IMG/VR virus record: IMGVR_UViG_3300032323_000661
Coordinates: 1-56,368 of that record
Origin: a virus
Lineage: Duplodnaviria > Caudoviricetes
Length of the DNA stretch: 56,368 nt
Reading direction: 5' to 3' (one strand)
Below the pieces are notes generated by a model. That model had not been told where the DNA came from. It saw nothing but the letters and a program-made list of their open reading frames with translations, and searched no databases. Position numbers and translations under genes: made by a program. Below are positions 1 to 56,368 of this stretch, piece after piece; within the stretch, counting starts at the first letter, position 1, and every line of letters starts with the position of its first letter.

Positions 1-123
1 GAACTTCTGGATGTTGTTCGCCGCCTCGCTGGCAGTCAGCGTGTAGCTACCAGTCACTACGGGCTTGGTCAGCACGGTGAATGCGAAATTCGTGCTTACG
101 CCGTAGCCCACCGTGATGTAGGA
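1..123. repeat. Exact 123-bp direct repeat with 56246-56368 (circular assembly overlap)
   Basis: gaacttctgg...gatgtagga is identical at both ends, and a CDS reads in frame across the junction. Confidence 0.97.
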
Positions 124-822
124 GGAGCCGGTACACACGATGAACGCCGATTCCTCGGGCTGAAAGTTCTTTTGCGTCGTTCCGTCGATGATCTGGCCAC
201 CGGTCGTCTGCACTGTCAGCGTGCCCGTGCCCGAGTTCTTGAGCATCGTGAACCAGTTGTTCCCGAGCACCGCAGCGGTGGGGAGAGTCACAACACCAGC
301 GCCACCACTCCAGATGCAAACCTGCGCCCGTTGGCCACTGTTGAAGGTCGAAGGGGACGCGAGACCGGTCGCTGGGTGGCTCTGGTTCAGTGTCACCCCC
401 GAGGCGACGAGACCAAGACCCGCGAGAGTGGCCGCGTCCACCGCCGAGGACCCCGCACCGAATGCGATGATGCCCCAAGTGCCCTCGACTGTCGGGTTCG
501 CGGTGATGTAGATATACTTGGCCTCGCCCGGGGCAATCGACACGATTGTGTTTGTCCCCGCGTAATCCTCGACCACGAAGGTGTTCGCCCCGACGTTGCG
601 AATCATCGCGTCTTGACCCACCGAGGCCTGATTGGCCGGAGGCATGTACAACTGCAGACCCGGCGCGGTGGCGGTCACCTCCATGATACGCGCTGCGTAG
701 TCGTCGGTCGCGTTGCCGTTGATCGGCCACTGCAACTGAGTGTTCGCCGACAGCGTTATAGCACGAAAGGAGACGTCCGTGGGTTGGACGACGTTACCGG
801 TAAAAGGACTGTTGTAACTCAT
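1..822 (-). CDS. Tail/virion structural protein, 5' part (continues at 56245-55829; about 412 aa in total)
   Basis: ATG at 822 overlaps the upstream stop (ATGA). MSYNSPFTGNVVQPTDVSF... is open to base 1 and in frame with the 55829..56356 ORF. G/T/A/V-rich, beta-like composition. Missed by the ORF track. Confidence 0.85.
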   Translation of the reverse strand, partial: MSYNSPFTGNVVQPTDVSFRAITLSANTQLQWPINGNATDDYAARIMEVTATAPGLQLYMPPANQASVGQDAMIRNVGANTFVVEDYAGTNTIVSIAPGEAKYIYITANPTVEGTWGIIAFGAGSSAVDAATLAGLGLVASGVTLNQSHPATGLASPSTFNSGQRAQVCIWSGGAGVVTLPTAAVLGNNWFTMLKNSGTGTLTVQTTGGQIIDGTTQKNFQPEESAFIVCTGSSYITVGYGVSTNFAFTVLTKPVVTGSYTLTASEAANNIQKF

Positions 823-1454
823 GAATCCACCGCGATGGCTTGACGGTCAGCGATACGCAGCTTGTCTTCAGTCTTCAGCACCGCCATAATCTGGTTGTAC
901 TGATCCTGCCACATTGCGATGCGAGCGTCGTTTTTCAGAAATGGCATAGCCTGCAGCAATGTGCCGTACAGCAATGCCTGCGGAGCGTAAATCGTGAACC
1001 AGTTGGTCTGATTGCTTGAATCCAGCGGTTGCACCCGTTCGTAGTACAGTACTTCGAAGTTAAAGGGTGCGTTCGGGGTGGGGCCGATCAGCCAATGGGT
1101 GTAATCGTAATCACAAAAGAACTTCGGCACGTCCTGTAGGGCGGGGTCGGGCCAATAGTTCCGGATGTACTCGTACTTGCGCAGCAGCACCGGGCGGCGT
1201 TCACCGGCCACGGTAATGTTCATCGATACAGTCTTGTGCCACCGGGCGGGTTTATCGACGATATTCGACCCCTGCTCCAGCTGGCTCGCGGCCACAGTAA
1301 GGTTCCCAAGGAACTTGATCTGGCTAGCAATCACTTGCTCGGCCAGCATGATGAACGTAGGGATTTTTTGGAGGGTCGCCTGATCGGTACGCTCCAAGTA
1401 GCTGCTGATGTCTGCCACGAGCGAATCGTAGGTCATCACCGCTGCAGTAGTCAT
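819..1454 (-). CDS. Putative head-tail adaptor / tail tubular-type protein
   Basis: 211 aa with P.P...Y..E..YY and LLYGTLLQA motifs typical of podovirus-like adaptors; GGAGG RBS. Confidence 0.6.
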   Translation of the reverse strand: MTTAAVMTYDSLVADISSYLERTDQATLQKIPTFIMLAEQVIASQIKFLGNLTVAASQLEQGSNIVDKPARWHKTVSMNITVAGERRPVLLRKYEYIRNYWPDPALQDVPKFFCDYDYTHWLIGPTPNAPFNFEVLYYERVQPLDSSNQTNWFTIYAPQALLYGTLLQAMPFLKNDARIAMWQDQYNQIMAVLKTEDKLRIADRQAIAVDS

Positions 1455-1489
1455 TGAACCTCCTCCAACGGTTTGCGGCGTTGAACTAT

Positions 1490-1519
1490 ATTATACCATT
1501 TAAGTGCCATAGGGGTCAA
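1490..1519 (-). promoter_or_regulatory. sigma70-like promoter
   Basis: TTGACC-18 bp-TATAAT with extended TG, upstream of 819..1454. Confidence 0.65.
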
Positions 1520-2049
1520 TCTTTCGCCGGTCCGTCGCTCAAGAACAGGGCGATTTCGGCCTCCCGGCGTTTAACGAGCCCTGGGAGTACCCGACCGCCG
1601 CCCTTGGTCCATGCGCGAAACGCTTCGGCTGCGCCCGTCCAGTCCCCACGGTTCGCCCTCATGCGGATGGTGGAGCGCTGGAGATTACCTAGCCCGAAGT
1701 TAAAGGAAATAGAGACAAGAGCGTCGAAAGCGCCTTGACGCCCAGCCACACCGGGAACAAGACGAAGAACACCCCGTTCAAAAGTTCCGACGTCAGCGCG
1801 GAATAGTTCGTCGATCTCCGTTTTCGTCCAGACACGGTTGTCCTCCGGTTTTAAGGGCATCTCTTTGCGGATCATGGGGATGTCGGCTGTGGTCTTGCCC
1901 GGTGGCCGCACCACGGGGAGCCTAATCTGTTCTTGGTACAGGACGTGGCCATAGCCAATCGTCCAGATGTGCGCTGGGCAAAGGTAGGGCCGAGAGCGAA
2001 AGCCCTCGTACCGGTGCATTAGGTCTTCCCCCGCCTTGCTCAGCTTCAC
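1516..2049 (-). CDS. Endolysin, GH24 phage lysozyme
   Basis: EGFRSRPYLCPAHIWTIGYGH (E-x8-C-x5-T triad), FDALVSISFNFG, LPGLVKRREAEIALF. The GTG start at 2049 overlaps the upstream stop. Confidence 0.92.
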   Translation of the reverse strand: MKLSKAGEDLMHRYEGFRSRPYLCPAHIWTIGYGHVLYQEQIRLPVVRPPGKTTADIPMIRKEMPLKPEDNRVWTKTEIDELFRADVGTFERGVLRLVPGVAGRQGAFDALVSISFNFGLGNLQRSTIRMRANRGDWTGAAEAFRAWTKGGGRVLPGLVKRREAEIALFLSDGPAKD

Positions 2050-2549
2050 TTTTTGCCCCACTGACGGCTGCCGAACCAGAACCCGATGATCGCGCCCAGC
2101 ATCGCCATTTCGTCGCTGGAGAAGATCAGGTCGGAGTAGCGGATCACGTCGTCAATGCTGGTGATCAGCTCCGGTTGCTGGTACAGATACCAAGCCATGA
2201 AAGCGTTGATCGCCACCAGCTCCAGCACAAAGATGTAGGTCACGGTGGGCCGCACCGTACCCACGTAGTTGGTAACCCACTTGCTCGCGTTGTCTAAAAT
2301 CTTCTTGTCATGCTCAAGCGCAGCCTCAGTCATCCGGGCATCGGTCTCCATCGCTACCTGCTCAGTGCGAATCTCCTCGACACGGGCTTGGGCCGCAAAG
2401 CCAGCAGCGGCCAGTTGGAGTTCACGCTCGGTCTGGACCTGAGCCAGTCGCAGTTCGTGCGCTTGGTCAGCCCTGTTCTGGAAGTACTCCAGCAGCTTGG
2501 GCAAGCCGGAGATCAGCAAACCCCCGAGGGTTGAGAATAGTGATAGCAT
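2046..2549 (-). CDS. Holin-like membrane protein (3-TM type)
   Basis: Start MLSLFSTLGG at 2549; DQAHELRL, VRPTVTY and terminal IIGFWFGSR motifs; adjacent to the endolysin. Confidence 0.7.
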   Translation of the reverse strand: MLSLFSTLGGLLISGLPKLLEYFQNRADQAHELRLAQVQTERELQLAAAGFAAQARVEEIRTEQVAMETDARMTEAALEHDKKILDNASKWVTNYVGTVRPTVTYIFVLELVAINAFMAWYLYQQPELITSIDDVIRYSDLIFSSDEMAMLGAIIGFWFGSRQWGKK

Positions 2550-3166
2550 CAATGGCCCCTTTTCGTTAGCATAGCGCTGGCGATCTCCAGCATGAATCTC
2601 ACCTGTTCGACATCCTTTGGCGGCTCCGTCCACCCCACCGTAATTTGTCCCACGAAACGGTGACTATCTGGCGGTACACTCACCCGGCAGGTGTAAGCCA
2701 CACCCTTCTCCAAATACCACAAGCCCACTTCGGACTGCGCGTAGCGGTACTCCCCGCACGGGATCTCGTTGGTCATCAGCCGTACCACGTCCGCATTGTT
2801 GGCCGAGTTCTGACTAAACAGCCCCACGTCGATGTCCTCGATGGTCTTGTCCCGCCCATCCTTGGTGTAGGCTCGGTACAGCACCCGACTGTTGAACAGC
2901 GGGTTGACCTTGAAGACCGCCACCACCGTGGCCCCGGTCTTTTTGAGCAGCATCGAACTCGCATCATCAGCGCGCCCAGTGTTGATCTCCGGCAGCTTCT
3001 TGGACTCCTTGTAGGCGTCCCGCATGAACTCTTGATTCTGCCACAGGAAATACCCGGAGAACGCTACGACGCCCATCACAAGGATGGCAAATAGCTTGAA
3101 CGGCGAATCTACATACCCGAGCACTTTGTCGAGTGTGGTGTTGGCGTTCAACTTCTCGTCGCTCAT
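2549..3166 (-). CDS. Single-TM protein with periplasmic GAF-like domain; resembles T4 holin T
   Basis: N-terminal TM (FAILVMGVVAFSGYFLW) followed by TGATVVAVFKVNP...FVGQITVGW; lies in the lysis cluster. Confidence 0.5.
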   Translation of the reverse strand: MSDEKLNANTTLDKVLGYVDSPFKLFAILVMGVVAFSGYFLWQNQEFMRDAYKESKKLPEINTGRADDASSMLLKKTGATVVAVFKVNPLFNSRVLYRAYTKDGRDKTIEDIDVGLFSQNSANNADVVRLMTNEIPCGEYRYAQSEVGLWYLEKGVAYTCRVSVPPDSHRFVGQITVGWTEPPKDVEQVRFMLEIASAMLTKRGH

Positions 3167-3609
3167 CTCAAGTGCAGCATGTACAGAACGATACCATAAA
3201 TGATTAGGCCCGCAAGGATTACCGTGGCGATGCCAATGGCGACGTACTCAGCCAGCCGCTCCATCTTGGCCTTGCGCAGCTTCGCAGCTCTCTCTGCGGC
3301 CTCTTGCGCTTCCCGGCGCTTGCGGGCAGCGGCGGCTTGGAACTTTACCCAGTCATTCCACATGCCGGGACGCCCAGCGTACACCATACGTTCGCGCAGC
3401 TCCTCCTCTTGAAGTCGGAGTTGCTCCAGTGCCATGAACTCTTCGAGGTCGGAACCACCACCCTTCTTGGTGACGCTCTCCTGGATCTTCGCCTTATTGT
3501 CAAAGTAGTCGAATACCTTTGAGCCGAGGGCCGACAGTTCCTTGCCGTTGGCCAGTGCGGCTTTAATTACTGAGAAAGCCGCATTCGCTGCCGCGATTTC
3601 TGCCAACAT
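3163..3609 (-). CDS. Coiled-coil protein with C-terminal TM helix (lysis cluster)
   Basis: 148 aa, helical, ends in hydrophobic VAIGIATVILAGLIIYGIVLY; translationally coupled to the next gene. Confidence 0.7.
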   Translation of the reverse strand: MLAEIAAANAAFSVIKAALANGKELSALGSKVFDYFDNKAKIQESVTKKGGGSDLEEFMALEQLRLQEEELRERMVYAGRPGMWNDWVKFQAAAARKRREAQEAAERAAKLRKAKMERLAEYVAIGIATVILAGLIIYGIVLYMLHLR

Positions 3610-3613
3610 ACTA

Positions 3614-3706
3614 CTACCTCAACAGCGGAACGAGAACGTGGACGCACCAAAGGATGAGTCCGACGACTAGGACCGCAGCGATGAAGCTTACGGCCCAGTC
3701 TCTCAT
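3614..3706 (-). CDS. 30-aa membrane peptide
   Basis: MRDWAVSFIAAVLVVGLILWCVHVLVPLLR* fills the gap between its neighbours; below the ORF-track cut-off. Confidence 0.55.
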   Translation of the reverse strand: MRDWAVSFIAAVLVVGLILWCVHVLVPLLR

Positions 3707-3708
3707 AG

Positions 3709-3909
3709 TCAGAGTCCCAGGATCTTTTTAACGAATTCAGCCGCCACACCCGGGCCAAGCAAAACGGCACCAATAGTGATGTAGAGCAGCACCTCGATGG
3801 TCTTCATGCGCTTTTTGCCCGCATCGAGTGACTCGTTGATCTTCTCGTAACGGGCGGCGCAAACGGCTTCATGAACTGACATACGGGTATCCATCGATTC
3901 CTCGGTCAT
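3709..3909 (-). CDS. Small coiled-coil/TM protein (XhlA-like, lysis-associated)
   Basis: HEAVCAARY motif, coiled coil, C-terminal TM. Confidence 0.6.
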   Translation of the reverse strand: MTEESMDTRMSVHEAVCAARYEKINESLDAGKKRMKTIEVLLYITIGAVLLGPGVAAEFVKKILGL

Positions 3910-3911
3910 AA

Positions 3912-4175
3912 TCAAGCCCCATCAGCGGGTGCCTCAGGTGCAGCGTCCTCGACGGGTTCTGCGACCGGGGCCTCGGGTTGTGGTGGCGTGTACTGAACTG
4001 TGCCCTCGACGTCCTTGATAGTGCCGTCCTCTTCGATTGTCCACCCCGGCTCTACCGAGATGGGCGTCTCGACCGACGCCGCAATAATGCTGGGATGGAA
4101 GCACTGCTCGACTGAGAATCCCGGCACTGCGTTCAGGATCTCGGCCACTGTTTGATTTACAAGACGTACTCGCAT
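3912..4175 (-). CDS. Small acidic protein, probable tail-fibre assembly chaperone
   Basis: Follows the Gly-rich fibre gene; V.PGW motif; ATG at 4175. Confidence 0.45.
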   Translation of the reverse strand: MRVRLVNQTVAEILNAVPGFSVEQCFHPSIIAASVETPISVEPGWTIEEDGTIKDVEGTVQYTPPQPEAPVAEPVEDAAPEAPADGA

Positions 4176-4176
4176 T

Positions 4177-4905
4177 TCAATACTCCACAATCACAAGACC
4201 TGCTGCGCCTGATGCGCTGGTGCCGCCGCCGCCACCGGGGAAACCACCGGGGCCACTAGGACCACCACCGCCACCGTTAAAACCTGATTGGTTGTTGGTG
4301 CCACCACCACCGGGGCCGGTGCCGATAAGATCTATGGAGAAACTTCCACCGAACGAAACCGCGCTAGAAGCACCGCCACCAAGACCAGACGATGTGAGAC
4401 CAGACGCGCCTATTTCACCCGCGCTTGAAGAGCCGCCACCCGACGCGGAAGATGTGCGATTTGGTATCGCACCACCGTTACCACCGTTGCCCCACAAACT
4501 AGCTACACCCCCGCCACCAGAGCCGCTGCTCGCCCCGCCAGTGGTGTTCACATCACCACCAACGCCGAACCCGCCGACACCACCGCTGCCTTGAGCACCA
4601 CCCGTTGCCGAAACGAGCGTACCGAATGAAGACGTGCCACCAGCGGTTCCTGCACTACTGCCGCCCACTGTAACCCCAACTGAGGTGATGCCGAGACCAG
4701 CTAGGTTGAAAATAGTACGCATGGCGAACCCGCCACCACCGCCGCCACCACCGCCACCGCCACCCCATACCCGCACACGGACGTTATTCACTCCGGGCGG
4801 TATAGTAAAAGTGCCACTTACGCCATAAACTTGAACTTGACCGAAACCAAACACACCCGAGCCGGGCATGGAATTAGAGACGATTGCTTGAGTCGGGTAC
4901 GCCAT
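4177..4905 (-). CDS. Glycine-rich tail-fibre-associated protein
   Basis: SGTFTIPPGVNNVRVRVWGGGGGG...GTSSFG...GLVIVEY is a classic phage Gly-rich domain. Confidence 0.8.
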   Translation of the reverse strand: MAYPTQAIVSNSMPGSGVFGFGQVQVYGVSGTFTIPPGVNNVRVRVWGGGGGGGGGGGGFAMRTIFNLAGLGITSVGVTVGGSSAGTAGGTSSFGTLVSATGGAQGSGGVGGFGVGGDVNTTGGASSGSGGGGVASLWGNGGNGGAIPNRTSSASGGGSSSAGEIGASGLTSSGLGGGASSAVSFGGSFSIDLIGTGPGGGGTNNQSGFNGGGGGPSGPGGFPGGGGGTSASGAAGLVIVEY

Positions 4906-7730
4906 TATTTGCCTCCAGAAAGAATCACGTTGCGACCAGAGATAGTGCCGCGTATACCGACATCAAGCGCAGGAGTGTTGAAGTCGAACGCCTGCGATGT
5001 GGTACCAGCGGGATATTGGGAATTCAAGGTGGCCGCGCCATTCACTTGCAAGACTCCCGTACCACCCGCCGCACATTCCGAGGCCGACACACCAGCGAGG
5101 CAGTAACCATTCGAGGGCGACGGAATCAGTGCGGTGTTGGATGCTGTTACACCCGCCGTAATGTTAGTGGTATATGTCGAAGCTACAGTACACAACAACC
5201 CGACTCTAATCGAGCCAGAAGAGTTGCTGCCGCCATCAATGAAAGCAAAGGCGTAAATGTTGTCGTAAAGATTCACGATTTGAGCCTGCGAACCACAAGT
5301 AGTATTAGTGTTTTGGCCAGTGATCGTCAGACCTGTACCGTCGATCGAGACGTTGCTGTTGGGGGCAACGTTGCCACCAGCGGCAAACTGAGAGGCAGAC
5401 GGGGAATACCGGTACCAAGCTGGGCTACCATCGATGCGAATCATCACTACCTCGCCATTTTGTCCAACACAAGGATTAGCAGCGTTGTAATCCACGCTAC
5501 CGATAGCTGTCGTTAAGTTGCCGCCTCCGGGTGTGGATTTAGCGACCCTTCTCGAACCACCAGCGCTAGTTGCTCCGACCACGGTGCCGTATGGAGTCAT
5601 CACACAACCCTCGCCGTAATTCTGCGTGCTATAACCGGAGCTGTTAACAGAACTCACTTGAAAGAAGTACAGTGAATTCGTGGTGGCATTGCGAGTGAAG
5701 TATTGCGTGTAACCCGTAGATTGAGAAGTCGCATAATGTCTAATCGCCACATCCCCTGCAGCGTCTGATGCAATGCGGATATTTTGGTTACCGCCGAAAG
5801 CGTCACCATTTACCAATGCTTGGAAAACGGCAGAGTCGTCGTAAACTAACACACAAACAGAACCATTGCTGTTGTTGTTGATCCCTACCACGAAAGAATC
5901 GTTGCCGAATGGTGCAATGTCGTGTCCGGCGCTGCTGTTCCAACTACCGACATCGGAGAAACCTCCCCCAGCAGAAACCCCTGTGGCCAACAAAACGTAG
6001 GTATTGGCTGCGTAAACCGCGAAATTAACCGTGCTGGAGTTGGTGCACCAAGACACCACTAGCTTGCCATTGCCGAGGCAAGTGCAGCGCACGAGTTGTG
6101 CCGCAGCATTCGTTGCAACAGTAGTCGTAGAAATCAGCGTTCCACTAGGGTTGAAGACAGAGAAAGATACAACGTTCAATGTATTTCTGTAAGCGATTAC
6201 GAACTGACCATTGGTCATGTCGGTCAAGGCCATCGAATTGATGTTGCCACCCCCAATTGCCGTATAAGGAGCGAGGACGAACGTAGATCCACTGGAAACC
6301 GGTACGTTAAGCGTCAGCGTTTGGGTGGTTGCGGCCAAGAAAGAAGCGGAATTCGGAGTGGAGGCAGATCTCGCATAACCAGAAACCGCAGCGCTAACAG
6401 CACCTACAGAGGAATTCGCCGCAAATCTACGCCGTATACCGGTCGCAGTCACATTGGTTTTATTAACCTGAATGTAGGGCATCGAATGGTATGTGTAACC
6501 CGTGGACACGTAACTGTTGTCAATCAGGGTGAGAAATGTACTGCCCTCAAGGATCGTAATCCTCTGGTTACGCCCCGCTTGAGTAGCTGCAAAATACCCC
6601 GGCAATCCGACCAACTCAACAGATGAAACTACAGCCGAGGCTGCGCTTAGCCGCCTTAAAATCACAGTTCCGGTACTGGGCACACATGTTGTCGCCACGT
6701 AACCACCCCCGGACAGGGCGTAGCCATTGACTGTTTGCTGGAAGGCTTCTAAATTTGTCACAACACCGGACACAGCGCCGGTTGATTGGTTATAGGTCCT
6801 AACTGCAGCGAAAAAAGATGAACTATCTATCGAAAGAACTATACCCAAGCCTGTACTTAGAGTAATAAAATCATAGCCCGTGCTGCTAGACCAATCCGAC
6901 TGCACCGAATATGTTGCGACAAAACCACCAGTGTTATCAAACCGAGAGATGCTCAAAGATGAGCTACCAACTGGGTACAGTGCGGCAAAAGTGTTGTCGC
7001 TGAATGTAGTGACCACAATTTGTGAATCGCTGTTCCACCCGCTAACAGTCGAGGACGTACCACCGACACCGACACTGGAAAACACCCGGAAGCGGTAATT
7101 AGAAGACACTTGGGTGGCAATGACGTAGCCACCACCAGACAACGCCCGAATTTCGAGAGTACCGAAGCCTGTCCCTAATGTGGCATCCTGCGCAATAGCT
7201 GTGACTACCGCGCCTGTATTCGAATAAACGCCGTGAGCTATTCCATCACTGGTAGTGTTGCGGAAAGCTACCGCGAACCCACCACCGGTAAGTGCGCATA
7301 CCCCGATAAGACCTTGGTTAGAAATGTTCAAAGACCCGATTTGGGTCCTATCCACTACGATTGCCCCGCTTTGGTCGATTATTTTGAAGTATGCAGGAGA
7401 GCCGCCACTTGAAAGGTGTTCGCCATACACTACAACGATGTTACCGTTGGTTAGTGTCGCAGCACTCGTAGCGCGGGTGTTGGTGGAGCCTGTCCGGGTG
7501 TTCGGATTGTAATTCGCCCAGTTAACCGTGGCGTTGAATGCTATCTGATTTTGAGTTACGTCAGCATTGATTGGAAAGTTGGCGCTTGTCACTGCGTTTC
7601 CGGGGATCGTTCCGAAGTTGCTGTCGCGGAAGTAAACCAGATCGCCCGACTGAAAACCAGCCGTAGATGAAACGGAAGAATATGCGGGTGTCAGCGTGGT
7701 GTTGGGGACTGGAGGAGTGATGCGAGACAT
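4905..7730 (-). CDS. Large tail fibre / receptor-binding protein
   Basis: 941 aa, S/T/G/N-rich, repeated L.(G/N)G.(F/Y)(V/A)(V/I) blade-like motifs; tail module. Confidence 0.7.
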   Translation of the reverse strand: MSRITPPVPNTTLTPAYSSVSSTAGFQSGDLVYFRDSNFGTIPGNAVTSANFPINADVTQNQIAFNATVNWANYNPNTRTGSTNTRATSAATLTNGNIVVVYGEHLSSGGSPAYFKIIDQSGAIVVDRTQIGSLNISNQGLIGVCALTGGGFAVAFRNTTSDGIAHGVYSNTGAVVTAIAQDATLGTGFGTLEIRALSGGGYVIATQVSSNYRFRVFSSVGVGGTSSTVSGWNSDSQIVVTTFSDNTFAALYPVGSSSLSISRFDNTGGFVATYSVQSDWSSSTGYDFITLSTGLGIVLSIDSSSFFAAVRTYNQSTGAVSGVVTNLEAFQQTVNGYALSGGGYVATTCVPSTGTVILRRLSAASAVVSSVELVGLPGYFAATQAGRNQRITILEGSTFLTLIDNSYVSTGYTYHSMPYIQVNKTNVTATGIRRRFAANSSVGAVSAAVSGYARSASTPNSASFLAATTQTLTLNVPVSSGSTFVLAPYTAIGGGNINSMALTDMTNGQFVIAYRNTLNVVSFSVFNPSGTLISTTTVATNAAAQLVRCTCLGNGKLVVSWCTNSSTVNFAVYAANTYVLLATGVSAGGGFSDVGSWNSSAGHDIAPFGNDSFVVGINNNSNGSVCVLVYDDSAVFQALVNGDAFGGNQNIRIASDAAGDVAIRHYATSQSTGYTQYFTRNATTNSLYFFQVSSVNSSGYSTQNYGEGCVMTPYGTVVGATSAGGSRRVAKSTPGGGNLTTAIGSVDYNAANPCVGQNGEVVMIRIDGSPAWYRYSPSASQFAAGGNVAPNSNVSIDGTGLTITGQNTNTTCGSQAQIVNLYDNIYAFAFIDGGSNSSGSIRVGLLCTVASTYTTNITAGVTASNTALIPSPSNGYCLAGVSASECAAGGTGVLQVNGAATLNSQYPAGTTSQAFDFNTPALDVGIRGTISGRNVILSGGK

Positions 7731-7734
7731 AGTA

Positions 7735-8046
7735 TTACCCTTCGAAACCGTAGACGCTCACGGAGCAGTTAGAAGTGGAGCAGTTGGCGACCACACGTTT
7801 TGCGGCCTCAGCGACAAGGCCTCCTCGTTCAAGTACGCCCCCCGGAGGTAGGACGGTCTGGAACTCGATGAATTCGCTGGCCGTAGGTGGTACGGACGCT
7901 GCAAGCGCCAGATTCACCGCCGCAGAGCTTGAGCCAGTGTTGACCACGGAGATGTTGAACGTAGCGAACGTGGCCGCAGGCACGATGTACACAGTGGCGT
8001 TGGTGTTCGCTGTTGGGTTGGCTTGTCCGAGAATTCCAGTTGGCAT
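7735..8046 (-). CDS. Small tail-associated beta-sandwich protein
   Basis: 103 aa; YIVPA...VVNTG...SVYGFEG pattern common next to fibre genes. Confidence 0.6.
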   Translation of the reverse strand: MPTGILGQANPTANTNATVYIVPAATFATFNISVVNTGSSSAAVNLALAASVPPTASEFIEFQTVLPPGGVLERGGLVAEAAKRVVANCSTSNCSVSVYGFEG

Positions 8047-8055
8047 ATTCTTTCC

Positions 8056-8931
8056 TTAGAACTGGGCGCAAAAATAAACGAAGGATTTCGACACTGCTGG
8101 CACTTGGTCTTGCCATACTGGAGCCGTTCCTGCGCCTTGGCTGGTGAGCACCTGACCAGCGTTGCCAGTGGGCAGAAAATCGGTGTTGCCCGGTGCAGTT
8201 TGGTACAGGATCTGGTTCGCCGTTCCACCCGCAACGTCAACTGCAGACCCAGCGGAGCCAGCGGTGGCGGCGAAGTTGACCGAGAGTCCGCTTGGATTCG
8301 TCCACGTTGGAGCAGCAGCACCACCGGAGGTGAGCAGGAATCCGGCAGTGCCCGTAGGTGTGAATGCGGTGTCACCCGGAGCGACTTGGTAGGGCACGGA
8401 ACCGGCAGTGCCACCGGCCAAGTCAATCGCGGAGGTTGCAGCAGGTGCCGCCGCCCACACAAAAGCGCTTCCGTTCCAACTCAGCACAAAGCCCGGAGTA
8501 GTCGGAGCTACGACGAACGAGGTGGAATCCGGCGCATTCTGGAACAGGATCTGGTTTGCCACCCCGCCCAAGATGTCCGAAGTCTCGCCCGAGGCGTCTG
8601 CGTAGCCTACCGACACGCTGGAAGGGTTGACGTACTGCGGAGCGGTTGCCCCCGCCGTCAAGATCCAGTTGGTCGTGCCCAGCGTCAGGTAGGCGGTGTT
8701 GCCCATAGTCGCTTGGTACACCAGCGTACCAGTACCGCCACCGGGGAGGTTACCCGTAGCCGAGGACGAATCGGCCAGCACCTTGACGACACCCGCCGCA
8801 TTCTTGAAGAATAGCTTCTCGTCGAGGATGTTGATTGCCAACTCGCCGACTTGCATGCGGGGCGCAGTCGGCGTCGCTCCATTCGTTGTGCTGTAGTACA
8901 GCTGTACCGGTGTGAATCCTATCTGTGCCAT
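8056..8931 (-). CDS. Proximal tail fibre with ~55-aa repeats
   Basis: N-terminal GELAINILDEKLFFKN motif; four repeats of GG.A.QI.(Y/F)Q.APG.T.F...G..L...G...P.W. Confidence 0.75.
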   Translation of the reverse strand: MAQIGFTPVQLYYSTTNGATPTAPRMQVGELAINILDEKLFFKNAAGVVKVLADSSSATGNLPGGGTGTLVYQATMGNTAYLTLGTTNWILTAGATAPQYVNPSSVSVGYADASGETSDILGGVANQILFQNAPDSTSFVVAPTTPGFVLSWNGSAFVWAAAPAATSAIDLAGGTAGSVPYQVAPGDTAFTPTGTAGFLLTSGGAAAPTWTNPSGLSVNFAATAGSAGSAVDVAGGTANQILYQTAPGNTDFLPTGNAGQVLTSQGAGTAPVWQDQVPAVSKSFVYFCAQF

Positions 8932-8936
8932 GCTTT

Positions 8937-9212
8937 TTATTCCTCCACAATCCCGCCGTACGGAATACCGGGGCCGGACAGGTTATTGAGTGCCACGTCG
9001 GGACGGGCGAAGCGCAGGTTAATGCGCTCGGTCTGCCGAGCCGGGAGCCGGTAGGGATCGAATTGGTCGCGACAGCCACGCTCGGCGCAGACCCGCAGAC
9101 CCGGAAAATTGGGGTCCGAGACCAGCGAGACGAAGGAGACCTTCATCTTGCAGCGGTCGCACACACCGATGGCGATGTTGGCGAGTCCGGTGGTGTCGAG
9201 AAATACCGGCAT
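8937..9212 (-). CDS. Small Cys-containing conserved phage protein
   Basis: CDRC...VC...C.DQFDP...RPD motif. Confidence 0.65.
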   Translation of the reverse strand: MPVFLDTTGLANIAIGVCDRCKMKVSFVSLVSDPNFPGLRVCAERGCRDQFDPYRLPARQTERINLRFARPDVALNNLSGPGIPYGGIVEE

Positions 9213-9215
9213 CGC

Positions 9216-10289
9216 TTACCTCGTGTACACCGAAATGTTCGGTGCCCAGTAGATTGGGGACTTGTCGCGCTCCTCCTGCTCGGCCTCTTCGAACGTCTTG
9301 GACGCCTGCCCGTCCAGGTACTGGATGCGGGCCATTTCGACAGTAGGCAGGATGAGGCTCATCCGGTGAGCCAGCATGTTCTGAATCGCGAGATACCAGC
9401 GGTCGGGGATCGCGAGCGAGCCGGACAATGCGCCGACATCCTCGACTTGGCACGAGTACCAGACGGTCATTTGCACGAACGGACTGGAGGGCACGGGCCA
9501 CAGGTAGATGCTGGGCTGTGGGATGGTGCGATCGAACCAGAACTGATAAGGCTGATTCGCGGTGAAATTCTTGTTCGGCAGATTGGTGTAGTCGTCGCGG
9601 TTCAGACGGCTCATCTGGACTTCGCGGCTATTATTACCCCAATACAGTTCACGGAGCGCAAGGACGGCCCCTCCCGTGACTCGGACGCGGTATCCGCGCA
9701 CGGTCTCGCCGGGTTCGACATCGATCCAGATCCACCGGCCATCGGTCACGACCGTAGGTCCGAGGCTTTCGAGGGTGTTCCAAGTCACCATGTCGGAGCT
9801 GTACTCGACGACGAGGTTCCAAGTGGCGCTGCCGCCACCGGCGACGTAGGGCAGGAGACCCACGGAGCCGACGTACACCGGGTTGTTGACGCCGAAATCG
9901 GTCGAAATATGCCCGTTCGCGGTGGTCTGCTGGCACCACGTGTCGATATCTCCGTCGAACGCGAGTGCTACGTCGCCACCCGCCGAGCTGGTGTTGGTAC
10001 CGGTGGGGCGGTTAATAGTGCGGTAAAGCACGTTGAGGGCATCGACCGACCCAAGCGGGAGGTTGTAAACGTATTTGTCGGGGTTCAGACCTATTGCGGT
10101 CTTCTTGATCGCGAAATACTGGATGCCCTTGTTGATCAGCGAGGACAGGAGGTAGAACAGCTGGCGCTTGGCCGAGTCCACCTGCTCCACTGTGAGTTCT
10201 TCGGCGAGTTTCCCGCATGCACGAGCAGCATCATCGATCAGCTCTTGGACCGTTATGGTGGTTTGTCCGACTGTTCCAGATGTGCTCAT
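9216..10289 (-). CDS. Head-tail connector / tail tubular A-like protein with inserted beta domain
   Basis: RDDYTNLPNK...P.QFWFDR...YLWPVP motif; central AFDGDIDTW...VEYSSD discoidin-like insert. Confidence 0.6.
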   Translation of the reverse strand: MSTSGTVGQTTITVQELIDDAARACGKLAEELTVEQVDSAKRQLFYLLSSLINKGIQYFAIKKTAIGLNPDKYVYNLPLGSVDALNVLYRTINRPTGTNTSSAGGDVALAFDGDIDTWCQQTTANGHISTDFGVNNPVYVGSVGLLPYVAGGGSATWNLVVEYSSDMVTWNTLESLGPTVVTDGRWIWIDVEPGETVRGYRVRVTGGAVLALRELYWGNNSREVQMSRLNRDDYTNLPNKNFTANQPYQFWFDRTIPQPSIYLWPVPSSPFVQMTVWYSCQVEDVGALSGSLAIPDRWYLAIQNMLAHRMSLILPTVEMARIQYLDGQASKTFEEAEQEERDKSPIYWAPNISVYTR

Positions 10290-10298
10290 TGGGGTCCT

Positions 10299-10709
10299 TT
10301 ACCAGCCCGGGCAATTCCAGCGCTTGAGAGATGCGGCTTTACGGGTTGGACGGCCTTTTTCGTCTTTCAAAGGCCCGGGGTTGCCCGCCATCCGAGCGCA
10401 GAATGAATCCTTTCGAGGCCCTCCTTGGGGCTGCGGGGCTTTCAGATTGCTTCCGGTCTCCCGATTATACTTTTCCCGACCCTTCTTTGTCAATCCAGCG
10501 CCCTTTTCGGCGGGTAGCTTCTCGCCTCGACCCACCGAAAGACTTACGGAGCCACCCTTTGCCCTGCGTTCGGGCAGTTTCGGGTAGCTCTCGTTGCTCG
10601 ACGTGTACTCCGCTGCCGCCTTCCGGGACATTCCGACCCGCTTGGCGACCTTTGGATCGTTCTCGACCGCCTTCATGAGGCGAAATTGGGCTCTGGAGAC
10701 TGCTGGCAT
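10299..10709 (-). CDS. Basic virion-associated protein (two small domains; DUF6321-like C-terminus)
   Basis: MPAVSRAQFRLM... joined through RAKGG to GLTKKGR...RKDSFCARM...LKRWNC. Confidence 0.6.
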   Translation of the reverse strand: MPAVSRAQFRLMKAVENDPKVAKRVGMSRKAAAEYTSSNESYPKLPERRAKGGSVSLSVGRGEKLPAEKGAGLTKKGREKYNRETGSNLKAPQPQGGPRKDSFCARMAGNPGPLKDEKGRPTRKAASLKRWNCPGW

Positions 10710-10711
10710 GA

Positions 10712-10996
10712 TCAGCCGCAGAATACCGTGATTCTTGCGTTCGCGGGCAAAGTGATGTGGATATTCGTGGTGAAACGAATACCATTACCGGGCAACAGCG
10801 TGGACAGTGCGTTCGTGGGCGCTGTAGCAATGTTAAACCTCAGTCGTTCGGTACCGGAAGCACCACCGTCGCGGAAAACGATGTCTCCTGCTGTACCACC
10901 GGGCAAGATTTGGTAACCGCCAAGATTGGTTGGCCCGTTGTAAATAACGCCGGTTGACTCCAGGTGCGCGGCAAATACGTTCGTCAATGTAGACAT
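10712..10996 (-). CDS. Small structural protein
   Basis: 94 aa, GGAG RBS, beta-rich, located between capsid and tail genes. Confidence 0.65.
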   Translation of the reverse strand: MSTLTNVFAAHLESTGVIYNGPTNLGGYQILPGGTAGDIVFRDGGASGTERLRFNIATAPTNALSTLLPGNGIRFTTNIHITLPANARITVFCG

Positions 10997-11017
10997 TTAA
11001 AATTCTCCGATAAAGGA

Positions 11018-11035
11018 CGGGGGCCGAAGCCCCCG
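11018..11035 (-). terminator. GC hairpin with C(UUCG)G loop
   Basis: CGGGGGC-TTCG-GCCCCCG followed by TCCTTTAT, just after the 11043 stop. Confidence 0.6.
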
Positions 11036-11042
11036 CTCTAGG

Positions 11043-11795
11043 TCAGCAGACCCGACCACCCTTTTTGAACGTTCCCGAAAGTTCGGAAATCGCCACAGGT
11101 TTGCTCGGAGCTTTCTTGGGCATCGCTACGGCATGGCCCGAGTCATTTACGACTCGACCCCCCGTAGCAAAAGCTTTTTTTGCTGCACCGCCCTTCTTGT
11201 AGCCGCCAGCATTGCCCATCTTGACGTCACCAGTAGGCGCAGAATTGTGGTCAGGCTTGGCCTCCACCACTTTCGTCGTCTTGTTGGTCATCGTCTTGAT
11301 GATGCCACCCGCCTTGTAGCCACCCCGGCCATTCACCACGCCACCCGTCATGTAGCCACCGGGCTTCGTGGACTTGGCGATACCGCCAGTCTTCAGACCC
11401 TTGTGAGCCTTAGAGGCGGGCATATCGGCGTGCTTCTCCAGCGCTGCGGAAACGTCGCCGCCCTTCTTCATCACTGGACGAGCCATTGGTGCAGGAGGAG
11501 CTGCGGGACGAGCAGGACCGGTAGCCATAGAACGAGCGGGCAGAGATGCCGCACGCATAGGACGCTTCGCGGCCATAGCACGAGCAGCAGCAGGATTGCC
11601 CAAGGCGGTAGTTGGCGCGGGAGTACGGGACAAAGCGTCCATCACTCCCCCGTTCATCTTTTTTACGGGCTTGAACCCGTCCTTGGCTCCTGCGCTGTGC
11701 AGCTTGGAGTGCGTAGCGCTACCGCCCTTCTTGAGCTTGAGCTCAACGGACGGCTCAGTGGTCATCATTTTGACCATTGGTTTGAATTGGCCCAT
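11043..11795 (-). CDS. Basic, low-complexity protein with many xxxGG repeats (probable internal head protein)
   Basis: Start MGQFK at 11795 behind GGAGG; LKKGG, MKKGG, LKTGG, YMTGG, YKAGG, YKKGG, FATGG, FKKGG. Confidence 0.65.
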   Translation of the reverse strand: MGQFKPMVKMMTTEPSVELKLKKGGSATHSKLHSAGAKDGFKPVKKMNGGVMDALSRTPAPTTALGNPAAARAMAAKRPMRAASLPARSMATGPARPAAPPAPMARPVMKKGGDVSAALEKHADMPASKAHKGLKTGGIAKSTKPGGYMTGGVVNGRGGYKAGGIIKTMTNKTTKVVEAKPDHNSAPTGDVKMGNAGGYKKGGAAKKAFATGGRVVNDSGHAVAMPKKAPSKPVAISELSGTFKKGGRVC

Positions 11796-11809
11796 GGTAT
11801 TGTGCCTCC

Positions 11810-12259
11810 TCAAAGCTTCTGAGCGTAGACCACAGTGATGCGGAATACACCTTGCGTGGTAGAAATAGTGCCGTTCGGGTCAACAGTAGTCACCACCGAA
11901 GTGTTGGTGCCAATGTCGGCCATCGCGAGGCACTGTGCTGTAGTGAACGACAACGCGATACGACCGCCAGCGATCGCATTGGTAGCCGACAGGTACTGAG
12001 TACCAGCAGCGGCTGTACCAATCGTGATCGGGCAGGTAGTAGCGGTGCCGCCACCGACCACGGGAGTCACCATCGTATCGACAAAAATGTCGATGATCTG
12101 CGAACCAGCGGGCAGGACTTCGGTAGCGCTAACCGCGTTACCGTCGGCAGTGGTAGTCACCGTGATGGTTTGAGCCAAAACGACGAAACCGCCATCGACG
12201 TTATCGGTCAGCGCGGTGGAACCCGAACGAAGTGCAGTACCAAAATAGGTTTGTGACAT
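11810..12259 (-). CDS. Capsid decoration/cement-like protein
   Basis: 149 aa beta-rich with LPAGSQIIDI motif; directly after the major capsid gene. Confidence 0.55.
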   Translation of the reverse strand: MSQTYFGTALRSGSTALTDNVDGGFVVLAQTITVTTTADGNAVSATEVLPAGSQIIDIFVDTMVTPVVGGGTATTCPITIGTAAAGTQYLSATNAIAGGRIALSFTTAQCLAMADIGTNTSVVTTVDPNGTISTTQGVFRITVVYAQKL

Positions 12260-12275
12260 TTTTATCTCCTAAAGT

Positions 12276-12297
12276 AATGAGGGCCGAAGCCCCCATT
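12276..12297 (-). terminator. UUCG hairpin after the major capsid gene
   Basis: AATGGGGGC-TTCG-GCCCTCATT followed by ACTTT. Confidence 0.55.
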
Positions 12298-12302
12298 TAG
12301 GT

Positions 12303-13217
12303 TTAGACGCCGGGGGTACCGTACATCGCACGAGGATCGGTGAAGCCGATGTCGTAACGCTCTGTCGCCTTGTAGCGCATAGAGTCAGTCTCGAAATCGC
12401 CTTCCATCGTCTTCTCCAGAGCGCGACGCATCATCAGCTTCATGCCTTCTGGAGCATCGGTCTGGACCCACCACGCGTTGGGGTTAGTCAGACGGGACAG
12501 AACAGCGGCACCTTCGTCCAGCAAGCCGATAGACTTGACGGGGTTGATGTCGTTGTTGGCTGTACCGGCACGCAGCACGGACTTCAGGAGCACTTCGGCT
12601 TGGAACACGTTGCCCGGGGCGACCACCAGCTGGCGGGGCACCAAACGGATACGCTTGCCGTTGTTGTCCACCGCTTGACGGATCTGGATCAACATCTGCT
12701 CCAGCGAGGTCTGCGACAGGTTAGCCGCAGTGCCCAGCAAGTTGGAGAAGGTGCCGTTCACGATCGGGTGAGAAGCGGAGTTCAACTGCACGCCGTCGCC
12801 ACCGGGGAAGGAGGCGTTGAAAGCGCGGTTCAACACGTTGGCGGCGAGTGTTTCCTTGGTCTCGATCAGGGACTGAGCAAGGTGCTTGGCGTACACTTGG
12901 CCGATACGGATGTGGTCGCCGTCTTCCACGAGCACTTTTGTCAAGGCGAAGGCGAGGCCATACACCGAGTAGACGTAGCGCTTGAGGAACAACACACCAC
13001 CTTGCTGGTACGACACTGGAGTGCCGTCCGGCAGCTGGGGGGCTGCACCGAAACCGTACAGGACGGGTTCTTCGTGGTAGTTACGTGGGATGCCCTGCTC
13101 TTCACGGAAGACACGGGACCACTCGTCTTTACGCTGATCATACACGCCATCGAAGCACTCATTCAGAATGGGTTCGACGATGGAACGGAAGTCAGTACTG
13201 CGCATTGGGGCTGCCAT
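12303..13217 (-). CDS. Major capsid protein (HK97 fold, Mu gpT-like family)
   Basis: 304 aa; GFGAAP...G, ETKETLAANVLNRAF, GDFETDSMRYKATERY..G..DPR motifs; position in the head module. Confidence 0.9.
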   Translation of the reverse strand: MAAPMRSTDFRSIVEPILNECFDGVYDQRKDEWSRVFREEQGIPRNYHEEPVLYGFGAAPQLPDGTPVSYQQGGVLFLKRYVYSVYGLAFALTKVLVEDGDHIRIGQVYAKHLAQSLIETKETLAANVLNRAFNASFPGGDGVQLNSASHPIVNGTFSNLLGTAANLSQTSLEQMLIQIRQAVDNNGKRIRLVPRQLVVAPGNVFQAEVLLKSVLRAGTANNDINPVKSIGLLDEGAAVLSRLTNPNAWWVQTDAPEGMKLMMRRALEKTMEGDFETDSMRYKATERYDIGFTDPRAMYGTPGV

Positions 13218-13231
13218 GGTTTATGCCCTCC

Positions 13232-13834
13232 TTAGATGCCAGTGCCAGCAACACCAGCGAACTGGTATTCGGCGATCTGTGTTTGAACGATCACGAAATT
13301 ATCGCCCCATGCGTTGTCGGCATAAGGAGCAAGATTAATTACGCGCATTTGAGCCACTTGGCCAGCGGCCACCGGGGTGGCGCTCAGTGTGCACTGAGAC
13401 AGACCAGTCGTGGTAGAACCAGCGGCGGTGTTGGACAGATCGCACTCGGCACCAACGATGCTTTGCGAGACTGTACCGTCAGTCTGGATTTCGTACACGA
13501 TGTTGGGATCGCTGTAGTAGTACGCGACCACAGAGCCAGTCTGGAAGGACTCGCTACCGGGCCAGTAGTTAGAAACGCGACGACGACCTGTGCTGTCAGT
13601 CCACTCAACGCCAGCGAAGGCACCGAGGAACGCGTCACCGGCGACGGCAACGTTCAGGAAACCGGTCGTATCCATCTTGACGGGCTGACCCTTCAGGATG
13701 GTTGTAGCGTAACCGAGGTTTGTGTTTCCGCTAGTGGAAACGATTGGGATGCCGTTAGCCAGCGCAGTGGCGCGGTCCAGACCAGAGGGGTGGAACGCGG
13801 GGCGCAGACCGAACGGAGCAGAGGTTGCAGGCAT
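13232..13834 (-). CDS. Head structural/decoration protein
   Basis: APFGLRP, G.F.G.E, DP.IVYEIQ motifs; immediately upstream of the capsid gene. Confidence 0.65.
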   Translation of the reverse strand: MPATSAPFGLRPAFHPSGLDRATALANGIPIVSTSGNTNLGYATTILKGQPVKMDTTGFLNVAVAGDAFLGAFAGVEWTDSTGRRRVSNYWPGSESFQTGSVVAYYYSDPNIVYEIQTDGTVSQSIVGAECDLSNTAAGSTTTGLSQCTLSATPVAAGQVAQMRVINLAPYADNAWGDNFVIVQTQIAEYQFAGVAGTGI

Positions 13835-13864
13835 GTGCTTACTCCAAAGTAGTTCGATTTTCCG

Positions 13865-14404
13865 TCACTGGAATACAGGGACGGGCATGGGTTTGTCCAA
13901 GTCCGCGATGCCTTCACCTTCAACCATACCGAGCGGCCTGCCACGGGAATCGCGACCAATAGCAGACTCAGCCTGAACACGGATTTTATCCGCCTCATCC
14001 TGGGGTGCGTAGTGGTGCATTTCTGCCATGATGTCCTGATAGATTTCCTCAGGGATCTTGTACAGCAGCATCTCGTTGCATGCGATAAATCCAGTATGCT
14101 CACCGGCTTTAACTTTGTAGTTCTCAAAGCCCGGAACTTCTTCGATCTGCACGGGCTGATAGCCCATACGGATACGCTTGTGGATTGGATCATAGCCGTT
14201 GGTTGTCGAAAGCCAGACAACGTGGAAACCGGGGATTCCCGGTGGTGTGGGAAGGGACTCTTGCACCCACTCCGATCTGAACATCCTACGACGTTCTTGC
14301 GCGCTCGCCAGTTCCTCCGTAGCTGCACCGCGTTTGCTGTCCTGTGTTGCACGGGACTCGCGGCCACCTGCGGAAAGGTCTTTTTTCAGTCGATCGTCTC
14401 TCAT
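13865..14404 (-). CDS. Conserved head-module protein
   Basis: 179 aa; LP.PP..PG....W...GY.PV pattern; GGGT RBS. Confidence 0.7.
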   Translation of the reverse strand: MRDDRLKKDLSAGGRESRATQDSKRGAATEELASAQERRRMFRSEWVQESLPTPPGIPGFHVVWLSTTNGYDPIHKRIRMGYQPVQIEEVPGFENYKVKAGEHTGFIACNEMLLYKIPEEIYQDIMAEMHHYAPQDEADKIRVQAESAIGRDSRGRPLGMVEGEGIADLDKPMPVPVFQ

Positions 14405-14420
14405 AACTCTTTACCCCTTA

Positions 14421-15413
14421 TTACTTGGTTTGCATGCGGTCATATTCCGCATATTTACGGATCATCTTGTTGCGTTCGGCGATGTTATCCCACCGCCCCG
14501 CCTCTTTGATTGCGCGTACACGCTCGGGCGACAACCGGAACTCGCCGGGGCGAGCTGCCGGGGTTGATTCGCGTCCTGATCCTGTTACCACGCTTCGGGG
14601 TCTCCGTTCTGACGATCGACCAGATGTTTCGCCATTGCCGCTATTATAACGGTGAGGCAAGTATTTTGTCAATCTATTATCCAGCTCTTCCCAGTACTCG
14701 CCGGTTGTGGGGTCCCAGCCTTCCTTCATCAGAGCCTCGTCCACCTTGGTCGCGACTTGGGAGTCCATGTCGTCCCCGTTGGGGTCGTACCAGTCGTTCT
14801 TGGCCATCCAGTTGGACGCGTGGCGCTTGAGCACCGGGTCCGGGGCCTTGGGTACCGACTGCTTGGGCGAGCCGTTATCGACCGCCTTTTTCTTGAGCGC
14901 TTCCAGGGCCTCGACTTGACGTCGTGCCTCGTACCACGCTTCCTGCGCTTCCACCACCGCTGACCCGTCGGCCATTTCGGTCGCCTCTTTGATCTTCATC
15001 TTCGCGTATTGCAAGCGCAGATGTCCATCTTCGATCGCTTTGTCCAGTCGTGCCAGATCGGAACCGGCTGTGCGCTTTTCGAGCACGGCCAGTCGCTCGG
15101 CCATCTGCTCGTTCTGGCGCTTGAGGGACTGAATCAGGTGGTTAGATTCGCTGAGTTTCGCCTTTTGAAGCTTTTTCTTGAGCTGGCGCTCTTCGCGTCG
15201 TGCCAATCGGATCGCTTCGCGCTCCGGGTCGGCGTCCGGCGTGTTGTCGTGGTCATCGTCGTCGTGGTCGTCGGAACCCACCGAACCGCCACCGGCGTGT
15301 TCTGCGGGGTTGTCGGACGCGCCGCCGGGTACTTCCTCGGGCGGCAGATGCACGACGGCGGAACCGTCTTGCTCTTCAGCGACCTGCAGGTCCATTTTGT
15401 CTTGGGGTGTCAT
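14421..15413 (-). CDS. Probable capsid scaffolding protein
   Basis: Acidic N-terminus, long coiled coil, W...N.W motif, C-terminal LSPERV...Y helix; between portal and capsid. Confidence 0.7.
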   Translation of the reverse strand: MTPQDKMDLQVAEEQDGSAVVHLPPEEVPGGASDNPAEHAGGGSVGSDDHDDDDHDNTPDADPEREAIRLARREERQLKKKLQKAKLSESNHLIQSLKRQNEQMAERLAVLEKRTAGSDLARLDKAIEDGHLRLQYAKMKIKEATEMADGSAVVEAQEAWYEARRQVEALEALKKKAVDNGSPKQSVPKAPDPVLKRHASNWMAKNDWYDPNGDDMDSQVATKVDEALMKEGWDPTTGEYWEELDNRLTKYLPHRYNSGNGETSGRSSERRPRSVVTGSGRESTPAARPGEFRLSPERVRAIKEAGRWDNIAERNKMIRKYAEYDRMQTK

Positions 15414-15422
15414 AGGAATGCC

Positions 15423-15860
15423 TTACAGAAATGCCTTAACCTTGAGGGGGTCGCCAGTAACTTTGGCGATCACTTCGTGGTCGTTAAACACGGAGAACAG
15501 CGCGGTCTCGCCAAGGTCCACGTCGCCGTAGGGTACTTCCCAACGGTCGCCGCCCCACTTGGGCATACGCACATAATCCCCCACCTCCACCCAGTTGCCT
15601 TCCGGCCACGGTTCGAGGGTGTCGCGCTTCTTAAAAGCGAGTGGACCGATCGCGATGACTTTCGCGACTTGGTTGTTCCACTTCTCGGTCTCCTTTGTCT
15701 CCTCGACAAGGACAATACCCGCACTGGTCACGGTCTTTCGGGTGCGACGCCACTGCACCAAAATACGGCCACCGACAGGTTTAGCACCGGGATCGACATC
15801 GGGAAATGCTTCCCGCAATTCGGCTTCATTCGAAGCCACCGGCTCAGTATTATGAATCAT
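15423..15860 (-). CDS. groES: GroES-like co-chaperonin
   Basis: KPVGGRILVQ...TSAGIVL...KVIAIGP...VEVGDYV...FNDHEVIAKV matches the Cpn10 pattern. Confidence 0.88.
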   Translation of the reverse strand: MIHNTEPVASNEAELREAFPDVDPGAKPVGGRILVQWRRTRKTVTSAGIVLVEETKETEKWNNQVAKVIAIGPLAFKKRDTLEPWPEGNWVEVGDYVRMPKWGGDRWEVPYGDVDLGETALFSVFNDHEVIAKVTGDPLKVKAFL

Positions 15861-16038
15861 CGGATTCAGGTTCCTTCAAAAGGCCATTTAAGATTACCAG
15901 AGCTTCTTCAAGCCCTTGGTGCTGGCCAACTAGGCGTTGGTAGGCCTCAAAGTTCACGGCATTACCCGCGACCAGTGACTCGGCGATCGTCTTTTGACGC
16001 GACTCAATAGCACCAATGAGGTCGCTGACGTATCGCAT
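15850..16038 (-). CDS. Small helical conserved protein
   Basis: 62 aa, YQRLVG...GL motif, coupled to groES. Confidence 0.7.
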   Translation of the reverse strand: MRYVSDLIGAIESRQKTIAESLVAGNAVNFEAYQRLVGQHQGLEEALVILNGLLKEPESDDS

Positions 16039-16203
16039 TTATTTCTTCTTAGCCTGGGCCAATGCACCACCACCGCTCGACTTGCGTGCGGGTGTGCGTG
16101 CGGGCTCTTTCGCGCCCATCGAGGAACCGTCCAGCTTCGCGCCCATTGCGATGCGCTTGTGGTAGTTCACATCTTGACCCATTTGCTCTTGATTGCTTGC
16201 CAT
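16039..16203 (-). CDS. 54-aa basic hypothetical protein
   Basis: MASNQEQMGQDVNYHKRIAMG...AKKK* with AGGAG RBS; fills the portal-to-15850 gap; not in the ORF track. Confidence 0.6.
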   Translation of the reverse strand: MASNQEQMGQDVNYHKRIAMGAKLDGSSMGAKEPARTPARKSSGGGALAQAKKK

Positions 16204-16207
16204 GGCT

Positions 16208-18700
16208 TTATACTCCTAAGGCGTTTTGTGCGCTTTGCTGCGCGGTGAGTGCAGTTTCTAGCTGCTCCTTTTGCAGAACCTGCGCGTCTTGCGTAAGCTC
16301 GGCGGATTTGATACGCTCCTCGGTCAGATTGTCCGACGCGTTGAGCGCGATGTCGATCTGCTGCTGCCGGTTCTGATGCAGCGCTTGCTGCGCCAGCTTC
16401 TTCTCGGCCAGCACTGTGTCAGCTTGGTCCTTGAGCTTGCGACGCTCGGTCTCGGCCATCGACGTCTGCAGAATCACCTGATCCGCTCCGTCCATCTGTG
16501 GCTTCGGTGCGAACGTCTGCAGAATCTTCACCATCTGCATGATTGCCGGTTGTACCTGCGTCAACGTCTCTTTCGCGTCGATCGATGTGTGCTGCGACGC
16601 CAACGCGTACAGCTTGTCGATCTCGCCCGTGACCCCCGCGATGTCGTAATCCTTCACCGGACGACCCAGCGACTCCTCGACGTAGCCGTTCATGTGGCCC
16701 ATGTACCACAGCAGCAAGTGCTGCTTGATGTGCTCCAGCGCTTGCGGCAGGAACTGTTGCGCGATAATCGGGTTGGCACCAAGCAGCGGGTTGAGAGCGA
16801 AGTCCAAGTGCGCTTGCAGGTGCGCCAGCTGGTTCTGGTGCGGATACGCGAATGCTGCGCGACCGATCGCCATCGCCGCGTTCTCTTCCGCTGCGTTGAT
16901 CTCCATCGGCTCGGCTGTCGCGGGCATCAGTTCGGTGACGTTCGGCACCTTCATCTGCTTGAGCGCCCGCTGCACCACGGCACGACGGTCGAAGAGGTCG
17001 GGGTACTTGTCCATCATGGCCATGACCGCTTGGGTCTGCGCCATGCGCTGAGTCTCCGAGAAGATGTGCGGGTCCGACACTGGGATCACGTCGGAATTGC
17101 GGTTGAAGTCCTCGCGCTTGATGTCGAGATTCTCCACCATGTCGCCTTTGTGCATCTCGTCGAGATACCAGCGGTCGATGCGCTGCAGGATCTTGAGCAC
17201 TCGCGACTGCGAATCGTGCAAACGGGCGTGAATCGCGGCGAATACCTTCGAGCCCTGCTCGATCAGCGCCTGCGCGGTGCCGACCGGCATGTTGTTGCCC
17301 GCGTCCGCGATCTTCTCTTCGGCGGTCGTGACCACACCCTTGGCGGCGTCGGTGAGGAACCCCACGAGCTTGAACAGCGTCTCGCTCGGTGGGTTGAAGG
17401 GCATCGGCATGGCGATCTTGCGAATGTCGTCCACACCCGGAGCGCCTTCGATCTCGGTGACCTGCGTGACTTCTACGTTCTGGCTCTGCCCGGAGATTTT
17501 CGCTCCTTTGAGCTTGAGCATCGTAGCCGCGTTGTTAATGTGCGCCGTATCCAGTAGAGCACGCAAACCGCCAGTAATAGCAGCAGAAAGACCGCCAATG
17601 AGGTGCGGGAGTCCGATAGCATAAGCGCCTCGCCACGGGATAAATTTGAACTCGACCAGCCAGTCGAGCTTGGACATCGTAGCGTCGCCCTCTTCCCAGT
17701 TGCGGTACAGCCCGACGACTTCGGTGTTTTCCTCGTCGATCATCAGGATGTAGGGGGCGAGCTCGCCCTTGGAGTGCGAGTCGTCTTCGACTTCGAGCAT
17801 GACGTACACGTGATAGACGCGACGCTCGCCGTCGATGTTGTCCACCCAGCTGCGGCCCTCGATCTTGTTGTTCGCCTTCTCGGGTGCGGTTGGGTCCGGC
17901 TCCATTGAGGCACGGGTGATGGAAATGTCGCGGTACAGACCCGAGCCGATGCGCGACTCGAATTCCTGCTGCGTGATATCCTGCTGCTCCGTGGCCCGCT
18001 GTGCGGTGTAGAAGTTCGCAGCGGAGAAAGGCAGAATCACATTGTCGATCGGTACGAACTCGGCGCAGGGGCGCTTCTTGCGGTCATCGTACCAGAGCTT
18101 GAGGTACTGGGAGCCGCCGAGTGGCAGCTGCGTGAGCATCTGCTCCATTTCGTCCCGGAACTCTTCGACCTGATTGGTCAGCTGCCAATTCATGAAGTCG
18201 CGCTTGCGCTCGGCACGCTTCTCCTCTTCCTCGTTCACGTCGCCCACGATGTTCGTGCGCACTGGACCGTCCGGTGGGAACAGTTCTTTAATCGCCCGTG
18301 ATTCGAAGTCGATGCACGCCTCGGCCATGACCGGGTGCACCACCTTGGAGGCCCCTTGGAACGTCGCGCCACCGGGGGCGTCGTTGCCCATACCCGTGCG
18401 CTTGAGGCCCTCTTCGTACTGCTTGTCGCGCTCCTTGCGTGCTTCGCGGTCTTTCTCGATCAGATCGAGGTACTTGAGCGCCATCGACGACAGTTCGAAC
18501 TCGGGCAACTCCTCCGCGAGGTTCGCGTAGAAATCCTGGTCTTCCTTCGGGCCTTTGAACTCGTCCATGCGGACGATTGCCGAACCGTCCGGCTGCTCCT
18601 GAACCTCTGCGAATTCATCATCCAGATCGAGCACGATGCCCTCGATATCCTCGGGGCCTTCGGTTATTTCCATCTGCGGTTGGGGGAATGCGGTTGCCAT
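16208..18700 (-). CDS. Portal protein (long, P22-like, with C-terminal helical barrel)
   Basis: 830 aa; VHPVMAEA, LPLGGS..K.W.D, FIPWRGAYAIGL.HLIG, PVGTAQALIEQG motifs; Q-rich C-terminus. Confidence 0.88.
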   Translation of the reverse strand: MATAFPQPQMEITEGPEDIEGIVLDLDDEFAEVQEQPDGSAIVRMDEFKGPKEDQDFYANLAEELPEFELSSMALKYLDLIEKDREARKERDKQYEEGLKRTGMGNDAPGGATFQGASKVVHPVMAEACIDFESRAIKELFPPDGPVRTNIVGDVNEEEEKRAERKRDFMNWQLTNQVEEFRDEMEQMLTQLPLGGSQYLKLWYDDRKKRPCAEFVPIDNVILPFSAANFYTAQRATEQQDITQQEFESRIGSGLYRDISITRASMEPDPTAPEKANNKIEGRSWVDNIDGERRVYHVYVMLEVEDDSHSKGELAPYILMIDEENTEVVGLYRNWEEGDATMSKLDWLVEFKFIPWRGAYAIGLPHLIGGLSAAITGGLRALLDTAHINNAATMLKLKGAKISGQSQNVEVTQVTEIEGAPGVDDIRKIAMPMPFNPPSETLFKLVGFLTDAAKGVVTTAEEKIADAGNNMPVGTAQALIEQGSKVFAAIHARLHDSQSRVLKILQRIDRWYLDEMHKGDMVENLDIKREDFNRNSDVIPVSDPHIFSETQRMAQTQAVMAMMDKYPDLFDRRAVVQRALKQMKVPNVTELMPATAEPMEINAAEENAAMAIGRAAFAYPHQNQLAHLQAHLDFALNPLLGANPIIAQQFLPQALEHIKQHLLLWYMGHMNGYVEESLGRPVKDYDIAGVTGEIDKLYALASQHTSIDAKETLTQVQPAIMQMVKILQTFAPKPQMDGADQVILQTSMAETERRKLKDQADTVLAEKKLAQQALHQNRQQQIDIALNASDNLTEERIKSAELTQDAQVLQKEQLETALTAQQSAQNALGV

Positions 18701-18737
18701 CGGCGATTATCCTTTTGGTGCTATATTGTACCACGGC

Positions 18738-21700
18738 TTAAGGCTCGAAACCATATTCGGCGATATCTTTGGCCGTTTGACGCAGTTCGTCGTATTTCGC
18801 GGGGTCGATGTGTCGCATGTACCGCAACGCACCCCGATTGGTAATGGGCGGGCCTTCGGTGCCGATCAGCTCCATCATCGCACGACCAGCGCCCACGGGC
18901 TCTTCGAACATGATCGACGTCGGGTCTTTGATAGATCCCACCGTGCGCTCGACCTTTTCTGGAGTCATTGTGCGATATGTCCCAAGAATCATCTTGGCGA
19001 CGTCGCTCTCGCTCATACCCTCGCGCAGACCAGCGGCGATCATTCCGGGCATACCAAACGGGGTGGCGGTGGGTGCCACGACCTTCGCCGCCTGCTTGGC
19101 GACCTCCACCGGCTTGAGTAGATCGGCGAAAGACTGCGCGGGCAGTGCGCTCTGCAGCACCTGACCGGTCGCGGACTTGAGCACAGTGCGGCGCGACACA
19201 GGGGTCGAAGCGACCTTCTGGATGGTGTCGGTGACCTTCGCGCTACTCTTGCCCGGATCGATGGACACGGTGCGCTCCTCGACCTTCGGCGCTACCTTCT
19301 CGGCCTTGTTCAGCTCGGCTTGCATCTTGTCCAACTCGCGCTGCACGGGCACCAACTCCCGCCCCGCTGTGTCCTGGCTCGGCTTGAGGCCGAACAACGA
19401 GCGACGAGCGAGGTTCACACCCTCCTTGACACCGGCCTTGACGGAGCCACCGGCCATATAGCCCTCGGGCGGGAACTCCTGAGTCAACCGTGTCAAATCC
19501 TCGTCGTTGAGGCAGCGCGGCACTTCGCGCCCAGCCGCTTTAAGCTTGAGCGCCAAATCGCTGTCGGGGTCCGTCCTGTAGAGGCCCGTGTTGGCAAAGT
19601 CACCAACATCCGACCACTCGCCGGACTTCACGAAGTCCTGCACGAATGGCAAATACTGCTCGTTGGGACGACGGTTCTGCTTGCCTTTGATCTGGACGAT
19701 TTTGTTTGCCGTCGCATCCAAAAGTTCTGGTGCTTCTGCTTTCAGAAATTCAGGCCAACTGTTGAAATATTTATTTCTGTCTGCACTATACTTTGCATAC
19801 AGCTCTGGGAGATTTTGCTTGGCGTACAGCGACTCAAGATTGGGATTGTGAGGCTCGACTTCCACCGTCACATGAGGCTCGCCCTTAGCATCACGTGGCG
19901 AGAAGATACGGGAGCGGCCTTCCATCACGTCCGGGCAGTAGCCACCAACGCAGTGGCCCATCGTTTCGCCCTCGTACTTCAGAGCTTCCTCTAATGGCTT
20001 CCTTGCGCGTTCGTTGCGCAACTGCATTAGAGCCTGCTCTTCATTGGCGAAAACGTTGTAACCTGCCGGACTGACGAGGCGATTGCCTTCGGCATCAAAT
20101 GCGCGAACACCATCTCTCACCTTTTCGAATCGGATACCCGACATATCCACATCAGGGGCTTTCAGCTCAATCCACCGGAAGCCCTCTGGATACTCCTTGT
20201 AAGTCGGCATGCCCTCAGTGGCTTTAATCTGCGCCTCGGCCATCTGCTTGGCCTTCTCCAAGTCGTACTCGTAGGTGCGGCGCACAGCTTGCTCGACGCT
20301 TACCTTGTTAAGCTGCTCGGGACGAATGCGGCCAGTGGCGAGATCCTCTTTGAGCACGTCGATCACGTGGTCGAACCCGAGGTCGTAGACGTCGCCGTGG
20401 TAGGCCGGTGCATCAGGGTCGAGCTTGGCGATCCACGGGTTCTCTTTCGCAATCATCGCATTCGGACCCTGCGAGTCGATCGATGCACGCTCGTAGTCAC
20501 GGCTTATCGCGTAAAATCCCTCATCGCCCACGATCTCGGCCTTTTGCTTCGGCGACATGACGCGCAGCATAGTGGCGGCTTCGTCCTCGTTAAAGCCATT
20601 GGAGGCCATGCGCTCGGCCATCTTAGCGTCGATTTCGGCTACTTTGGCAGAATACGCAGCTTTAGCTTCGTCGAGCTTACCACCCGATTCCACCGCTTGC
20701 TGGATGTCGCCCGCCCGGTGGGTATAAATCGACTCGTCCGCAAGGTTCTCCCATTTCTTGGCCAACTCCGATTCGCCCATACCAGTTTCGGGAAACCCAG
20801 CGCGGCCCCGCGTACGCCGCAAGGTGCCGGTAGGGTATTCCGCAGTGCGGTTCGCCAGATCGGGCAGGTGCGTGATGCCCTCCTCGGCCAGCTTGCGCAC
20901 TGGGTCAGAGGGCGTGGCCATCTGCTTTTGCAGGTAATTGCCGAGGTTACTACCGATCCATTTGTTGATCGCCTCATTCTCAGGCGTGTTTGGCGGCGGT
21001 GTGCCGATCTCGGGGAACAGGTCGGGGAGGTCGTACTGCTTGAGGCTAGATGTGCCACGCTGCACAGCACCTTTGAGCCAGTTGCCGCCCTCGGGCTTGA
21101 CCACGTTGACAGCGGGTTGACCAGCGGCCCGTGCGAAGTCCACACCAGCACGCTTGATAGCACCGGGGACGGAGGTGATCGCACGGGCAGCGGAGCCGGG
21201 TCCAGTGTAGGCCCCGCCACCCAGTATGCCGAGGCCAGAAGCGAAGCGCCCGGTAGGAGAGTCGGAGCCAAAGGGGATGCGCTTGAGGACATCCTCGCTG
21301 GTCGGCAGCACAGTCCTCTCGTCCAAGCCGGGGAGCATGCGGATCAGGGACTCGATGTCACCCGGCATCCCAAGAGTACCCGCGACGAAGCCACGGGCAA
21401 GATCGACTGGGATGTTCTTGGCGGCTTCTCGGTCTTGCTTGTCCTCGCTGCGCTTACCGGCTTTGGGATAGATACCGAAGGCAGCGCCTCCGGGTTCGCC
21501 CTTCTTGGCTCGCCCGCCTTTGTCGAACATGGCCACCGAGCCGCCCTTGGCGTAGCGTTTCGCGTGCTCGCCCACCATGCCGCCGATGGAGTACAGCGGG
21601 GTGCGATCCACAACGTCCGATTCTTTCATCTTCCGTGCGCAGGTGAACAGCGGTTCCTGCTTGCCAGTGCCCGGAGTCGAGTGCCCGTAGGCACGACCAG

Positions 21701-22064
21701 CAAACGGGTCGGCCAGCACCATCTCGGCGTGCGGCTCCAGTCCCGTCTGCCCTGCACGCTTTTGCGCGTAGTAATCGGCCACACGCTTTTGCGGCGTGAC
21801 GAACAAGTCTGGCGCTGCACCACCCTCACCCGCGAAGCCTCGATAAAAGCCCTGCAGCATGCGCTGCTCGGGTGCACGCTCCAGCGCTTGGCGGCGCATT
21901 TCGGCCTCGATCTGCTCGGGCGTGACCGGTGCACGGGGCTGAATGTCGCGTGTGTGCTTCGAGGCGTCCGCTGCATCTGCGGCCTTGTTCAGCGCAGAAC
22001 GGGCTGCGAATTCCTCGCGCAGCGCGGCCAGCGCACCACGGGCGATTTGGGCTTTAGACGGCAT
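18738..22064 (-). CDS. Large multidomain (polyvalent-type) protein with PcfJ-like domain
   Basis: 1108 aa; EGETMGHCVGGY...IFS.RD..G.PHVTVE...IVQIKGKQN resembles PcfJ; N-terminal YRG...FVTP...VA.YYA resembles an ADP-ribosyltransferase. Confidence 0.6.
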   Translation of the reverse strand: MPSKAQIARGALAALREEFAARSALNKAADAADASKHTRDIQPRAPVTPEQIEAEMRRQALERAPEQRMLQGFYRGFAGEGGAAPDLFVTPQKRVADYYAQKRAGQTGLEPHAEMVLADPFAGRAYGHSTPGTGKQEPLFTCARKMKESDVVDRTPLYSIGGMVGEHAKRYAKGGSVAMFDKGGRAKKGEPGGAAFGIYPKAGKRSEDKQDREAAKNIPVDLARGFVAGTLGMPGDIESLIRMLPGLDERTVLPTSEDVLKRIPFGSDSPTGRFASGLGILGGGAYTGPGSAARAITSVPGAIKRAGVDFARAAGQPAVNVVKPEGGNWLKGAVQRGTSSLKQYDLPDLFPEIGTPPPNTPENEAINKWIGSNLGNYLQKQMATPSDPVRKLAEEGITHLPDLANRTAEYPTGTLRRTRGRAGFPETGMGESELAKKWENLADESIYTHRAGDIQQAVESGGKLDEAKAAYSAKVAEIDAKMAERMASNGFNEDEAATMLRVMSPKQKAEIVGDEGFYAISRDYERASIDSQGPNAMIAKENPWIAKLDPDAPAYHGDVYDLGFDHVIDVLKEDLATGRIRPEQLNKVSVEQAVRRTYEYDLEKAKQMAEAQIKATEGMPTYKEYPEGFRWIELKAPDVDMSGIRFEKVRDGVRAFDAEGNRLVSPAGYNVFANEEQALMQLRNERARKPLEEALKYEGETMGHCVGGYCPDVMEGRSRIFSPRDAKGEPHVTVEVEPHNPNLESLYAKQNLPELYAKYSADRNKYFNSWPEFLKAEAPELLDATANKIVQIKGKQNRRPNEQYLPFVQDFVKSGEWSDVGDFANTGLYRTDPDSDLALKLKAAGREVPRCLNDEDLTRLTQEFPPEGYMAGGSVKAGVKEGVNLARRSLFGLKPSQDTAGRELVPVQRELDKMQAELNKAEKVAPKVEERTVSIDPGKSSAKVTDTIQKVASTPVSRRTVLKSATGQVLQSALPAQSFADLLKPVEVAKQAAKVVAPTATPFGMPGMIAAGLREGMSESDVAKMILGTYRTMTPEKVERTVGSIKDPTSIMFEEPVGAGRAMMELIGTEGPPITNRGALRYMRHIDPAKYDELRQTAKDIAEYGFEP

Positions 22065-23487
22065 AAGGGTTCACCTTCTTTTCGCGATACTCCTCGTCCA
22101 CGTACTCGGTATCGGGGGCGATGGGGTCAATATTGAGGAAGCCCATATCGCGCAGCAGTCGCAGCGCTTGGGACATGGTGTCGGTCAGGTCGTCGTGCTC
22201 GGCCTCGGGGAAGGAGCACACCTGCGAGACGAGCGGATCTGCCCAGTCGCGGGGCTGACCCTTGTGGACCATCGACTCGGGGATATAGACGCGCCCGTGG
22301 GCAATGATGTTGGCCACGAGGTGCAAGCGCTGGGTCTTGTCGGCGCGTCCCGGGTTGTAGGCCCGCACCGGGATCTGTGCCCGCTGCAGGTCCTGGATGA
22401 TCGAAATGCCCGAGGCCTTGTCCTCCACGAGCACGAGGTCCACCTTTTTGCCGGGTTCGCCGTAGATCGATTTGTACTCTTCCACAATCTTGGGGCGCAG
22501 GTCCGGATACGCGAGGCGGTCCTCCCAGCAGTCGATCAGCATGACACTCATCGGCGCGTCGTCCGATGGCCGGAACACGCCCCACACCGAGCACGCGGTG
22601 GGGTCGTTCGAGGTCTTGTCCGTGTACGCACAATCGTACGACTGCAGGATATAGATGAACTGCGGGAATGGCCGCTCGGCGTCCCACAGGCGAAACCACG
22701 AGCGTTTCACAATGCCGTAGTCTTCCGGATCGATAATCTCGGCGTACAGTTCCTGCCGCCCGATCCGCGTGCCCTCGTACTGCGACACGATCTCGTCGCG
22801 AAACGTCGGCGCGAGGTTGTTAAAGTTCTCGTGCGTCGTGCCCGTAGTCACGAACGTGCGCTCGTCCGAGTACAGGCGTTTGACCAGTGGCACCGGCTTG
22901 GGCGTGGTCGTGACGCACACCCGGGGGCGCTGCCCGAGGCGCAGGCCGAACATTAGGTTCGACCACATGTCCTCGGCGTTGCGGAACTTGGCCAGCTCGT
23001 CCACCCACGCGAGGTCATGCTGGGGGCCACGGAGCGTCTCCGGGTCATTGTCCGAGTATATGGTGGCTATCGCCCCGTTGGGCCACTCCAAGCGCCTCTT
23101 GGACGGCACAAATGTGGGACGCATGGAGGGGTGCGAGATGGCCAGGATGCCCGACTCGCCCTCGATCATCACATCCCGGGCGTCGCCCGCGTCTTCGGCG
23201 ATCAGTGCGATGCGGCCCGCGAGCTTGTTCTCGACGTGGTAGCGCACGAACTCGGCACCACAGCGGGTCTTTCCCCACCCACGACCGGCGAGAATGAGCC
23301 ACGTGGTCCAAAAGGGCTGATCCACCGGGGGCAGCTGGTTCGGGCGTGCCCACGTGGGCCAGTCGTAAAACAGTTCGAGCGCCTCCCGGTCCGATAACTC
23401 TGCGACGAAATCGTGCAGGTTATGCGGGTCGAGTGGTTCACTCTTCGGCTTTCGCCTTCTGCTGGAGCCGCTGGGCAAGGCGATCAC
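22054..23487 (-). CDS. terL: Terminase large subunit
   Basis: Walker A AGRGWGKT, LRGPQHDLAWVDE, TTTP, nuclease SYD.A and HDDLTD. Start uncertain: GTG 23487 behind GAGGG, or TTG 23517. Confidence 0.95.
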   Translation of the reverse strand: MIALPSGSSRRRKPKSEPLDPHNLHDFVAELSDREALELFYDWPTWARPNQLPPVDQPFWTTWLILAGRGWGKTRCGAEFVRYHVENKLAGRIALIAEDAGDARDVMIEGESGILAISHPSMRPTFVPSKRRLEWPNGAIATIYSDNDPETLRGPQHDLAWVDELAKFRNAEDMWSNLMFGLRLGQRPRVCVTTTPKPVPLVKRLYSDERTFVTTGTTHENFNNLAPTFRDEIVSQYEGTRIGRQELYAEIIDPEDYGIVKRSWFRLWDAERPFPQFIYILQSYDCAYTDKTSNDPTACSVWGVFRPSDDAPMSVMLIDCWEDRLAYPDLRPKIVEEYKSIYGEPGKKVDLVLVEDKASGISIIQDLQRAQIPVRAYNPGRADKTQRLHLVANIIAHGRVYIPESMVHKGQPRDWADPLVSQVCSFPEAEHDDLTDTMSQALRLLRDMGFLNIDPIAPDTEYVDEEYREKKVNPYAV

Positions 23488-24097
23488 GGAGTCCCTCGAT
23501 ATTGATGTTGGAGTCAAGCTGGCCCGAGACAGCGACGTTCACGTCTTTCGCCCGGAATTTCGCGTCGTACCCCATGAGGGTGAATTGCAGGAGGCCATCG
23601 GAGAACTTCTTCACGGTGTCGGTCCGCACGCCTTGATAGAACACCGGCTCGTCGTGCCCCACCACGGCTCGGCGGTAGGCCTCGGCACGCATGGTATCGA
23701 CCATTTCCTCTTGGATCGAGGTCATGATATTGTCGAACAGCTTGTGTTCCGCACGCCAGTTCATGAGCGTCGCCCGATGCACACCGGCACTGGTGTAGGC
23801 GTGACGCAGCGAGAAGGGCGCAGTGTCTGGACCGTCGCGGAATTCGGCGATGATCTGCAGCATCTTGAACGCCTTTGTCTCCTCGTGCTTTTTGAGCGCC
23901 CCGTTGGCCTTTGCCGTCGGATCGTTGCACACCAACGAATGTGGCAGGAGGCACGAATCACTCGGCGGGAACCGCACCCGGTCACGCACGATAGAGTCCA
24001 GCAGCGTTTGCGCGGAGATCCCGGCGCGTCGCTCGAAGTGCTCCAGCGTTTCGGCACCAATCTGGTCGAATGTGGTAAGGTCGTCGTTGAAAGCCAT
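23438..24097 (-). CDS. terS: Terminase small subunit
   Basis: HTH-like AGVHRATLMNW, EAYRRAV.G..EPVFYQG...KFSD.LL; directly upstream of terL. Confidence 0.8.
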   Translation of the reverse strand: MAFNDDLTTFDQIGAETLEHFERRAGISAQTLLDSIVRDRVRFPPSDSCLLPHSLVCNDPTAKANGALKKHEETKAFKMLQIIAEFRDGPDTAPFSLRHAYTSAGVHRATLMNWRAEHKLFDNIMTSIQEEMVDTMRAEAYRRAVVGHDEPVFYQGVRTDTVKKFSDGLLQFTLMGYDAKFRAKDVNVAVSGQLDSNINIEGLRDRLAQRLQQKAKAEE

Positions 24098-24104
24098 GGC
24101 GCGA

Positions 24105-24133
24105 ATTATACCCCACCGGTTTGTGCAACGCAA
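24105..24133 (-). promoter_or_regulatory. sigma70-like promoter for terS (probably leaderless mRNA)
   Basis: TTGCGT-17 bp-TATAAT, then 7 nt to the ATG at 24097; no SD sequence. Confidence 0.6.
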
Positions 24134-24303
24134 GATATAGCGCGAAGTCATAACGCGGCGCTCCGTTATAACGCGGGGTCATAACAATCGTGCGCGTACA
24201 CGAGAGGCCTCTGAAGAGACCCGAGTGGAGAAGGAAGGTGCTGGGGCGTCTGAAGACCCTTGCTGGTGCCTTCTCGCTCAATTGAGTACTTCCGTATTCA
24301 TTC

Positions 24304-24553
24304 GTGTTACATCGTTCCACTCTGATGGAACGGCTGATGTAACACACCAACTGGCTCCGAGGCCCCGTCCCGCTTCGGTTCTGGAGTAGTATATATATTG
24401 TGTTCCATTGTTACATCTCAATGCCCCCCAATATTGTGATTTCGTTGACAGGGCCTCATGGGTGTGCGCATGTGTAACGATGTAACAGCGGGCCTTGTTT
24501 CGAATGGGAGAGTTGTTACATTGCCCGTTCCATCTTGGTGTAACGGTGGAACA
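24304..24553. repeat. Iteron-rich non-coding element A; inverted homolog of 44122-44363
   Basis: Many GTT(A/C)CA / TG(T/G)AAC units; two blocks nearly identical to the reverse complement of element B. Confidence 0.85.
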
Positions 24554-24734
24554 CGGAGTTAGTGGCGACTAACTGGTCCCAAGGGTCCGATGACCCTGGC
24601 CGCGCTGCGTTGCACAGGCGGTGGCACCGGGTCGCCCTCCCCCAGTAGCTTGAGTCCCGAATCCCACGGGCCACTCGATATTTAACGTCTGCCGAGTAAG
24701 ACTAGTAGTGGCACGATCGCCACCACGGATTGTA

Positions 24735-25193
24735 TTACACCACGCATTCGGCCAGCGCGTCAAGCACTTGGATGGCGGTCGCATTTCGCCGGTCCAGCAC
24801 CTGCCCGAACGTCGCCCAGTCTTTCGCGGTCCACGCACCCTCGTGCTGCGCCAGTTCGGCGGCGTCGAACACGTAGACCTTTTGCTCGCTCTCGACGGCT
24901 ACGACCGCCCAGCAAGTCCCACCGTGTTGCCGGTGCCGCAGTGCCCAGTAGCGCTGGCCGGCGGTCCAGTGTGGAAGCTTCACGGTAGTGGCGGCCCGTG
25001 CCGGGAACGCGTCCAGCACCTTCAGCTCGATCCACCCCCGCAGCTGGGCGAACCCGCCAGCGTCGCCGTACTTGGCCGCGACGTACAGATCCGGCGTGTC
25101 TTTCTTGACTCGGTTCTCCACGCGTTCGAGGAAGGCGACGTGCCCGATTTTGCGCTGCATCCAGTCGTAGAGCTTTTGCTCGGGTAGTCTCAC
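24735..25193 (-). CDS. PD-(D/E)xK nuclease (VRR-NUC / Holliday junction resolvase-like)
   Basis: E..L...RVEN....TPDL...WIELK...Q..W motifs. Confidence 0.75.
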   Translation of the reverse strand: MRLPEQKLYDWMQRKIGHVAFLERVENRVKKDTPDLYVAAKYGDAGGFAQLRGWIELKVLDAFPARAATTVKLPHWTAGQRYWALRHRQHGGTCWAVVAVESEQKVYVFDAAELAQHEGAWTAKDWATFGQVLDRRNATAIQVLDALAECVV

Positions 25194-25414
25194 GCTTCCC
25201 TCGCTTTCAGCATGGCATCGGCCTGCATATGTGCGACCTTTGCAACCTCTTCCTCTTGCAGATACGCTGCGTTTGGGCGTGAAAGCTGCCCCTGCATCGC
25301 CTTGGCTGCAAAGTAGTCGCGCAGGGTCATGCCTTCACACGGCAAGTACAAGTCTTGCTCTGCGTCCCAACGCGATCCGGGGAACGCTGGCCCACCCGTG
25401 TTTGTACTGTTCAC
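25190..25414 (-). CDS. Small conserved phage protein
   Basis: TGGPAFP...GMTLRDYFAAKAMQG...ADAMLKAR family signature. Confidence 0.8.
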   Translation of the reverse strand: MNSTNTGGPAFPGSRWDAEQDLYLPCEGMTLRDYFAAKAMQGQLSRPNAAYLQEEEVAKVAHMQADAMLKAREA

Positions 25415-25728
25415 GTGTTTTTCTCCTTGAGGACGTTGTTGGCGTACACCATCCCATTGATAAAATATGGGTGGTCGTACATCGGACTATCGCCGTCGGG
25501 CATGTCGCTCGGCTCCAGCTCCTTCCATTTGCGCTGTGCCATCGCGTTCATTGCTTTGTCCACACTTGACTGCACCTGCATTTGTCGCCCATCGATCACG
25601 CCGCGCTCGTACTCGCTCAGGTGTGCACGCATATGCATCGCGTGCTCGCTCAGGGCGGCGCTTACAGCCTTTCGGCGCATGTCGGCTTCGCGCTCGATGC
25701 GGTTGAACTCGTCGTCTTCGTTGTTCAT
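25411..25728 (-). CDS. Hypothetical protein
   Basis: Start MNNEDDEF at 25728 (ATGA overlap, AAGGAG RBS); ends LKEKNT. Confidence 0.7.
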   Translation of the reverse strand: MNNEDDEFNRIEREADMRRKAVSAALSEHAMHMRAHLSEYERGVIDGRQMQVQSSVDKAMNAMAQRKWKELEPSDMPDGDSPMYDHPYFINGMVYANNVLKEKNT

Positions 25729-25859
25729 GTCTTTTGCTCCTTCAGGAATGTGAATATCAGCCCTTTGCACCGCGTGCATTGGTACATGTAGTGGTTCGGT
25801 GTGCGCCACCTTGCGCCGAAGCTGCTCGGCTCCCAGCGATGTTTACAGGTCGTCGTCAT
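25725..25859 (-). CDS. Small Cys/His protein
   Basis: MTTTCKHRW...CTRC...LKEQKT; GGAGG RBS. Confidence 0.55.
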   Translation of the reverse strand: MTTTCKHRWEPSSFGARWRTPNHYMYQCTRCKGLIFTFLKEQKT

Positions 25860-26016
25860 CGTCCTCCTCCATGTGTTCTTGCAGTAGTTGCAGCTTGGCG
25901 AGGTCGAGGCATCCGAGCGCTGTGGGCAGCACCATCGCTTCATCGTACCTGTGCACCACCTCCAGCAGCTCGTCCACGAGCTTTTGCGCCAGCGATCCTT
26001 GGTAGTCGTAGGTCAT
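25843..26016 (-). CDS. Small acidic hypothetical protein
   Basis: MTYDYQGSLAQKLVDELL...; ATGA overlap. Confidence 0.65.
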   Translation of the reverse strand: MTYDYQGSLAQKLVDELLEVVHRYDEAMVLPTALGCLDLAKLQLLQEHMEEDDDDDL

Positions 26017-26300
26017 GTGTTTTCCCCTGGCTTCGGTGCGGCGACGAGCATGGCGTGCCACACGTTAATCGTCGTGCCGTCTGTGTCAGCACTCGTGAAG
26101 TCAACGCGGTCAACTGCGCGAACCATTGCCTCGGTCGGGTCCTCCGGCACCAGCTTCCACCCTTCACGCACGAGTGCTGCGAGCGCGTGCTCCGCGATCG
26201 CCTTGTACTGGCCGCACCAATAGCGCGTCTCGGCTACAGTGTTGTGGCGTTCGCCGCGCTGTGCTTCTTTTAGCACCCGTTTTAGTACCTCGACGTTCAT
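26013..26300 (-). CDS. Hypothetical protein (GWKLVP.EPT.AM family)
   Basis: Start at 26300 within the 19-bp junction repeat; GWKLVPEDPTEAM...W.AML.AAP motif. Confidence 0.7.
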   Translation of the reverse strand: MNVEVLKRVLKEAQRGERHNTVAETRYWCGQYKAIAEHALAALVREGWKLVPEDPTEAMVRAVDRVDFTSADTDGTTINVWHAMLVAAPKPGENT

Positions 26301-26545
26301 CCCAGTGCCTTTCGCTCTTTTAAGTATCTTCGTACCAGCGGCACCATCCGGGCTTGAACGGTGAAGTGCTCGTGGGCGTTCGATTTTTTGTATATTGGTA
26401 CCCAGTCCCCGGTGCGTTGGCTGTGCACCTGCAGCACTTGGTAGGCGGCGGTCGTTGGCCGGTGCGCGATCCCCAGCTCGTCGAGCCATACCTTGAAGTC
26501 TTCGAGCCGGTTGAAGTGCAGTAGTGCGCGGTCGGGGTACGTCAT
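26297..26545 (-). CDS. Hypothetical protein
   Basis: MTYPDRALLH...RKALG; starts and ends in the junction repeat. Confidence 0.65.
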   Translation of the reverse strand: MTYPDRALLHFNRLEDFKVWLDELGIAHRPTTAAYQVLQVHSQRTGDWVPIYKKSNAHEHFTVQARMVPLVRRYLKERKALG

Positions 26546-26688
26546 CCCAGTGCCTTTCGCTTCCAGAGCTTGAACAGGGTGTAGGGGAGGAACCAGAGGG
26601 GCAGCGTCACGAAGACCAAACCCGCGATGGCCATAAGCCACGCGATCTCGGCAAGCCCGGTGACTGCTTCAGTAAAAGTGCCCATCAT
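26542..26688 (-). CDS. Small membrane protein
   Basis: MMGTFTEAV...IAWLMAIAGLVFVTLPLWFLPY...RKALG. Confidence 0.6.
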   Translation of the reverse strand: MMGTFTEAVTGLAEIAWLMAIAGLVFVTLPLWFLPYTLFKLWKRKALG

Positions 26689-27119
26689 CCCAGTGCCTTT
26701 CGCAGCGCGTTCAGCAGTCGCATTGTGGCCACTCCGGCGTTCGGGGCGTCGAGAATCGTGGGGTCCAGGCCGTACCTTTTGCACAGTGCGATCTTCTCGA
26801 CCCCGCCATTGCACTCGGCCACGAGCTGCTGTGCCTTATCCGGTTCCCGGGGTATCCGGGCGGGCTTCCGTGGGGTCTCCGTTGCGCTCGTGGGGGCAGG
26901 TGGGGGCGTCAGTACCGGCTCGCGCCGCAGGTGCATCGGAACGCGTCCGGTCACGTACCCCGCCTCGATCACCACGCCCGATTCGGTCGTGAATTTAGTG
27001 CCGTTCATCTTGGCGTATTCGCCTTTCGCCCACCACGGCACGTAATCCGGGTCCCCCGGGGGCCTGGGGCAGTGCTCGGACAGTGGCCCGAAGTCGTACT
27101 CGATCTTTTTCGTTACCAT
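26685..27119 (-). CDS. Hypothetical protein
   Basis: Start MVTKKIEY at 27119 behind GGAGG; C-terminal NAGVATMRLLNALR. Confidence 0.7.
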   Translation of the reverse strand: MVTKKIEYDFGPLSEHCPRPPGDPDYVPWWAKGEYAKMNGTKFTTESGVVIEAGYVTGRVPMHLRREPVLTPPPAPTSATETPRKPARIPREPDKAQQLVAECNGGVEKIALCKRYGLDPTILDAPNAGVATMRLLNALRKALG

Positions 27120-27221
27120 GGTGCCTCCGGCCATTTGGCCCGTTGCTGTTTGTCGTATTCGCCGCGTTGGCGCGGCGTCCAAGGGACTGGCCCACCGGGG
27201 GGCGGGAAGGGCCAGCGGGGG

Positions 27222-27449
27222 TCAGGCGGCGGGAGGGGTGTCGCCATAGCCGCCCCGCAGGTACTGCGTGATGAAGCTCTCCAACAACCCGAACGCGTCC
27301 CAGTCGGTCACGCCCTCGGGCAGGGGGTCGAACACTGCGTCGATGTTCGCGCCCTCGATGGTGGCCTCGAACCCGATCTGCTGGCCCGCGATCAGAAGGC
27401 GACCCCGCAGGGTGCCCGCCTCGATTCGTACTCTCCGTGCTGTCGTCAT
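27222..27449 (-). CDS. Hypothetical protein
   Basis: 75 aa, GAGG RBS. Confidence 0.55.
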   Translation of the reverse strand: MTTARRVRIEAGTLRGRLLIAGQQIGFEATIEGANIDAVFDPLPEGVTDWDAFGLLESFITQYLRGGYGDTPPAA

Positions 27450-27458
27450 TTTGCTGCC

Positions 27459-27938
27459 TCAATATGGTAGAAACCACGCCCATTTGCGGATGTTGTCTTC
27501 ACCCGGCAAGTATTGGAGGTTCCACGGGACATTAAGGCCGCATACAACGTGCTCTTTCGTGACTGGGTGGATTCCGCGTATCGGTACGATGTGATCCACG
27601 TGGTAACCTTCGGGGCGATTTGAATAAATCTGCTTAAATTGCTCAAAGTATTCCGGGTATTTGCCGCCTTGTTTGCGACGGGCAAACGAGTAGGCCCTTC
27701 GCCACTCTTTGTTTTCAGCGTGCCAACGACTGTTGCGCGATTTTTTACCCTCGTACAACGACCCGCCTTTGCTCTCGGCTGCGCGCTGATATTCCCGCAT
27801 CCTTTCGCGCTGCTCGGGCGATTTGCGGTACGCGTTGCTTCTTTCGTGCGTGCACGCGACGCATTTATAGCTAGATTCATACCTTGTTCCTTCCAATTCC
27901 GGGTGCTTATCGCACAGTTTGCCAAAATATCGACCCAT
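27459..27938 (-). CDS. HNH endonuclease
   Basis: YHVDHIVPIRG...VCGLNVPWNLQYL...NIRK; N-terminal Cys motifs; GGAGG RBS. Confidence 0.85.
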   Translation of the reverse strand: MGRYFGKLCDKHPELEGTRYESSYKCVACTHERSNAYRKSPEQRERMREYQRAAESKGGSLYEGKKSRNSRWHAENKEWRRAYSFARRKQGGKYPEYFEQFKQIYSNRPEGYHVDHIVPIRGIHPVTKEHVVCGLNVPWNLQYLPGEDNIRKWAWFLPY

Positions 27939-27983
27939 ATGGTACCTCCGCAATGCGTAGCATACCATATACAGGCTTTTCCG

Positions 27984-28541
27984 TCAAGCGACAGATTCTT
28001 TTTGGATTTTGCGAATCATGTTACCAATTGACATCCGTTGCATCCCCACATTCAGGTGCTCGAAGCGACTCTTCAAATCTCGCACAGAATGGCCAGTGAT
28101 TTTCGAACCTTCGCCATACACTTGATCGATAGTCATGCCGCGCAGCTGCACAGCGATCGCGTCGCCCTTGTCGATCGAGCGGCGCACTTGGCCATTGACC
28201 ACCGCCTTGTATTTCTCGTACTGCGGCAGGTATCCGGCGTACACCACGCCGTTTTTGCGCTCGGAAGGGTCCTTAGGCTCTTTCTCGGCTTTCGCGGCCT
28301 TGGCGGCTTTTGCTGCAGCTTTTGCATCGTGCGCGCGCATCGCTTCGGCCTTTTGCATTACCAGCTCGGCGGTCATGCCGGACAGGGCGGCGTGGGCTGA
28401 GAGTGCACCGTTGCGCACCTTGAATTCGCGGGTGTCGGCGTCCATGGTCTGCACTGTGGTCCAACCGCCGTTGACGGCTACGATCTCGACGCGCTCGCCG
28501 GTGGCGGTAACGACTGCGGTGGTGATTGCTGCTGTGTTCAT
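27984..28541 (-). CDS. Early hypothetical protein
   Basis: Start MNTAAI behind AGAGGA and a consensus promoter; D.GD.IA..L...HLNVGMQRM.IGN.IR motif. Confidence 0.7.
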   Translation of the reverse strand: MNTAAITTAVVTATGERVEIVAVNGGWTTVQTMDADTREFKVRNGALSAHAALSGMTAELVMQKAEAMRAHDAKAAAKAAKAAKAEKEPKDPSERKNGVVYAGYLPQYEKYKAVVNGQVRRSIDKGDAIAVQLRGMTIDQVYGEGSKITGHSVRDLKSRFEHLNVGMQRMSIGNMIRKIQKESVA

Positions 28542-28550
28542 GATCTCTTG

Positions 28551-28623
28551 TCCTCTATTCGGTATTTCGGTTGCTGGAAAAGCCCAGTAATTGTATTGTA
28601 GCACGGGTGGGATAATTTGTCAA
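28551..28623 (-). promoter_or_regulatory. Early promoter-leader cassette, copy 1
   Basis: TTGACA-17-TACAAT (extended TG), CTGG-N6-CCAG, AATAGAGGAC. Confidence 0.85.
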
Positions 28624-28634
28624 TCCCCCTGCAC

Positions 28635-28907
28635 TCACTCCCCTGTCGCCTCTGCGACACCCGAGGGGTCCCGCACCATTGCAAGGTAGTCCTCGACCTG
28701 CTCGGTCCACGCGTGGTCGGGCCACCAAATCTTGTACTGCTCGTCCTGCGGGAAATACTGCACGAAGCACGCGGCCTTGGGTAGTCCCTCCATGTCGGAG
28801 CCTTTCGCCACGATGCATCCGACGAATCCCTCGACCCAGATGGCTTCGAGTCCCCGGTTCTCAATGGCGTCCACGAGGTCGAGTGTTTTGTGGTTGATGG
28901 TCTGCAT
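28635..28907 (-). CDS. Hypothetical protein
   Basis: ATG at 28907 behind GAGGAG; acidic, 90 aa. Confidence 0.6.
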   Translation of the reverse strand: MQTINHKTLDLVDAIENRGLEAIWVEGFVGCIVAKGSDMEGLPKAACFVQYFPQDEQYKIWWPDHAWTEQVEDYLAMVRDPSGVAEATGE

Positions 28908-28912
28908 GGTGT

Positions 28913-29092
28913 TCACTCCTCAACAATGTTCAAGATGCCGCGAGCCATTGCGGCGCTGTGGGCAGCGTTTTGCTGCATGCGTACAGCGATAAATGCGTAC
29001 TCCGGGCTTTTGCGGCACTCACTGGCTTGCAGGTACACGAAGGCCGCGTCCTCTTGGAACCAGATCGCTTTGTCGATGTCGAATTGTGTCAT
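28913..29092 (-). CDS. 59-aa hypothetical protein
   Basis: MTQFDIDKAIWFQEDAA...NIVEE*, directly after promoter cassette 2 and its RBS; not in the ORF track. Confidence 0.65.
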   Translation of the reverse strand: MTQFDIDKAIWFQEDAAFVYLQASECRKSPEYAFIAVRMQQNAAHSAAMARGILNIVEE

Positions 29093-29098
29093 TTCGCT

Positions 29099-29170
29099 GT
29101 CCTCTATTCAGTCTATTGCACTGGGAAAATCCAGTAACTGTATTATAGCACGGGTGCTACAGGCTTGCAA
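29099..29170 (-). promoter_or_regulatory. Early promoter-leader cassette, copy 2
   Basis: TTGCAA-17-TATAAT, CTGG-N6-CCAG, AATAGAGGAC. Confidence 0.85.
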
Positions 29171-29873
29171 GTATTTGCCGCAATTCACCCTGCCCACCGT
29201 TGCAGTAATGCAACACCCCGGCCTTTCGCCACCGCTCCTGAATGCTGTGGTTGATGAATTTGGTCATTAGCACCACGTTGGCCATCGGGTGCACGTTGCG
29301 CTTGCTCGCGTCGTCCGAGTCGTACCACTGGATATCGAGCCGGTGTCCGAATTCGCGTCTGAGCACCTCCCCGGTCTGCGGCAGCAGTCCCAGGATTAGG
29401 ACGCCGGGGCGGCACTGTCGCGGCTGCGACACGGGTAGAGGGTTGTGCCGGGGTCTGTGCTGCGTTTCGCTGGTCGTCGTGGTCCGAGTCTCGACCTCCA
29501 CCCGCATTCTGTCGGCTATCCGCTCCGCTACCTTGTCGGCGAGGACATCCAGCAGCTGCTCGAATATGGTGGCGAGCCGCTCCGTGGGGGTCTCCTTGCG
29601 CTCTGGCGCGGGGGTAGGGGCCAGAATAGGGGCCGAGGCCTCTGCGGGCTTCTCGGGCCGCTTCTTGCGGGCATTTGCCCGGGCGATCTCTATTCGGTCT
29701 TTGTAGTTGAACACCCGCCGGTCGGTCACCACGATCCGGCGACCGGAACCCAGCACCGACTGCGCCTCGCGCAGCGCGTCTTTGCGCAGCATGTTCGGGC
29801 TGTCGCGAAAGAGTTCCTCCATCCGGGCGAAAATCGCCTTCTTCTCGATATCGGTCCACACGGTTCGTGTCAT
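29157..29873 (-). CDS. Protein with C-terminal DUF2325-like Rossmann domain
   Basis: VLILGL...ANVVLMTKFINHS...GG..EL; N-terminal W...EK helical domain; AATAGAGGA RBS. Confidence 0.55.
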   Translation of the reverse strand: MTRTVWTDIEKKAIFARMEELFRDSPNMLRKDALREAQSVLGSGRRIVVTDRRVFNYKDRIEIARANARKKRPEKPAEASAPILAPTPAPERKETPTERLATIFEQLLDVLADKVAERIADRMRVEVETRTTTTSETQHRPRHNPLPVSQPRQCRPGVLILGLLPQTGEVLRREFGHRLDIQWYDSDDASKRNVHPMANVVLMTKFINHSIQERWRKAGVLHYCNGGQGELRQILASL

Positions 29874-29971
29874 AACTCGGTTTCCTCTATTAGTCTAAAA
29901 AGTGCCGAGAGCCTTTCGACCCCCGGCAAAGCTTCATGGCCACTGCCGTCTCCAGCAGTGCCCCCATTCTA

Positions 29972-30145
29972 TCACGCGTCCCAGTCCTCGGGAATGTCGA
30001 AGTCTTCCTCGTCGGCGCTCGGCCTTTCGAATCCGGAGCCCCGGCACCACGAGCAACTCGCGCCGTCGTATTGACCCTCGCCCGTCCCGTTGCACCCGGA
30101 GCAGTACGCGGCCTCCTCGCTTTCGATCTCTTCAACGTTTGTCAT
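29972..30145 (-). CDS. Small DnaJ-type zinc-finger protein
   Basis: CSGCNGTG...CSWCRGSG, acidic tail. Confidence 0.65.
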   Translation of the reverse strand: MTNVEEIESEEAAYCSGCNGTGEGQYDGASCSWCRGSGFERPSADEEDFDIPEDWDA

Positions 30146-30590
30146 TGCGCAGCTTCCATTCAATCACTCGTTCCACCACCTCGCACGCGTGCAGCAGCTC
30201 GCGCCGGGTAGCGGCCTTTTGCATCGCATCGCACCGCACCAGCGCTTGCCCGATCGCTCGGAACTGCTCGCCCGTGCACCCGACCTTGTTGGTCTCGTAC
30301 CACCGGTCGATTACCGCCCGAATCGCGCTCAGGCCCGCTTCCATGTCGGCCCGGGTCTCCGGGTTCTCGAACGTCTCCCCGGCGAGCACGTACCCGCAGT
30401 TAATGCGGAAATTGACCGCACTTAGCGAGTACCAATTGCCCTCGCCGCGCATCATCGCGTTGAGCTCCACGTGCGGGATGGTCTGCAGATCCAGTTCGGC
30501 TTGCGCCGAGAATCGGATGTTGACCGGCAACTGGGGACCTTCCGTGTGGCGCGGACGGTACTTCTTGCGTGGCTTCTTACTTTGTGGCAT
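30132..30590 (-). CDS. Hypothetical protein
   Basis: 152 aa, basic N-terminus SKKPRKKYRPR. Confidence 0.7.
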   Translation of the reverse strand: MPQSKKPRKKYRPRHTEGPQLPVNIRFSAQAELDLQTIPHVELNAMMRGEGNWYSLSAVNFRINCGYVLAGETFENPETRADMEAGLSAIRAVIDRWYETNKVGCTGEQFRAIGQALVRCDAMQKAATRRELLHACEVVERVIEWKLRNDKR

Positions 30591-30753
30591 CGGAGCGTCT
30601 GAGTGCTATCGTGTCCCAGTACACCCACCTCGGGCCGAGGAACTGGACGGACCGGACCCACTGGTGCCGATTGTGGCGGCGGGTATGGTGTGGAACGCCA
30701 TCGACGTCGAACAGGCGTTTCGCGTTGCGGATTAATTCACGTGTGGTCTTCAT
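30577..30753 (-). CDS. 58-aa small phage protein
   Basis: MKTTRELIR...RRHNRHQWVRSVQFLGPRW...*; GAGGAG RBS; not in the ORF track. Confidence 0.65.
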   Translation of the reverse strand: MKTTRELIRNAKRLFDVDGVPHHTRRHNRHQWVRSVQFLGPRWVYWDTIALRRSDATK

Positions 30754-30781
30754 CTATTGACTCCTCAGTTAGAATTCGGGT

Positions 30782-31096
30782 TTACGCGTTGTGCGGTACG
30801 ATCTCGGTCGCGTCGATGTTCATCGAGGTGGAGGCCTTCATGTTCGCGGCGCACCACTCCTCGCCAAGAGCTGCACGGGCGGCGGCAGTGTCGAGACGCT
30901 CCGAGGTGATGTGGCGGGTCTTGAGTACGTAGTGGTCGCCCCGGTAAATCGTATCGGCCCCGGCGCAGTCCTTGCGCAGCGCCTCGACAAGCTCTTTCTC
31001 GCGCTTGGCCAACGATTTGATCTGGTCACGCAGCGCGGCCAGCTCGTCGATCACTGCAGCGGTGATTACGATTGCGGGGGTAGTAACTTTTGCCAT
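30782..31096 (-). CDS. Early hypothetical protein
   Basis: 104 aa with coiled-coil N-terminus; follows promoter cassette 3. Confidence 0.7.
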   Translation of the reverse strand: MAKVTTPAIVITAAVIDELAALRDQIKSLAKREKELVEALRKDCAGADTIYRGDHYVLKTRHITSERLDTAAARAALGEEWCAANMKASTSMNIDATEIVPHNA

Positions 31097-31101
31097 TTTG
31101 G

Positions 31102-31172
31102 GTCCTCTATTTGACTATACACTGGGAATGTCCAGCAATTGTATTATAACACGGGTGGGATAAGGGGCGCAA
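31102..31172 (-). promoter_or_regulatory. Early promoter-leader cassette, copy 3
   Basis: TTGCGC-18-TATAAT, CTGG-N6-CCAG, AATAGAGGAC. Confidence 0.8.
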
Positions 31173-31177
31173 TACCC

Positions 31178-31438
31178 CTACTGTTTGATACGGATCGCCA
31201 CAATATGCGCGTACCCCGCGATATCGGCCCAGGAATCGACCACGTTGGGGTCGCCGTTCAGAATGCGCGATATCTTGTGCTGGATCATGTCGAGCGACTC
31301 GCGCTGATGGGGCAACAGGTTCTGCCACCCGGGTATCAGTCGCATGTAGTCCTTCAAGTCCTGCGCGATATGGGCTTGGTCCGTGAAATCCCCATACTGC
31401 TCACCCCGCTCGGCGGTAATTGCTTCGATGTCTGCCAT
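31178..31438 (-). CDS. DUF6378-like small all-alpha protein
   Basis: ERGEQYGDF...LDMI.HKI.RILNGDP...DSW.DIAGYA signature. Confidence 0.75.
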   Translation of the reverse strand: MADIEAITAERGEQYGDFTDQAHIAQDLKDYMRLIPGWQNLLPHQRESLDMIQHKISRILNGDPNVVDSWADIAGYAHIVAIRIKQ

Positions 31439-31443
31439 TTGCT

Positions 31444-31665
31444 TCAGTCCTCCGTCCGTACTGCTCGCGCATCTTCACGTTCGAACAATTCCAACTGGGC
31501 GCGAGTCACGACCTCCACCGGTGCCCCGGTCGTCGCTTCCGGGTGTTCGCGTGTCGTGAACCGCGTCTTGCACACTATGCACCCGCGGCGGCGCTTTACA
31601 CGCCCGTCCTCGTTCTGGTATGTGGTCAACACCCGTGTGTCTTCCCCGCATTCGATGCATCTCAT
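31444..31665 (-). CDS. NrdR N-terminal-like zinc ribbon protein
   Basis: MRCIECG...TRVL.T...RRRGCIVC..RFTT.E; no ATP-cone. Confidence 0.75.
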   Translation of the reverse strand: MRCIECGEDTRVLTTYQNEDGRVKRRRGCIVCKTRFTTREHPEATTGAPVEVVTRAQLELFEREDARAVRTED

Positions 31666-31856
31666 TGCATTTGTCCTTTCACTTCTTGCGCTGCGAATTG
31701 CAGCGATTGCGCCAGTTCCGCGTAGTCGCGGGGGTGCACATGCACGAACTCAATCCCAGCGGTCGGCGAGTTCTGCACGAGGATGACGCCCGTTCCGTAC
31801 ATGAGAGCATCAACCACGGCTTTCTCGGTGACCTGCGCCAGATCGGTCGGGTTCAC
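31662..31856 (-). CDS. Small hypothetical protein
   Basis: The GTG at 31856 overlaps the datZ stop; DALMYGTG motif. Confidence 0.55.
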   Translation of the reverse strand: MNPTDLAQVTEKAVVDALMYGTGVILVQNSPTAGIEFVHVHPRDYAELAQSLQFAAQEVKGQMQ

Positions 31857-32416
31857 AGCCAGCCCCCGTGGATATTGATCTCGGCGCACACTTCGCGCAC
31901 CCCGGCACGCACCCGCAACTCGGGCCACTGCTTCTCGATGGTGTCCACCATTGTGGCGAGAATCCGACGCATACCGTCGAGCACCTCCAGCGCGTGCTGG
32001 CCATAGCCGTTGTCCTGCAGGAAGAAAATCGCCTCGATCTGGTCCGCGAGCTTCACGATCGCTTCGATCTCGGTCCCTTCCGATTGCCGCATCGAGCCCG
32101 AGTGGTCACGGTCCACGAGGTCCTCGGCACGCTCGACGACACCGGGTCCGGCGACCTTTTCGAGTTCGCGCTTAAATGGTGTGGGGATATCGCCCGTACG
32201 CACCTCGATCAAGTCGTGCGAGAGCGCGTTCTGCAGCAGCTGGAGCCGGAGACGGTCGTGCAGCAAGCCCTTGTAGCCCATCGAGGCGGCGAGCGAGCCC
32301 GCAATGACCGCAACCGCAAAGGAGTGTTCGGCCAGTGTCTGCTGGCGGTGCGTTTGTACGATGTGCCAGCGTTTCACATGGCAAGCGCGGAGTTGTTCGT
32401 AGGTGGTGAGGCTCAT
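31853..32416 (-). CDS. datZ: dATP triphosphohydrolase (HD family)
   Basis: YEQLRACHVKRWHIVQT..Q..AEH...HDLIEVRTGDIPTP...KLAD..EA..FL..NG, colinear with cyanophage S-2L DatZ as recalled; start at 32416. Confidence 0.9.
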   Translation of the reverse strand: MSLTTYEQLRACHVKRWHIVQTHRQQTLAEHSFAVAVIAGSLAASMGYKGLLHDRLRLQLLQNALSHDLIEVRTGDIPTPFKRELEKVAGPGVVERAEDLVDRDHSGSMRQSEGTEIEAIVKLADQIEAIFFLQDNGYGQHALEVLDGMRRILATMVDTIEKQWPELRVRAGVREVCAEINIHGGWL

Positions 32417-32628
32417 GAGGTAATCGCTTGAAGGCGACGAATGCGGTCGGCCACTGCGTCGCCGGTCATTTCGTCGAAGATTTGAAATTCGAATTGGCGG
32501 GCTGCGGTTTCGAGTGCGTCGTTCCACACTCGACGGATGGCATTCCGATTCTCGGGGTCATCGTGCCCCTCGTATTGCGCGAACGCGGTATTGTACCACG
32601 CATCGAAGGGTTTATTCCGATCCGACAT
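32413..32628 (-). CDS. 71-aa hypothetical protein between mazZ and datZ
   Basis: MSDRNKPFDAWY...WNDALE.AA...VADRIRRL; overlaps both neighbours. Confidence 0.7.
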   Translation of the reverse strand: MSDRNKPFDAWYNTAFAQYEGHDDPENRNAIRRVWNDALETAARQFEFQIFDEMTGDAVADRIRRLQAITS

Positions 32629-33115
32629 GGCGCATAATCCTCGTGTTCGAGTCCACCGTCCACGAACGGGTCTCGTTAATGTCCATTTTCTCCTCCACCG
32701 CTTTATGCACATCGATGCCGTTCTTGTGCGCGACGTCCAGCAGCAGGATCATGATGTCGCCCATTTCGAGAGCCGCCTTTGGATTACGCGCATATTCGCC
32801 GACTTCTTCATAGAGCTTGAGTAGAATATCGGCTGTAGTCCTATTAGGGAAGTTCGCGTCCGCCCATTTCGTGATGCGGTCCTGTAATTGGCATATATCT
32901 GCACCGCCTCTCTTTTTGTAGGCGTTGACTGCTCGCACTGTAAGATCCGCATTCCGGTCGCAATTGGCGAGAACACCCTTGAGGTGGTGACGAACTTCGA
33001 AAGACGCGACGGCAGCGCCGGTCGCATCGACAACGACCGCCCCATTTGTCGGGGAGACCGCCCACGGTGTTGCGTTCTCATGGTCAGTATGTACGGTTGA
33101 TTCAACTTGCAGCAT
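32612..33115 (-). CDS. mazZ: MazG-like (d)GTP diphosphohydrolase with extra N-terminal domain
   Basis: LQ..I..W....P.R....KL.EE.GE...LE..D..IL.LD...INE.RSW...MRH matches S-2L MazZ as recalled; start at 33115 behind AAGGAG. Confidence 0.85.
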   Translation of the reverse strand: MLQVESTVHTDHENATPWAVSPTNGAVVVDATGAAVASFEVRHHLKGVLANCDRNADLTVRAVNAYKKRGGADICQLQDRITKWADANFPNRTTADILLKLYEEVGEYARNPKAALEMGDIMILLLDVAHKNGIDVHKAVEEKMDINETRSWTVDSNTRIMRHVGSE

Positions 33116-34217
33116 TGCGGCACTCCTTCCAGTATTGTACGATTTTTTGCATGCGTTCGGCACGATCGCCGTTTATCTGGCGCACGTCGTGGTATCCCGG
33201 CCCCACCCCGATCCAGCGCACTTGCGTGTCTTTGCGTTCGATCGCTTGCACGATGTCGATCAGCTCCACCTCGTTGCGCACGTAGTTCACGAAATTGAGG
33301 AACACCTCGAACACGCCGTTGTGCCGAATCGCCTCCTCGATCTGTCGGCCCGAGAACGTGAAAATCCGGCGCGGCAGCTTCGTCACCGTGGTGAGTTCGG
33401 TCTTTTGCCCGATGTCCTCGAATGCGATCTCCACCTGATCATTGTAGCACGGGCCGGAGTATCCGACCTGCGTCCCAGTTTCGTCGAATCGGTTAGCCAC
33501 ACGGATCGGGTAGGTGCGGCAGGTGCCGAGTGCGCGGACCTTGCAGACGCGGTACTTGTCGAGCACGTCGGCGGCTTGGATGCCGGAGTCGGCCAGGATC
33601 TGCCACAGCGACACATCGCGGGAAGTCGTGTAGGGGTAGAATCCATGGTACATCGACAGCTCGTAGCCCTGCGCTCCCTCGACCAGCACGTATTCGGAAT
33701 CCTTGAGCGCTTGGCGGTACTCGTCGGTAGTGACCACGTACGGACCGAGCACATCGATGAAATTCGCCGCAATGTTCTGGTCGTCCGGGTCGCGCCGGAT
33801 ACGCTGCACCATTGCTGCGCCCACGCCCTTTTTGGTCGAGCCGATCTTAGTCATGGGTCCCGCCTCTTCCTCGATGTGGCGGTCGGTCACAATGGCGGCG
33901 TGCGGGTGGATGAGGATGTCGATATTCTTGTGGATGATGATATCGCGGCACTGCTCGATCTCGGCCAGCAGCCGGGACGGGTTGATCAGCGAGCCCGGGC
34001 CGAGGAACACGCGACGGACTGCGGGTCCCACGATGCCGTTGGCGAGGTGTGTGTGAATGAACTTGCGCCCGTTCTTGTCGATGTACGTGTGCCCCGCATT
34101 TGGTGCCCACGCAGTCACAATCGCGTCGTACGGGCCATTCTCGGCAAGGTAGCCCACGAGGAGGCCCTTGCCGGTGCTGCCGTATTGAAGATCTACGATG
34201 ACGTCTACTTTTTCCAT
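33102..34217 (-). CDS. purZ: N6-succino-2-amino-2'-deoxyadenylate synthase
   Basis: PurA fold with YGSTGKG instead of WGDEGKG, PNAGHT, EGAQG, TTVTKLPRRIFTFS, and FLNFVNY instead of TKLD. Confidence 0.95.
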   Translation of the reverse strand: MEKVDVIVDLQYGSTGKGLLVGYLAENGPYDAIVTAWAPNAGHTYIDKNGRKFIHTHLANGIVGPAVRRVFLGPGSLINPSRLLAEIEQCRDIIIHKNIDILIHPHAAIVTDRHIEEEAGPMTKIGSTKKGVGAAMVQRIRRDPDDQNIAANFIDVLGPYVVTTDEYRQALKDSEYVLVEGAQGYELSMYHGFYPYTTSRDVSLWQILADSGIQAADVLDKYRVCKVRALGTCRTYPIRVANRFDETGTQVGYSGPCYNDQVEIAFEDIGQKTELTTVTKLPRRIFTFSGRQIEEAIRHNGVFEVFLNFVNYVRNEVELIDIVQAIERKDTQVRWIGVGPGYHDVRQINGDRAERMQKIVQYWKECRNAAS

Positions 34218-34233
34218 TATTACTCCTGTTGTG

Positions 34234-36072
34234 TTAACCTTTAGCTTCGTACCAATCGTCCCCGATACCCCAGTCGCACGTGATCGGCACGCGCAACGCG
34301 ATCGGGCATTCTACACCGTCGAATGTGGTGTAAATCCGTGCTATCTCCTCCGCGTGCTGCAGACAGTCGGTGTCGAGCGAGATATCCACCTCGTCGTGAA
34401 CCGACAGCAGCAACCGCCCCCAGCCCTCGCTGCGAAGCTTGCGGTGCAACTCGATAAGCTTAATCTTCATGCAGTCGGCGCTGGTCGCTTGGTAGATCAG
34501 TCCCGACGCCTTGTGCACGAACCGCCCACCCGGGAACCGGATGTGTCTGCCCATCATCGAATGCACGTACCCGCGCTCTTTCGCGATGCCCGACGCCTTG
34601 ATCTGGTTGTTGCGCATACCCGGGTTCGCCGCGTGGTACTTGTCGAACAGCGCCAGCGCCTCGGGTCCGGCCTTGAGGTAAACGTTGCCGTTCGGCCCCT
34701 CCTCCTCGGTGTACGGCAAGCCGCACTCCTGCGCCAGCCGTCCGGAGCCCATGTTAAAGGCGAGTCCGAGGTTGATCGCCTTGGAGGACGGACCCCCGGC
34801 GTACTGCGCGTTGCGGGGAATGCCGGTCATGTCGGAGACCAGCTGGTGGAAATCCAGTTGCGGGTTCTTGCGGTAGGCCTCTAGAATCGCGGGTACTTGA
34901 CCGTAATGATTAGCCACTCGGAATTCGAATTGCGACCAATCAAGGCCCAGCCATTTCGCACCATAATCCGCCTTAAAAATCGGACGAACCAGCGATTTAA
35001 TAGCGACGTCTCTACTCGGGATCTGCTGCAGAGCGGGATTTGTAATAGAAAGCCGCCCGGTTCCCGTTCCAGCTTCAGAGTCATTTTTGGTCTGGTTGTA
35101 GTTGCAGTGAATGATGCCGTCGTGTTGATGCCCAAGGATGTGCCCCGACAGGAAGGTGTCGCGGGTCTTGAGCATCTTGCGAAGGTCCAGGATTTGCTTT
35201 GCCGCTGGGTGCCGCATGCGGCGCAGACAGTCGGCGTTGATGGACGCCTTGCCCCCGTCGGTCTTGTCGGCCCGGGTGCCGTCAATCAGATACCATTCAT
35301 TGTCCGCACCGAGCTTGGGTTGAAACAGCTGTGCGATTGAACCGGAGGGGTTCGGATTGACCTCGAAGCCCGCCATGGTATTGAGATCGCGCTGGAATTC
35401 GTCGATGCGAACGGTGAGGCTCCGGATGGCCTTCTCGGCCAGCTCCACGTCCACCCGCACTCCCTCGGTCTCCATGTCGATAATCACCGGCTGCAGATCG
35501 CGCTCCAGCTGGTGAACCCGGCGCAGGTTCTGGCGCTCCATTTCGCCGCACTGCCATTCGTACAGTGCCCGGGTGACCACCGCGTCTTGCACAGCGTACT
35601 TGGATACCACGTGCACGGGGGCTCGCGATATGTTCGGCATCTGCGCGTTCCGCGTCGCCCGCCCACCGAAGAGCTTGGCCATTTCCTCGTAGATCTCGTC
35701 GTCCTTCTTCGCACCGCAGTATTTGCGGGCCAGGAAGTCGAGCGTGTAGGTCGGCTCGTGCTCGTTGATCAGCGCAGCACGAATCATCGTGCAGTCCAGC
35801 TGCTCGGGAGGCAGTAGAACGCCGCCTTCGCGCAGAAAGTGGTAGTCGAATTTAATGTTGTGCCCGATCCACTCGCCCACGCGACCCTCGCGGATCAGGT
35901 CGTTGAACCACTCGACAATACGGGGCTCCTCGCGTACGTCCCAGTAGTACCCGCCTTCTTCCCCGGGCAACGCGATGGAAATCCCGAATACACGGTCTTC
36001 CCACCACTTGAGCCCAGTTGTCTCGGTGTCGATCACGCAGTACGGGACCGAATCAATACGGGGAACTCGCAT
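34234..36072 (-). CDS. dpoZ: Family A DNA polymerase with 3'-5' exonuclease, probably Z-selective
   Basis: Exo I DTETTGL, Exo II HNIKFD, Exo III YAVQD, TGRLS...P.LQQIP, motif A DWSQFEFR, atypical motif B KAINLGLAFNMG, motif C VHDE; directly upstream of purZ. Confidence 0.85.
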   Translation of the reverse strand: MRVPRIDSVPYCVIDTETTGLKWWEDRVFGISIALPGEEGGYYWDVREEPRIVEWFNDLIREGRVGEWIGHNIKFDYHFLREGGVLLPPEQLDCTMIRAALINEHEPTYTLDFLARKYCGAKKDDEIYEEMAKLFGGRATRNAQMPNISRAPVHVVSKYAVQDAVVTRALYEWQCGEMERQNLRRVHQLERDLQPVIIDMETEGVRVDVELAEKAIRSLTVRIDEFQRDLNTMAGFEVNPNPSGSIAQLFQPKLGADNEWYLIDGTRADKTDGGKASINADCLRRMRHPAAKQILDLRKMLKTRDTFLSGHILGHQHDGIIHCNYNQTKNDSEAGTGTGRLSITNPALQQIPSRDVAIKSLVRPIFKADYGAKWLGLDWSQFEFRVANHYGQVPAILEAYRKNPQLDFHQLVSDMTGIPRNAQYAGGPSSKAINLGLAFNMGSGRLAQECGLPYTEEEGPNGNVYLKAGPEALALFDKYHAANPGMRNNQIKASGIAKERGYVHSMMGRHIRFPGGRFVHKASGLIYQATSADCMKIKLIELHRKLRSEGWGRLLLSVHDEVDISLDTDCLQHAEEIARIYTTFDGVECPIALRVPITCDWGIGDDWYEAKG

Positions 36073-36075
36073 GGC

Positions 36076-36357
36076 TCAGAACGGGATGTCGTCGGACTCA
36101 ATACCCCCGAAGCTTGGGCGCTCCATGCGCTGCACCCCACCACCGCTGGCCGGAGCCTGTGACTCTTTGCGGTTGAGCTTGATGGAGAAGTACTTTTTGC
36201 CTTCCATCTTGCCACCGGGCTTGCCCTCGTTCACCCACGCGGAGAGCCAGTAATCTGTGCCCTCGACGTTGATCGAGCCGGAGAATTCCGGGTGCTTGTC
36301 CGTCTTGCGGTTCTCGTTGCGGGCCATCATGCCCGAATTGGTGTTGTCGTATGCCAT
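36076..36357 (-). CDS. Small ssDNA-binding protein with DDIPF tail
   Basis: Start MAYDN at 36357; K..KHP...G.I...G..YW.SAW...YFS pattern; SSB-like acidic C-terminus. Confidence 0.75.
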   Translation of the reverse strand: MAYDNTNSGMMARNENRKTDKHPEFSGSINVEGTDYWLSAWVNEGKPGGKMEGKKYFSIKLNRKESQAPASGGGVQRMERPSFGGIESDDIPF

Positions 36358-36393
36358 TTTGTATCGGTCCTCTATCAGTTCGTTGATGTGTCT

Positions 36394-36423
36394 ATTATAG
36401 CACAGGTGCCACAGGAATGGCAA
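36394..36423 (-). promoter_or_regulatory. sigma70-like promoter for the ssb-dpoZ-purZ operon
   Basis: TTGCCA-18-TATAAT, spacer ends in CACCTGTGC like the early cassettes; ATAGAGGAC RBS. Confidence 0.7.
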
Positions 36424-36433
36424 CTGGCCGCGT

Positions 36434-37849
36434 TTACAATGGGTAGGGGTTGTGGCCCTCCACAATGTCGAGTTGCCGCTTGGCGCGAGTCATACCGACG
36501 TACCAGACGCGAATCTCGTCGTCGGGCGATTTCTCGGCACTTTGCGCCACTCGGGTGGTCATGTCCGTGAGAAGAATGACGCGATCGGCCTCGTGACCTT
36601 TCGCAGCATGGATTGTAGAAAGCCGGATCGTGGGGATGGATTCCAAGTCAGCGTCTCGGTAAAAGTCCACGGCTCGCCCGGGGATGTTGAGTGCAACGTA
36701 GAAGGGTCGAGCATATACCGATTTGTAGTCGTTGGCCTCAAGGAATCCCCGAGTGGAGGCAGTGGCACAATTGAAGAGCGAATTTCGCTCTCCGTCAGTG
36801 ATCTGCTCGCCCCTTTCAAGCTTGCGGAATACGCGAATAGCGGCTGCGTATTTGTTCTGGTACATCCCCGGGCGTCCCGATTCGCGCACGTACGGGATGC
36901 GTTCTTCAATGAGCGATTGCTCAACTTCGCGAAGCACTGAATGCGTCCGTCCCAGTAAAAGTATATCCTCTCCATGTGTGATGTCCACGGAGTGAATCGA
37001 CCCGAATAGGCGGACCAGTCCCAAATCCGGGCGGGGACTAAAGTCCTTGTCCACTCGGAGAGCAACGCGACGGATGAGGTCTTGAGATTTCGCGTGGATT
37101 GCAGCAGGAAGTCGATGCGAGAGCGAGAGCACATGGCTATCACCCTGATGCTTCTGCGTGAATCTTGCCATACCGTGTGCATCCGCACCGGCCCACGTAT
37201 AAATCGCCTGATCATCGTCCCCTGCGATATGCACTTCGTGAGCACGTCGGCAGAGCTCCTCGATAACACGCCACTGAAGAGGTGATAAGTCTTGAGCTTC
37301 ATCGACAAATACGACTTCGGCATCTCCACGCATGCCGCCCCGAGCGGCTCGCTCAAGCATGTCGGTAAAGTCGTAAAAGCCATACGTAGATTTCCACTCA
37401 GCGTATGCCCGTACGAACGCATTGAACTCGGCGCGGGTTCCCGGCCTATCCGAGACGTCATATACTTCATCCGGATGGGAGAAGGTGTTGCGGGCATAGT
37501 TAAGTAGGTCAAGGTAGAAGTCTCCATCGGCACGCTCCTCATCGTCTTCGGGTGATTTCCCAATAATCGGAATCCCCATCACCGTGGAGAACTCCCGCAG
37601 TTTCATCGAATCCACCACCTGCGCCTGTCGCATATTCATCGATCGAAATGCCATGGCGTGGATGGTGGATACGTTGTCGGACCGCTTAAGACCGAGCCTG
37701 GACAGAGCCTCCGAGGCGGCGGCACGGGTGAACGACACGAAGGCGACGCGTTCGGCCTGAACGCCTGAATTCCTCGTGTGCTGCACCCGCCGCAGCATCT
37801 CGGTGGTCTTGCCGGTGCCCGGAGGCCCGTAGAGCGCGTGGACTTGCAT
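36434..37849 (-). CDS. SF1 (UvrD/Rep-like) DNA helicase
   Basis: GPPGTGKTT, SFTRAAA, VDEAQD, AGDDDQAIY, STIHAAKG.E, YVGMTRAK; ATG at 37849. Confidence 0.92.
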   Translation of the reverse strand: MQVHALYGPPGTGKTTEMLRRVQHTRNSGVQAERVAFVSFTRAAASEALSRLGLKRSDNVSTIHAMAFRSMNMRQAQVVDSMKLREFSTVMGIPIIGKSPEDDEERADGDFYLDLLNYARNTFSHPDEVYDVSDRPGTRAEFNAFVRAYAEWKSTYGFYDFTDMLERAARGGMRGDAEVVFVDEAQDLSPLQWRVIEELCRRAHEVHIAGDDDQAIYTWAGADAHGMARFTQKHQGDSHVLSLSHRLPAAIHAKSQDLIRRVALRVDKDFSPRPDLGLVRLFGSIHSVDITHGEDILLLGRTHSVLREVEQSLIEERIPYVRESGRPGMYQNKYAAAIRVFRKLERGEQITDGERNSLFNCATASTRGFLEANDYKSVYARPFYVALNIPGRAVDFYRDADLESIPTIRLSTIHAAKGHEADRVILLTDMTTRVAQSAEKSPDDEIRVWYVGMTRAKRQLDIVEGHNPYPL

Positions 37850-38208
37850 TAGCCTCGGTGCGTGATGCCACGAACGGCCCACATGCTGGCGGTCTCGGCG
37901 TTGGTGATGGCCACGGAGAACATGCGTTGCACTTCGGCGTCGTGGTAGGAGTCGCGCAGCACCAACAGGTACGTAATTGCTGCGTCGAAATGCTGCTTCG
38001 TCTGTTTCACGCGACGTATCTCGTCTTGAGACAAGGGAACATGCAGCGTCACCGACTCCTGCTCCCTCGCGGGTGCTGGGTCCGGCGTGGGCGCTGCGGC
38101 CACCACGGGTTGCGGGGATTGCACCGCGCTCTCGCTGGGCATGTCGCTGGGCATTGCCTTGAAATCGTCGTGCGGTACGGTCGTATCGGTAGTCTTTTTG
38201 GTCGCCAT
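37849..38208 (-). CDS. Acb2/Tad1-like helical-hairpin protein (putative cyclic-nucleotide sponge)
   Basis: LSQDEI..VK..K...R..SVAIT..E.A.MWAVRGI after a Pro/Ala-rich disordered N-terminus. Confidence 0.6.
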   Translation of the reverse strand: MATKKTTDTTVPHDDFKAMPSDMPSESAVQSPQPVVAAAPTPDPAPAREQESVTLHVPLSQDEIRRVKQTKQHFDAAITYLLVLRDSYHDAEVQRMFSVAITNAETASMWAVRGITHRG

Positions 38209-38224
38209 TTTGGTCAATTCCTTG

Positions 38225-38374
38225 TTAGAAGCAGTTGGTGGTACAGTTCGGTCCGAAGCAGCAGGTGGTGCAGGTCACGATGCGACCGCCCTGCATGATT
38301 GTGTGCGTTGAGCATGCCGCCCAAGTGCTCGTGGAGAGCGCAAAGATCCAGACGCCTACGAGTGCTTTTTTCAT
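38225..38374 (-). CDS. 49-aa secreted 6-Cys peptide
   Basis: MKKALVGVWIFALSTSTWAA-CSTHTIMQGGRIVTCTTCCFGPNCTTNCF*; GGAG RBS, ATGA overlap; not in the ORF track. Confidence 0.75.
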   Translation of the reverse strand: MKKALVGVWIFALSTSTWAACSTHTIMQGGRIVTCTTCCFGPNCTTNCF

Positions 38375-38733
38375 GATAACTCCCTAGGTGCGGGGAACAG
38401 TTGGGCCAGCACTTCGGCGTACTGGGACTTGCGGCGCTCCAGCAGCGCGGCTTTGTCGAGCTTGTCGAGGAGGCTCGGGAAGTTAATGTCCTCCTTGCTG
38501 CACTGCTCTTGGATATCGGCTTCCAATCGGATCAGCTCGTCGTCCAGCTTGGCCATCTCCAGCTCGGCTTGGCTCTTGACCTTGCGTGCGCGAATCGGTG
38601 CCAGCGACTCGGCCAGCTTGGCCATCTCCAGCTCGGCTTGGCTCTTGACCTTGCGTGCGCGAATCGGTGCCAGCGACTCGGCCAGCTTCTCTTTCGACAG
38701 TGCGATGATCTCGGCGAATGGTTTCAATTTCAT
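38371..38733 (-). CDS. Coiled-coil protein with internal 23-aa duplication
   Basis: LAESLAPIRARKVKSQAELEMAK occurs twice. Confidence 0.7.
   Translation of the reverse strand: MKLKPFAEIIALSKEKLAESLAPIRARKVKSQAELEMAKLAESLAPIRARKVKSQAELEMAKLDDELIRLEADIQEQCSKEDINFPSLLDKLDKAALLERRKSQYAEVLAQLFPAPRELS
38544..38688. repeat. Perfect 69-bp tandem duplication
   Basis: Units start at 38544 and 38613, bounded by CCAGCTT, which recurs at 38682. Confidence 0.9.
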
Positions 38734-39011
38734 GATGTTGCTCCAGTGAGTAATAACTTTTTGTCTGCGTTCTTGAGGAACGACAGCGGGGTTTGGGGTT
38801 CGGGTATTGGCGTCGTGTTGATCGGTGCCATATACCGCTGCGCGTCCACGAATGAATCGGTGTTGAGATCGTACCGGTACCCACGCCTCTCGTTCTCCAA
38901 ACGGTAGAGCTGCTCTTCGTAGTACCGTGCTTCCGCGCTGCTTGATGCCTTGCGGATTCGATCCCGAAGATATTCGATCTCGTTCCTCAGGGTCATGGTA
39001 GAGATTGCCAT
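38730..39011 (-). CDS. Hypothetical protein
   Basis: 93 aa, GAGG RBS, ATGA coupling. Confidence 0.65.
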   Translation of the reverse strand: MAISTMTLRNEIEYLRDRIRKASSSAEARYYEEQLYRLENERRGYRYDLNTDSFVDAQRYMAPINTTPIPEPQTPLSFLKNADKKLLLTGATS

Positions 39012-39023
39012 AGGCTTGCCCTC

Positions 39024-39051
39024 ATAACCGGGGCCGAAGCCCCGTGGTTAT
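39024..39051 (-). terminator. UUCG hairpin
   Basis: CGGGGC-TTCG-GCCCCG, extendable by ATAACC/GGTTAT, right after the 39051 stop. Confidence 0.5.
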
Positions 39052-39803
39052 CAATATTCGGAGTCTGCGGTCTCTGCCACTTCACCGTCGTAGTCGTTCG
39101 ACACCTTCACGCCACCTGCGCGGATGGTCTCGTACAGCTTCTCGGCACGGTCGTACACGTCTTTGCTCACGAACCCGAGTGGTGCGATCGCGAAGTTGTG
39201 GTACGATTCGTTGCGAGCGTTCGTCTCGGTTGCCGCCGACAGCTTGTAGGCACGGGCGAACGAGTCGGTTTGCGTCATGCGGATCAACGAGTTCCAGCGC
39301 TTGGAGACTTTCATTTTGGACTTGGCCATCGAGATCACCGCCTCCTGCCACTCGCCCCCGTAGTTCACGAGCACGAAATGCTGTGCGGTGTCGGAGACTT
39401 CGAGGCCTTCTTCACCCAGCTGCGCGATTGTGTCGCGAGCCAGTGCCTCAGTGGCGAATGCTCCACGGAAACCGTTGCTGCCACCACCCCCGGCTTTGCG
39501 GTCCTTCCACACGAGGAATTGCTTGGTGTAGTACACCGGCACAACTGTGACCGCCTCGCCATACAGCTGGCGCGTGACGTTGTTGTACAGCATACCCTCG
39601 TCGGCCCCTTCAATGTACGCCGGATCGTTCTTTTTGCGCGCTGGCGACAGCGCCTGAATCAGTTCGATTCGGGGGATAATCATGTCGTCGGTGGTGACGT
39701 TCTCGGCTCCGCGAGCTTGGCCCTGCTTGAGCCATTCCGGAATTTCGTTAGTCATTACTTCGAACGATTGCTCTTGTACTGCTACTGCTTGGTTCTTTGC
39801 CAT
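39051..39803 (-). CDS. Putative ssDNA-binding/annealing protein
   Basis: G.ENV...D..IPRI.L.QALSP...W...GG...S..WN pattern with acidic tail, in the replication module; AGGAG RBS. Confidence 0.55.
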   Translation of the reverse strand: MAKNQAVAVQEQSFEVMTNEIPEWLKQGQARGAENVTTDDMIIPRIELIQALSPARKKNDPAYIEGADEGMLYNNVTRQLYGEAVTVVPVYYTKQFLVWKDRKAGGGGSNGFRGAFATEALARDTIAQLGEEGLEVSDTAQHFVLVNYGGEWQEAVISMAKSKMKVSKRWNSLIRMTQTDSFARAYKLSAATETNARNESYHNFAIAPLGFVSKDVYDRAEKLYETIRAGGVKVSNDYDGEVAETADSEY

Positions 39804-39869
39804 TTCTGGACTCCTAGTTACATGCACGCGAGGCGTGCGGGGTTATCCGGCAGGATTGCCGAATTCGGG

Positions 39870-39945
39870 CGGGACTGTGTGGGGATCGAACCCACCACCT
39901 TCGGGTTTGAACGGCGAATTTCGCGCCGACCTCTGCTCCAGTCCC
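39870..39945 (-). ncRNA. tRNA-like element (degenerate, tRNA-fMet-like)
   Basis: 7-bp acceptor stem GGGACTG/CAGTCCC, T-arm GTGGG-TTCGATC-CCCAC, TGGAGCAG and AACCCGAAGGT segments; broken anticodon stem; no encoded CCA. Confidence 0.55.
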
Positions 39946-39952
39946 CATAATC

Positions 39953-40390
39953 TCATGACCGAGTGATACTGGCTCGCGTGAAAGGCGAGACGTTCAGCAT
40001 GTCGTCGGGGATCTCTTCACCGCTGCGGTACATCTGCTTCACCGTCGCTTTCAGCGTCGAGGGGTTAACGTTCGCGGTTATCAGGTCGCCCCGGCCATTG
40101 TCGCCGAGCCACTCGAAGAACCGCTCTTTCTGGTCCGCCTTGATACTCACGTGCATATCGGCGGTCAGCGACACGCGGCCAATGCCGGACACCGCGATGC
40201 GGTCCACACCATCATCCTCCATCTTCGCGGGCACTTTTGTGATGCGCAAGAAGTCGTATTCCTTGTTGAGTATCTTCAGCTGCGCCTCGATCGCTTCCTT
40301 GCGATTTTGCAGCGTGGACATTGCTTCGATCAGTTCTACGAGTGTCTTGCCGTCGTACTGCGCGAATTCGTTGGGGGTATCAATAGACAT
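39953..40390 (-). CDS. Conserved replication-module protein
   Basis: Coiled coil followed by WL...G.GDLI...VNPSTLKA.V motif; AAGGAG RBS. Confidence 0.7.
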   Translation of the reverse strand: MSIDTPNEFAQYDGKTLVELIEAMSTLQNRKEAIEAQLKILNKEYDFLRITKVPAKMEDDGVDRIAVSGIGRVSLTADMHVSIKADQKERFFEWLGDNGRGDLITANVNPSTLKATVKQMYRSGEEIPDDMLNVSPFTRASITRS

Positions 40391-40721
40391 TTATTTCTCC
40401 TTCGATCGAGATTCTGATGGGGGTGTACATACGGTCGCGGTTGTTCCACTTGAGGATGTTGAAGGTCGTTCCCTTCTCGCGAGCAATAGCGAATACAAGT
40501 CCCGCAACGATGGGAGAACCAGAAGTCGCGATGAAATCGACCTCCGGCCTGTACTCGGCGAATCGGCTTCGGATGAAGGCGACGAGCTTTTTGTTGTGCA
40601 GGGAGTCGAGCACATTCGATACCTCACTGGTGGACAAGAACACGGGTTCCCCGAATCGTTCAATGTCGGAGTAGTTGGCGGTCATCACCTCTTGCGTGAT
40701 GTAAATCTTCGGCTTTTCCAT
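40380..40721 (-). CDS. Small alpha/beta hypothetical protein
   Basis: 113 aa; DFIATSGSP and ILKWN...Y motifs; ATAGAGGAC RBS and TATAAT at 40751-40756. Confidence 0.7.
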   Translation of the reverse strand: MEKPKIYITQEVMTANYSDIERFGEPVFLSTSEVSNVLDSLHNKKLVAFIRSRFAEYRPEVDFIATSGSPIVAGLVFAIAREKGTTFNILKWNNRDRMYTPIRISIEGEINVY

Positions 40722-40758
40722 TAATGGTCCTCTATCTGTGTGTAGGTTCTATTATACA

Positions 40759-42492
40759 CTACACGAGTGTTCCGAGTAACTTACCGGTAGAACGATCGTT
40801 TATGCTCGTGCGAATGAACTCCGATACGTCCTTCTTGCTCTTGAGCGCTTCAATCACGGTCTCGTCCACAGTGCCCTCGGCCACCAAATCGATGTAGGTT
40901 ACACTCCGCGTCTGCCCGATCCGGTGCGCCCGGTCCTCGGACTGCTCGCGGTCGGTGAACGAGAACGAGTTGGAGTAATACACGACGAGCTCGGCGGCGG
41001 TCATGTTGAGACCCACGCCACCGGTGGCCGCGTTGCCCACGATGAACCTCGCCTTCTTGGTCTGGAACTTGTCCGACACGTTCGCCCAGCGTGTGTCCTC
41101 GTCGATCGCTCCGTACACCTGCACGACAGAACTCGGCCCGTACTTCTCGACAAGCGCCTCGGTCACCATCTGGATCTCTTCGATGAACCGGCACCAAATG
41201 ATCGTGCTGCACTCGGTCTCTTCCACGATCGACATTAGCTCCTCGATCTTTGCGTTCTTGCCGGGAATCCGTACATGATCGAATTTCGAGGGGTTGTGGA
41301 CGTCCGGGTTGCGTTCCCACGTTGCCACTCCTCCTGCGATTTCTTGGAGTCGGAGCATTTTTTCGAGCATTGTGGTGACGGTGATTCCTCGATCTCCCAT
41401 GACCGCTTTGTCACGCTTAGCAATTTCGCGATATATTCTTTTCTGTTCATCATTGAGTTGCACTGTTCTGGTTTCGAACACTTTCGGCGGCAATTCGGTC
41501 AGCACCTCCGACTTGCGCACTTGGAACGTGAAGGGCGCGAGCAATTCGGTCAGCTCCGCCATGTTCTGGTAGCCCACGACCTGCCGTTGCTCGTACCCGC
41601 CCATGATCGCGTAGCGGTTACGGAACGAGTAGAAATCGCCGATCCCGATGATATTCGGGTCGATGAACTCGAACTGCATGAACACGTCCATAGGTCCGTT
41701 GGCCACAGGGGTGCCGGTCATAATCACCCGGTAGTTCGCCGACAGCCCGAGCTTGACGCAATTCTTGGACCGTACCGCCGAATGGGTCTTGATCATGTGC
41801 GCTTCGTCCACGATCATTCCCACCCGAGTGCTGCAGCCGACGAACTTTTGCGCCAGCAGCGTCGCACCACCAGCGGCGAGCGATTCGGTGCCCACGATCA
41901 GGAATTTAAGGCCTCGGCTCGTGTCGGTGTTCCACGCCTCGAACACCTTGGGTTTGCTGGTGTCGAGCACAAGCACGTCGGTCTCGACCGGGCAGTGAAT
42001 CCCGATCTCGGCCTCCCAGTTGCGGCGCGTCGAGAACTTGGTCACCACGAGCACCCGGTCCACCTTGCCGTCGACGAAATACGCCGAGAACAGGTCGAGC
42101 GACGTCTTGGTCTTGCCGGTGCCCATGTCCATGTAGAACGCGAACCCTGGCTTGCCCCATGCACAATCGAGCGCTCGGCGCTGGTATCCCCTCGGCTCCG
42201 TCTTGAACGGGTACAGGGGTGGGAACGGATTTAGACGGGCGGCAGCCTTTTCGATAGTGCGAGTTGCAGCCTCGCGAGCTGGGCCTGTGAAAACGTCAGC
42301 ACCAAAATTGCTGAGCAGAAACTCGCTATTAGCGCGTAATGCAGGAGCTGTCCACACGCGGCGACGAGCATCCCAACGCCGATTAGGCACCGCACGCACC
42401 TTGTCCACCATCCAAGGAGGAGTCTCGATAATGAAGCGCGAGGTCTTGGCATCGTAGTCAATCTTAATATTCGGAGCGGAAGACGGGTTCAT
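40759..42492 (-). CDS. SF2 (SNF2-like) helicase
   Basis: DMGTGKT, VDEAH, MTGTP, GGVGLN, QSEDRAHRIGQ. Confidence 0.92.
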   Translation of the reverse strand: MNPSSAPNIKIDYDAKTSRFIIETPPWMVDKVRAVPNRRWDARRRVWTAPALRANSEFLLSNFGADVFTGPAREAATRTIEKAAARLNPFPPLYPFKTEPRGYQRRALDCAWGKPGFAFYMDMGTGKTKTSLDLFSAYFVDGKVDRVLVVTKFSTRRNWEAEIGIHCPVETDVLVLDTSKPKVFEAWNTDTSRGLKFLIVGTESLAAGGATLLAQKFVGCSTRVGMIVDEAHMIKTHSAVRSKNCVKLGLSANYRVIMTGTPVANGPMDVFMQFEFIDPNIIGIGDFYSFRNRYAIMGGYEQRQVVGYQNMAELTELLAPFTFQVRKSEVLTELPPKVFETRTVQLNDEQKRIYREIAKRDKAVMGDRGITVTTMLEKMLRLQEIAGGVATWERNPDVHNPSKFDHVRIPGKNAKIEELMSIVEETECSTIIWCRFIEEIQMVTEALVEKYGPSSVVQVYGAIDEDTRWANVSDKFQTKKARFIVGNAATGGVGLNMTAAELVVYYSNSFSFTDREQSEDRAHRIGQTRSVTYIDLVAEGTVDETVIEALKSKKDVSEFIRTSINDRSTGKLLGTLV

Positions 42493-44026
42493 CGATTTTT
42501 ACCTCATGCTCTTCAGTAATAGGGGCGTACCAGACGTTAATAACCTTGCCGCCCGGAATTCGCATCTTGTCGTGGTCCGCCCCACAGTCGCGGCGCAACG
42601 CGATCCACAAATCCATGCCGTGCAGCACCTCGGCCTTGTTGCGCTTGAGGAACTCCGAGAATGCGGTGCCTTTGAACACCACACACCGGACGCCGTTGAC
42701 CACCTGCACTATCGGAATGTTCCGGGTCAGCGCCTTGCGGTCTTCGGTATTGGTGCCCTCGGACGCGAGGTCGGCCTTCTGCACGAACTCGGTGAACTTG
42801 GCGGCGATCACACCCGAAGCGGACGCCTCCTTAGGCACTTCGACGACACGGAGATTGGGAACCAGCGGGTCGAGTACGCGCCGACGCCACGACTCCTGCG
42901 AGATCTTGGGGATATTGATCTTAATGCGCTCGAAGATCAGGTTACCCATAGCGGCGGGGTCGCGCAGCACGATGGTAGGAATGTTCGAGATCAGGTGCCC
43001 GTTGACGTGCAAGCCCCAGCGCGGCGGGTCCGATTGATACTCGATCAGGTCCGTGAACTGCGGCAGCGAGTCCTGCGCGTCCAGGTCTTTAGCCTCGTCC
43101 ATCGAGATACCGAACTCGCGGGTAACGCACACCTTGCGATCGCACAGGCTCTTGCAGGGGTCCTCGGAGCACTTGTACAGGTAATCGCGGCGCGATGCCG
43201 AGCGGATCACCTTCTTAGCCTCAGCCGGTCCCAGCGGCTTGTCGAACATTGTCTTGTTCAGCGCCATCGCGTCGCCAAAGAACGTGTCGGGACGGGCACG
43301 CTTGAGGTACACCACCACGTTGTACATGGAGTCGTTCCGAGAGCCGGACTCGACCCCGGTGTGGATCATCTTCTGGATACACGGTGGCGCTTCGAGGTGC
43401 TCGCGTGTCGCCATCGCTTGCAGCTGTTCGACCGTCACCCGCTTGGACTGCGCCATTTGCACGAACAGCTCGAACGAGATCCGCTCGCCCTTCTCGTTCA
43501 CCGCGTACCGCACCGTATCCTCGACGTTGAAGTAGCACAGATTAATCCAGTTACCCAGCGATTTCTCGCCACTGGAAGTCACCAGCGAATCCTGCTTGGG
43601 GAATATGTCCACGTGCGTTTTAATCTGGAGCATGTCGCGCCAGCTGTTCAGGAGCCGGATCACGAGCTTGGCCGGGAGGTAGTCCTGCCCGAACAGGTAC
43701 AGATGGCACCCGCCCGATTTGGAACGCGTCGGCACAAGCGGGAGCCGGTACTGCTCGATCTTGGTGGCAAGGTCCACGATGTCGATATCGGACCCGTCCG
43801 ACCCTTTACCGTGGTTGTCCACGTCGATACACCCGAACTTGCAGGTGCCGCCGTCGGTCACGGGGACTACCCCTAGACCCATGCGCCCGGACAGGTGCGC
43901 GGCGTAATGCTCTTCCGTGACTTCTGCCTTCTCCGTTACCATATTACCGGTACTGGGGTCCCACTGGCCGTAAGACCGCAGGTTCCCGGAGAACAGATCG
44001 GCGAAGTCTTTAACTAGACTCGTCAT
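42464..44026 (-). CDS. AEP-family primase with PriCT-like domain
   Basis: GCIDVD, RSKSGGCHLY, FPKQ, GNWINL, PPC...GSRND; start MTSLVK at 44026 behind GAGGA. Confidence 0.85.
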   Translation of the reverse strand: MTSLVKDFADLFSGNLRSYGQWDPSTGNMVTEKAEVTEEHYAAHLSGRMGLGVVPVTDGGTCKFGCIDVDNHGKGSDGSDIDIVDLATKIEQYRLPLVPTRSKSGGCHLYLFGQDYLPAKLVIRLLNSWRDMLQIKTHVDIFPKQDSLVTSSGEKSLGNWINLCYFNVEDTVRYAVNEKGERISFELFVQMAQSKRVTVEQLQAMATREHLEAPPCIQKMIHTGVESGSRNDSMYNVVVYLKRARPDTFFGDAMALNKTMFDKPLGPAEAKKVIRSASRRDYLYKCSEDPCKSLCDRKVCVTREFGISMDEAKDLDAQDSLPQFTDLIEYQSDPPRWGLHVNGHLISNIPTIVLRDPAAMGNLIFERIKINIPKISQESWRRRVLDPLVPNLRVVEVPKEASASGVIAAKFTEFVQKADLASEGTNTEDRKALTRNIPIVQVVNGVRCVVFKGTAFSEFLKRNKAEVLHGMDLWIALRRDCGADHDKMRIPGGKVINVWYAPITEEHEVKIDEPVFRSEY

Positions 44027-44080
44027 GATTTCCTCGCTATAAGCTATTGGGGATTGACACCACCTCGGTGGGCTGGTAGA

Positions 44081-44110
44081 ATTATAACACTCCCCATCTC
44101 GGAACAGCAA
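44081..44110 (-). promoter_or_regulatory. sigma70-like promoter for the primase operon
   Basis: TTGCTG-18-TATAAT with extended TG. Confidence 0.65.
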
Positions 44111-44121
44111 TCCCCACAGTT

Positions 44122-44363
44122 TGTTCCACTGTTACATCACGATGGAACGGCTGATGTAACACCCCCTCCCATTCGAAGACAAGGCCCGCTGTTACACCGT
44201 TACACATGCACGCGGGGGTGCGATCCTGTCGCAAGCTTGCGACAGATCCCCCCTATATGTGGTGGAACGGTATCTACGGTGGAACAAACACGCCGAATGT
44301 GAAGCGGGACGGGGCTTCGGAGCCAGTCAGGGTGTTCCAGACGCCGTTCCACCTTATGTAACA
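44122..44363. repeat. Iteron-rich non-coding element B; candidate replication origin
   Basis: Inverted homolog of 24304-24553, immediately upstream of the primase promoter. Confidence 0.85.
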
Positions 44364-44430
44364 CATTAGGGCGAACCCGAATATCGTACGTGTATGCGCG
44401 TAAGCTGAGCGCAAGCTAGAATGAAAGAGA

Positions 44431-44454
44431 GCCCTCCGGAGGCCCTCGGAGGGT
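44431..44454 (-). terminator. Hairpin ending the late operon
   Basis: CCCTCCG/CGGAGGG stem followed by CTCTCTTTCATT, about 20 nt after the 44475 stop. Confidence 0.55.
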
Positions 44455-44474
44455 GGGGCAGCTATATTAATAGC

Positions 44475-46514
44475 TTACCGTGCGAACTGCTGCAACGGAG
44501 AGGGCGAGGGTGGGCCAGACGGTGTACCCGGAGTGGCCACCGATTCCTCGGGGTACTGCTGGGGGATTCCACGGGAGGCTCCGAGTGCTCCGGCCATACC
44601 AGCGGCGGTACCTGCAGCACCGGTGGCGGTAAGCAGTTCCTGCTCCTGCGTCTTGAGCGACTGCATGATACTGTCGATCACCGCGTCGGTCTTGGCGGCG
44701 GGGGTCAGCAGCTTTTGCACGGTTGGCGCTGCCACGGAGGGAGGTACGCCCGTCAGCGCAGGGAACCGGTTGCGCACGGTCTCCAGCATAGCGCCGAATG
44801 GGCGACCTTGCACGAGTGCAGTGGCGGCACCTACACCACCAGCGTCGTCGGCCAGATCCGTGTCCAGGGGCGACCTGCGGAATCCGGTCTTCTCGGTCTG
44901 GAGCATGTTGCGCTCTTCAACGAGTCGATTCTTGAATGTGTCGAATGCCTCGTCGTCGCGGAATGCGCGACGCAGCTTGTCCTCGACGCCCCGGGGAAAG
45001 ATGGTGGCCAGAGGGTCAGCGGTGGGACCTCCGGCACGCATGCGCTCCAGCATAGCCTGCGACACCCCGGCACGGAACGCGTCGTATTCGGACGGAGAAT
45101 CGCGGAAGCGCTCGATCAGCTTGCGCATATCCATCTCGGGTAGTTGGTAGATCCGTTGGCCTTCCTTCATCGCGGTGAGCATCTCCGAATCCCCGGCGAA
45201 CGCCTCTCGGGCCGTGCGGTACTCGGGCGACCGGCGTTCCATGGCCTTGAGGAGCTTCTCCTTCATGTCCATTAGAATTCGAGCCTGATTCGCGCCACGG
45301 TCCGAGGACATCGCCCGCTCGATCATGTCGTCGAGTTCGAGCTTGGTCTCGTGCAAGCCGCGCAGCACGTTGGCGGGGTCGTTAATATCCAGGCCTTGGT
45401 CGGCCATCCGGCGCGAGCCGCCTTCCATCGCGGTGCGGAAGGTAGGAAGGTTGCGCAGTGCCTCCAATTCGCGGGAGTTGCGGGGCGTGAACGTCGGGGC
45501 CGAGTTCCACGCCGCCTTGTACAGTGCGTCGGCTTCCTCGGAACGCTTGCGGATCAGGTCGGTGACGTCCGTGTAGAAATCCTTCGATCCCGACATCAGT
45601 GTGCGCAGGTCCTCGGACACCCGGGGCACCCGCTCGATCTCGCGTGCGGCCAGTGCCGCTTTTGTGTCTCTACGTGCAGCACCCGGTGCAGCGCTGGAGC
45701 GGCGCAGCAGTGCGGCGGTGTTCTCGCCGAGGTCCGCCAGTGTGGCTTCCCCGCGCTGCATCGCGGCCAAGCGTGCAGCGGCCTGATCCGGGGTCATCCC
45801 GTCCTTTTCGAGTGCACGTGCGATTGCGAGGTCTGCGGCCTTGTTGCTGTCGCCGTAGCCCATAGCCGTTTTCACGCGTCGGAATGCGGGCATCAGCACA
45901 TACTGCCCCGCCAGTCCTGCGCCACCGGCGATCGTACCACCGGCGATACCACCCTTCAGGGCCTCACCGGGCAATTCGCCCATCGGCTTTTCGGAAGTGC
46001 CTACAGCCGATACCGCACCAGTGCCCGCACCGACTCCTACAGCGCGGCCAATCGTGGGCTTGGTGCCGAACAGCAACTCGGCGGCGCGTGGTCCGAGCCG
46101 GGAGGCGACAGCACGGGAAGCGCCGGGAATCAGTGCACCACCGCCTGTTACCAGCGCGGGAGCAAGACTGCCGCCCATTTCGGCCACGGTGGACGAGACA
46201 GGGTTGGCCTCGCGGTATTTACGCAGTCCTTCGCGCTCGGCCTTCACGAGGTCCTCGTAGGAGCCTTGCCCCATAGCGGAGCGCAGCTTGGCGATCGCCT
46301 CGTCCGAAAAGCCCATTGTCAGCCCTTGCAGGGCTTGTGATCCGAGTCCAGTCGAGAATGGTCGGGGTCGGGCTGCGGGGGGCTGTGTGGGTGCGCTCGG
46401 GGTGGGAGCAGCAGCGCCGCCAGTCTTGGACGCCTCGAATTTACGGATCGTGGCCTCGGAGGTGCCATTGGGGAACTCATAAATCACTCCACCAATCACG
46501 CGTTCAATGGACAT
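44475..46514 (-). CDS. Internal virion / DNA ejection protein
   Basis: 679 aa, Ala/Gly-rich and helical, QGLTMGFSDE motif, Gly-zipper segments. Confidence 0.65.
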   Translation of the reverse strand: MSIERVIGGVIYEFPNGTSEATIRKFEASKTGGAAAPTPSAPTQPPAARPRPFSTGLGSQALQGLTMGFSDEAIAKLRSAMGQGSYEDLVKAEREGLRKYREANPVSSTVAEMGGSLAPALVTGGGALIPGASRAVASRLGPRAAELLFGTKPTIGRAVGVGAGTGAVSAVGTSEKPMGELPGEALKGGIAGGTIAGGAGLAGQYVLMPAFRRVKTAMGYGDSNKAADLAIARALEKDGMTPDQAAARLAAMQRGEATLADLGENTAALLRRSSAAPGAARRDTKAALAAREIERVPRVSEDLRTLMSGSKDFYTDVTDLIRKRSEEADALYKAAWNSAPTFTPRNSRELEALRNLPTFRTAMEGGSRRMADQGLDINDPANVLRGLHETKLELDDMIERAMSSDRGANQARILMDMKEKLLKAMERRSPEYRTAREAFAGDSEMLTAMKEGQRIYQLPEMDMRKLIERFRDSPSEYDAFRAGVSQAMLERMRAGGPTADPLATIFPRGVEDKLRRAFRDDEAFDTFKNRLVEERNMLQTEKTGFRRSPLDTDLADDAGGVGAATALVQGRPFGAMLETVRNRFPALTGVPPSVAAPTVQKLLTPAAKTDAVIDSIMQSLKTQEQELLTATGAAGTAAGMAGALGASRGIPQQYPEESVATPGTPSGPPSPSPLQQFAR

Positions 46515-48127
46515 TACTTAACCTCCCGCCCTTGTGCATCCACTTGGACGCGAGGCATGCTGAAATACTGCTGGAATGACAGACGGTCCGGATTGAGCGA
46601 AATCGCACCGGTGGTCGGGTCACGTCGAGTGATAGGGTTCGCTTCGAGATACCTGCGCCACTGCGACTGCGCGAATGGGGTGATCCCGCCGTTAACCGCC
46701 GCGTAGCGCTGCAGGTAATCGTTGAAATCCCGGTCGCGCTGGCGCTGGGCGATCTGGAACTTGATGATGTTCTCGTTCGTCTTCGGCTCTTTGTCCGTGG
46801 AGAATGTGCCGAGGCGCATCCACGCCATATCGGCGTTCGATACGTTGGAATCGCCCGGAATGCGGTTTTGCTTGGCGGCACGGGCGGCAATGGAGTCGAA
46901 TTCGGAGATCTTGGCGCGGTCGCCCGACAGGAGCTTCGCGGCCTCACCCACCCCCATACCGACGCCGAAGGTGTAGCCCGTTTTGATCTCGGAGTTGAGC
47001 TTCAGTGCGCGGCGCAGGTCGTTCAGGTCGTCATCAATCGCCGCCGTGAACGGTGCGATCTTCTCGTTAATGTACTTGGTCGCCTCGGCCTGATCCTTTT
47101 GGCGCTTCTCGGCGATCTCTTTTTTGTTCAGCCCCGTGTACTGCACCTTCGGATCGACCGGCACCCCCGCCTCTTGCGCGGTCTGGTTGATACCTAGAAC
47201 GTTGCCTTGCCGGATGTGCTCCTCGATCTCCTGTCGAGTACGGGTGATCTGCGCCTGCTGCGCTTGGATCGCGGACTGTTTGCTTGTCCGTTCGAGCGCG
47301 ACATCAGATTGCAGTTCACGCTGGGCACGGGCCACATCTTCGGGCTTGAGCGGATCGCCACCGAAGCGTTGCAAGGCCTTTGCCACATCCGGGTTCTGTG
47401 TGCGGAAGGCGTCCCGCTGCGCTTCCTGTTGTGCCCGAGTGCGCTGCACGGGGTCGTTCAGGTCGAGATTGAAGCGGGTGGCGATGTCCTGCAGACTACG
47501 GGTCTCGGAGAACAGCTTAAACTTAGCGGCGAATGCGGGGTCGGTGAGAGAGACTCCGGATTGTGCCGCGAAGGCCTTCATCTCGGGCGTGGCCTTGTCC
47601 ATCGCCAGCAACTCCCGCACCCGAGCGATACCCTCGGGCGAATTCGGGTCGATGCCCTCCGAGCGCACCTGCTGCTGGTACGGGGTGGCCTTGGGTGTGA
47701 TACGCTGCGCGACCGAGAGGCCGAGCTTGGCCGCTTCCTTCTCCTCCCCGAGTGCGGCGTTGGCCAACTCGTAACGCATTCTCGCCAGCTGTGCGGCACG
47801 ATCCGCTTCGGCGTCTTGCACTTTGCTGAACGCGCCCACCGCCGTACCGAGCGACTCGCCGAACGAACCGGTCTTGGTTGGTGCTAGAAAGCCCTGGGCC
47901 AGCGCCAGCATGGAGGGGTCAATTCGGCCCTTGCGTTGCTGCAATGCGCCTTTCATGGCCTCGCGAGCCGCGTCCACCTCCGCTTTCGCGGTGCGGTAGG
48001 CCTCAGTGTCGGCCCCCATTGCTTGCCGACCGAGTGCGGACAAAGAAAGGGAATCGACCTTGGTGGGGTCCACCCCCAAGATCTTCGCGAGTGCTGGGCT
48101 GTACGGATCGGCGGTCTGTTCGGACAT
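46514..48127 (-). CDS. Internal virion / DNA ejection protein
   Basis: 537 aa helical, LAQGFLAPTKTGSFGESLG motif; AGGAG RBS. Confidence 0.65.
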   Translation of the reverse strand: MSEQTADPYSPALAKILGVDPTKVDSLSLSALGRQAMGADTEAYRTAKAEVDAAREAMKGALQQRKGRIDPSMLALAQGFLAPTKTGSFGESLGTAVGAFSKVQDAEADRAAQLARMRYELANAALGEEKEAAKLGLSVAQRITPKATPYQQQVRSEGIDPNSPEGIARVRELLAMDKATPEMKAFAAQSGVSLTDPAFAAKFKLFSETRSLQDIATRFNLDLNDPVQRTRAQQEAQRDAFRTQNPDVAKALQRFGGDPLKPEDVARAQRELQSDVALERTSKQSAIQAQQAQITRTRQEIEEHIRQGNVLGINQTAQEAGVPVDPKVQYTGLNKKEIAEKRQKDQAEATKYINEKIAPFTAAIDDDLNDLRRALKLNSEIKTGYTFGVGMGVGEAAKLLSGDRAKISEFDSIAARAAKQNRIPGDSNVSNADMAWMRLGTFSTDKEPKTNENIIKFQIAQRQRDRDFNDYLQRYAAVNGGITPFAQSQWRRYLEANPITRRDPTTGAISLNPDRLSFQQYFSMPRVQVDAQGREVK

Positions 48128-48136
48128 ATTTACTCC

Positions 48137-49141
48137 TTAACCGGGGAAGTCGCCGAGGGAGTTCGAGTAATCGATCTCGTCTTGCGACCGTGATTGCCCG
48201 AAAGACCCGCTGTTGGTGCGTGCCCAGTCCTGCAAGCTCGACAGGAAGCCACCGTCGGCACTACCGGCACCGGAGCCGAAGACGGTGCGCAGGAAGCCCT
48301 CGGCAGCGCTTGTGCCGCCCGAGCCCGAGGCGAACAGTGAGCCCAATCCGGCGACTTGCGCCAGCGGGGAAGTGGAATAGGCACCGGGAATGGGCGCGTT
48401 GGCAGTCTCCGACACGGTGGTCGGCACCTTGAGGTTCGAGTACACATCGGCTGCGCTCTTGGCAGCGGACACGGGGGCCAAGATCTTGGACTGCTCGAAT
48501 TGTTGCTCTTTGGAGCCGAATCCGTACTGCGATTCCAGCGCCTTGATCGCGGCGTCGAGGTCGGCTGTGGCCACGCCCCGCTGAGTCTCTGCGGCTTGGC
48601 GGGTGAGACCAGCCTGTGCCAACGCGGTGTCGAGCGCCTTGTTGTAACCGGTCTCCAGTGCTTTGCCCTGTTGGCCAGTGAGGTTCGCCTGCATATCGGC
48701 GAGCACCTGCCCGAGGGCACCAGTCATGCGCGAGGAGCCAAATGCACCGGAACCCGCGAAAGCGCCACGCAGGGAGGGCAGCACATTGCGCTGGAGATTC
48801 TGCTGCTGCAGTCGCCCCATCTCGTCCACCACACCAGCGGTGTACGGGTTCATGTACGCTTGAATGCTGTCGGGCGTAATGCCTTTCGCGGCCAGATCTG
48901 CGGACTTGCCAGCCTCGGACATGAGTTGTTCGTACCGCGACAGGTCGGTGGGAACCGAAGAGATCGCGCCGGTCTGCAGGGTGGACATCGGGGCGACCAG
49001 CTGCTCGCCGGTCTGGCCCAAGAGTGCCGTACCGGGTTTGGCGAGGTCTTGCAGGTATGCGTTGTACCAGTCGGGGCCAAGGGTCTTGACCTCCTTGGTC
49101 GTCGTGATATTCGGTAGTGGATCGCCTTGGAGCAGACTCAT
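48137..49141 (-). CDS. Internal virion / pilot-type ejection protein
   Basis: YMNPY...V, GAFGSSR motifs, Q/A-rich. Confidence 0.7.
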   Translation of the reverse strand: MSLLQGDPLPNITTTKEVKTLGPDWYNAYLQDLAKPGTALLGQTGEQLVAPMSTLQTGAISSVPTDLSRYEQLMSEAGKSADLAAKGITPDSIQAYMNPYTAGVVDEMGRLQQQNLQRNVLPSLRGAFAGSGAFGSSRMTGALGQVLADMQANLTGQQGKALETGYNKALDTALAQAGLTRQAAETQRGVATADLDAAIKALESQYGFGSKEQQFEQSKILAPVSAAKSAADVYSNLKVPTTVSETANAPIPGAYSTSPLAQVAGLGSLFASGSGGTSAAEGFLRTVFGSGAGSADGGFLSSLQDWARTNSGSFGQSRSQDEIDYSNSLGDFPG

Positions 49142-52100
49142 CGGGTGGCCTCTTTAAGATATTGCAGGGGTGACTTGGCTTTTGGCGGTATAGTCTTCAC
49201 AGAGCCTCCGCGTTTGTGCCTGCGGATCGCTTCGCGCATCGCATCGAGCTTTTTCGCACCTTCTTTGTTCGATCCGTCACCGAGCGCTGCGACGATTTCG
49301 GCATCGAACACGTATTCACCATCCGCGAGTTTCGCCGGAATAAGGTCGTCTTGACCGCCTCCGGCACCTTCAACGTAATGGGAACCTTTGTGGGATACAT
49401 CACCGCCTGCCGCCGCCATAAGTGGGGATGCCATAATTTTACCGCCGGAGGCATAGTTTTGTACAGTCCCACCCGCCCGGTACTGGCCCATCACCTCGCT
49501 CGGGGACGACTCACGCCCGTAGGAGAAGTAGTCCGGCCCCGGCGCTCTTTGCGTCGGGGTGATGCCCGAGGCGCGTTGCAAAGCCGAAATGGCACTGGAT
49601 TCCTGCGCGGCAGGGGTGAAGCCGAATAGAGCGGCAAGAGCCGCCAGATCGGGAGCTGTGGGAACGTTGTCTCTAAACATACCGCCTGTCCATGTTTCTT
49701 CTGGTGATGTGGGAGTGTAGCGCCCGGTCGGAGCTGCAGCTGCCCCGGCAAGCACTGATTGGGCACGCCGACCACCCGTGGGTTGACGCCGTGGGCTTCT
49801 TGTAGTCGATCCAGGCCCAGCAGTGCTGGACGTCGAGGTGCCGTCGCCACCGGTCACGACATCACCACCACTAGTTACGACGTCGGGTGTCACCACTCGC
49901 GTGGTCCCAGTGCCGTCGGTTACAGTCACCCGCTCCTCGCCCGTGTCGATGTTGACCACGGTTGTGGTGGTCGTGTCGGTGTTGACGTTGGTGCTAACTG
50001 TGGTCTGCGTGTTGGTGTTCGTGTCGGTAGCCACCGTGGTATTCACCCCGGTGTTGTTGTTCACGTTGGTGCTCACGGTAACGTTCGAGCCTGTGTCCGT
50101 GGTCGTCGCGGCATTCGTCGCTGCGTTGCTATTCGCACCAGTGGTGGTCGCGCTGTTGACGGCAGCGGCTACAGCAGTGGAAGCGTTCACACCATTGTTC
50201 GTGGCTGTGTTCACTGCGTTGCTGACCGTAATGTTCAAGTCAGCGCCCGCATCAATAGCTGCGGACACAGTGTTGCCCACCGCGACCGTGGAATCCACAC
50301 CGTTGTTCAACGCCGAGCCGATGGAGGCATCTACCACACTCTTGGTGTCGGCCCCCGAGGAAACGCCATCGGTGACCGCGACATTCACCGCCTGTGCGGT
50401 GTCGCCGTTCAGAGTCGCGGAATCCGTGATCACGTTGTTCACGTTCTGCACGGTCGCCGTTGTGTTCGAGTCGGCAATCACATTGCCCGCACCAGTGTCG
50501 CTCGATGCCACAATAGTGCCGGGACGGAATGTACCGTCGGTGGAGGTGAGACCCTCGGCAGCGAACGCCTGCTCGATGTCGCTCTGGATGCTCGTCGCAG
50601 CAGTCATGGAGCCCGAGGTCTTCGCACCGAAGAGGCTACCCGCCACGGACTTGGACAGCGCGGTCGGGAGGTCGTCCCCTGTGGCCAGTGCGATCGCCAG
50701 TTCCTCGGCACCTTCCTGCACGAACTCGCGGCTAGTGGAGGAGGTCACACGACCGACGATCTTCTCCATCGCCTTTTCGTAGCCCTTGATGAGCGACGCG
50801 TCGGCAAGGCCCGCTGTACCGGTAGTGATCGCGAATGCCTTCCACCCGTCGGCGTTGGCCAGCCGCTCCGCTTGGTCCACCGGTGTGCCCTTGGCGATCT
50901 CCTCGTTGAACTTCTGGCGGGAGCTGGAGCCCATGGACTCGGCGGCGTTCAAGAGAACGTCGGTCGCGATACCCGCCCCTTTGCCGATCAGTTTGAACAC
51001 AGCGCCACCAGTCACGAGGGGTGCGACTTCTTGGAGGCCTTCTTTCGCTACCTGAGTGAGTACCAGCGGGTTGTCCACCACCGACTTGAGTGCTGCGGCC
51101 ACCTTGCCCGAGTAGGTCTCGGCACCTTGGACATTATTCCAGAAATTGCGCGTGGCCTCGGTGACGCCCGGGATTTCGAGATTTTGCCCCGTGCGCTCCA
51201 GCGATTGGCCCAACTGCACGAGCACGTTATAGCGATCGGCGAATCCCATATTGGAAAAAGCCGTACCGATGTCCGCAATCTGCTCGCCCCCCGCACCAAG
51301 GATCGTCGAGAGCGTCTGGCGAACCACATCGCCCGAAGTACCTTCCAGGCTGTTGGCCCAATTCGCGAGATCGTTGCCCGCCGTATCCATTCTGGTGGTG
51401 AAATTAATGGCGTTGCCACTCGCATCAACTGGTGTTCCACCGACGATCTCGACACCGGGTACATTACTGCCGGGCGCGTATCTTAATCCTTTGTCGTCGT
51501 AACTGTACCCCTCGGAGTCCAGCCAGCGACCTTGATCGTCTTTACCCACGATTGTAGGGGTGCGGTTGATAAGGTCTTGTACCGACAGCTTTTGCAGCTG
51601 ATCTAGTGGCATACCACGCATTGTGATACCCATCGCCGCAATCTCGTTCTCGGATACTTTGTCCAGCGTCCTTCCGGTCGTGCGTTCGAATTCTGTGGCC
51701 AGCCGCTCGATTTGCGTGTTGCGCGCCTGTGTATCGACTGCCGTGTCCAGATCGCCCCAGTTCGTATCGACCGTGTTCGCGGCTCCGGTGTACGTTGTGG
51801 AGCTGGAGAGATTCGGCCCACCGGCGTCGATCGGGTTGACTTGCACACCGGTGACGACGTTTGCAGCAGCGTATGCCTCCTCGTCTGTCATCCCCGCTTC
51901 TTTCGCACGTATGAACGCGTCAGCACCGGCCTGCACGATTGTGTCGTCATAAACGCGGTTCGTGATGCCGCCCTCACCAGTGGTGGGTCGGTTGGCACTG
52001 ATCACCGAGGACACGGCACGAGTGATCGCGTTGACGTCACCGGATCGCACAGCGTTGGCAAAATCCACAGCGTTCAGCGCTTGGCCAACTGTGTACCCAG

Positions 52101-53583
52101 TATCGCCGATTTGCGCACCACCAGTGTTGGTGAGGTTCACCCCTGCATTGATAAGGCCGAGAACATCGCCGCGATCTGCGGCATCCTTCAGATTCGACAC
52201 CCGATTAACGGTCTGCAGCGTCGATGCTAGGCCAGCGGGCAGCATATTACCCACACCGGGAATTCCGAGCAGCGAAGTCAGTGCACCGATTTTGTTGCCT
52301 TGATCCAATGCAATGGCGGCATTCGCAGCGGCGGCAAAGGGTGCCAGCCCCGGGACGAATTGCGCGATAGTGAGGAGTGGAGCGATTAAGCCGAGGCTGC
52401 TGGAGGATTGACCGAAAGTGCTGAATGCTGGTTTGCCAGTCGCCGGATCGATCGTGAGCGTGTAGAATGTACCACCCGGGCCGGTGTAAGTCGAGCCTAT
52501 GCGCAGCTGCGAGGAGTCGGAGACCGTTTTGCCATCAGGTCCCACGATGCCTTTACCCACAACGGTGGTGATTGGCTCGTAGGTGGTGTAGGTTCCCTCC
52601 CCATCGGACACTTCACGAGTCTTGACCTGCGCGGCCTCCTCGGGTGTCAGATCGCGGGAGAACGTGTAATTGCCCTCGCTATCGTTGCCGTAATAAGCGC
52701 GGTATCCGGTGATCTGGCCATCTTCACCGATCACAGGCACTACGTTCGCCTGACCCATGATATCGCCGTACTTGAGTTGGGACAGGCTCGTCACGCCTTT
52801 GTTCAGCAACTGTGCTGCAGCGTCGAGGAACACCTGACCGACTGCCGTGGTGTTGTCACCGAACAGCTTGCGGGCCTCTTCCGCTGCAAAGCCGATGTTG
52901 CCGCCGACTTCCCCATACACACCACCTTGCAGAGCGCCATCGGAGGTAGCGCCCGCTAACTCTCTCGCGAGGCTCAGCAGCTCGTCGCCTTGATACACCT
53001 GCCCAGTGTGATAGGTGAGGGTTAGTGGTGCTTCAGCAGCTGTCGCCTGTGTCGCCTGACTCAGAGCTCCAGCCGGAGCCACTCGACCCTCATTCACACC
53101 GAACATCTGGTAGTGCGTTTGCGCGAACTGGTCCGGCGTCATGCCTTGAGTGTTGCGCATGTACTCCGCTGCCACATCCGGGTTCGCTGCGAAGTACGGG
53201 TTGTAATTGGTGCCGGTAGCGGTGGACTCCACGCCTTTAGCCACATTCTCGGCCACGGCACGCTGGAAGATAGCGGCCTCGTTCGCGTCCACATCAGCGC
53301 CGAATTGGTTGCGCCAGTAATCCAGCCCACCGGGGTCGGAGCCACGACCGGCGTACTGGGTGTACAGTTGCTCGATAGGATCGACAGTCGCCTGTTGCAA
53401 CGCACCCGCTGCTGGCTGCACTGCATCATAGCGGGACTGCACATCGGCCACATTCAACCCGGTGGCTGCAGCCATTTGGGCGGGTGTTACTTTGAACTCG
53501 TTCATCGCCGCAGCGATAGCCGCGTCAGTTAACCCAGGATTCGCCGCCAAATATGAGGTGATTTGTTCGTTAGATACAGCCAT
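49138..53583 (-). CDS. Very large mosaic virion protein (1481 aa)
   Basis: DUF4214-like LY....GR..D.GGLDYW, YFAANPDV...HY..FG..EGR, T/N/V-rich tract, C-terminal G.G.GQ.D.IPA.L.DGEYV domain. Confidence 0.7.
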   Translation of the reverse strand: MAVSNEQITSYLAANPGLTDAAIAAAMNEFKVTPAQMAAATGLNVADVQSRYDAVQPAAGALQQATVDPIEQLYTQYAGRGSDPGGLDYWRNQFGADVDANEAAIFQRAVAENVAKGVESTATGTNYNPYFAANPDVAAEYMRNTQGMTPDQFAQTHYQMFGVNEGRVAPAGALSQATQATAAEAPLTLTYHTGQVYQGDELLSLARELAGATSDGALQGGVYGEVGGNIGFAAEEARKLFGDNTTAVGQVFLDAAAQLLNKGVTSLSQLKYGDIMGQANVVPVIGEDGQITGYRAYYGNDSEGNYTFSRDLTPEEAAQVKTREVSDGEGTYTTYEPITTVVGKGIVGPDGKTVSDSSQLRIGSTYTGPGGTFYTLTIDPATGKPAFSTFGQSSSSLGLIAPLLTIAQFVPGLAPFAAAANAAIALDQGNKIGALTSLLGIPGVGNMLPAGLASTLQTVNRVSNLKDAADRGDVLGLINAGVNLTNTGGAQIGDTGYTVGQALNAVDFANAVRSGDVNAITRAVSSVISANRPTTGEGGITNRVYDDTIVQAGADAFIRAKEAGMTDEEAYAAANVVTGVQVNPIDAGGPNLSSSTTYTGAANTVDTNWGDLDTAVDTQARNTQIERLATEFERTTGRTLDKVSENEIAAMGITMRGMPLDQLQKLSVQDLINRTPTIVGKDDQGRWLDSEGYSYDDKGLRYAPGSNVPGVEIVGGTPVDASGNAINFTTRMDTAGNDLANWANSLEGTSGDVVRQTLSTILGAGGEQIADIGTAFSNMGFADRYNVLVQLGQSLERTGQNLEIPGVTEATRNFWNNVQGAETYSGKVAAALKSVVDNPLVLTQVAKEGLQEVAPLVTGGAVFKLIGKGAGIATDVLLNAAESMGSSSRQKFNEEIAKGTPVDQAERLANADGWKAFAITTGTAGLADASLIKGYEKAMEKIVGRVTSSTSREFVQEGAEELAIALATGDDLPTALSKSVAGSLFGAKTSGSMTAATSIQSDIEQAFAAEGLTSTDGTFRPGTIVASSDTGAGNVIADSNTTATVQNVNNVITDSATLNGDTAQAVNVAVTDGVSSGADTKSVVDASIGSALNNGVDSTVAVGNTVSAAIDAGADLNITVSNAVNTATNNGVNASTAVAAAVNSATTTGANSNAATNAATTTDTGSNVTVSTNVNNNTGVNTTVATDTNTNTQTTVSTNVNTDTTTTTVVNIDTGEERVTVTDGTGTTRVVTPDVVTSGGDVVTGGDGTSTSSTAGPGSTTRSPRRQPTGGRRAQSVLAGAAAAPTGRYTPTSPEETWTGGMFRDNVPTAPDLAALAALFGFTPAAQESSAISALQRASGITPTQRAPGPDYFSYGRESSPSEVMGQYRAGGTVQNYASGGKIMASPLMAAAGGDVSHKGSHYVEGAGGGQDDLIPAKLADGEYVFDAEIVAALGDGSNKEGAKKLDAMREAIRRHKRGGSVKTIPPKAKSPLQYLKEATR

Positions 53584-53829
53584 TTATACCCCGCTGGAAG
53601 GACTCAAGGTGTTGACCACACTAACCGCCCATTCTTGCCAATCGTCGAAGTTGTACGGGTCGGGCATCGCATCCTTGGCGAATAGATCGATTCCGACAAA
53701 TCCTGCGGCCCAGCCTTTCCAGTTCTCCTCACCATCCGGGATCGAAAGATTCTGAGTCGCGTACGCTTCGCACATAAGCGACGCCCATGAATCCCAAGTC
53801 TGGTGGCGTGGATCGTAGGCAACCGTCAT
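53584..53829 (-). CDS. Small Trp-rich tail-associated protein
   Basis: MTVAYDPR...W..W...PDPY.F.DWQEWA; TGATG overlap. Confidence 0.7.
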   Translation of the reverse strand: MTVAYDPRHQTWDSWASLMCEAYATQNLSIPDGEENWKGWAAGFVGIDLFAKDAMPDPYNFDDWQEWAVSVVNTLSPSSGV

Positions 53830-55829
53830 CAGTAACCCCGCACGTCGCCCTCGTCGGCGCTGAGAATGATGCGGCCACACTGGTAATCGCCGCCTTCTTG
53901 GTTCGACACGAAAAGCAGTCGCAACTCGCGGCGCTGCTGGCGAATGTCGATCTTGTTCGTCGTGGCGTCGAACACGTACGCTTGCGAAGTGTCGTCTTCG
54001 GACTGTGCATAAGGGCGACCGACCACGTACATGGTCATCTCGCCTTCGAGAATGAAATCCGGCTCGACCCGCTCGACGTGCAACCAGACGTTGTTACCCA
54101 CTGCCGTAGGCTCCGAAGGGCCACCGGAGACCCACCCGAGATCGTTCGTCTCGAAGTAGGACTCAATCGCCGAGGCCCGAGTATTGCGCACAGCGTCCAC
54201 GCCGAATTCGTGCTGCCACAGAGAGACGAATGTTTCGAGTATATCTATCGTGAGCGCAAATCCAGACCCTGTGCCGCCGACACTGGAGGGCGCGACGCCC
54301 AAAACGTCGCCGACCGTGTAATTCACACCTTGGTTCTGGATCGTGCAGGATGTGACCACCCCACCCGCCACCACAATCGTGGCCGTCACCCCGGAGCCTG
54401 TACCACCTGTAAGCGGAACGTAAGGGTACGTGCCGTTGGTGTAGCCTGTGCCGGGATTCGTGATCGTCGTGTTGCTCACCCCGCCCACCGCGTTCGGCTC
54501 CCAGCCACCCGCCACCGGGAAGCGGAACACCTGCGAGAAATAGCCCGCCGAGCGGCGTGCACCAAGGGCCTCACCGGCGTCGTACCAGCAATTCTCACGG
54601 ATGTTGTACACGATCGCATCGTTGCACTCGACGGAATCGCCCCGGGGGTAGTACCACCAAATCTCGCCGTATCGCGGCACTTTGGTTGCCCACACCTTTT
54701 GGCGCTGTGCGTAATTCAGATTGTCGAAGAAGTAATTCTGGTTGAACGCGTTCGGGATCTCTTTCGCCACACCGTTGTACAGCATGAATCGGTCGGTGCC
54801 GATCCAGTAGTAAATACCGTCGTACTCGATAACGCAGGAGGAGGACAGGATCGAGGACTGGCTCGTGATGATGTCGTAGCGCCAGTATTGCGTAACCGCT
54901 GTGCCGCCGATCGTAACGGTCGTGGGGTTGTAGCTCACGCGGATGAGGCTGTCGAGACTCCAGAACAGGCCCGAGGGTGAGTTGGAACCACCACGCACGG
55001 GCAGGCCCTTGACGATCTTGCCGGTCGCTACGTTCTCGGCGTTCGCGTCAGCCGATACCCAGTCCTGCGAGTTGCCCGCCGCGCAATTGCGGATCAATCC
55101 GTCATTGCCATAGGCGAAGATGTAGGGGTGTAGCACCACCACACCACCCGACACGTCGATCTGATTGTCGAACGTCGCCGCCACGGTGCCCGCTGGGACC
55201 GCATTCGAGAGCGTCACGGAAGTACCGACGACCGATATCACTGTGGTGTTGGGGGGAATGGTCGTCCCAGTGACGAGCTGCCCCGCTCCGATCAGCGGGT
55301 TCGCTGCGGCGATTGTGACCACGGCTGTGCCGGTCGAGACGATCGATTGCGGGAAGGTGCCGATGGCCGATACGGAAGCGCCGCCGAAGCTGCCGCCGAG
55401 CACCGGAGTGTCGGTCGTGCTGTCGATGTCGGACAGATTCTGCCCAGGGTGCGCCAGCAGGATCGTCTGGCCACCACCGAAAGAGTCGGTGAAGGTGTCG
55501 AACTGCCAGAGGTTGTTGTCGTTGGGTGTGAAATCGGACGCGGCGATGTAGTTCACGCCAGCGCCGAGACCATTGGCGTCCACGATCAGCTGCTGCAACC
55601 CGTCGCGGTAGCCGTTGATAATGAAGTTGAATCCGTTCTGTGGGCTCACGTACAGACCACGCGAGGGTCCGGCCATATCGGGCACGATTTCCCGGTAGCC
55701 ACCCATCTTGCGGGGGCGTCCGCGCTGGAAGCGCATCCAACGACCGTCGGTGTAGAACTGCTTGTCGAACAGCGTGCCGTCCCGCTGCACTCCGGGCTTC
55801 GTGTCGAGCGCGAAGACCTTAGTAGCCAT
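53829..55829 (-). CDS. Tail nozzle / tail tubular B-like protein
   Basis: 666 aa; PG..RDGT...RFQRGRPRK.GG N-terminus, beta-propeller-like body, EIWWYYP. Confidence 0.7.
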   Translation of the reverse strand: MATKVFALDTKPGVQRDGTLFDKQFYTDGRWMRFQRGRPRKMGGYREIVPDMAGPSRGLYVSPQNGFNFIINGYRDGLQQLIVDANGLGAGVNYIAASDFTPNDNNLWQFDTFTDSFGGGQTILLAHPGQNLSDIDSTTDTPVLGGSFGGASVSAIGTFPQSIVSTGTAVVTIAAANPLIGAGQLVTGTTIPPNTTVISVVGTSVTLSNAVPAGTVAATFDNQIDVSGGVVVLHPYIFAYGNDGLIRNCAAGNSQDWVSADANAENVATGKIVKGLPVRGGSNSPSGLFWSLDSLIRVSYNPTTVTIGGTAVTQYWRYDIITSQSSILSSSCVIEYDGIYYWIGTDRFMLYNGVAKEIPNAFNQNYFFDNLNYAQRQKVWATKVPRYGEIWWYYPRGDSVECNDAIVYNIRENCWYDAGEALGARRSAGYFSQVFRFPVAGGWEPNAVGGVSNTTITNPGTGYTNGTYPYVPLTGGTGSGVTATIVVAGGVVTSCTIQNQGVNYTVGDVLGVAPSSVGGTGSGFALTIDILETFVSLWQHEFGVDAVRNTRASAIESYFETNDLGWVSGGPSEPTAVGNNVWLHVERVEPDFILEGEMTMYVVGRPYAQSEDDTSQAYVFDATTNKIDIRQQRRELRLLFVSNQEGGDYQCGRIILSADEGDVRGY

Positions 55830-56245
55830 TAGAACACCCCACCGGAGATACCCCCGATAAAGTTCCCTGTACCCGGTGACCTAATTCCGGTGGTGTTCAC
55901 CTCCAGCATCAGATTCCCGAGGACGGTAATACCGAACTGGCCAAGGCCCACACGGTACACACCGGTGTTGGTCTCCAGCGCGAACTGCAAAGAGGGCGAT
56001 CCGACGTTGCCGTCGGTCAGCTGGATCACCGTCGCACCGGCTTGGAAGGTGTTCGCGTTCAGGAAGTTAGTGCCATCGCAAATCAGCGTAGCTTGCCCTC
56101 CGGGCGGGATCTGCGCCGTAGCGCTTCCGACGACCCCGGTGGTTACGGTCAGGGTGCGGCCACCCGCCACCGTCTGGTTCGAGATCACGTACAGGTTCAC
56201 CACGGGTGGGTAGTTGACCACTACGTTACCGGTGAGAGTGCCCGT
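55829..56245 (-). CDS. 3' part of the tail protein that starts at 822
   Basis: In frame across the circular overlap; contains DG..GSPSL.F..ETNTG.Y fibre motif. Confidence 0.85.
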   Translation of the reverse strand, partial: TGTLTGNVVVNYPPVVNLYVISNQTVAGGRTLTVTTGVVGSATAQIPPGGQATLICDGTNFLNANTFQAGATVIQLTDGNVGSPSLQFALETNTGVYRVGLGQFGITVLGNLMLEVNTTGIRSPGTGNFIGGISGGVF

Positions 56246-56368
56246 GAACTTCTGGATGTTGTTCGCCGCCTCGCTGGCAGTCAGCGTGTAGCTACCAGTC
56301 ACTACGGGCTTGGTCAGCACGGTGAATGCGAAATTCGTGCTTACGCCGTAGCCCACCGTGATGTAGGA
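56246..56368. repeat. Copy of bases 1-123
   Basis: Exact identity with the window start. Confidence 0.97.

What the first reader, a model, noticed from the sequence alone, without database searches (positions are those of the whole stretch)
31853..36072. Complete 2-aminoadenine (Z) genome system: dpoZ-purZ-mazZ-datZ in one operon
Seen: a PurA-fold enzyme with the PurZ-diagnostic GSTGKG and NFxNY motifs, a MazG-like hydrolase, an HD hydrolase and a family A polymerase, contiguous behind one promoter. Known: PurZ converts dGMP, Asp and ATP to dSMP; host PurB and kinases yield dZTP; MazZ supplies dGMP; DatZ destroys dATP; DpoZ prefers dZTP (cyanophage S-2L, Vibrio phage phiVC8); Z-DNA resists many restriction enzymes. 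Inference: virion DNA has A replaced by Z. The pathway itself is described. What may be new is S-2L-like purZ/mazZ/datZ combined with a DpoZ, on a GroES-encoding, Mu-gpT-like-capsid, short-tailed backbone.
Basis: partly seen in the sequence, partly recalled or inferred. Interest (0 to 1): 0.9.

Follow-up and report, generated by a model that had tools for sequence, protein, structure and literature searches.

The report
Known-type 2-aminoadenine (Z-DNA) phage gene module
This complete 56-kb uncultured phage genome carries an intact, tightly packed set of genes (DpoZ, PurZ, MazZ, DatZ) that known phages use to replace adenine with 2-aminoadenine in their DNA; the gene set is real, but it is the usual arrangement for such phages and not a new combination.

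Summary
At 31853-36072 (minus strand) lie intact genes whose best solved-structure matches are phiVC8 DpoZ (E 9e-135), phiVC8/S-2L PurZ (E 1.7e-79/5.5e-77), S-2L MazZ (E 4e-13) and S-2L DatZ (E 3.5e-19). The published specificity residues are in place. The PurZ falls inside the PurZ clade, apart from PurZ0 and PurA.

The novelty claim fails. Czernecki et al. 2021 state that all Z-cluster phages except S-2L have a PolA DpoZ. The order helicase-DpoZ-SSB-PurZ-pyrophosphohydrolase-HD hydrolase is present in Salmonella phage PMBT28, Acinetobacter phage SH-Ab 15497 and Pseudomonas phage PSA28.

The window is one member of a large uncultured clade:
- 50 of 64 IMG/VR loci have PurZ at 57% identity or more, with the same synteny.
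- 5 of 5 full-length relatives have a capsid protein 91-96% identical.

The structural module resembles Caulobacter Riverwalk-type phages and ctpbd312, in which no PurZ or DpoZ match was found.

Clade-specific extras are a conserved ~70-residue N-terminal domain on MazZ, a conserved 71-aa gene between mazZ and datZ, and a nearby DUF6378 gene. All three are of unknown function.

Verdict: new member of a known kind. Z-substitution of the DNA is very likely but untested.

The parts
36434..37882 (-). UvrD/PcrA-like DNA helicase, first gene of the conserved replication/Z block
   Evidence: PHROG 1967 DNA helicase 1.7e-78. 38-39% identical to the helicases upstream of DpoZ in PMBT28, SH-Ab 15497 and PSA28. 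Found in 47 of 64 IMG/VR loci.
36076..36357 (-). Small single-strand DNA-binding protein (start at the internal ATG, 93 aa)
   Evidence: PHROG 7364 SSB 4e-14, matching from residue 38 of the 129-aa ORF. 49% identical to the PMBT28 'DNA-binding protein' over residues 1-49. Here it lies upstream of dpoZ, whereas in PMBT28 and SH-Ab 15497 it lies between dpoZ and purZ.
34234..36072 (-). dpoZ: family A DNA polymerase with 3'-5' exonuclease, phiVC8-like (DpoZ-2) type
   Evidence: PDB 7pbk (phiVC8 polymerase) E 9e-135; next best is Taq at 3e-39. 41-48% identical to the PolA of PurZ phages, then a drop to 30% or less for other phages, including PhiJL001 at 29.9%. Insertions 1, 2 and 3 of phiVC8-like DpoZ are present and R141/M145 match R161/M165. 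Also present: DTE at 15-17, DWSQFE at 378, VHDE at 558.
33102..34217 (-). purZ: N6-succino-2-amino-2'-deoxyadenylate synthase
   Evidence: PDB 6fko (phiVC8 PurZ) 1.7e-79 and 7odx (S-2L PurZ) 5.5e-77, against 7vf6 'PurA-like' 3e-26 and E. coli PurA 2e-15. Residues Y12, S14, T15, T276, N308-F309-V310-N311-Y312. Inside the PurZ clade (SH-aLRT 97), separate from PurZ0 (99).
32612..33115 (-). mazZ (MazZ-1/DUF550 type) with a clade-specific ~70-residue N-terminal domain
   Evidence: C-terminal domain matches PDB 7ody (S-2L MazZ) at 4.4e-13 and Pfam PF04447. 18 of 21 S-2L pocket or metal residues are identical. No similarity to phiVC8 MazZ-2. The N-domain is covered in 50 of 63 IMG/VR MazZ matches. 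It found only 8 proteins among 1.84 billion representatives.
32413..32628 (-). orf71: conserved small gene of unknown function between mazZ and datZ
   Evidence: Overlaps mazZ by 17 nt and shares an ATGA with the datZ start. Homologue found in 45 of 64 IMG/VR loci at 32-65% identity. No Pfam or PHROG family. Atlas neighbours are unnamed viral clusters only.
31853..32416 (-). datZ: HD-domain dATP triphosphohydrolase
   Evidence: PDB 6zpa (S-2L DatZ) 3.5e-19. PHROG 7076 4e-29. W17 and I19 match the S-2L specificity pair W20/I22. The H...HD...D metal motif is present.
31662..31856 (-). orf64: small ORF with a GTGA overlap on the datZ stop; unknown function, start uncertain
   Evidence: Junction sequence. 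No Pfam family. 36% match to a small ORF of ctpbd312. The only relative with a gap of matching size between datZ and the next gene is L009; the gap itself was not searched.
31444..31665 (-). 73-aa protein with an NrdR-like zinc ribbon
   Evidence: Pfam Zn_ribbon_NrdR 4.1e-9. Residues 1-~43 are conserved directly after datZ in 49 of 64 IMG/VR loci.
31178..31438 (-). DUF6378 protein: conserved neighbour of Z clusters, function unknown
   Evidence: Pfam DUF6378 2e-8. Found in 51 of 64 IMG/VR loci. Homologues in BUCT555 (49%) and phiVC8 p22 (33%). Family matches in S-2L and in Ochrobactrum phage OH directly upstream of purZ. The model is a helical bundle (pLDDT 90.7) with no PDB fold match.

Best explanation
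The region is a complete, intact 2-aminoadenine (Z) genome module of the PurZ/DpoZ-2 type. It sits in the replication operon of a complete 56.4-kb uncultured phage.

Proposed mechanism, inferred from characterised homologues:
1. MazZ hydrolyses dGTP to dGMP.
2. PurZ condenses dGMP with aspartate, using ATP or dATP as phosphate donor, to give dSMP.
3. Host adenylosuccinate lyase and host kinases convert dSMP to dZMP and then dZTP. No phage copy of these enzymes was found among the ORFs I scanned.
4. DatZ strips the triphosphate from dATP, so adenine is withheld from replication.
5. The phiVC8-like DpoZ polymerase, with its proofreading exonuclease, favours Z:T over A:T pairs.

The expected result is virion DNA with A replaced by Z, which resists many restriction enzymes.

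Shown here: gene presence, integrity, order, family membership, and conservation of the published specificity residues. Inferred: every enzymatic activity and the DNA composition.
For: Best solved relatives are the four characterised Z enzymes:
- 7pbk, E 9e-135
- 6fko and 7odx, E 1.7e-79 and 5.5e-77
- 7ody, E 4.4e-13
- 6zpa, E 3.5e-19

PurZ residues:
- S14 replaces the Asp of PurA; T15 replaces the Glu of PurZ0 and PurA.
- N311 sits where PurZ0 and PurA have Asp.
- F309 and Y312 stack the adenine of ATP, per the bioRxiv preprint 10.1101/2025.10.22.683976, section 8, and PMC8342488.

Tree of 65 rows: the window lies inside PurZ (SH-aLRT 97), with PurZ0 separate (99).

DatZ has W17/I19, equivalent to W20/I22, the adenine/deoxyribose specificity pair.

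MazZ:
- Conserved are E103, E104, E107, E117, D120, I123, D127 and R150.
- These correspond to S-2L E34, E35, E38, E50, D53, I56, D60 and R83.
- The three differing positions are the ones the paper calls unique to S-2L.

DpoZ has the three insertions of the phiVC8-like subfamily and the helix-E2 R/M pair. There is an identity gap of 41-48% against 30% or less between Z and non-Z phage PolAs.

Synteny: dpoZ-purZ-mazZ-datZ all found in 54 of 64 IMG/VR relatives, in that order in all 54. Seven of the ten without all four lack dpoZ, each on a contig with purZ at or near its end.

Overlapping start and stop codons link the genes.
Against: - No biochemical or DNA-composition data exist for this phage or its clade. 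The Z-Calling paper (PMC13128860, passage) notes that most PurZ-predicted Z genomes lack direct proof.
- The DpoZ paper (PMC8599892) says no single feature explains Z selectivity. It also notes that the non-Z phage PhiJL001 polymerase carries two of the three insertions, so the insertions are not fully diagnostic.
- Insertion 3 is 4 residues shorter here than in phiVC8 (15 against 19). The phiVC8 exonuclease insertion 117-127 is absent, as it also is in SH-Ab 15497 and PMBT28.
- MazZ carries an extra N-terminal domain of unknown effect.
- MazZ substrate range is not predictable: dGTP only as in S-2L, or dATP plus dGTP as in SH-Ab 15497.
- No phage-encoded lyase or kinases were seen, so completion of the pathway depends on an unknown host.
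Confidence: 0.85

Rival explanations
1. The genes are functional but substitution is only partial: virion DNA is a mixture of A and Z. This could be because DatZ or MazZ clear dATP incompletely in the natural host, or because this DpoZ discriminates weakly.
For: Under near-physiological dATP and salt, phiVC8 DpoZ still incorporates runs of 1-6 adenines (PMC8599892, passage). Expressing the S-2L Z-cluster in E. coli replaced only 12.1% (plasmid) and 3.9% (chromosome) of adenine (PMC8342488, passage). Insertion 3 of the window's DpoZ is shorter than in phiVC8.
Against: The introduction of PMC12884076 describes complete substitution of A by Z in such phages and names phiVC8, SH-Ab 15497 and S-2L as the three with an elucidated dZTP pathway. 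All specificity residues are conserved here.
Confidence: 0.1
2. The adenylosuccinate-synthetase homologue is a PurZ0 or PurA-type enzyme. It would use a GTP donor, or IMP as substrate for ordinary purine salvage, and the module would not make Z by the PurZ route.
For: Pfam only recognises the general Adenylsucc_synt family. PurZ0 phages also pair such an enzyme with a PolA.
Against: - The motif is GSTGKG, not the GSEAKG of PurZ0 or the GDEGKG of PurA.
- N311 replaces the Asp at the matching position in the PurZ0 and PurA rows of my alignment.
- E 1.7e-79 to PurZ structures against 3e-26 to 7vf6 and 2e-15 to E. coli PurA.
- The tree separates it from PurZ0.
- Its partners are DatZ plus MazZ-1. 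No matches to the Dut-like, NDT-like or DUF5664 families appeared in my scans, which were by Pfam or PHROGs and not every ORF by both.
Confidence: 0.03
3. The module is a recently acquired or decaying cargo that is not expressed or not needed, and the phage replicates with canonical DNA.
For: The closest structural relatives in GenBank (ctpbd312, Caulobacter phage RW) gave no PurZ or DpoZ match. The module has therefore moved between backbones.
Against: - All genes are intact with coupled start and stop codons.
- DpoZ is the only family A polymerase identified in the genome, so it is presumably the replicase.
- The block is conserved in order in 54 of 54 relatives that have all four genes, with protein identities of 71-85% for DpoZ across the clade. 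This implies long purifying selection.
Confidence: 0.02

Closest known systems
Replication/Z module of Salmonella phage PMBT28, Pseudomonas phage PSA28 and Acinetobacter phage SH-Ab 15497 (the last described in the papers read as having a characterised dZTP pathway)
   Same: Same gene set and almost the same order: UvrD-like helicase, DpoZ, small SSB, PurZ, DUF550/MazZ-1-type pyrophosphohydrolase, HD hydrolase DatZ. Protein identities to the window are helicase 38-39%, DpoZ 46-48%, PurZ 44-46%, MazZ C-domain 43-45% and DatZ 27-36%.
   Different: - SSB lies upstream of dpoZ here, not between dpoZ and purZ.
- The MazZ of those phages carries an N-terminal domain that Poubanne et al. call DUF5664. 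The window's N-terminal domain is unrelated: it did not align, and one search found 8 hits of which 5 are short proteins.
- The window has an extra 71-aa gene between mazZ and datZ.
- Capsid and portal are unrelated: 0 of 3 of these phages matched.
Vibrio phage phiVC8 (DpoZ structure 7pbk, PurZ structures 6fko and others)
   Same: DpoZ 41% and PurZ 44% identical. The three subfamily insertions, the TGR pre-motif A and R161/M165 are conserved. It carries a DUF6378-like p22 near the cluster.
   Different: phiVC8 uses MazZ-2 (p26), which has no detectable similarity to the window's MazZ. phiVC8 has an 11-residue exonuclease insertion (117-127) that the window lacks. Its DatZ has L, not I, at the position of I22.
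Cyanophage S-2L Z-cluster (datZ-mazZ-purZ; structures 6zpa, 7ody, 7odx)
   Same: MazZ-1 type with the same metal and guanine-pocket residues (18 of 21). DatZ has the W/I pair. PurZ has Y at position 12 and the NF.xY motif. The order purZ-mazZ-datZ is shared.
   Different: S-2L has no PolA and replicates with a non-selective PrimPol (PMC8342488). The window has DpoZ plus an AEP-type primase (42464-44110) that gave no sequence match to any PDB chain. S-2L MazZ has no N-terminal extension.
PurZ0 systems of actinophages (represented here by Arthrobacter phage OMalley, Microbacterium phage Benry and Gordonia phage Frizzle)
   Same: A PurA-family enzyme with Ser at position 14, next to a family A polymerase.
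   Different: PurZ0 rows have GSEAKG, D at position 297 and Q at 298. They are 30-35% identical to the window over residues 1-301 only and form a separate clade. Their partners are DutZ, DmtZ and DUF5664-1 rather than DatZ and MazZ (PMC12884076, section 25).
Caulobacter phage RW (proposed Riverwalkvirus) and the uncultured phage ctpbd312 (MW202545.1)
   Same: Structural and packaging module. Against ctpbd312: capsid 87-88% amino-acid identity, portal 61%, large terminase 48%, GroES 58%. The capsid is 76% identical to RW_GP086c.
   Different: No PurZ or DpoZ match in either record (the tool warns that an empty answer is weak evidence). In ctpbd312 nothing in window 23.5-49 kb has a homologue except orf64.

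Membership tests
PurZ (ATP-dependent dGMP-specific succino-aminodeoxyadenylate synthase) | Ser replaces the catalytic Asp13 of PurA in the P-loop (GSTGKG), with Thr and not Glu at the next position | tested here: met
   Window has S14 and T15. The PurZ0 rows have S-E and the PurA row has D-E. The role of S14 is cited from bioRxiv 10.1101/2025.10.22.683976, section 8.
PurZ (ATP-dependent dGMP-specific succino-aminodeoxyadenylate synthase) | ATP-type donor pocket: N-F-x-N/Q-Y (phiVC8 N294, F295, N297, Y298) instead of the Asp of GTP-using enzymes | tested here: met
   Window has N308, F309, V310, N311, Y312. The two PurZ0 rows and the PurA row have D at the position of N297. Roles are from PMC8342488 and the bioRxiv preprint, section 8.
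PurZ (ATP-dependent dGMP-specific succino-aminodeoxyadenylate synthase) | Phylogenetic placement inside the PurZ clade, apart from PurZ0 and PurA | tested here: met
   65-row quick IQ-TREE: PurZ side SH-aLRT 97, PurZ0 99, window nested among IMG/VR PurZ rows. Caveats: quick search only, a single PurA outgroup taken from an UNVERIFIED record, and long branches flagged by the tool.
PurZ (ATP-dependent dGMP-specific succino-aminodeoxyadenylate synthase) | Catalyses dGMP + Asp + ATP to dSMP | not testable with these tools
   Needs an enzyme assay.
PurZ0 | GSEAKG P-loop, and Asp-Gln at phiVC8 positions 297-298, as seen in the PurZ0 rows aligned here | tested here: not met
   Window has GSTGKG and N311-Y312. 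These features were read from my own alignment of 2-4 PurZ0 rows, not from a published definition.
DatZ (dATP triphosphohydrolase, HD superfamily) | HD metal site plus the W20/I22 pair that gives deoxyribose and adenine specificity in S-2L DatZ | tested here: met
   W17 and I19 align with W20 and I22. AEH and SHD...TGD are conserved. Residue roles are from the bioRxiv preprint, section 10.
DatZ (dATP triphosphohydrolase, HD superfamily) | Hydrolyses dATP to dA plus triphosphate | not testable with these tools
   Needs an enzyme assay.
MazZ-1 (S-2L-like MazG-type (d)GTP pyrophosphohydrolase; Pfam PF04447/DUF550) | Metal ligands E35, E38, E50, D53; guanine contacts I56 and D60; R83 | tested here: met
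   All are conserved (window E104, E107, E117, D120, I123, D127, R150). 18 of 21 listed pocket residues are identical. The 3 that differ are I16, N20 and A92, which the paper calls unique to S-2L.
MazZ-2 (phiVC8-like) | Sequence similarity to phiVC8 p26 | tested here: not met
   BLASTP found no alignment at E of 100 or less.
phiVC8-like DpoZ (DpoZ-2) | Three subfamily insertions (phiVC8 349-353, 442-448, 473-491) and R161/M165 on exonuclease helix E2 | tested here: met
   All three regions are filled in the window. Insertion 3 is 4 residues shorter (15 against 19). R141 and M145 are conserved. The paper notes these features are not strictly diagnostic.
phiVC8-like DpoZ (DpoZ-2) | Closer to PolAs of PurZ phages than to any other phage PolA, and encoded beside purZ | tested here: met
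   41-48% identity to PolAs of PurZ phages against 30% or less for the others shown, in a spread listing of 45 of 233 records. The gene ends 16 nt upstream of purZ.
phiVC8-like DpoZ (DpoZ-2) | Kinetic preference for dZTP over dATP | not testable with these tools
   Needs primer-extension assays.
Z-cluster as defined by Czernecki et al. 2021 | datZ, mazZ and purZ co-located, with mazZ between purZ and datZ | tested here: met
   The order is purZ-mazZ-orf71-datZ. One extra small gene is inserted between mazZ and datZ. Definition from PMC8342488.

The most novel reading that the evidence does not exclude
The clade carries accessory parts of the Z pathway that have not been characterised:
- A conserved ~70-residue, mostly beta N-terminal domain fused to MazZ-1, in place of the DUF5664 domain of the SH-Ab 15497-type enzymes.
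- A conserved 71-aa protein translationally coupled between mazZ and datZ.
- A DUF6378 helical protein that recurs next to or near Z clusters in at least five separate PurZ lineages: this clade, phiVC8, BUCT555, Ochrobactrum phage OH and S-2L.

One or more of these could tune the dNTP pool, for example through dATP or dADP clearance or regulation of MazZ. Alternatively they could act on host enzymes needed to finish dZTP synthesis.
Probability: 0.2. Interest if true: 0.55.

Novelty: new member of a known kind. Interest (0 to 1): 0.3.

Why it matters
Z-genome phages are a rare natural case of a changed genetic alphabet, and their enzymes are used to make ZTGC-DNA.

This window adds no new principle, but it documents three things:
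- A full, intact PurZ/MazZ-1/DatZ/DpoZ module on a structural backbone shared with Caulobacter Riverwalk-type phages. None of the five named Z phages I tested shares that backbone.
- Membership of a large freshwater or environmental clade. At least 50 IMG/VR contigs belong to it, several of them complete at 55-59 kb. No GenBank phage PurZ is more than 48% identical.
- Clade-specific accessory genes that could be tested cheaply alongside the known triad.

For annotation, it also shows that Caulobacter phage RW gene GP086c is the major capsid protein, which the RW authors reported as unidentified.

Tried and rejected
DUF6378 as a hidden MazG-like or DUF5664-like pyrophosphohydrolase: rejected for lack of evidence.
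- BLASTP against the PMBT28 enzyme gave E 3.8.
- hhalign of the DUF6378 alignment against DUF5664/MazZ-2 gave probability 0.2%, and against MazZ 0.1%.
- Foldseek against PDB gave no match below E 4.5, despite a confident model at pLDDT 90.7.
- phmmer against PDB gave only a chance-level hit.

N-terminal domain of MazZ.
- The AlphaFold model was of middling quality (mean pLDDT 71). The only significant PDB fold match was S-2L MazZ, for the C-domain.
- phmmer against 1.84 billion representatives gave 8 hits. Five are short proteins of 77-167 aa, presumably the same gene.
- The three long hits carry fn3, Ig_7 or fungal transcription-factor domains. I regard them as compositional noise.

orf71: no Pfam or PHROG family, no similarity to small neighbours of purZ in named Z phages, and only unnamed viral clusters in the Atlas.

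The AEP primase as an S-2L-like PrimPol: no PDB sequence match at E 0.01 or less, so no support.

Promoter and terminator scan: counts were at chance level, so no operon boundary is claimed.

A search for other nucleotide-metabolism genes found none. It covered 10 more ORFs in 24.7-29.9, 31.7-31.9 and 39-40.7 kb. It did find Pam3 gp32/33/34-like proteins.

The genome search with PF00709 gave no loci from the control genomes. The only PurA outgroup is therefore a bacterial-type gene in an UNVERIFIED 'Staphylococcus phage' record.

I did not use the look-up of sequencing runs, read laying or complex prediction. Short-read contigs cannot show a Z base, and no binding claim is made.

The following could show whether this clade or DUF6378 is already catalogued, and I could not see them:
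- the list behind 'over 2000 viruses' predicted by PurZ homology;
- Supplementary Table S3 and Fig. S9 of PMC12884076;
- the 116-domain list of the bioRxiv preprint.

My statement that the clade has no GenBank representative rests only (INPHARED release of August 2025).

Full report
WHAT THE WINDOW IS. The window is a whole IMG/VR virus record of 56,368 bp, classed as having direct terminal repeats and 100% complete. The two ends share an exact 123-bp repeat. G+C is about 59% and no tRNA gene was found. Most genes are on the minus strand.

Structural and packaging genes occupy roughly 0.8-23.5 kb and 49-56.4 kb:
- portal, large and small terminase;
- capsid and GroES/Cpn10;
- endolysin, virion and tail-fibre-like proteins.

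A replication block occupies roughly 29-44 kb. It holds an AEP-type primase, two helicases, Pam3 gp32-34-like proteins, SSB and a family A polymerase.

CHECK OF THE OBSERVATION.

Family searches:
- Pfam: DNA_pol_A plus exonuclease, Adenylsucc_synt, PF04447 dATP/dGTP pyrophosphohydrolase, and YfbR-like/HD.
- PHROGs: DNA polymerase, '2-aminooxy adenylosuccinate synthetase' (1.9e-84), dATP/dGTP pyrophosphohydrolase, and dATP triphosphohydrolase (4e-29).

Against all PDB chains, each protein's best relative is the matching characterised Z enzyme:
- The polymerase hits 7pbk, the phiVC8 polymerase, at E 9e-135. The next best is Taq at 3e-39.
- The synthetase hits phiVC8 PurZ 6fko at 1.7e-79 and S-2L PurZ 7odx at 5.5e-77. 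It hits a 'PurA-like' chain 7vf6 only at 3e-26 and E. coli PurA at 2e-15.
- The MazG-like protein hits only S-2L MazZ 7ody, at 4.4e-13.
- The HD protein hits S-2L DatZ 6zpa at 3.5e-19, ahead of E. coli YfbR at 1.8e-7.

Junction sequences show tight coupling:
- dpoZ starts 3 nt after the SSB stop.
- purZ has an AGGAG 7 nt upstream of its ATG.
- The mazZ ATG at 33115 (AAGGAG upstream) overlaps purZ by 14 nt.
- A 71-aa ORF overlaps mazZ by 17 nt and shares ATGA with the datZ start.
- A further small ORF shares GTGA with the datZ stop.

Promoter-like and terminator-like sites are no more frequent than in shuffled sequence. The best promoter-like site lies upstream of ssb.

RESIDUE-LEVEL MEMBERSHIP TESTS. 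I aligned the window proteins with those of named phages and read the published determinants from the papers.

PurZ:
- The window has Y12, S14 and T15 (GSTGKG), T276, and N308-F309-V310-N311-Y312.
- The PurZ0 rows have S-E in the P-loop and D-Q at the positions of N311-Y312. The PurA row has D-E and D-V.
[quoted passage not shown] F and Y stack the adenine of ATP. N/Q at position 297 conflicts with guanine.

DatZ:
- W17 and I19 match W20 and I22 of S-2L DatZ, the published sugar and adenine specificity pair.
- The HD metal motif is present.

MazZ:
- The C-terminal domain is 39% identical to S-2L MazZ.
- It keeps 18 of 21 listed pocket and metal residues, including I56, D60 and R83. The three differing positions are those the paper calls unique to S-2L.
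- It has no similarity to phiVC8's MazZ-2. It is therefore a MazZ-1/DUF550-type enzyme.

DpoZ:
- The three insertions that define the phiVC8-like subfamily are all filled. The third is 4 residues shorter (15 against 19).
- R141 and M145 match R161 and M165 of helix E2.
- The exonuclease motif (DTE) and polymerase motifs (DWSQFE, VHDE) are present.
- phiVC8's own exonuclease insertion 117-127 is absent, as it is in SH-Ab 15497 and PMBT28.
- The authors caution that no single feature explains Z selectivity, and that the non-Z phage PhiJL001 polymerase shares two insertions.

PHYLOGENY AND DATABASE POSITION. A tree of 65 rows places the window inside the PurZ side (SH-aLRT 97), separate from PurZ0 (99), within a group of about 39-40 IMG/VR sequences. 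The rows were the window, 7 named PurZ, 4 PurZ0 or PurA-like actinophage proteins, 52 distinct IMG/VR proteins and one bacterial-type PurA.

It is a quick search with one outgroup, and the tool flagged long branches, so only the PurZ/PurZ0 split is used here.

In GenBank phages no PurZ is more than about 48% identical to the window's (210 records matched). For the polymerase, the PurZ phages shown score 41-48% identity (E 1e-127 to 1e-172). The next records fall to 30% or less (spread listing of 45 of 233 records).

WHY THE COMBINATION IS NOT NEW.
- Czernecki et al. [quoted passage not shown] They describe MazZ-1 and MazZ-2, note frequent N-terminal fusions of MazZ-1, and state that all ZTGC-DNA phages but S-2L have a PolA polymerase (PMC8342488, passages).
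- Poubanne et al. 2026 describe PurZ phages as mostly encoding DatZ plus MazZ-2 or DUF550, with DpoZ-2. They recognise at least seven groups of Z phages, five of which connect to canonical phages of related hosts (PMC12884076, sections 4 and 25).
- The annotated neighbourhoods of PMBT28, SH-Ab 15497 and PSA28 read helicase, DNA polymerase I, small DNA-binding protein, adenylosuccinate synthetase, pyrophosphohydrolase, hydrolase.

The S-2L-type triad plus DpoZ is therefore the rule, and S-2L is the exception.

THE CLADE. A scan of IMG/VR with the window's PurZ returned 64 loci at 46-87% identity. By tblastn with the window's proteins:
- 54 of 64 loci have dpoZ, purZ, mazZ and datZ, all 54 in that order.
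- The 7 loci without dpoZ have purZ at or within about 800 bases of a contig end.
- 50 of 64 have PurZ at 57% identity or more.
- 50 of 63 MazZ matches include the N-terminal domain.
- 45 of 64 have the 71-aa gene, and 51 of 64 have the DUF6378 gene.

Five of five full-length relatives (55.5-59.0 kb, all rated 100% complete) have a capsid protein 91-96% identical to the window's. The window is thus one member of a sizeable uncultured lineage with a stable genome plan.

Within the clade two spots vary:
- The gap between orf71 and datZ ranges from 0 to 1.9 kb.
- 48 of the 49 relatives with both flanking genes carry about 2 kb or more between the zinc-ribbon gene and the DUF6378 gene. In the two loci examined this holds a histone-deacetylase-family gene and an unknown gene of 384 or 394 aa. 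The window and its closest relative L009 lack it.

MOSAIC BACKBONE.
- The capsid gene is 80% identical in DNA to the uncultured phage ctpbd312 and 75% to Caulobacter phages RW, KcrB, RLK and GB2A.
- ctpbd312 shares homologues only of window genes at about 0.8-23.5 kb and 49.1-56.4 kb. Nothing in 23.5-49 kb is shared except a small ORF.
- Neither ctpbd312 nor RW gave a match to the window's PurZ or DpoZ. The tool warns that empty answers are weak. RW is reported to have its own DNA polymerase I (PMC11053796, Table 1 text).
- Conversely, PMBT28, SH-Ab 15497, PSA28, S-2L and phiVC8 gave no match to the window's capsid or portal (0 of 5 each).

A Z-type replication module related to that of PMBT28 and SH-Ab 15497 therefore sits on a Riverwalk-like structural module. 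This fits the published picture of Z phages linked to canonical phages of related hosts. It suggests, but does not show, an alphaproteobacterial freshwater host.

CLADE-SPECIFIC EXTRAS.
- The MazZ N-terminal domain (residues 1-~70 from the ATG at 33115) is strongly conserved in a 15-sequence alignment, which has many invariant residues. It models as a small beta unit plus a helix, with block pLDDT of 82-89 for residues 11-40. It has essentially no relatives outside the clade.
- orf71 has no family.
- The DUF6378 protein also occurs in BUCT555, phiVC8 (p22), S-2L and Ochrobactrum phage OH, where it lies directly upstream of purZ. It was not found in PMBT28, SH-Ab 15497, PSA28, the PurZ0 phage OMalley, ctpbd312 or RW.

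I could not link DUF6378 to any pyrophosphohydrolase family, and I have no base rate for it among phages. The association is a lead only.

MECHANISM AND CONFIDENCE. By homology, the expected steps are:
- MazZ makes dGMP from dGTP.
- PurZ makes dSMP from dGMP, aspartate and ATP or dATP.
- Host lyase and kinases finish dZTP.
- DatZ removes dATP.
- DpoZ copies the genome with a preference for Z:T pairs.

Gene identity is close to certain. Actual and complete A-to-Z replacement is inferred, and I put it at about 0.85. The rivals are partial substitution, a PurZ0/PurA-type enzyme, and inactive cargo. The last two have little support (see their entries).

The claim that the clade is undescribed therefore rests only on the GenBank phage collection searched and on three literature searches. 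Tail morphology was not determined.

Noticed in passing
window 31178-31438 (-): An 86-aa DUF6378 protein lies four genes downstream of datZ. Homologues or family matches also lie near the Z clusters of phiVC8 (p22), BUCT555 and Ochrobactrum phage OH (directly upstream of purZ), and elsewhere in S-2L. None was found in PMBT28, SH-Ab 15497, PSA28, OMalley, ctpbd312 or RW. The model is a confident helical bundle with no PDB fold match.
   Followed up: partly
L012:9218-11192 and L035:10377-12447 (IMG/VR relatives); corresponds to the junction at window ~31440: 48 of 49 relatives with both flanking genes carry about 2 kb or more between the zinc-ribbon gene and the DUF6378 gene. In these two loci it holds a histone-deacetylase-family gene (Pfam Hist_deacetyl 1.4e-32 / 1.3e-26) and an unknown gene of 384 / 394 aa. 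The window and L009 lack both.
   Followed up: partly
between orf71 and datZ in IMG/VR relatives (window ~32413-32416): The spacing between orf71 and datZ varies from 0 to about 1.9 kb (median 206 nt, n = 45). It is filled with small ORFs without Pfam families in the two loci examined, so it looks like an insertion hot spot inside the Z cluster.
   Followed up: partly
window 12303-13217 (-) and L006:2995-3909 (Caulobacter phage RW, RW_GP086c): The RW authors state that the major capsid gene of the RW cluster was not identified (PMC11053796, section 13). RW_GP086c is 76% identical to the window's capsid protein. That protein matches Pfam Phage_capsid_4, and its ctpbd312 homologue is annotated as major capsid protein. 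RW_GP086c is therefore very likely the RW capsid gene.
   Followed up: partly
window 39051-40721 (-): Three consecutive genes match the Pfam families Pam3_Gp34 (2.2e-66), DUF7307/Pam3 gp33-like (3.4e-37) and Pam3_gp32 (1.5e-15). They lie between the two helicases. Pseudanabaena phage Pam3 also appears among the distant PolA matches (29%).
   Followed up: no
window 38371-38733 (-): The 120-aa ORF contains a perfect tandem duplication of a 23-residue segment (AESLAPIRARKVKSQAELEMAKL twice), seen in the translation.
   Followed up: no
window 42464-44110 (-): The primase is of the archaeo-eukaryotic type (PHROG 21866 at 4e-121; Pfam AEP-TOTE 6.7e-12, weak PriCT_1). It has no sequence match in the PDB, so it is not demonstrably like the S-2L PrimPol.
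   Followed up: partly
window 1-123 and 56246-56368: There is an exact 123-bp direct terminal repeat. This may be an assembly overlap of a circular or circularly permuted genome rather than true physical ends.
   Followed up: no
window 31444-31665 (-): A 73-aa protein with an NrdR-like zinc ribbon follows the Z cluster. The first ~43 residues are conserved directly after datZ in 49 of 64 relatives. NrdR is a nucleotide-sensing repressor of ribonucleotide reductase genes (recalled), so a regulatory role is conceivable but untested.
   Followed up: no
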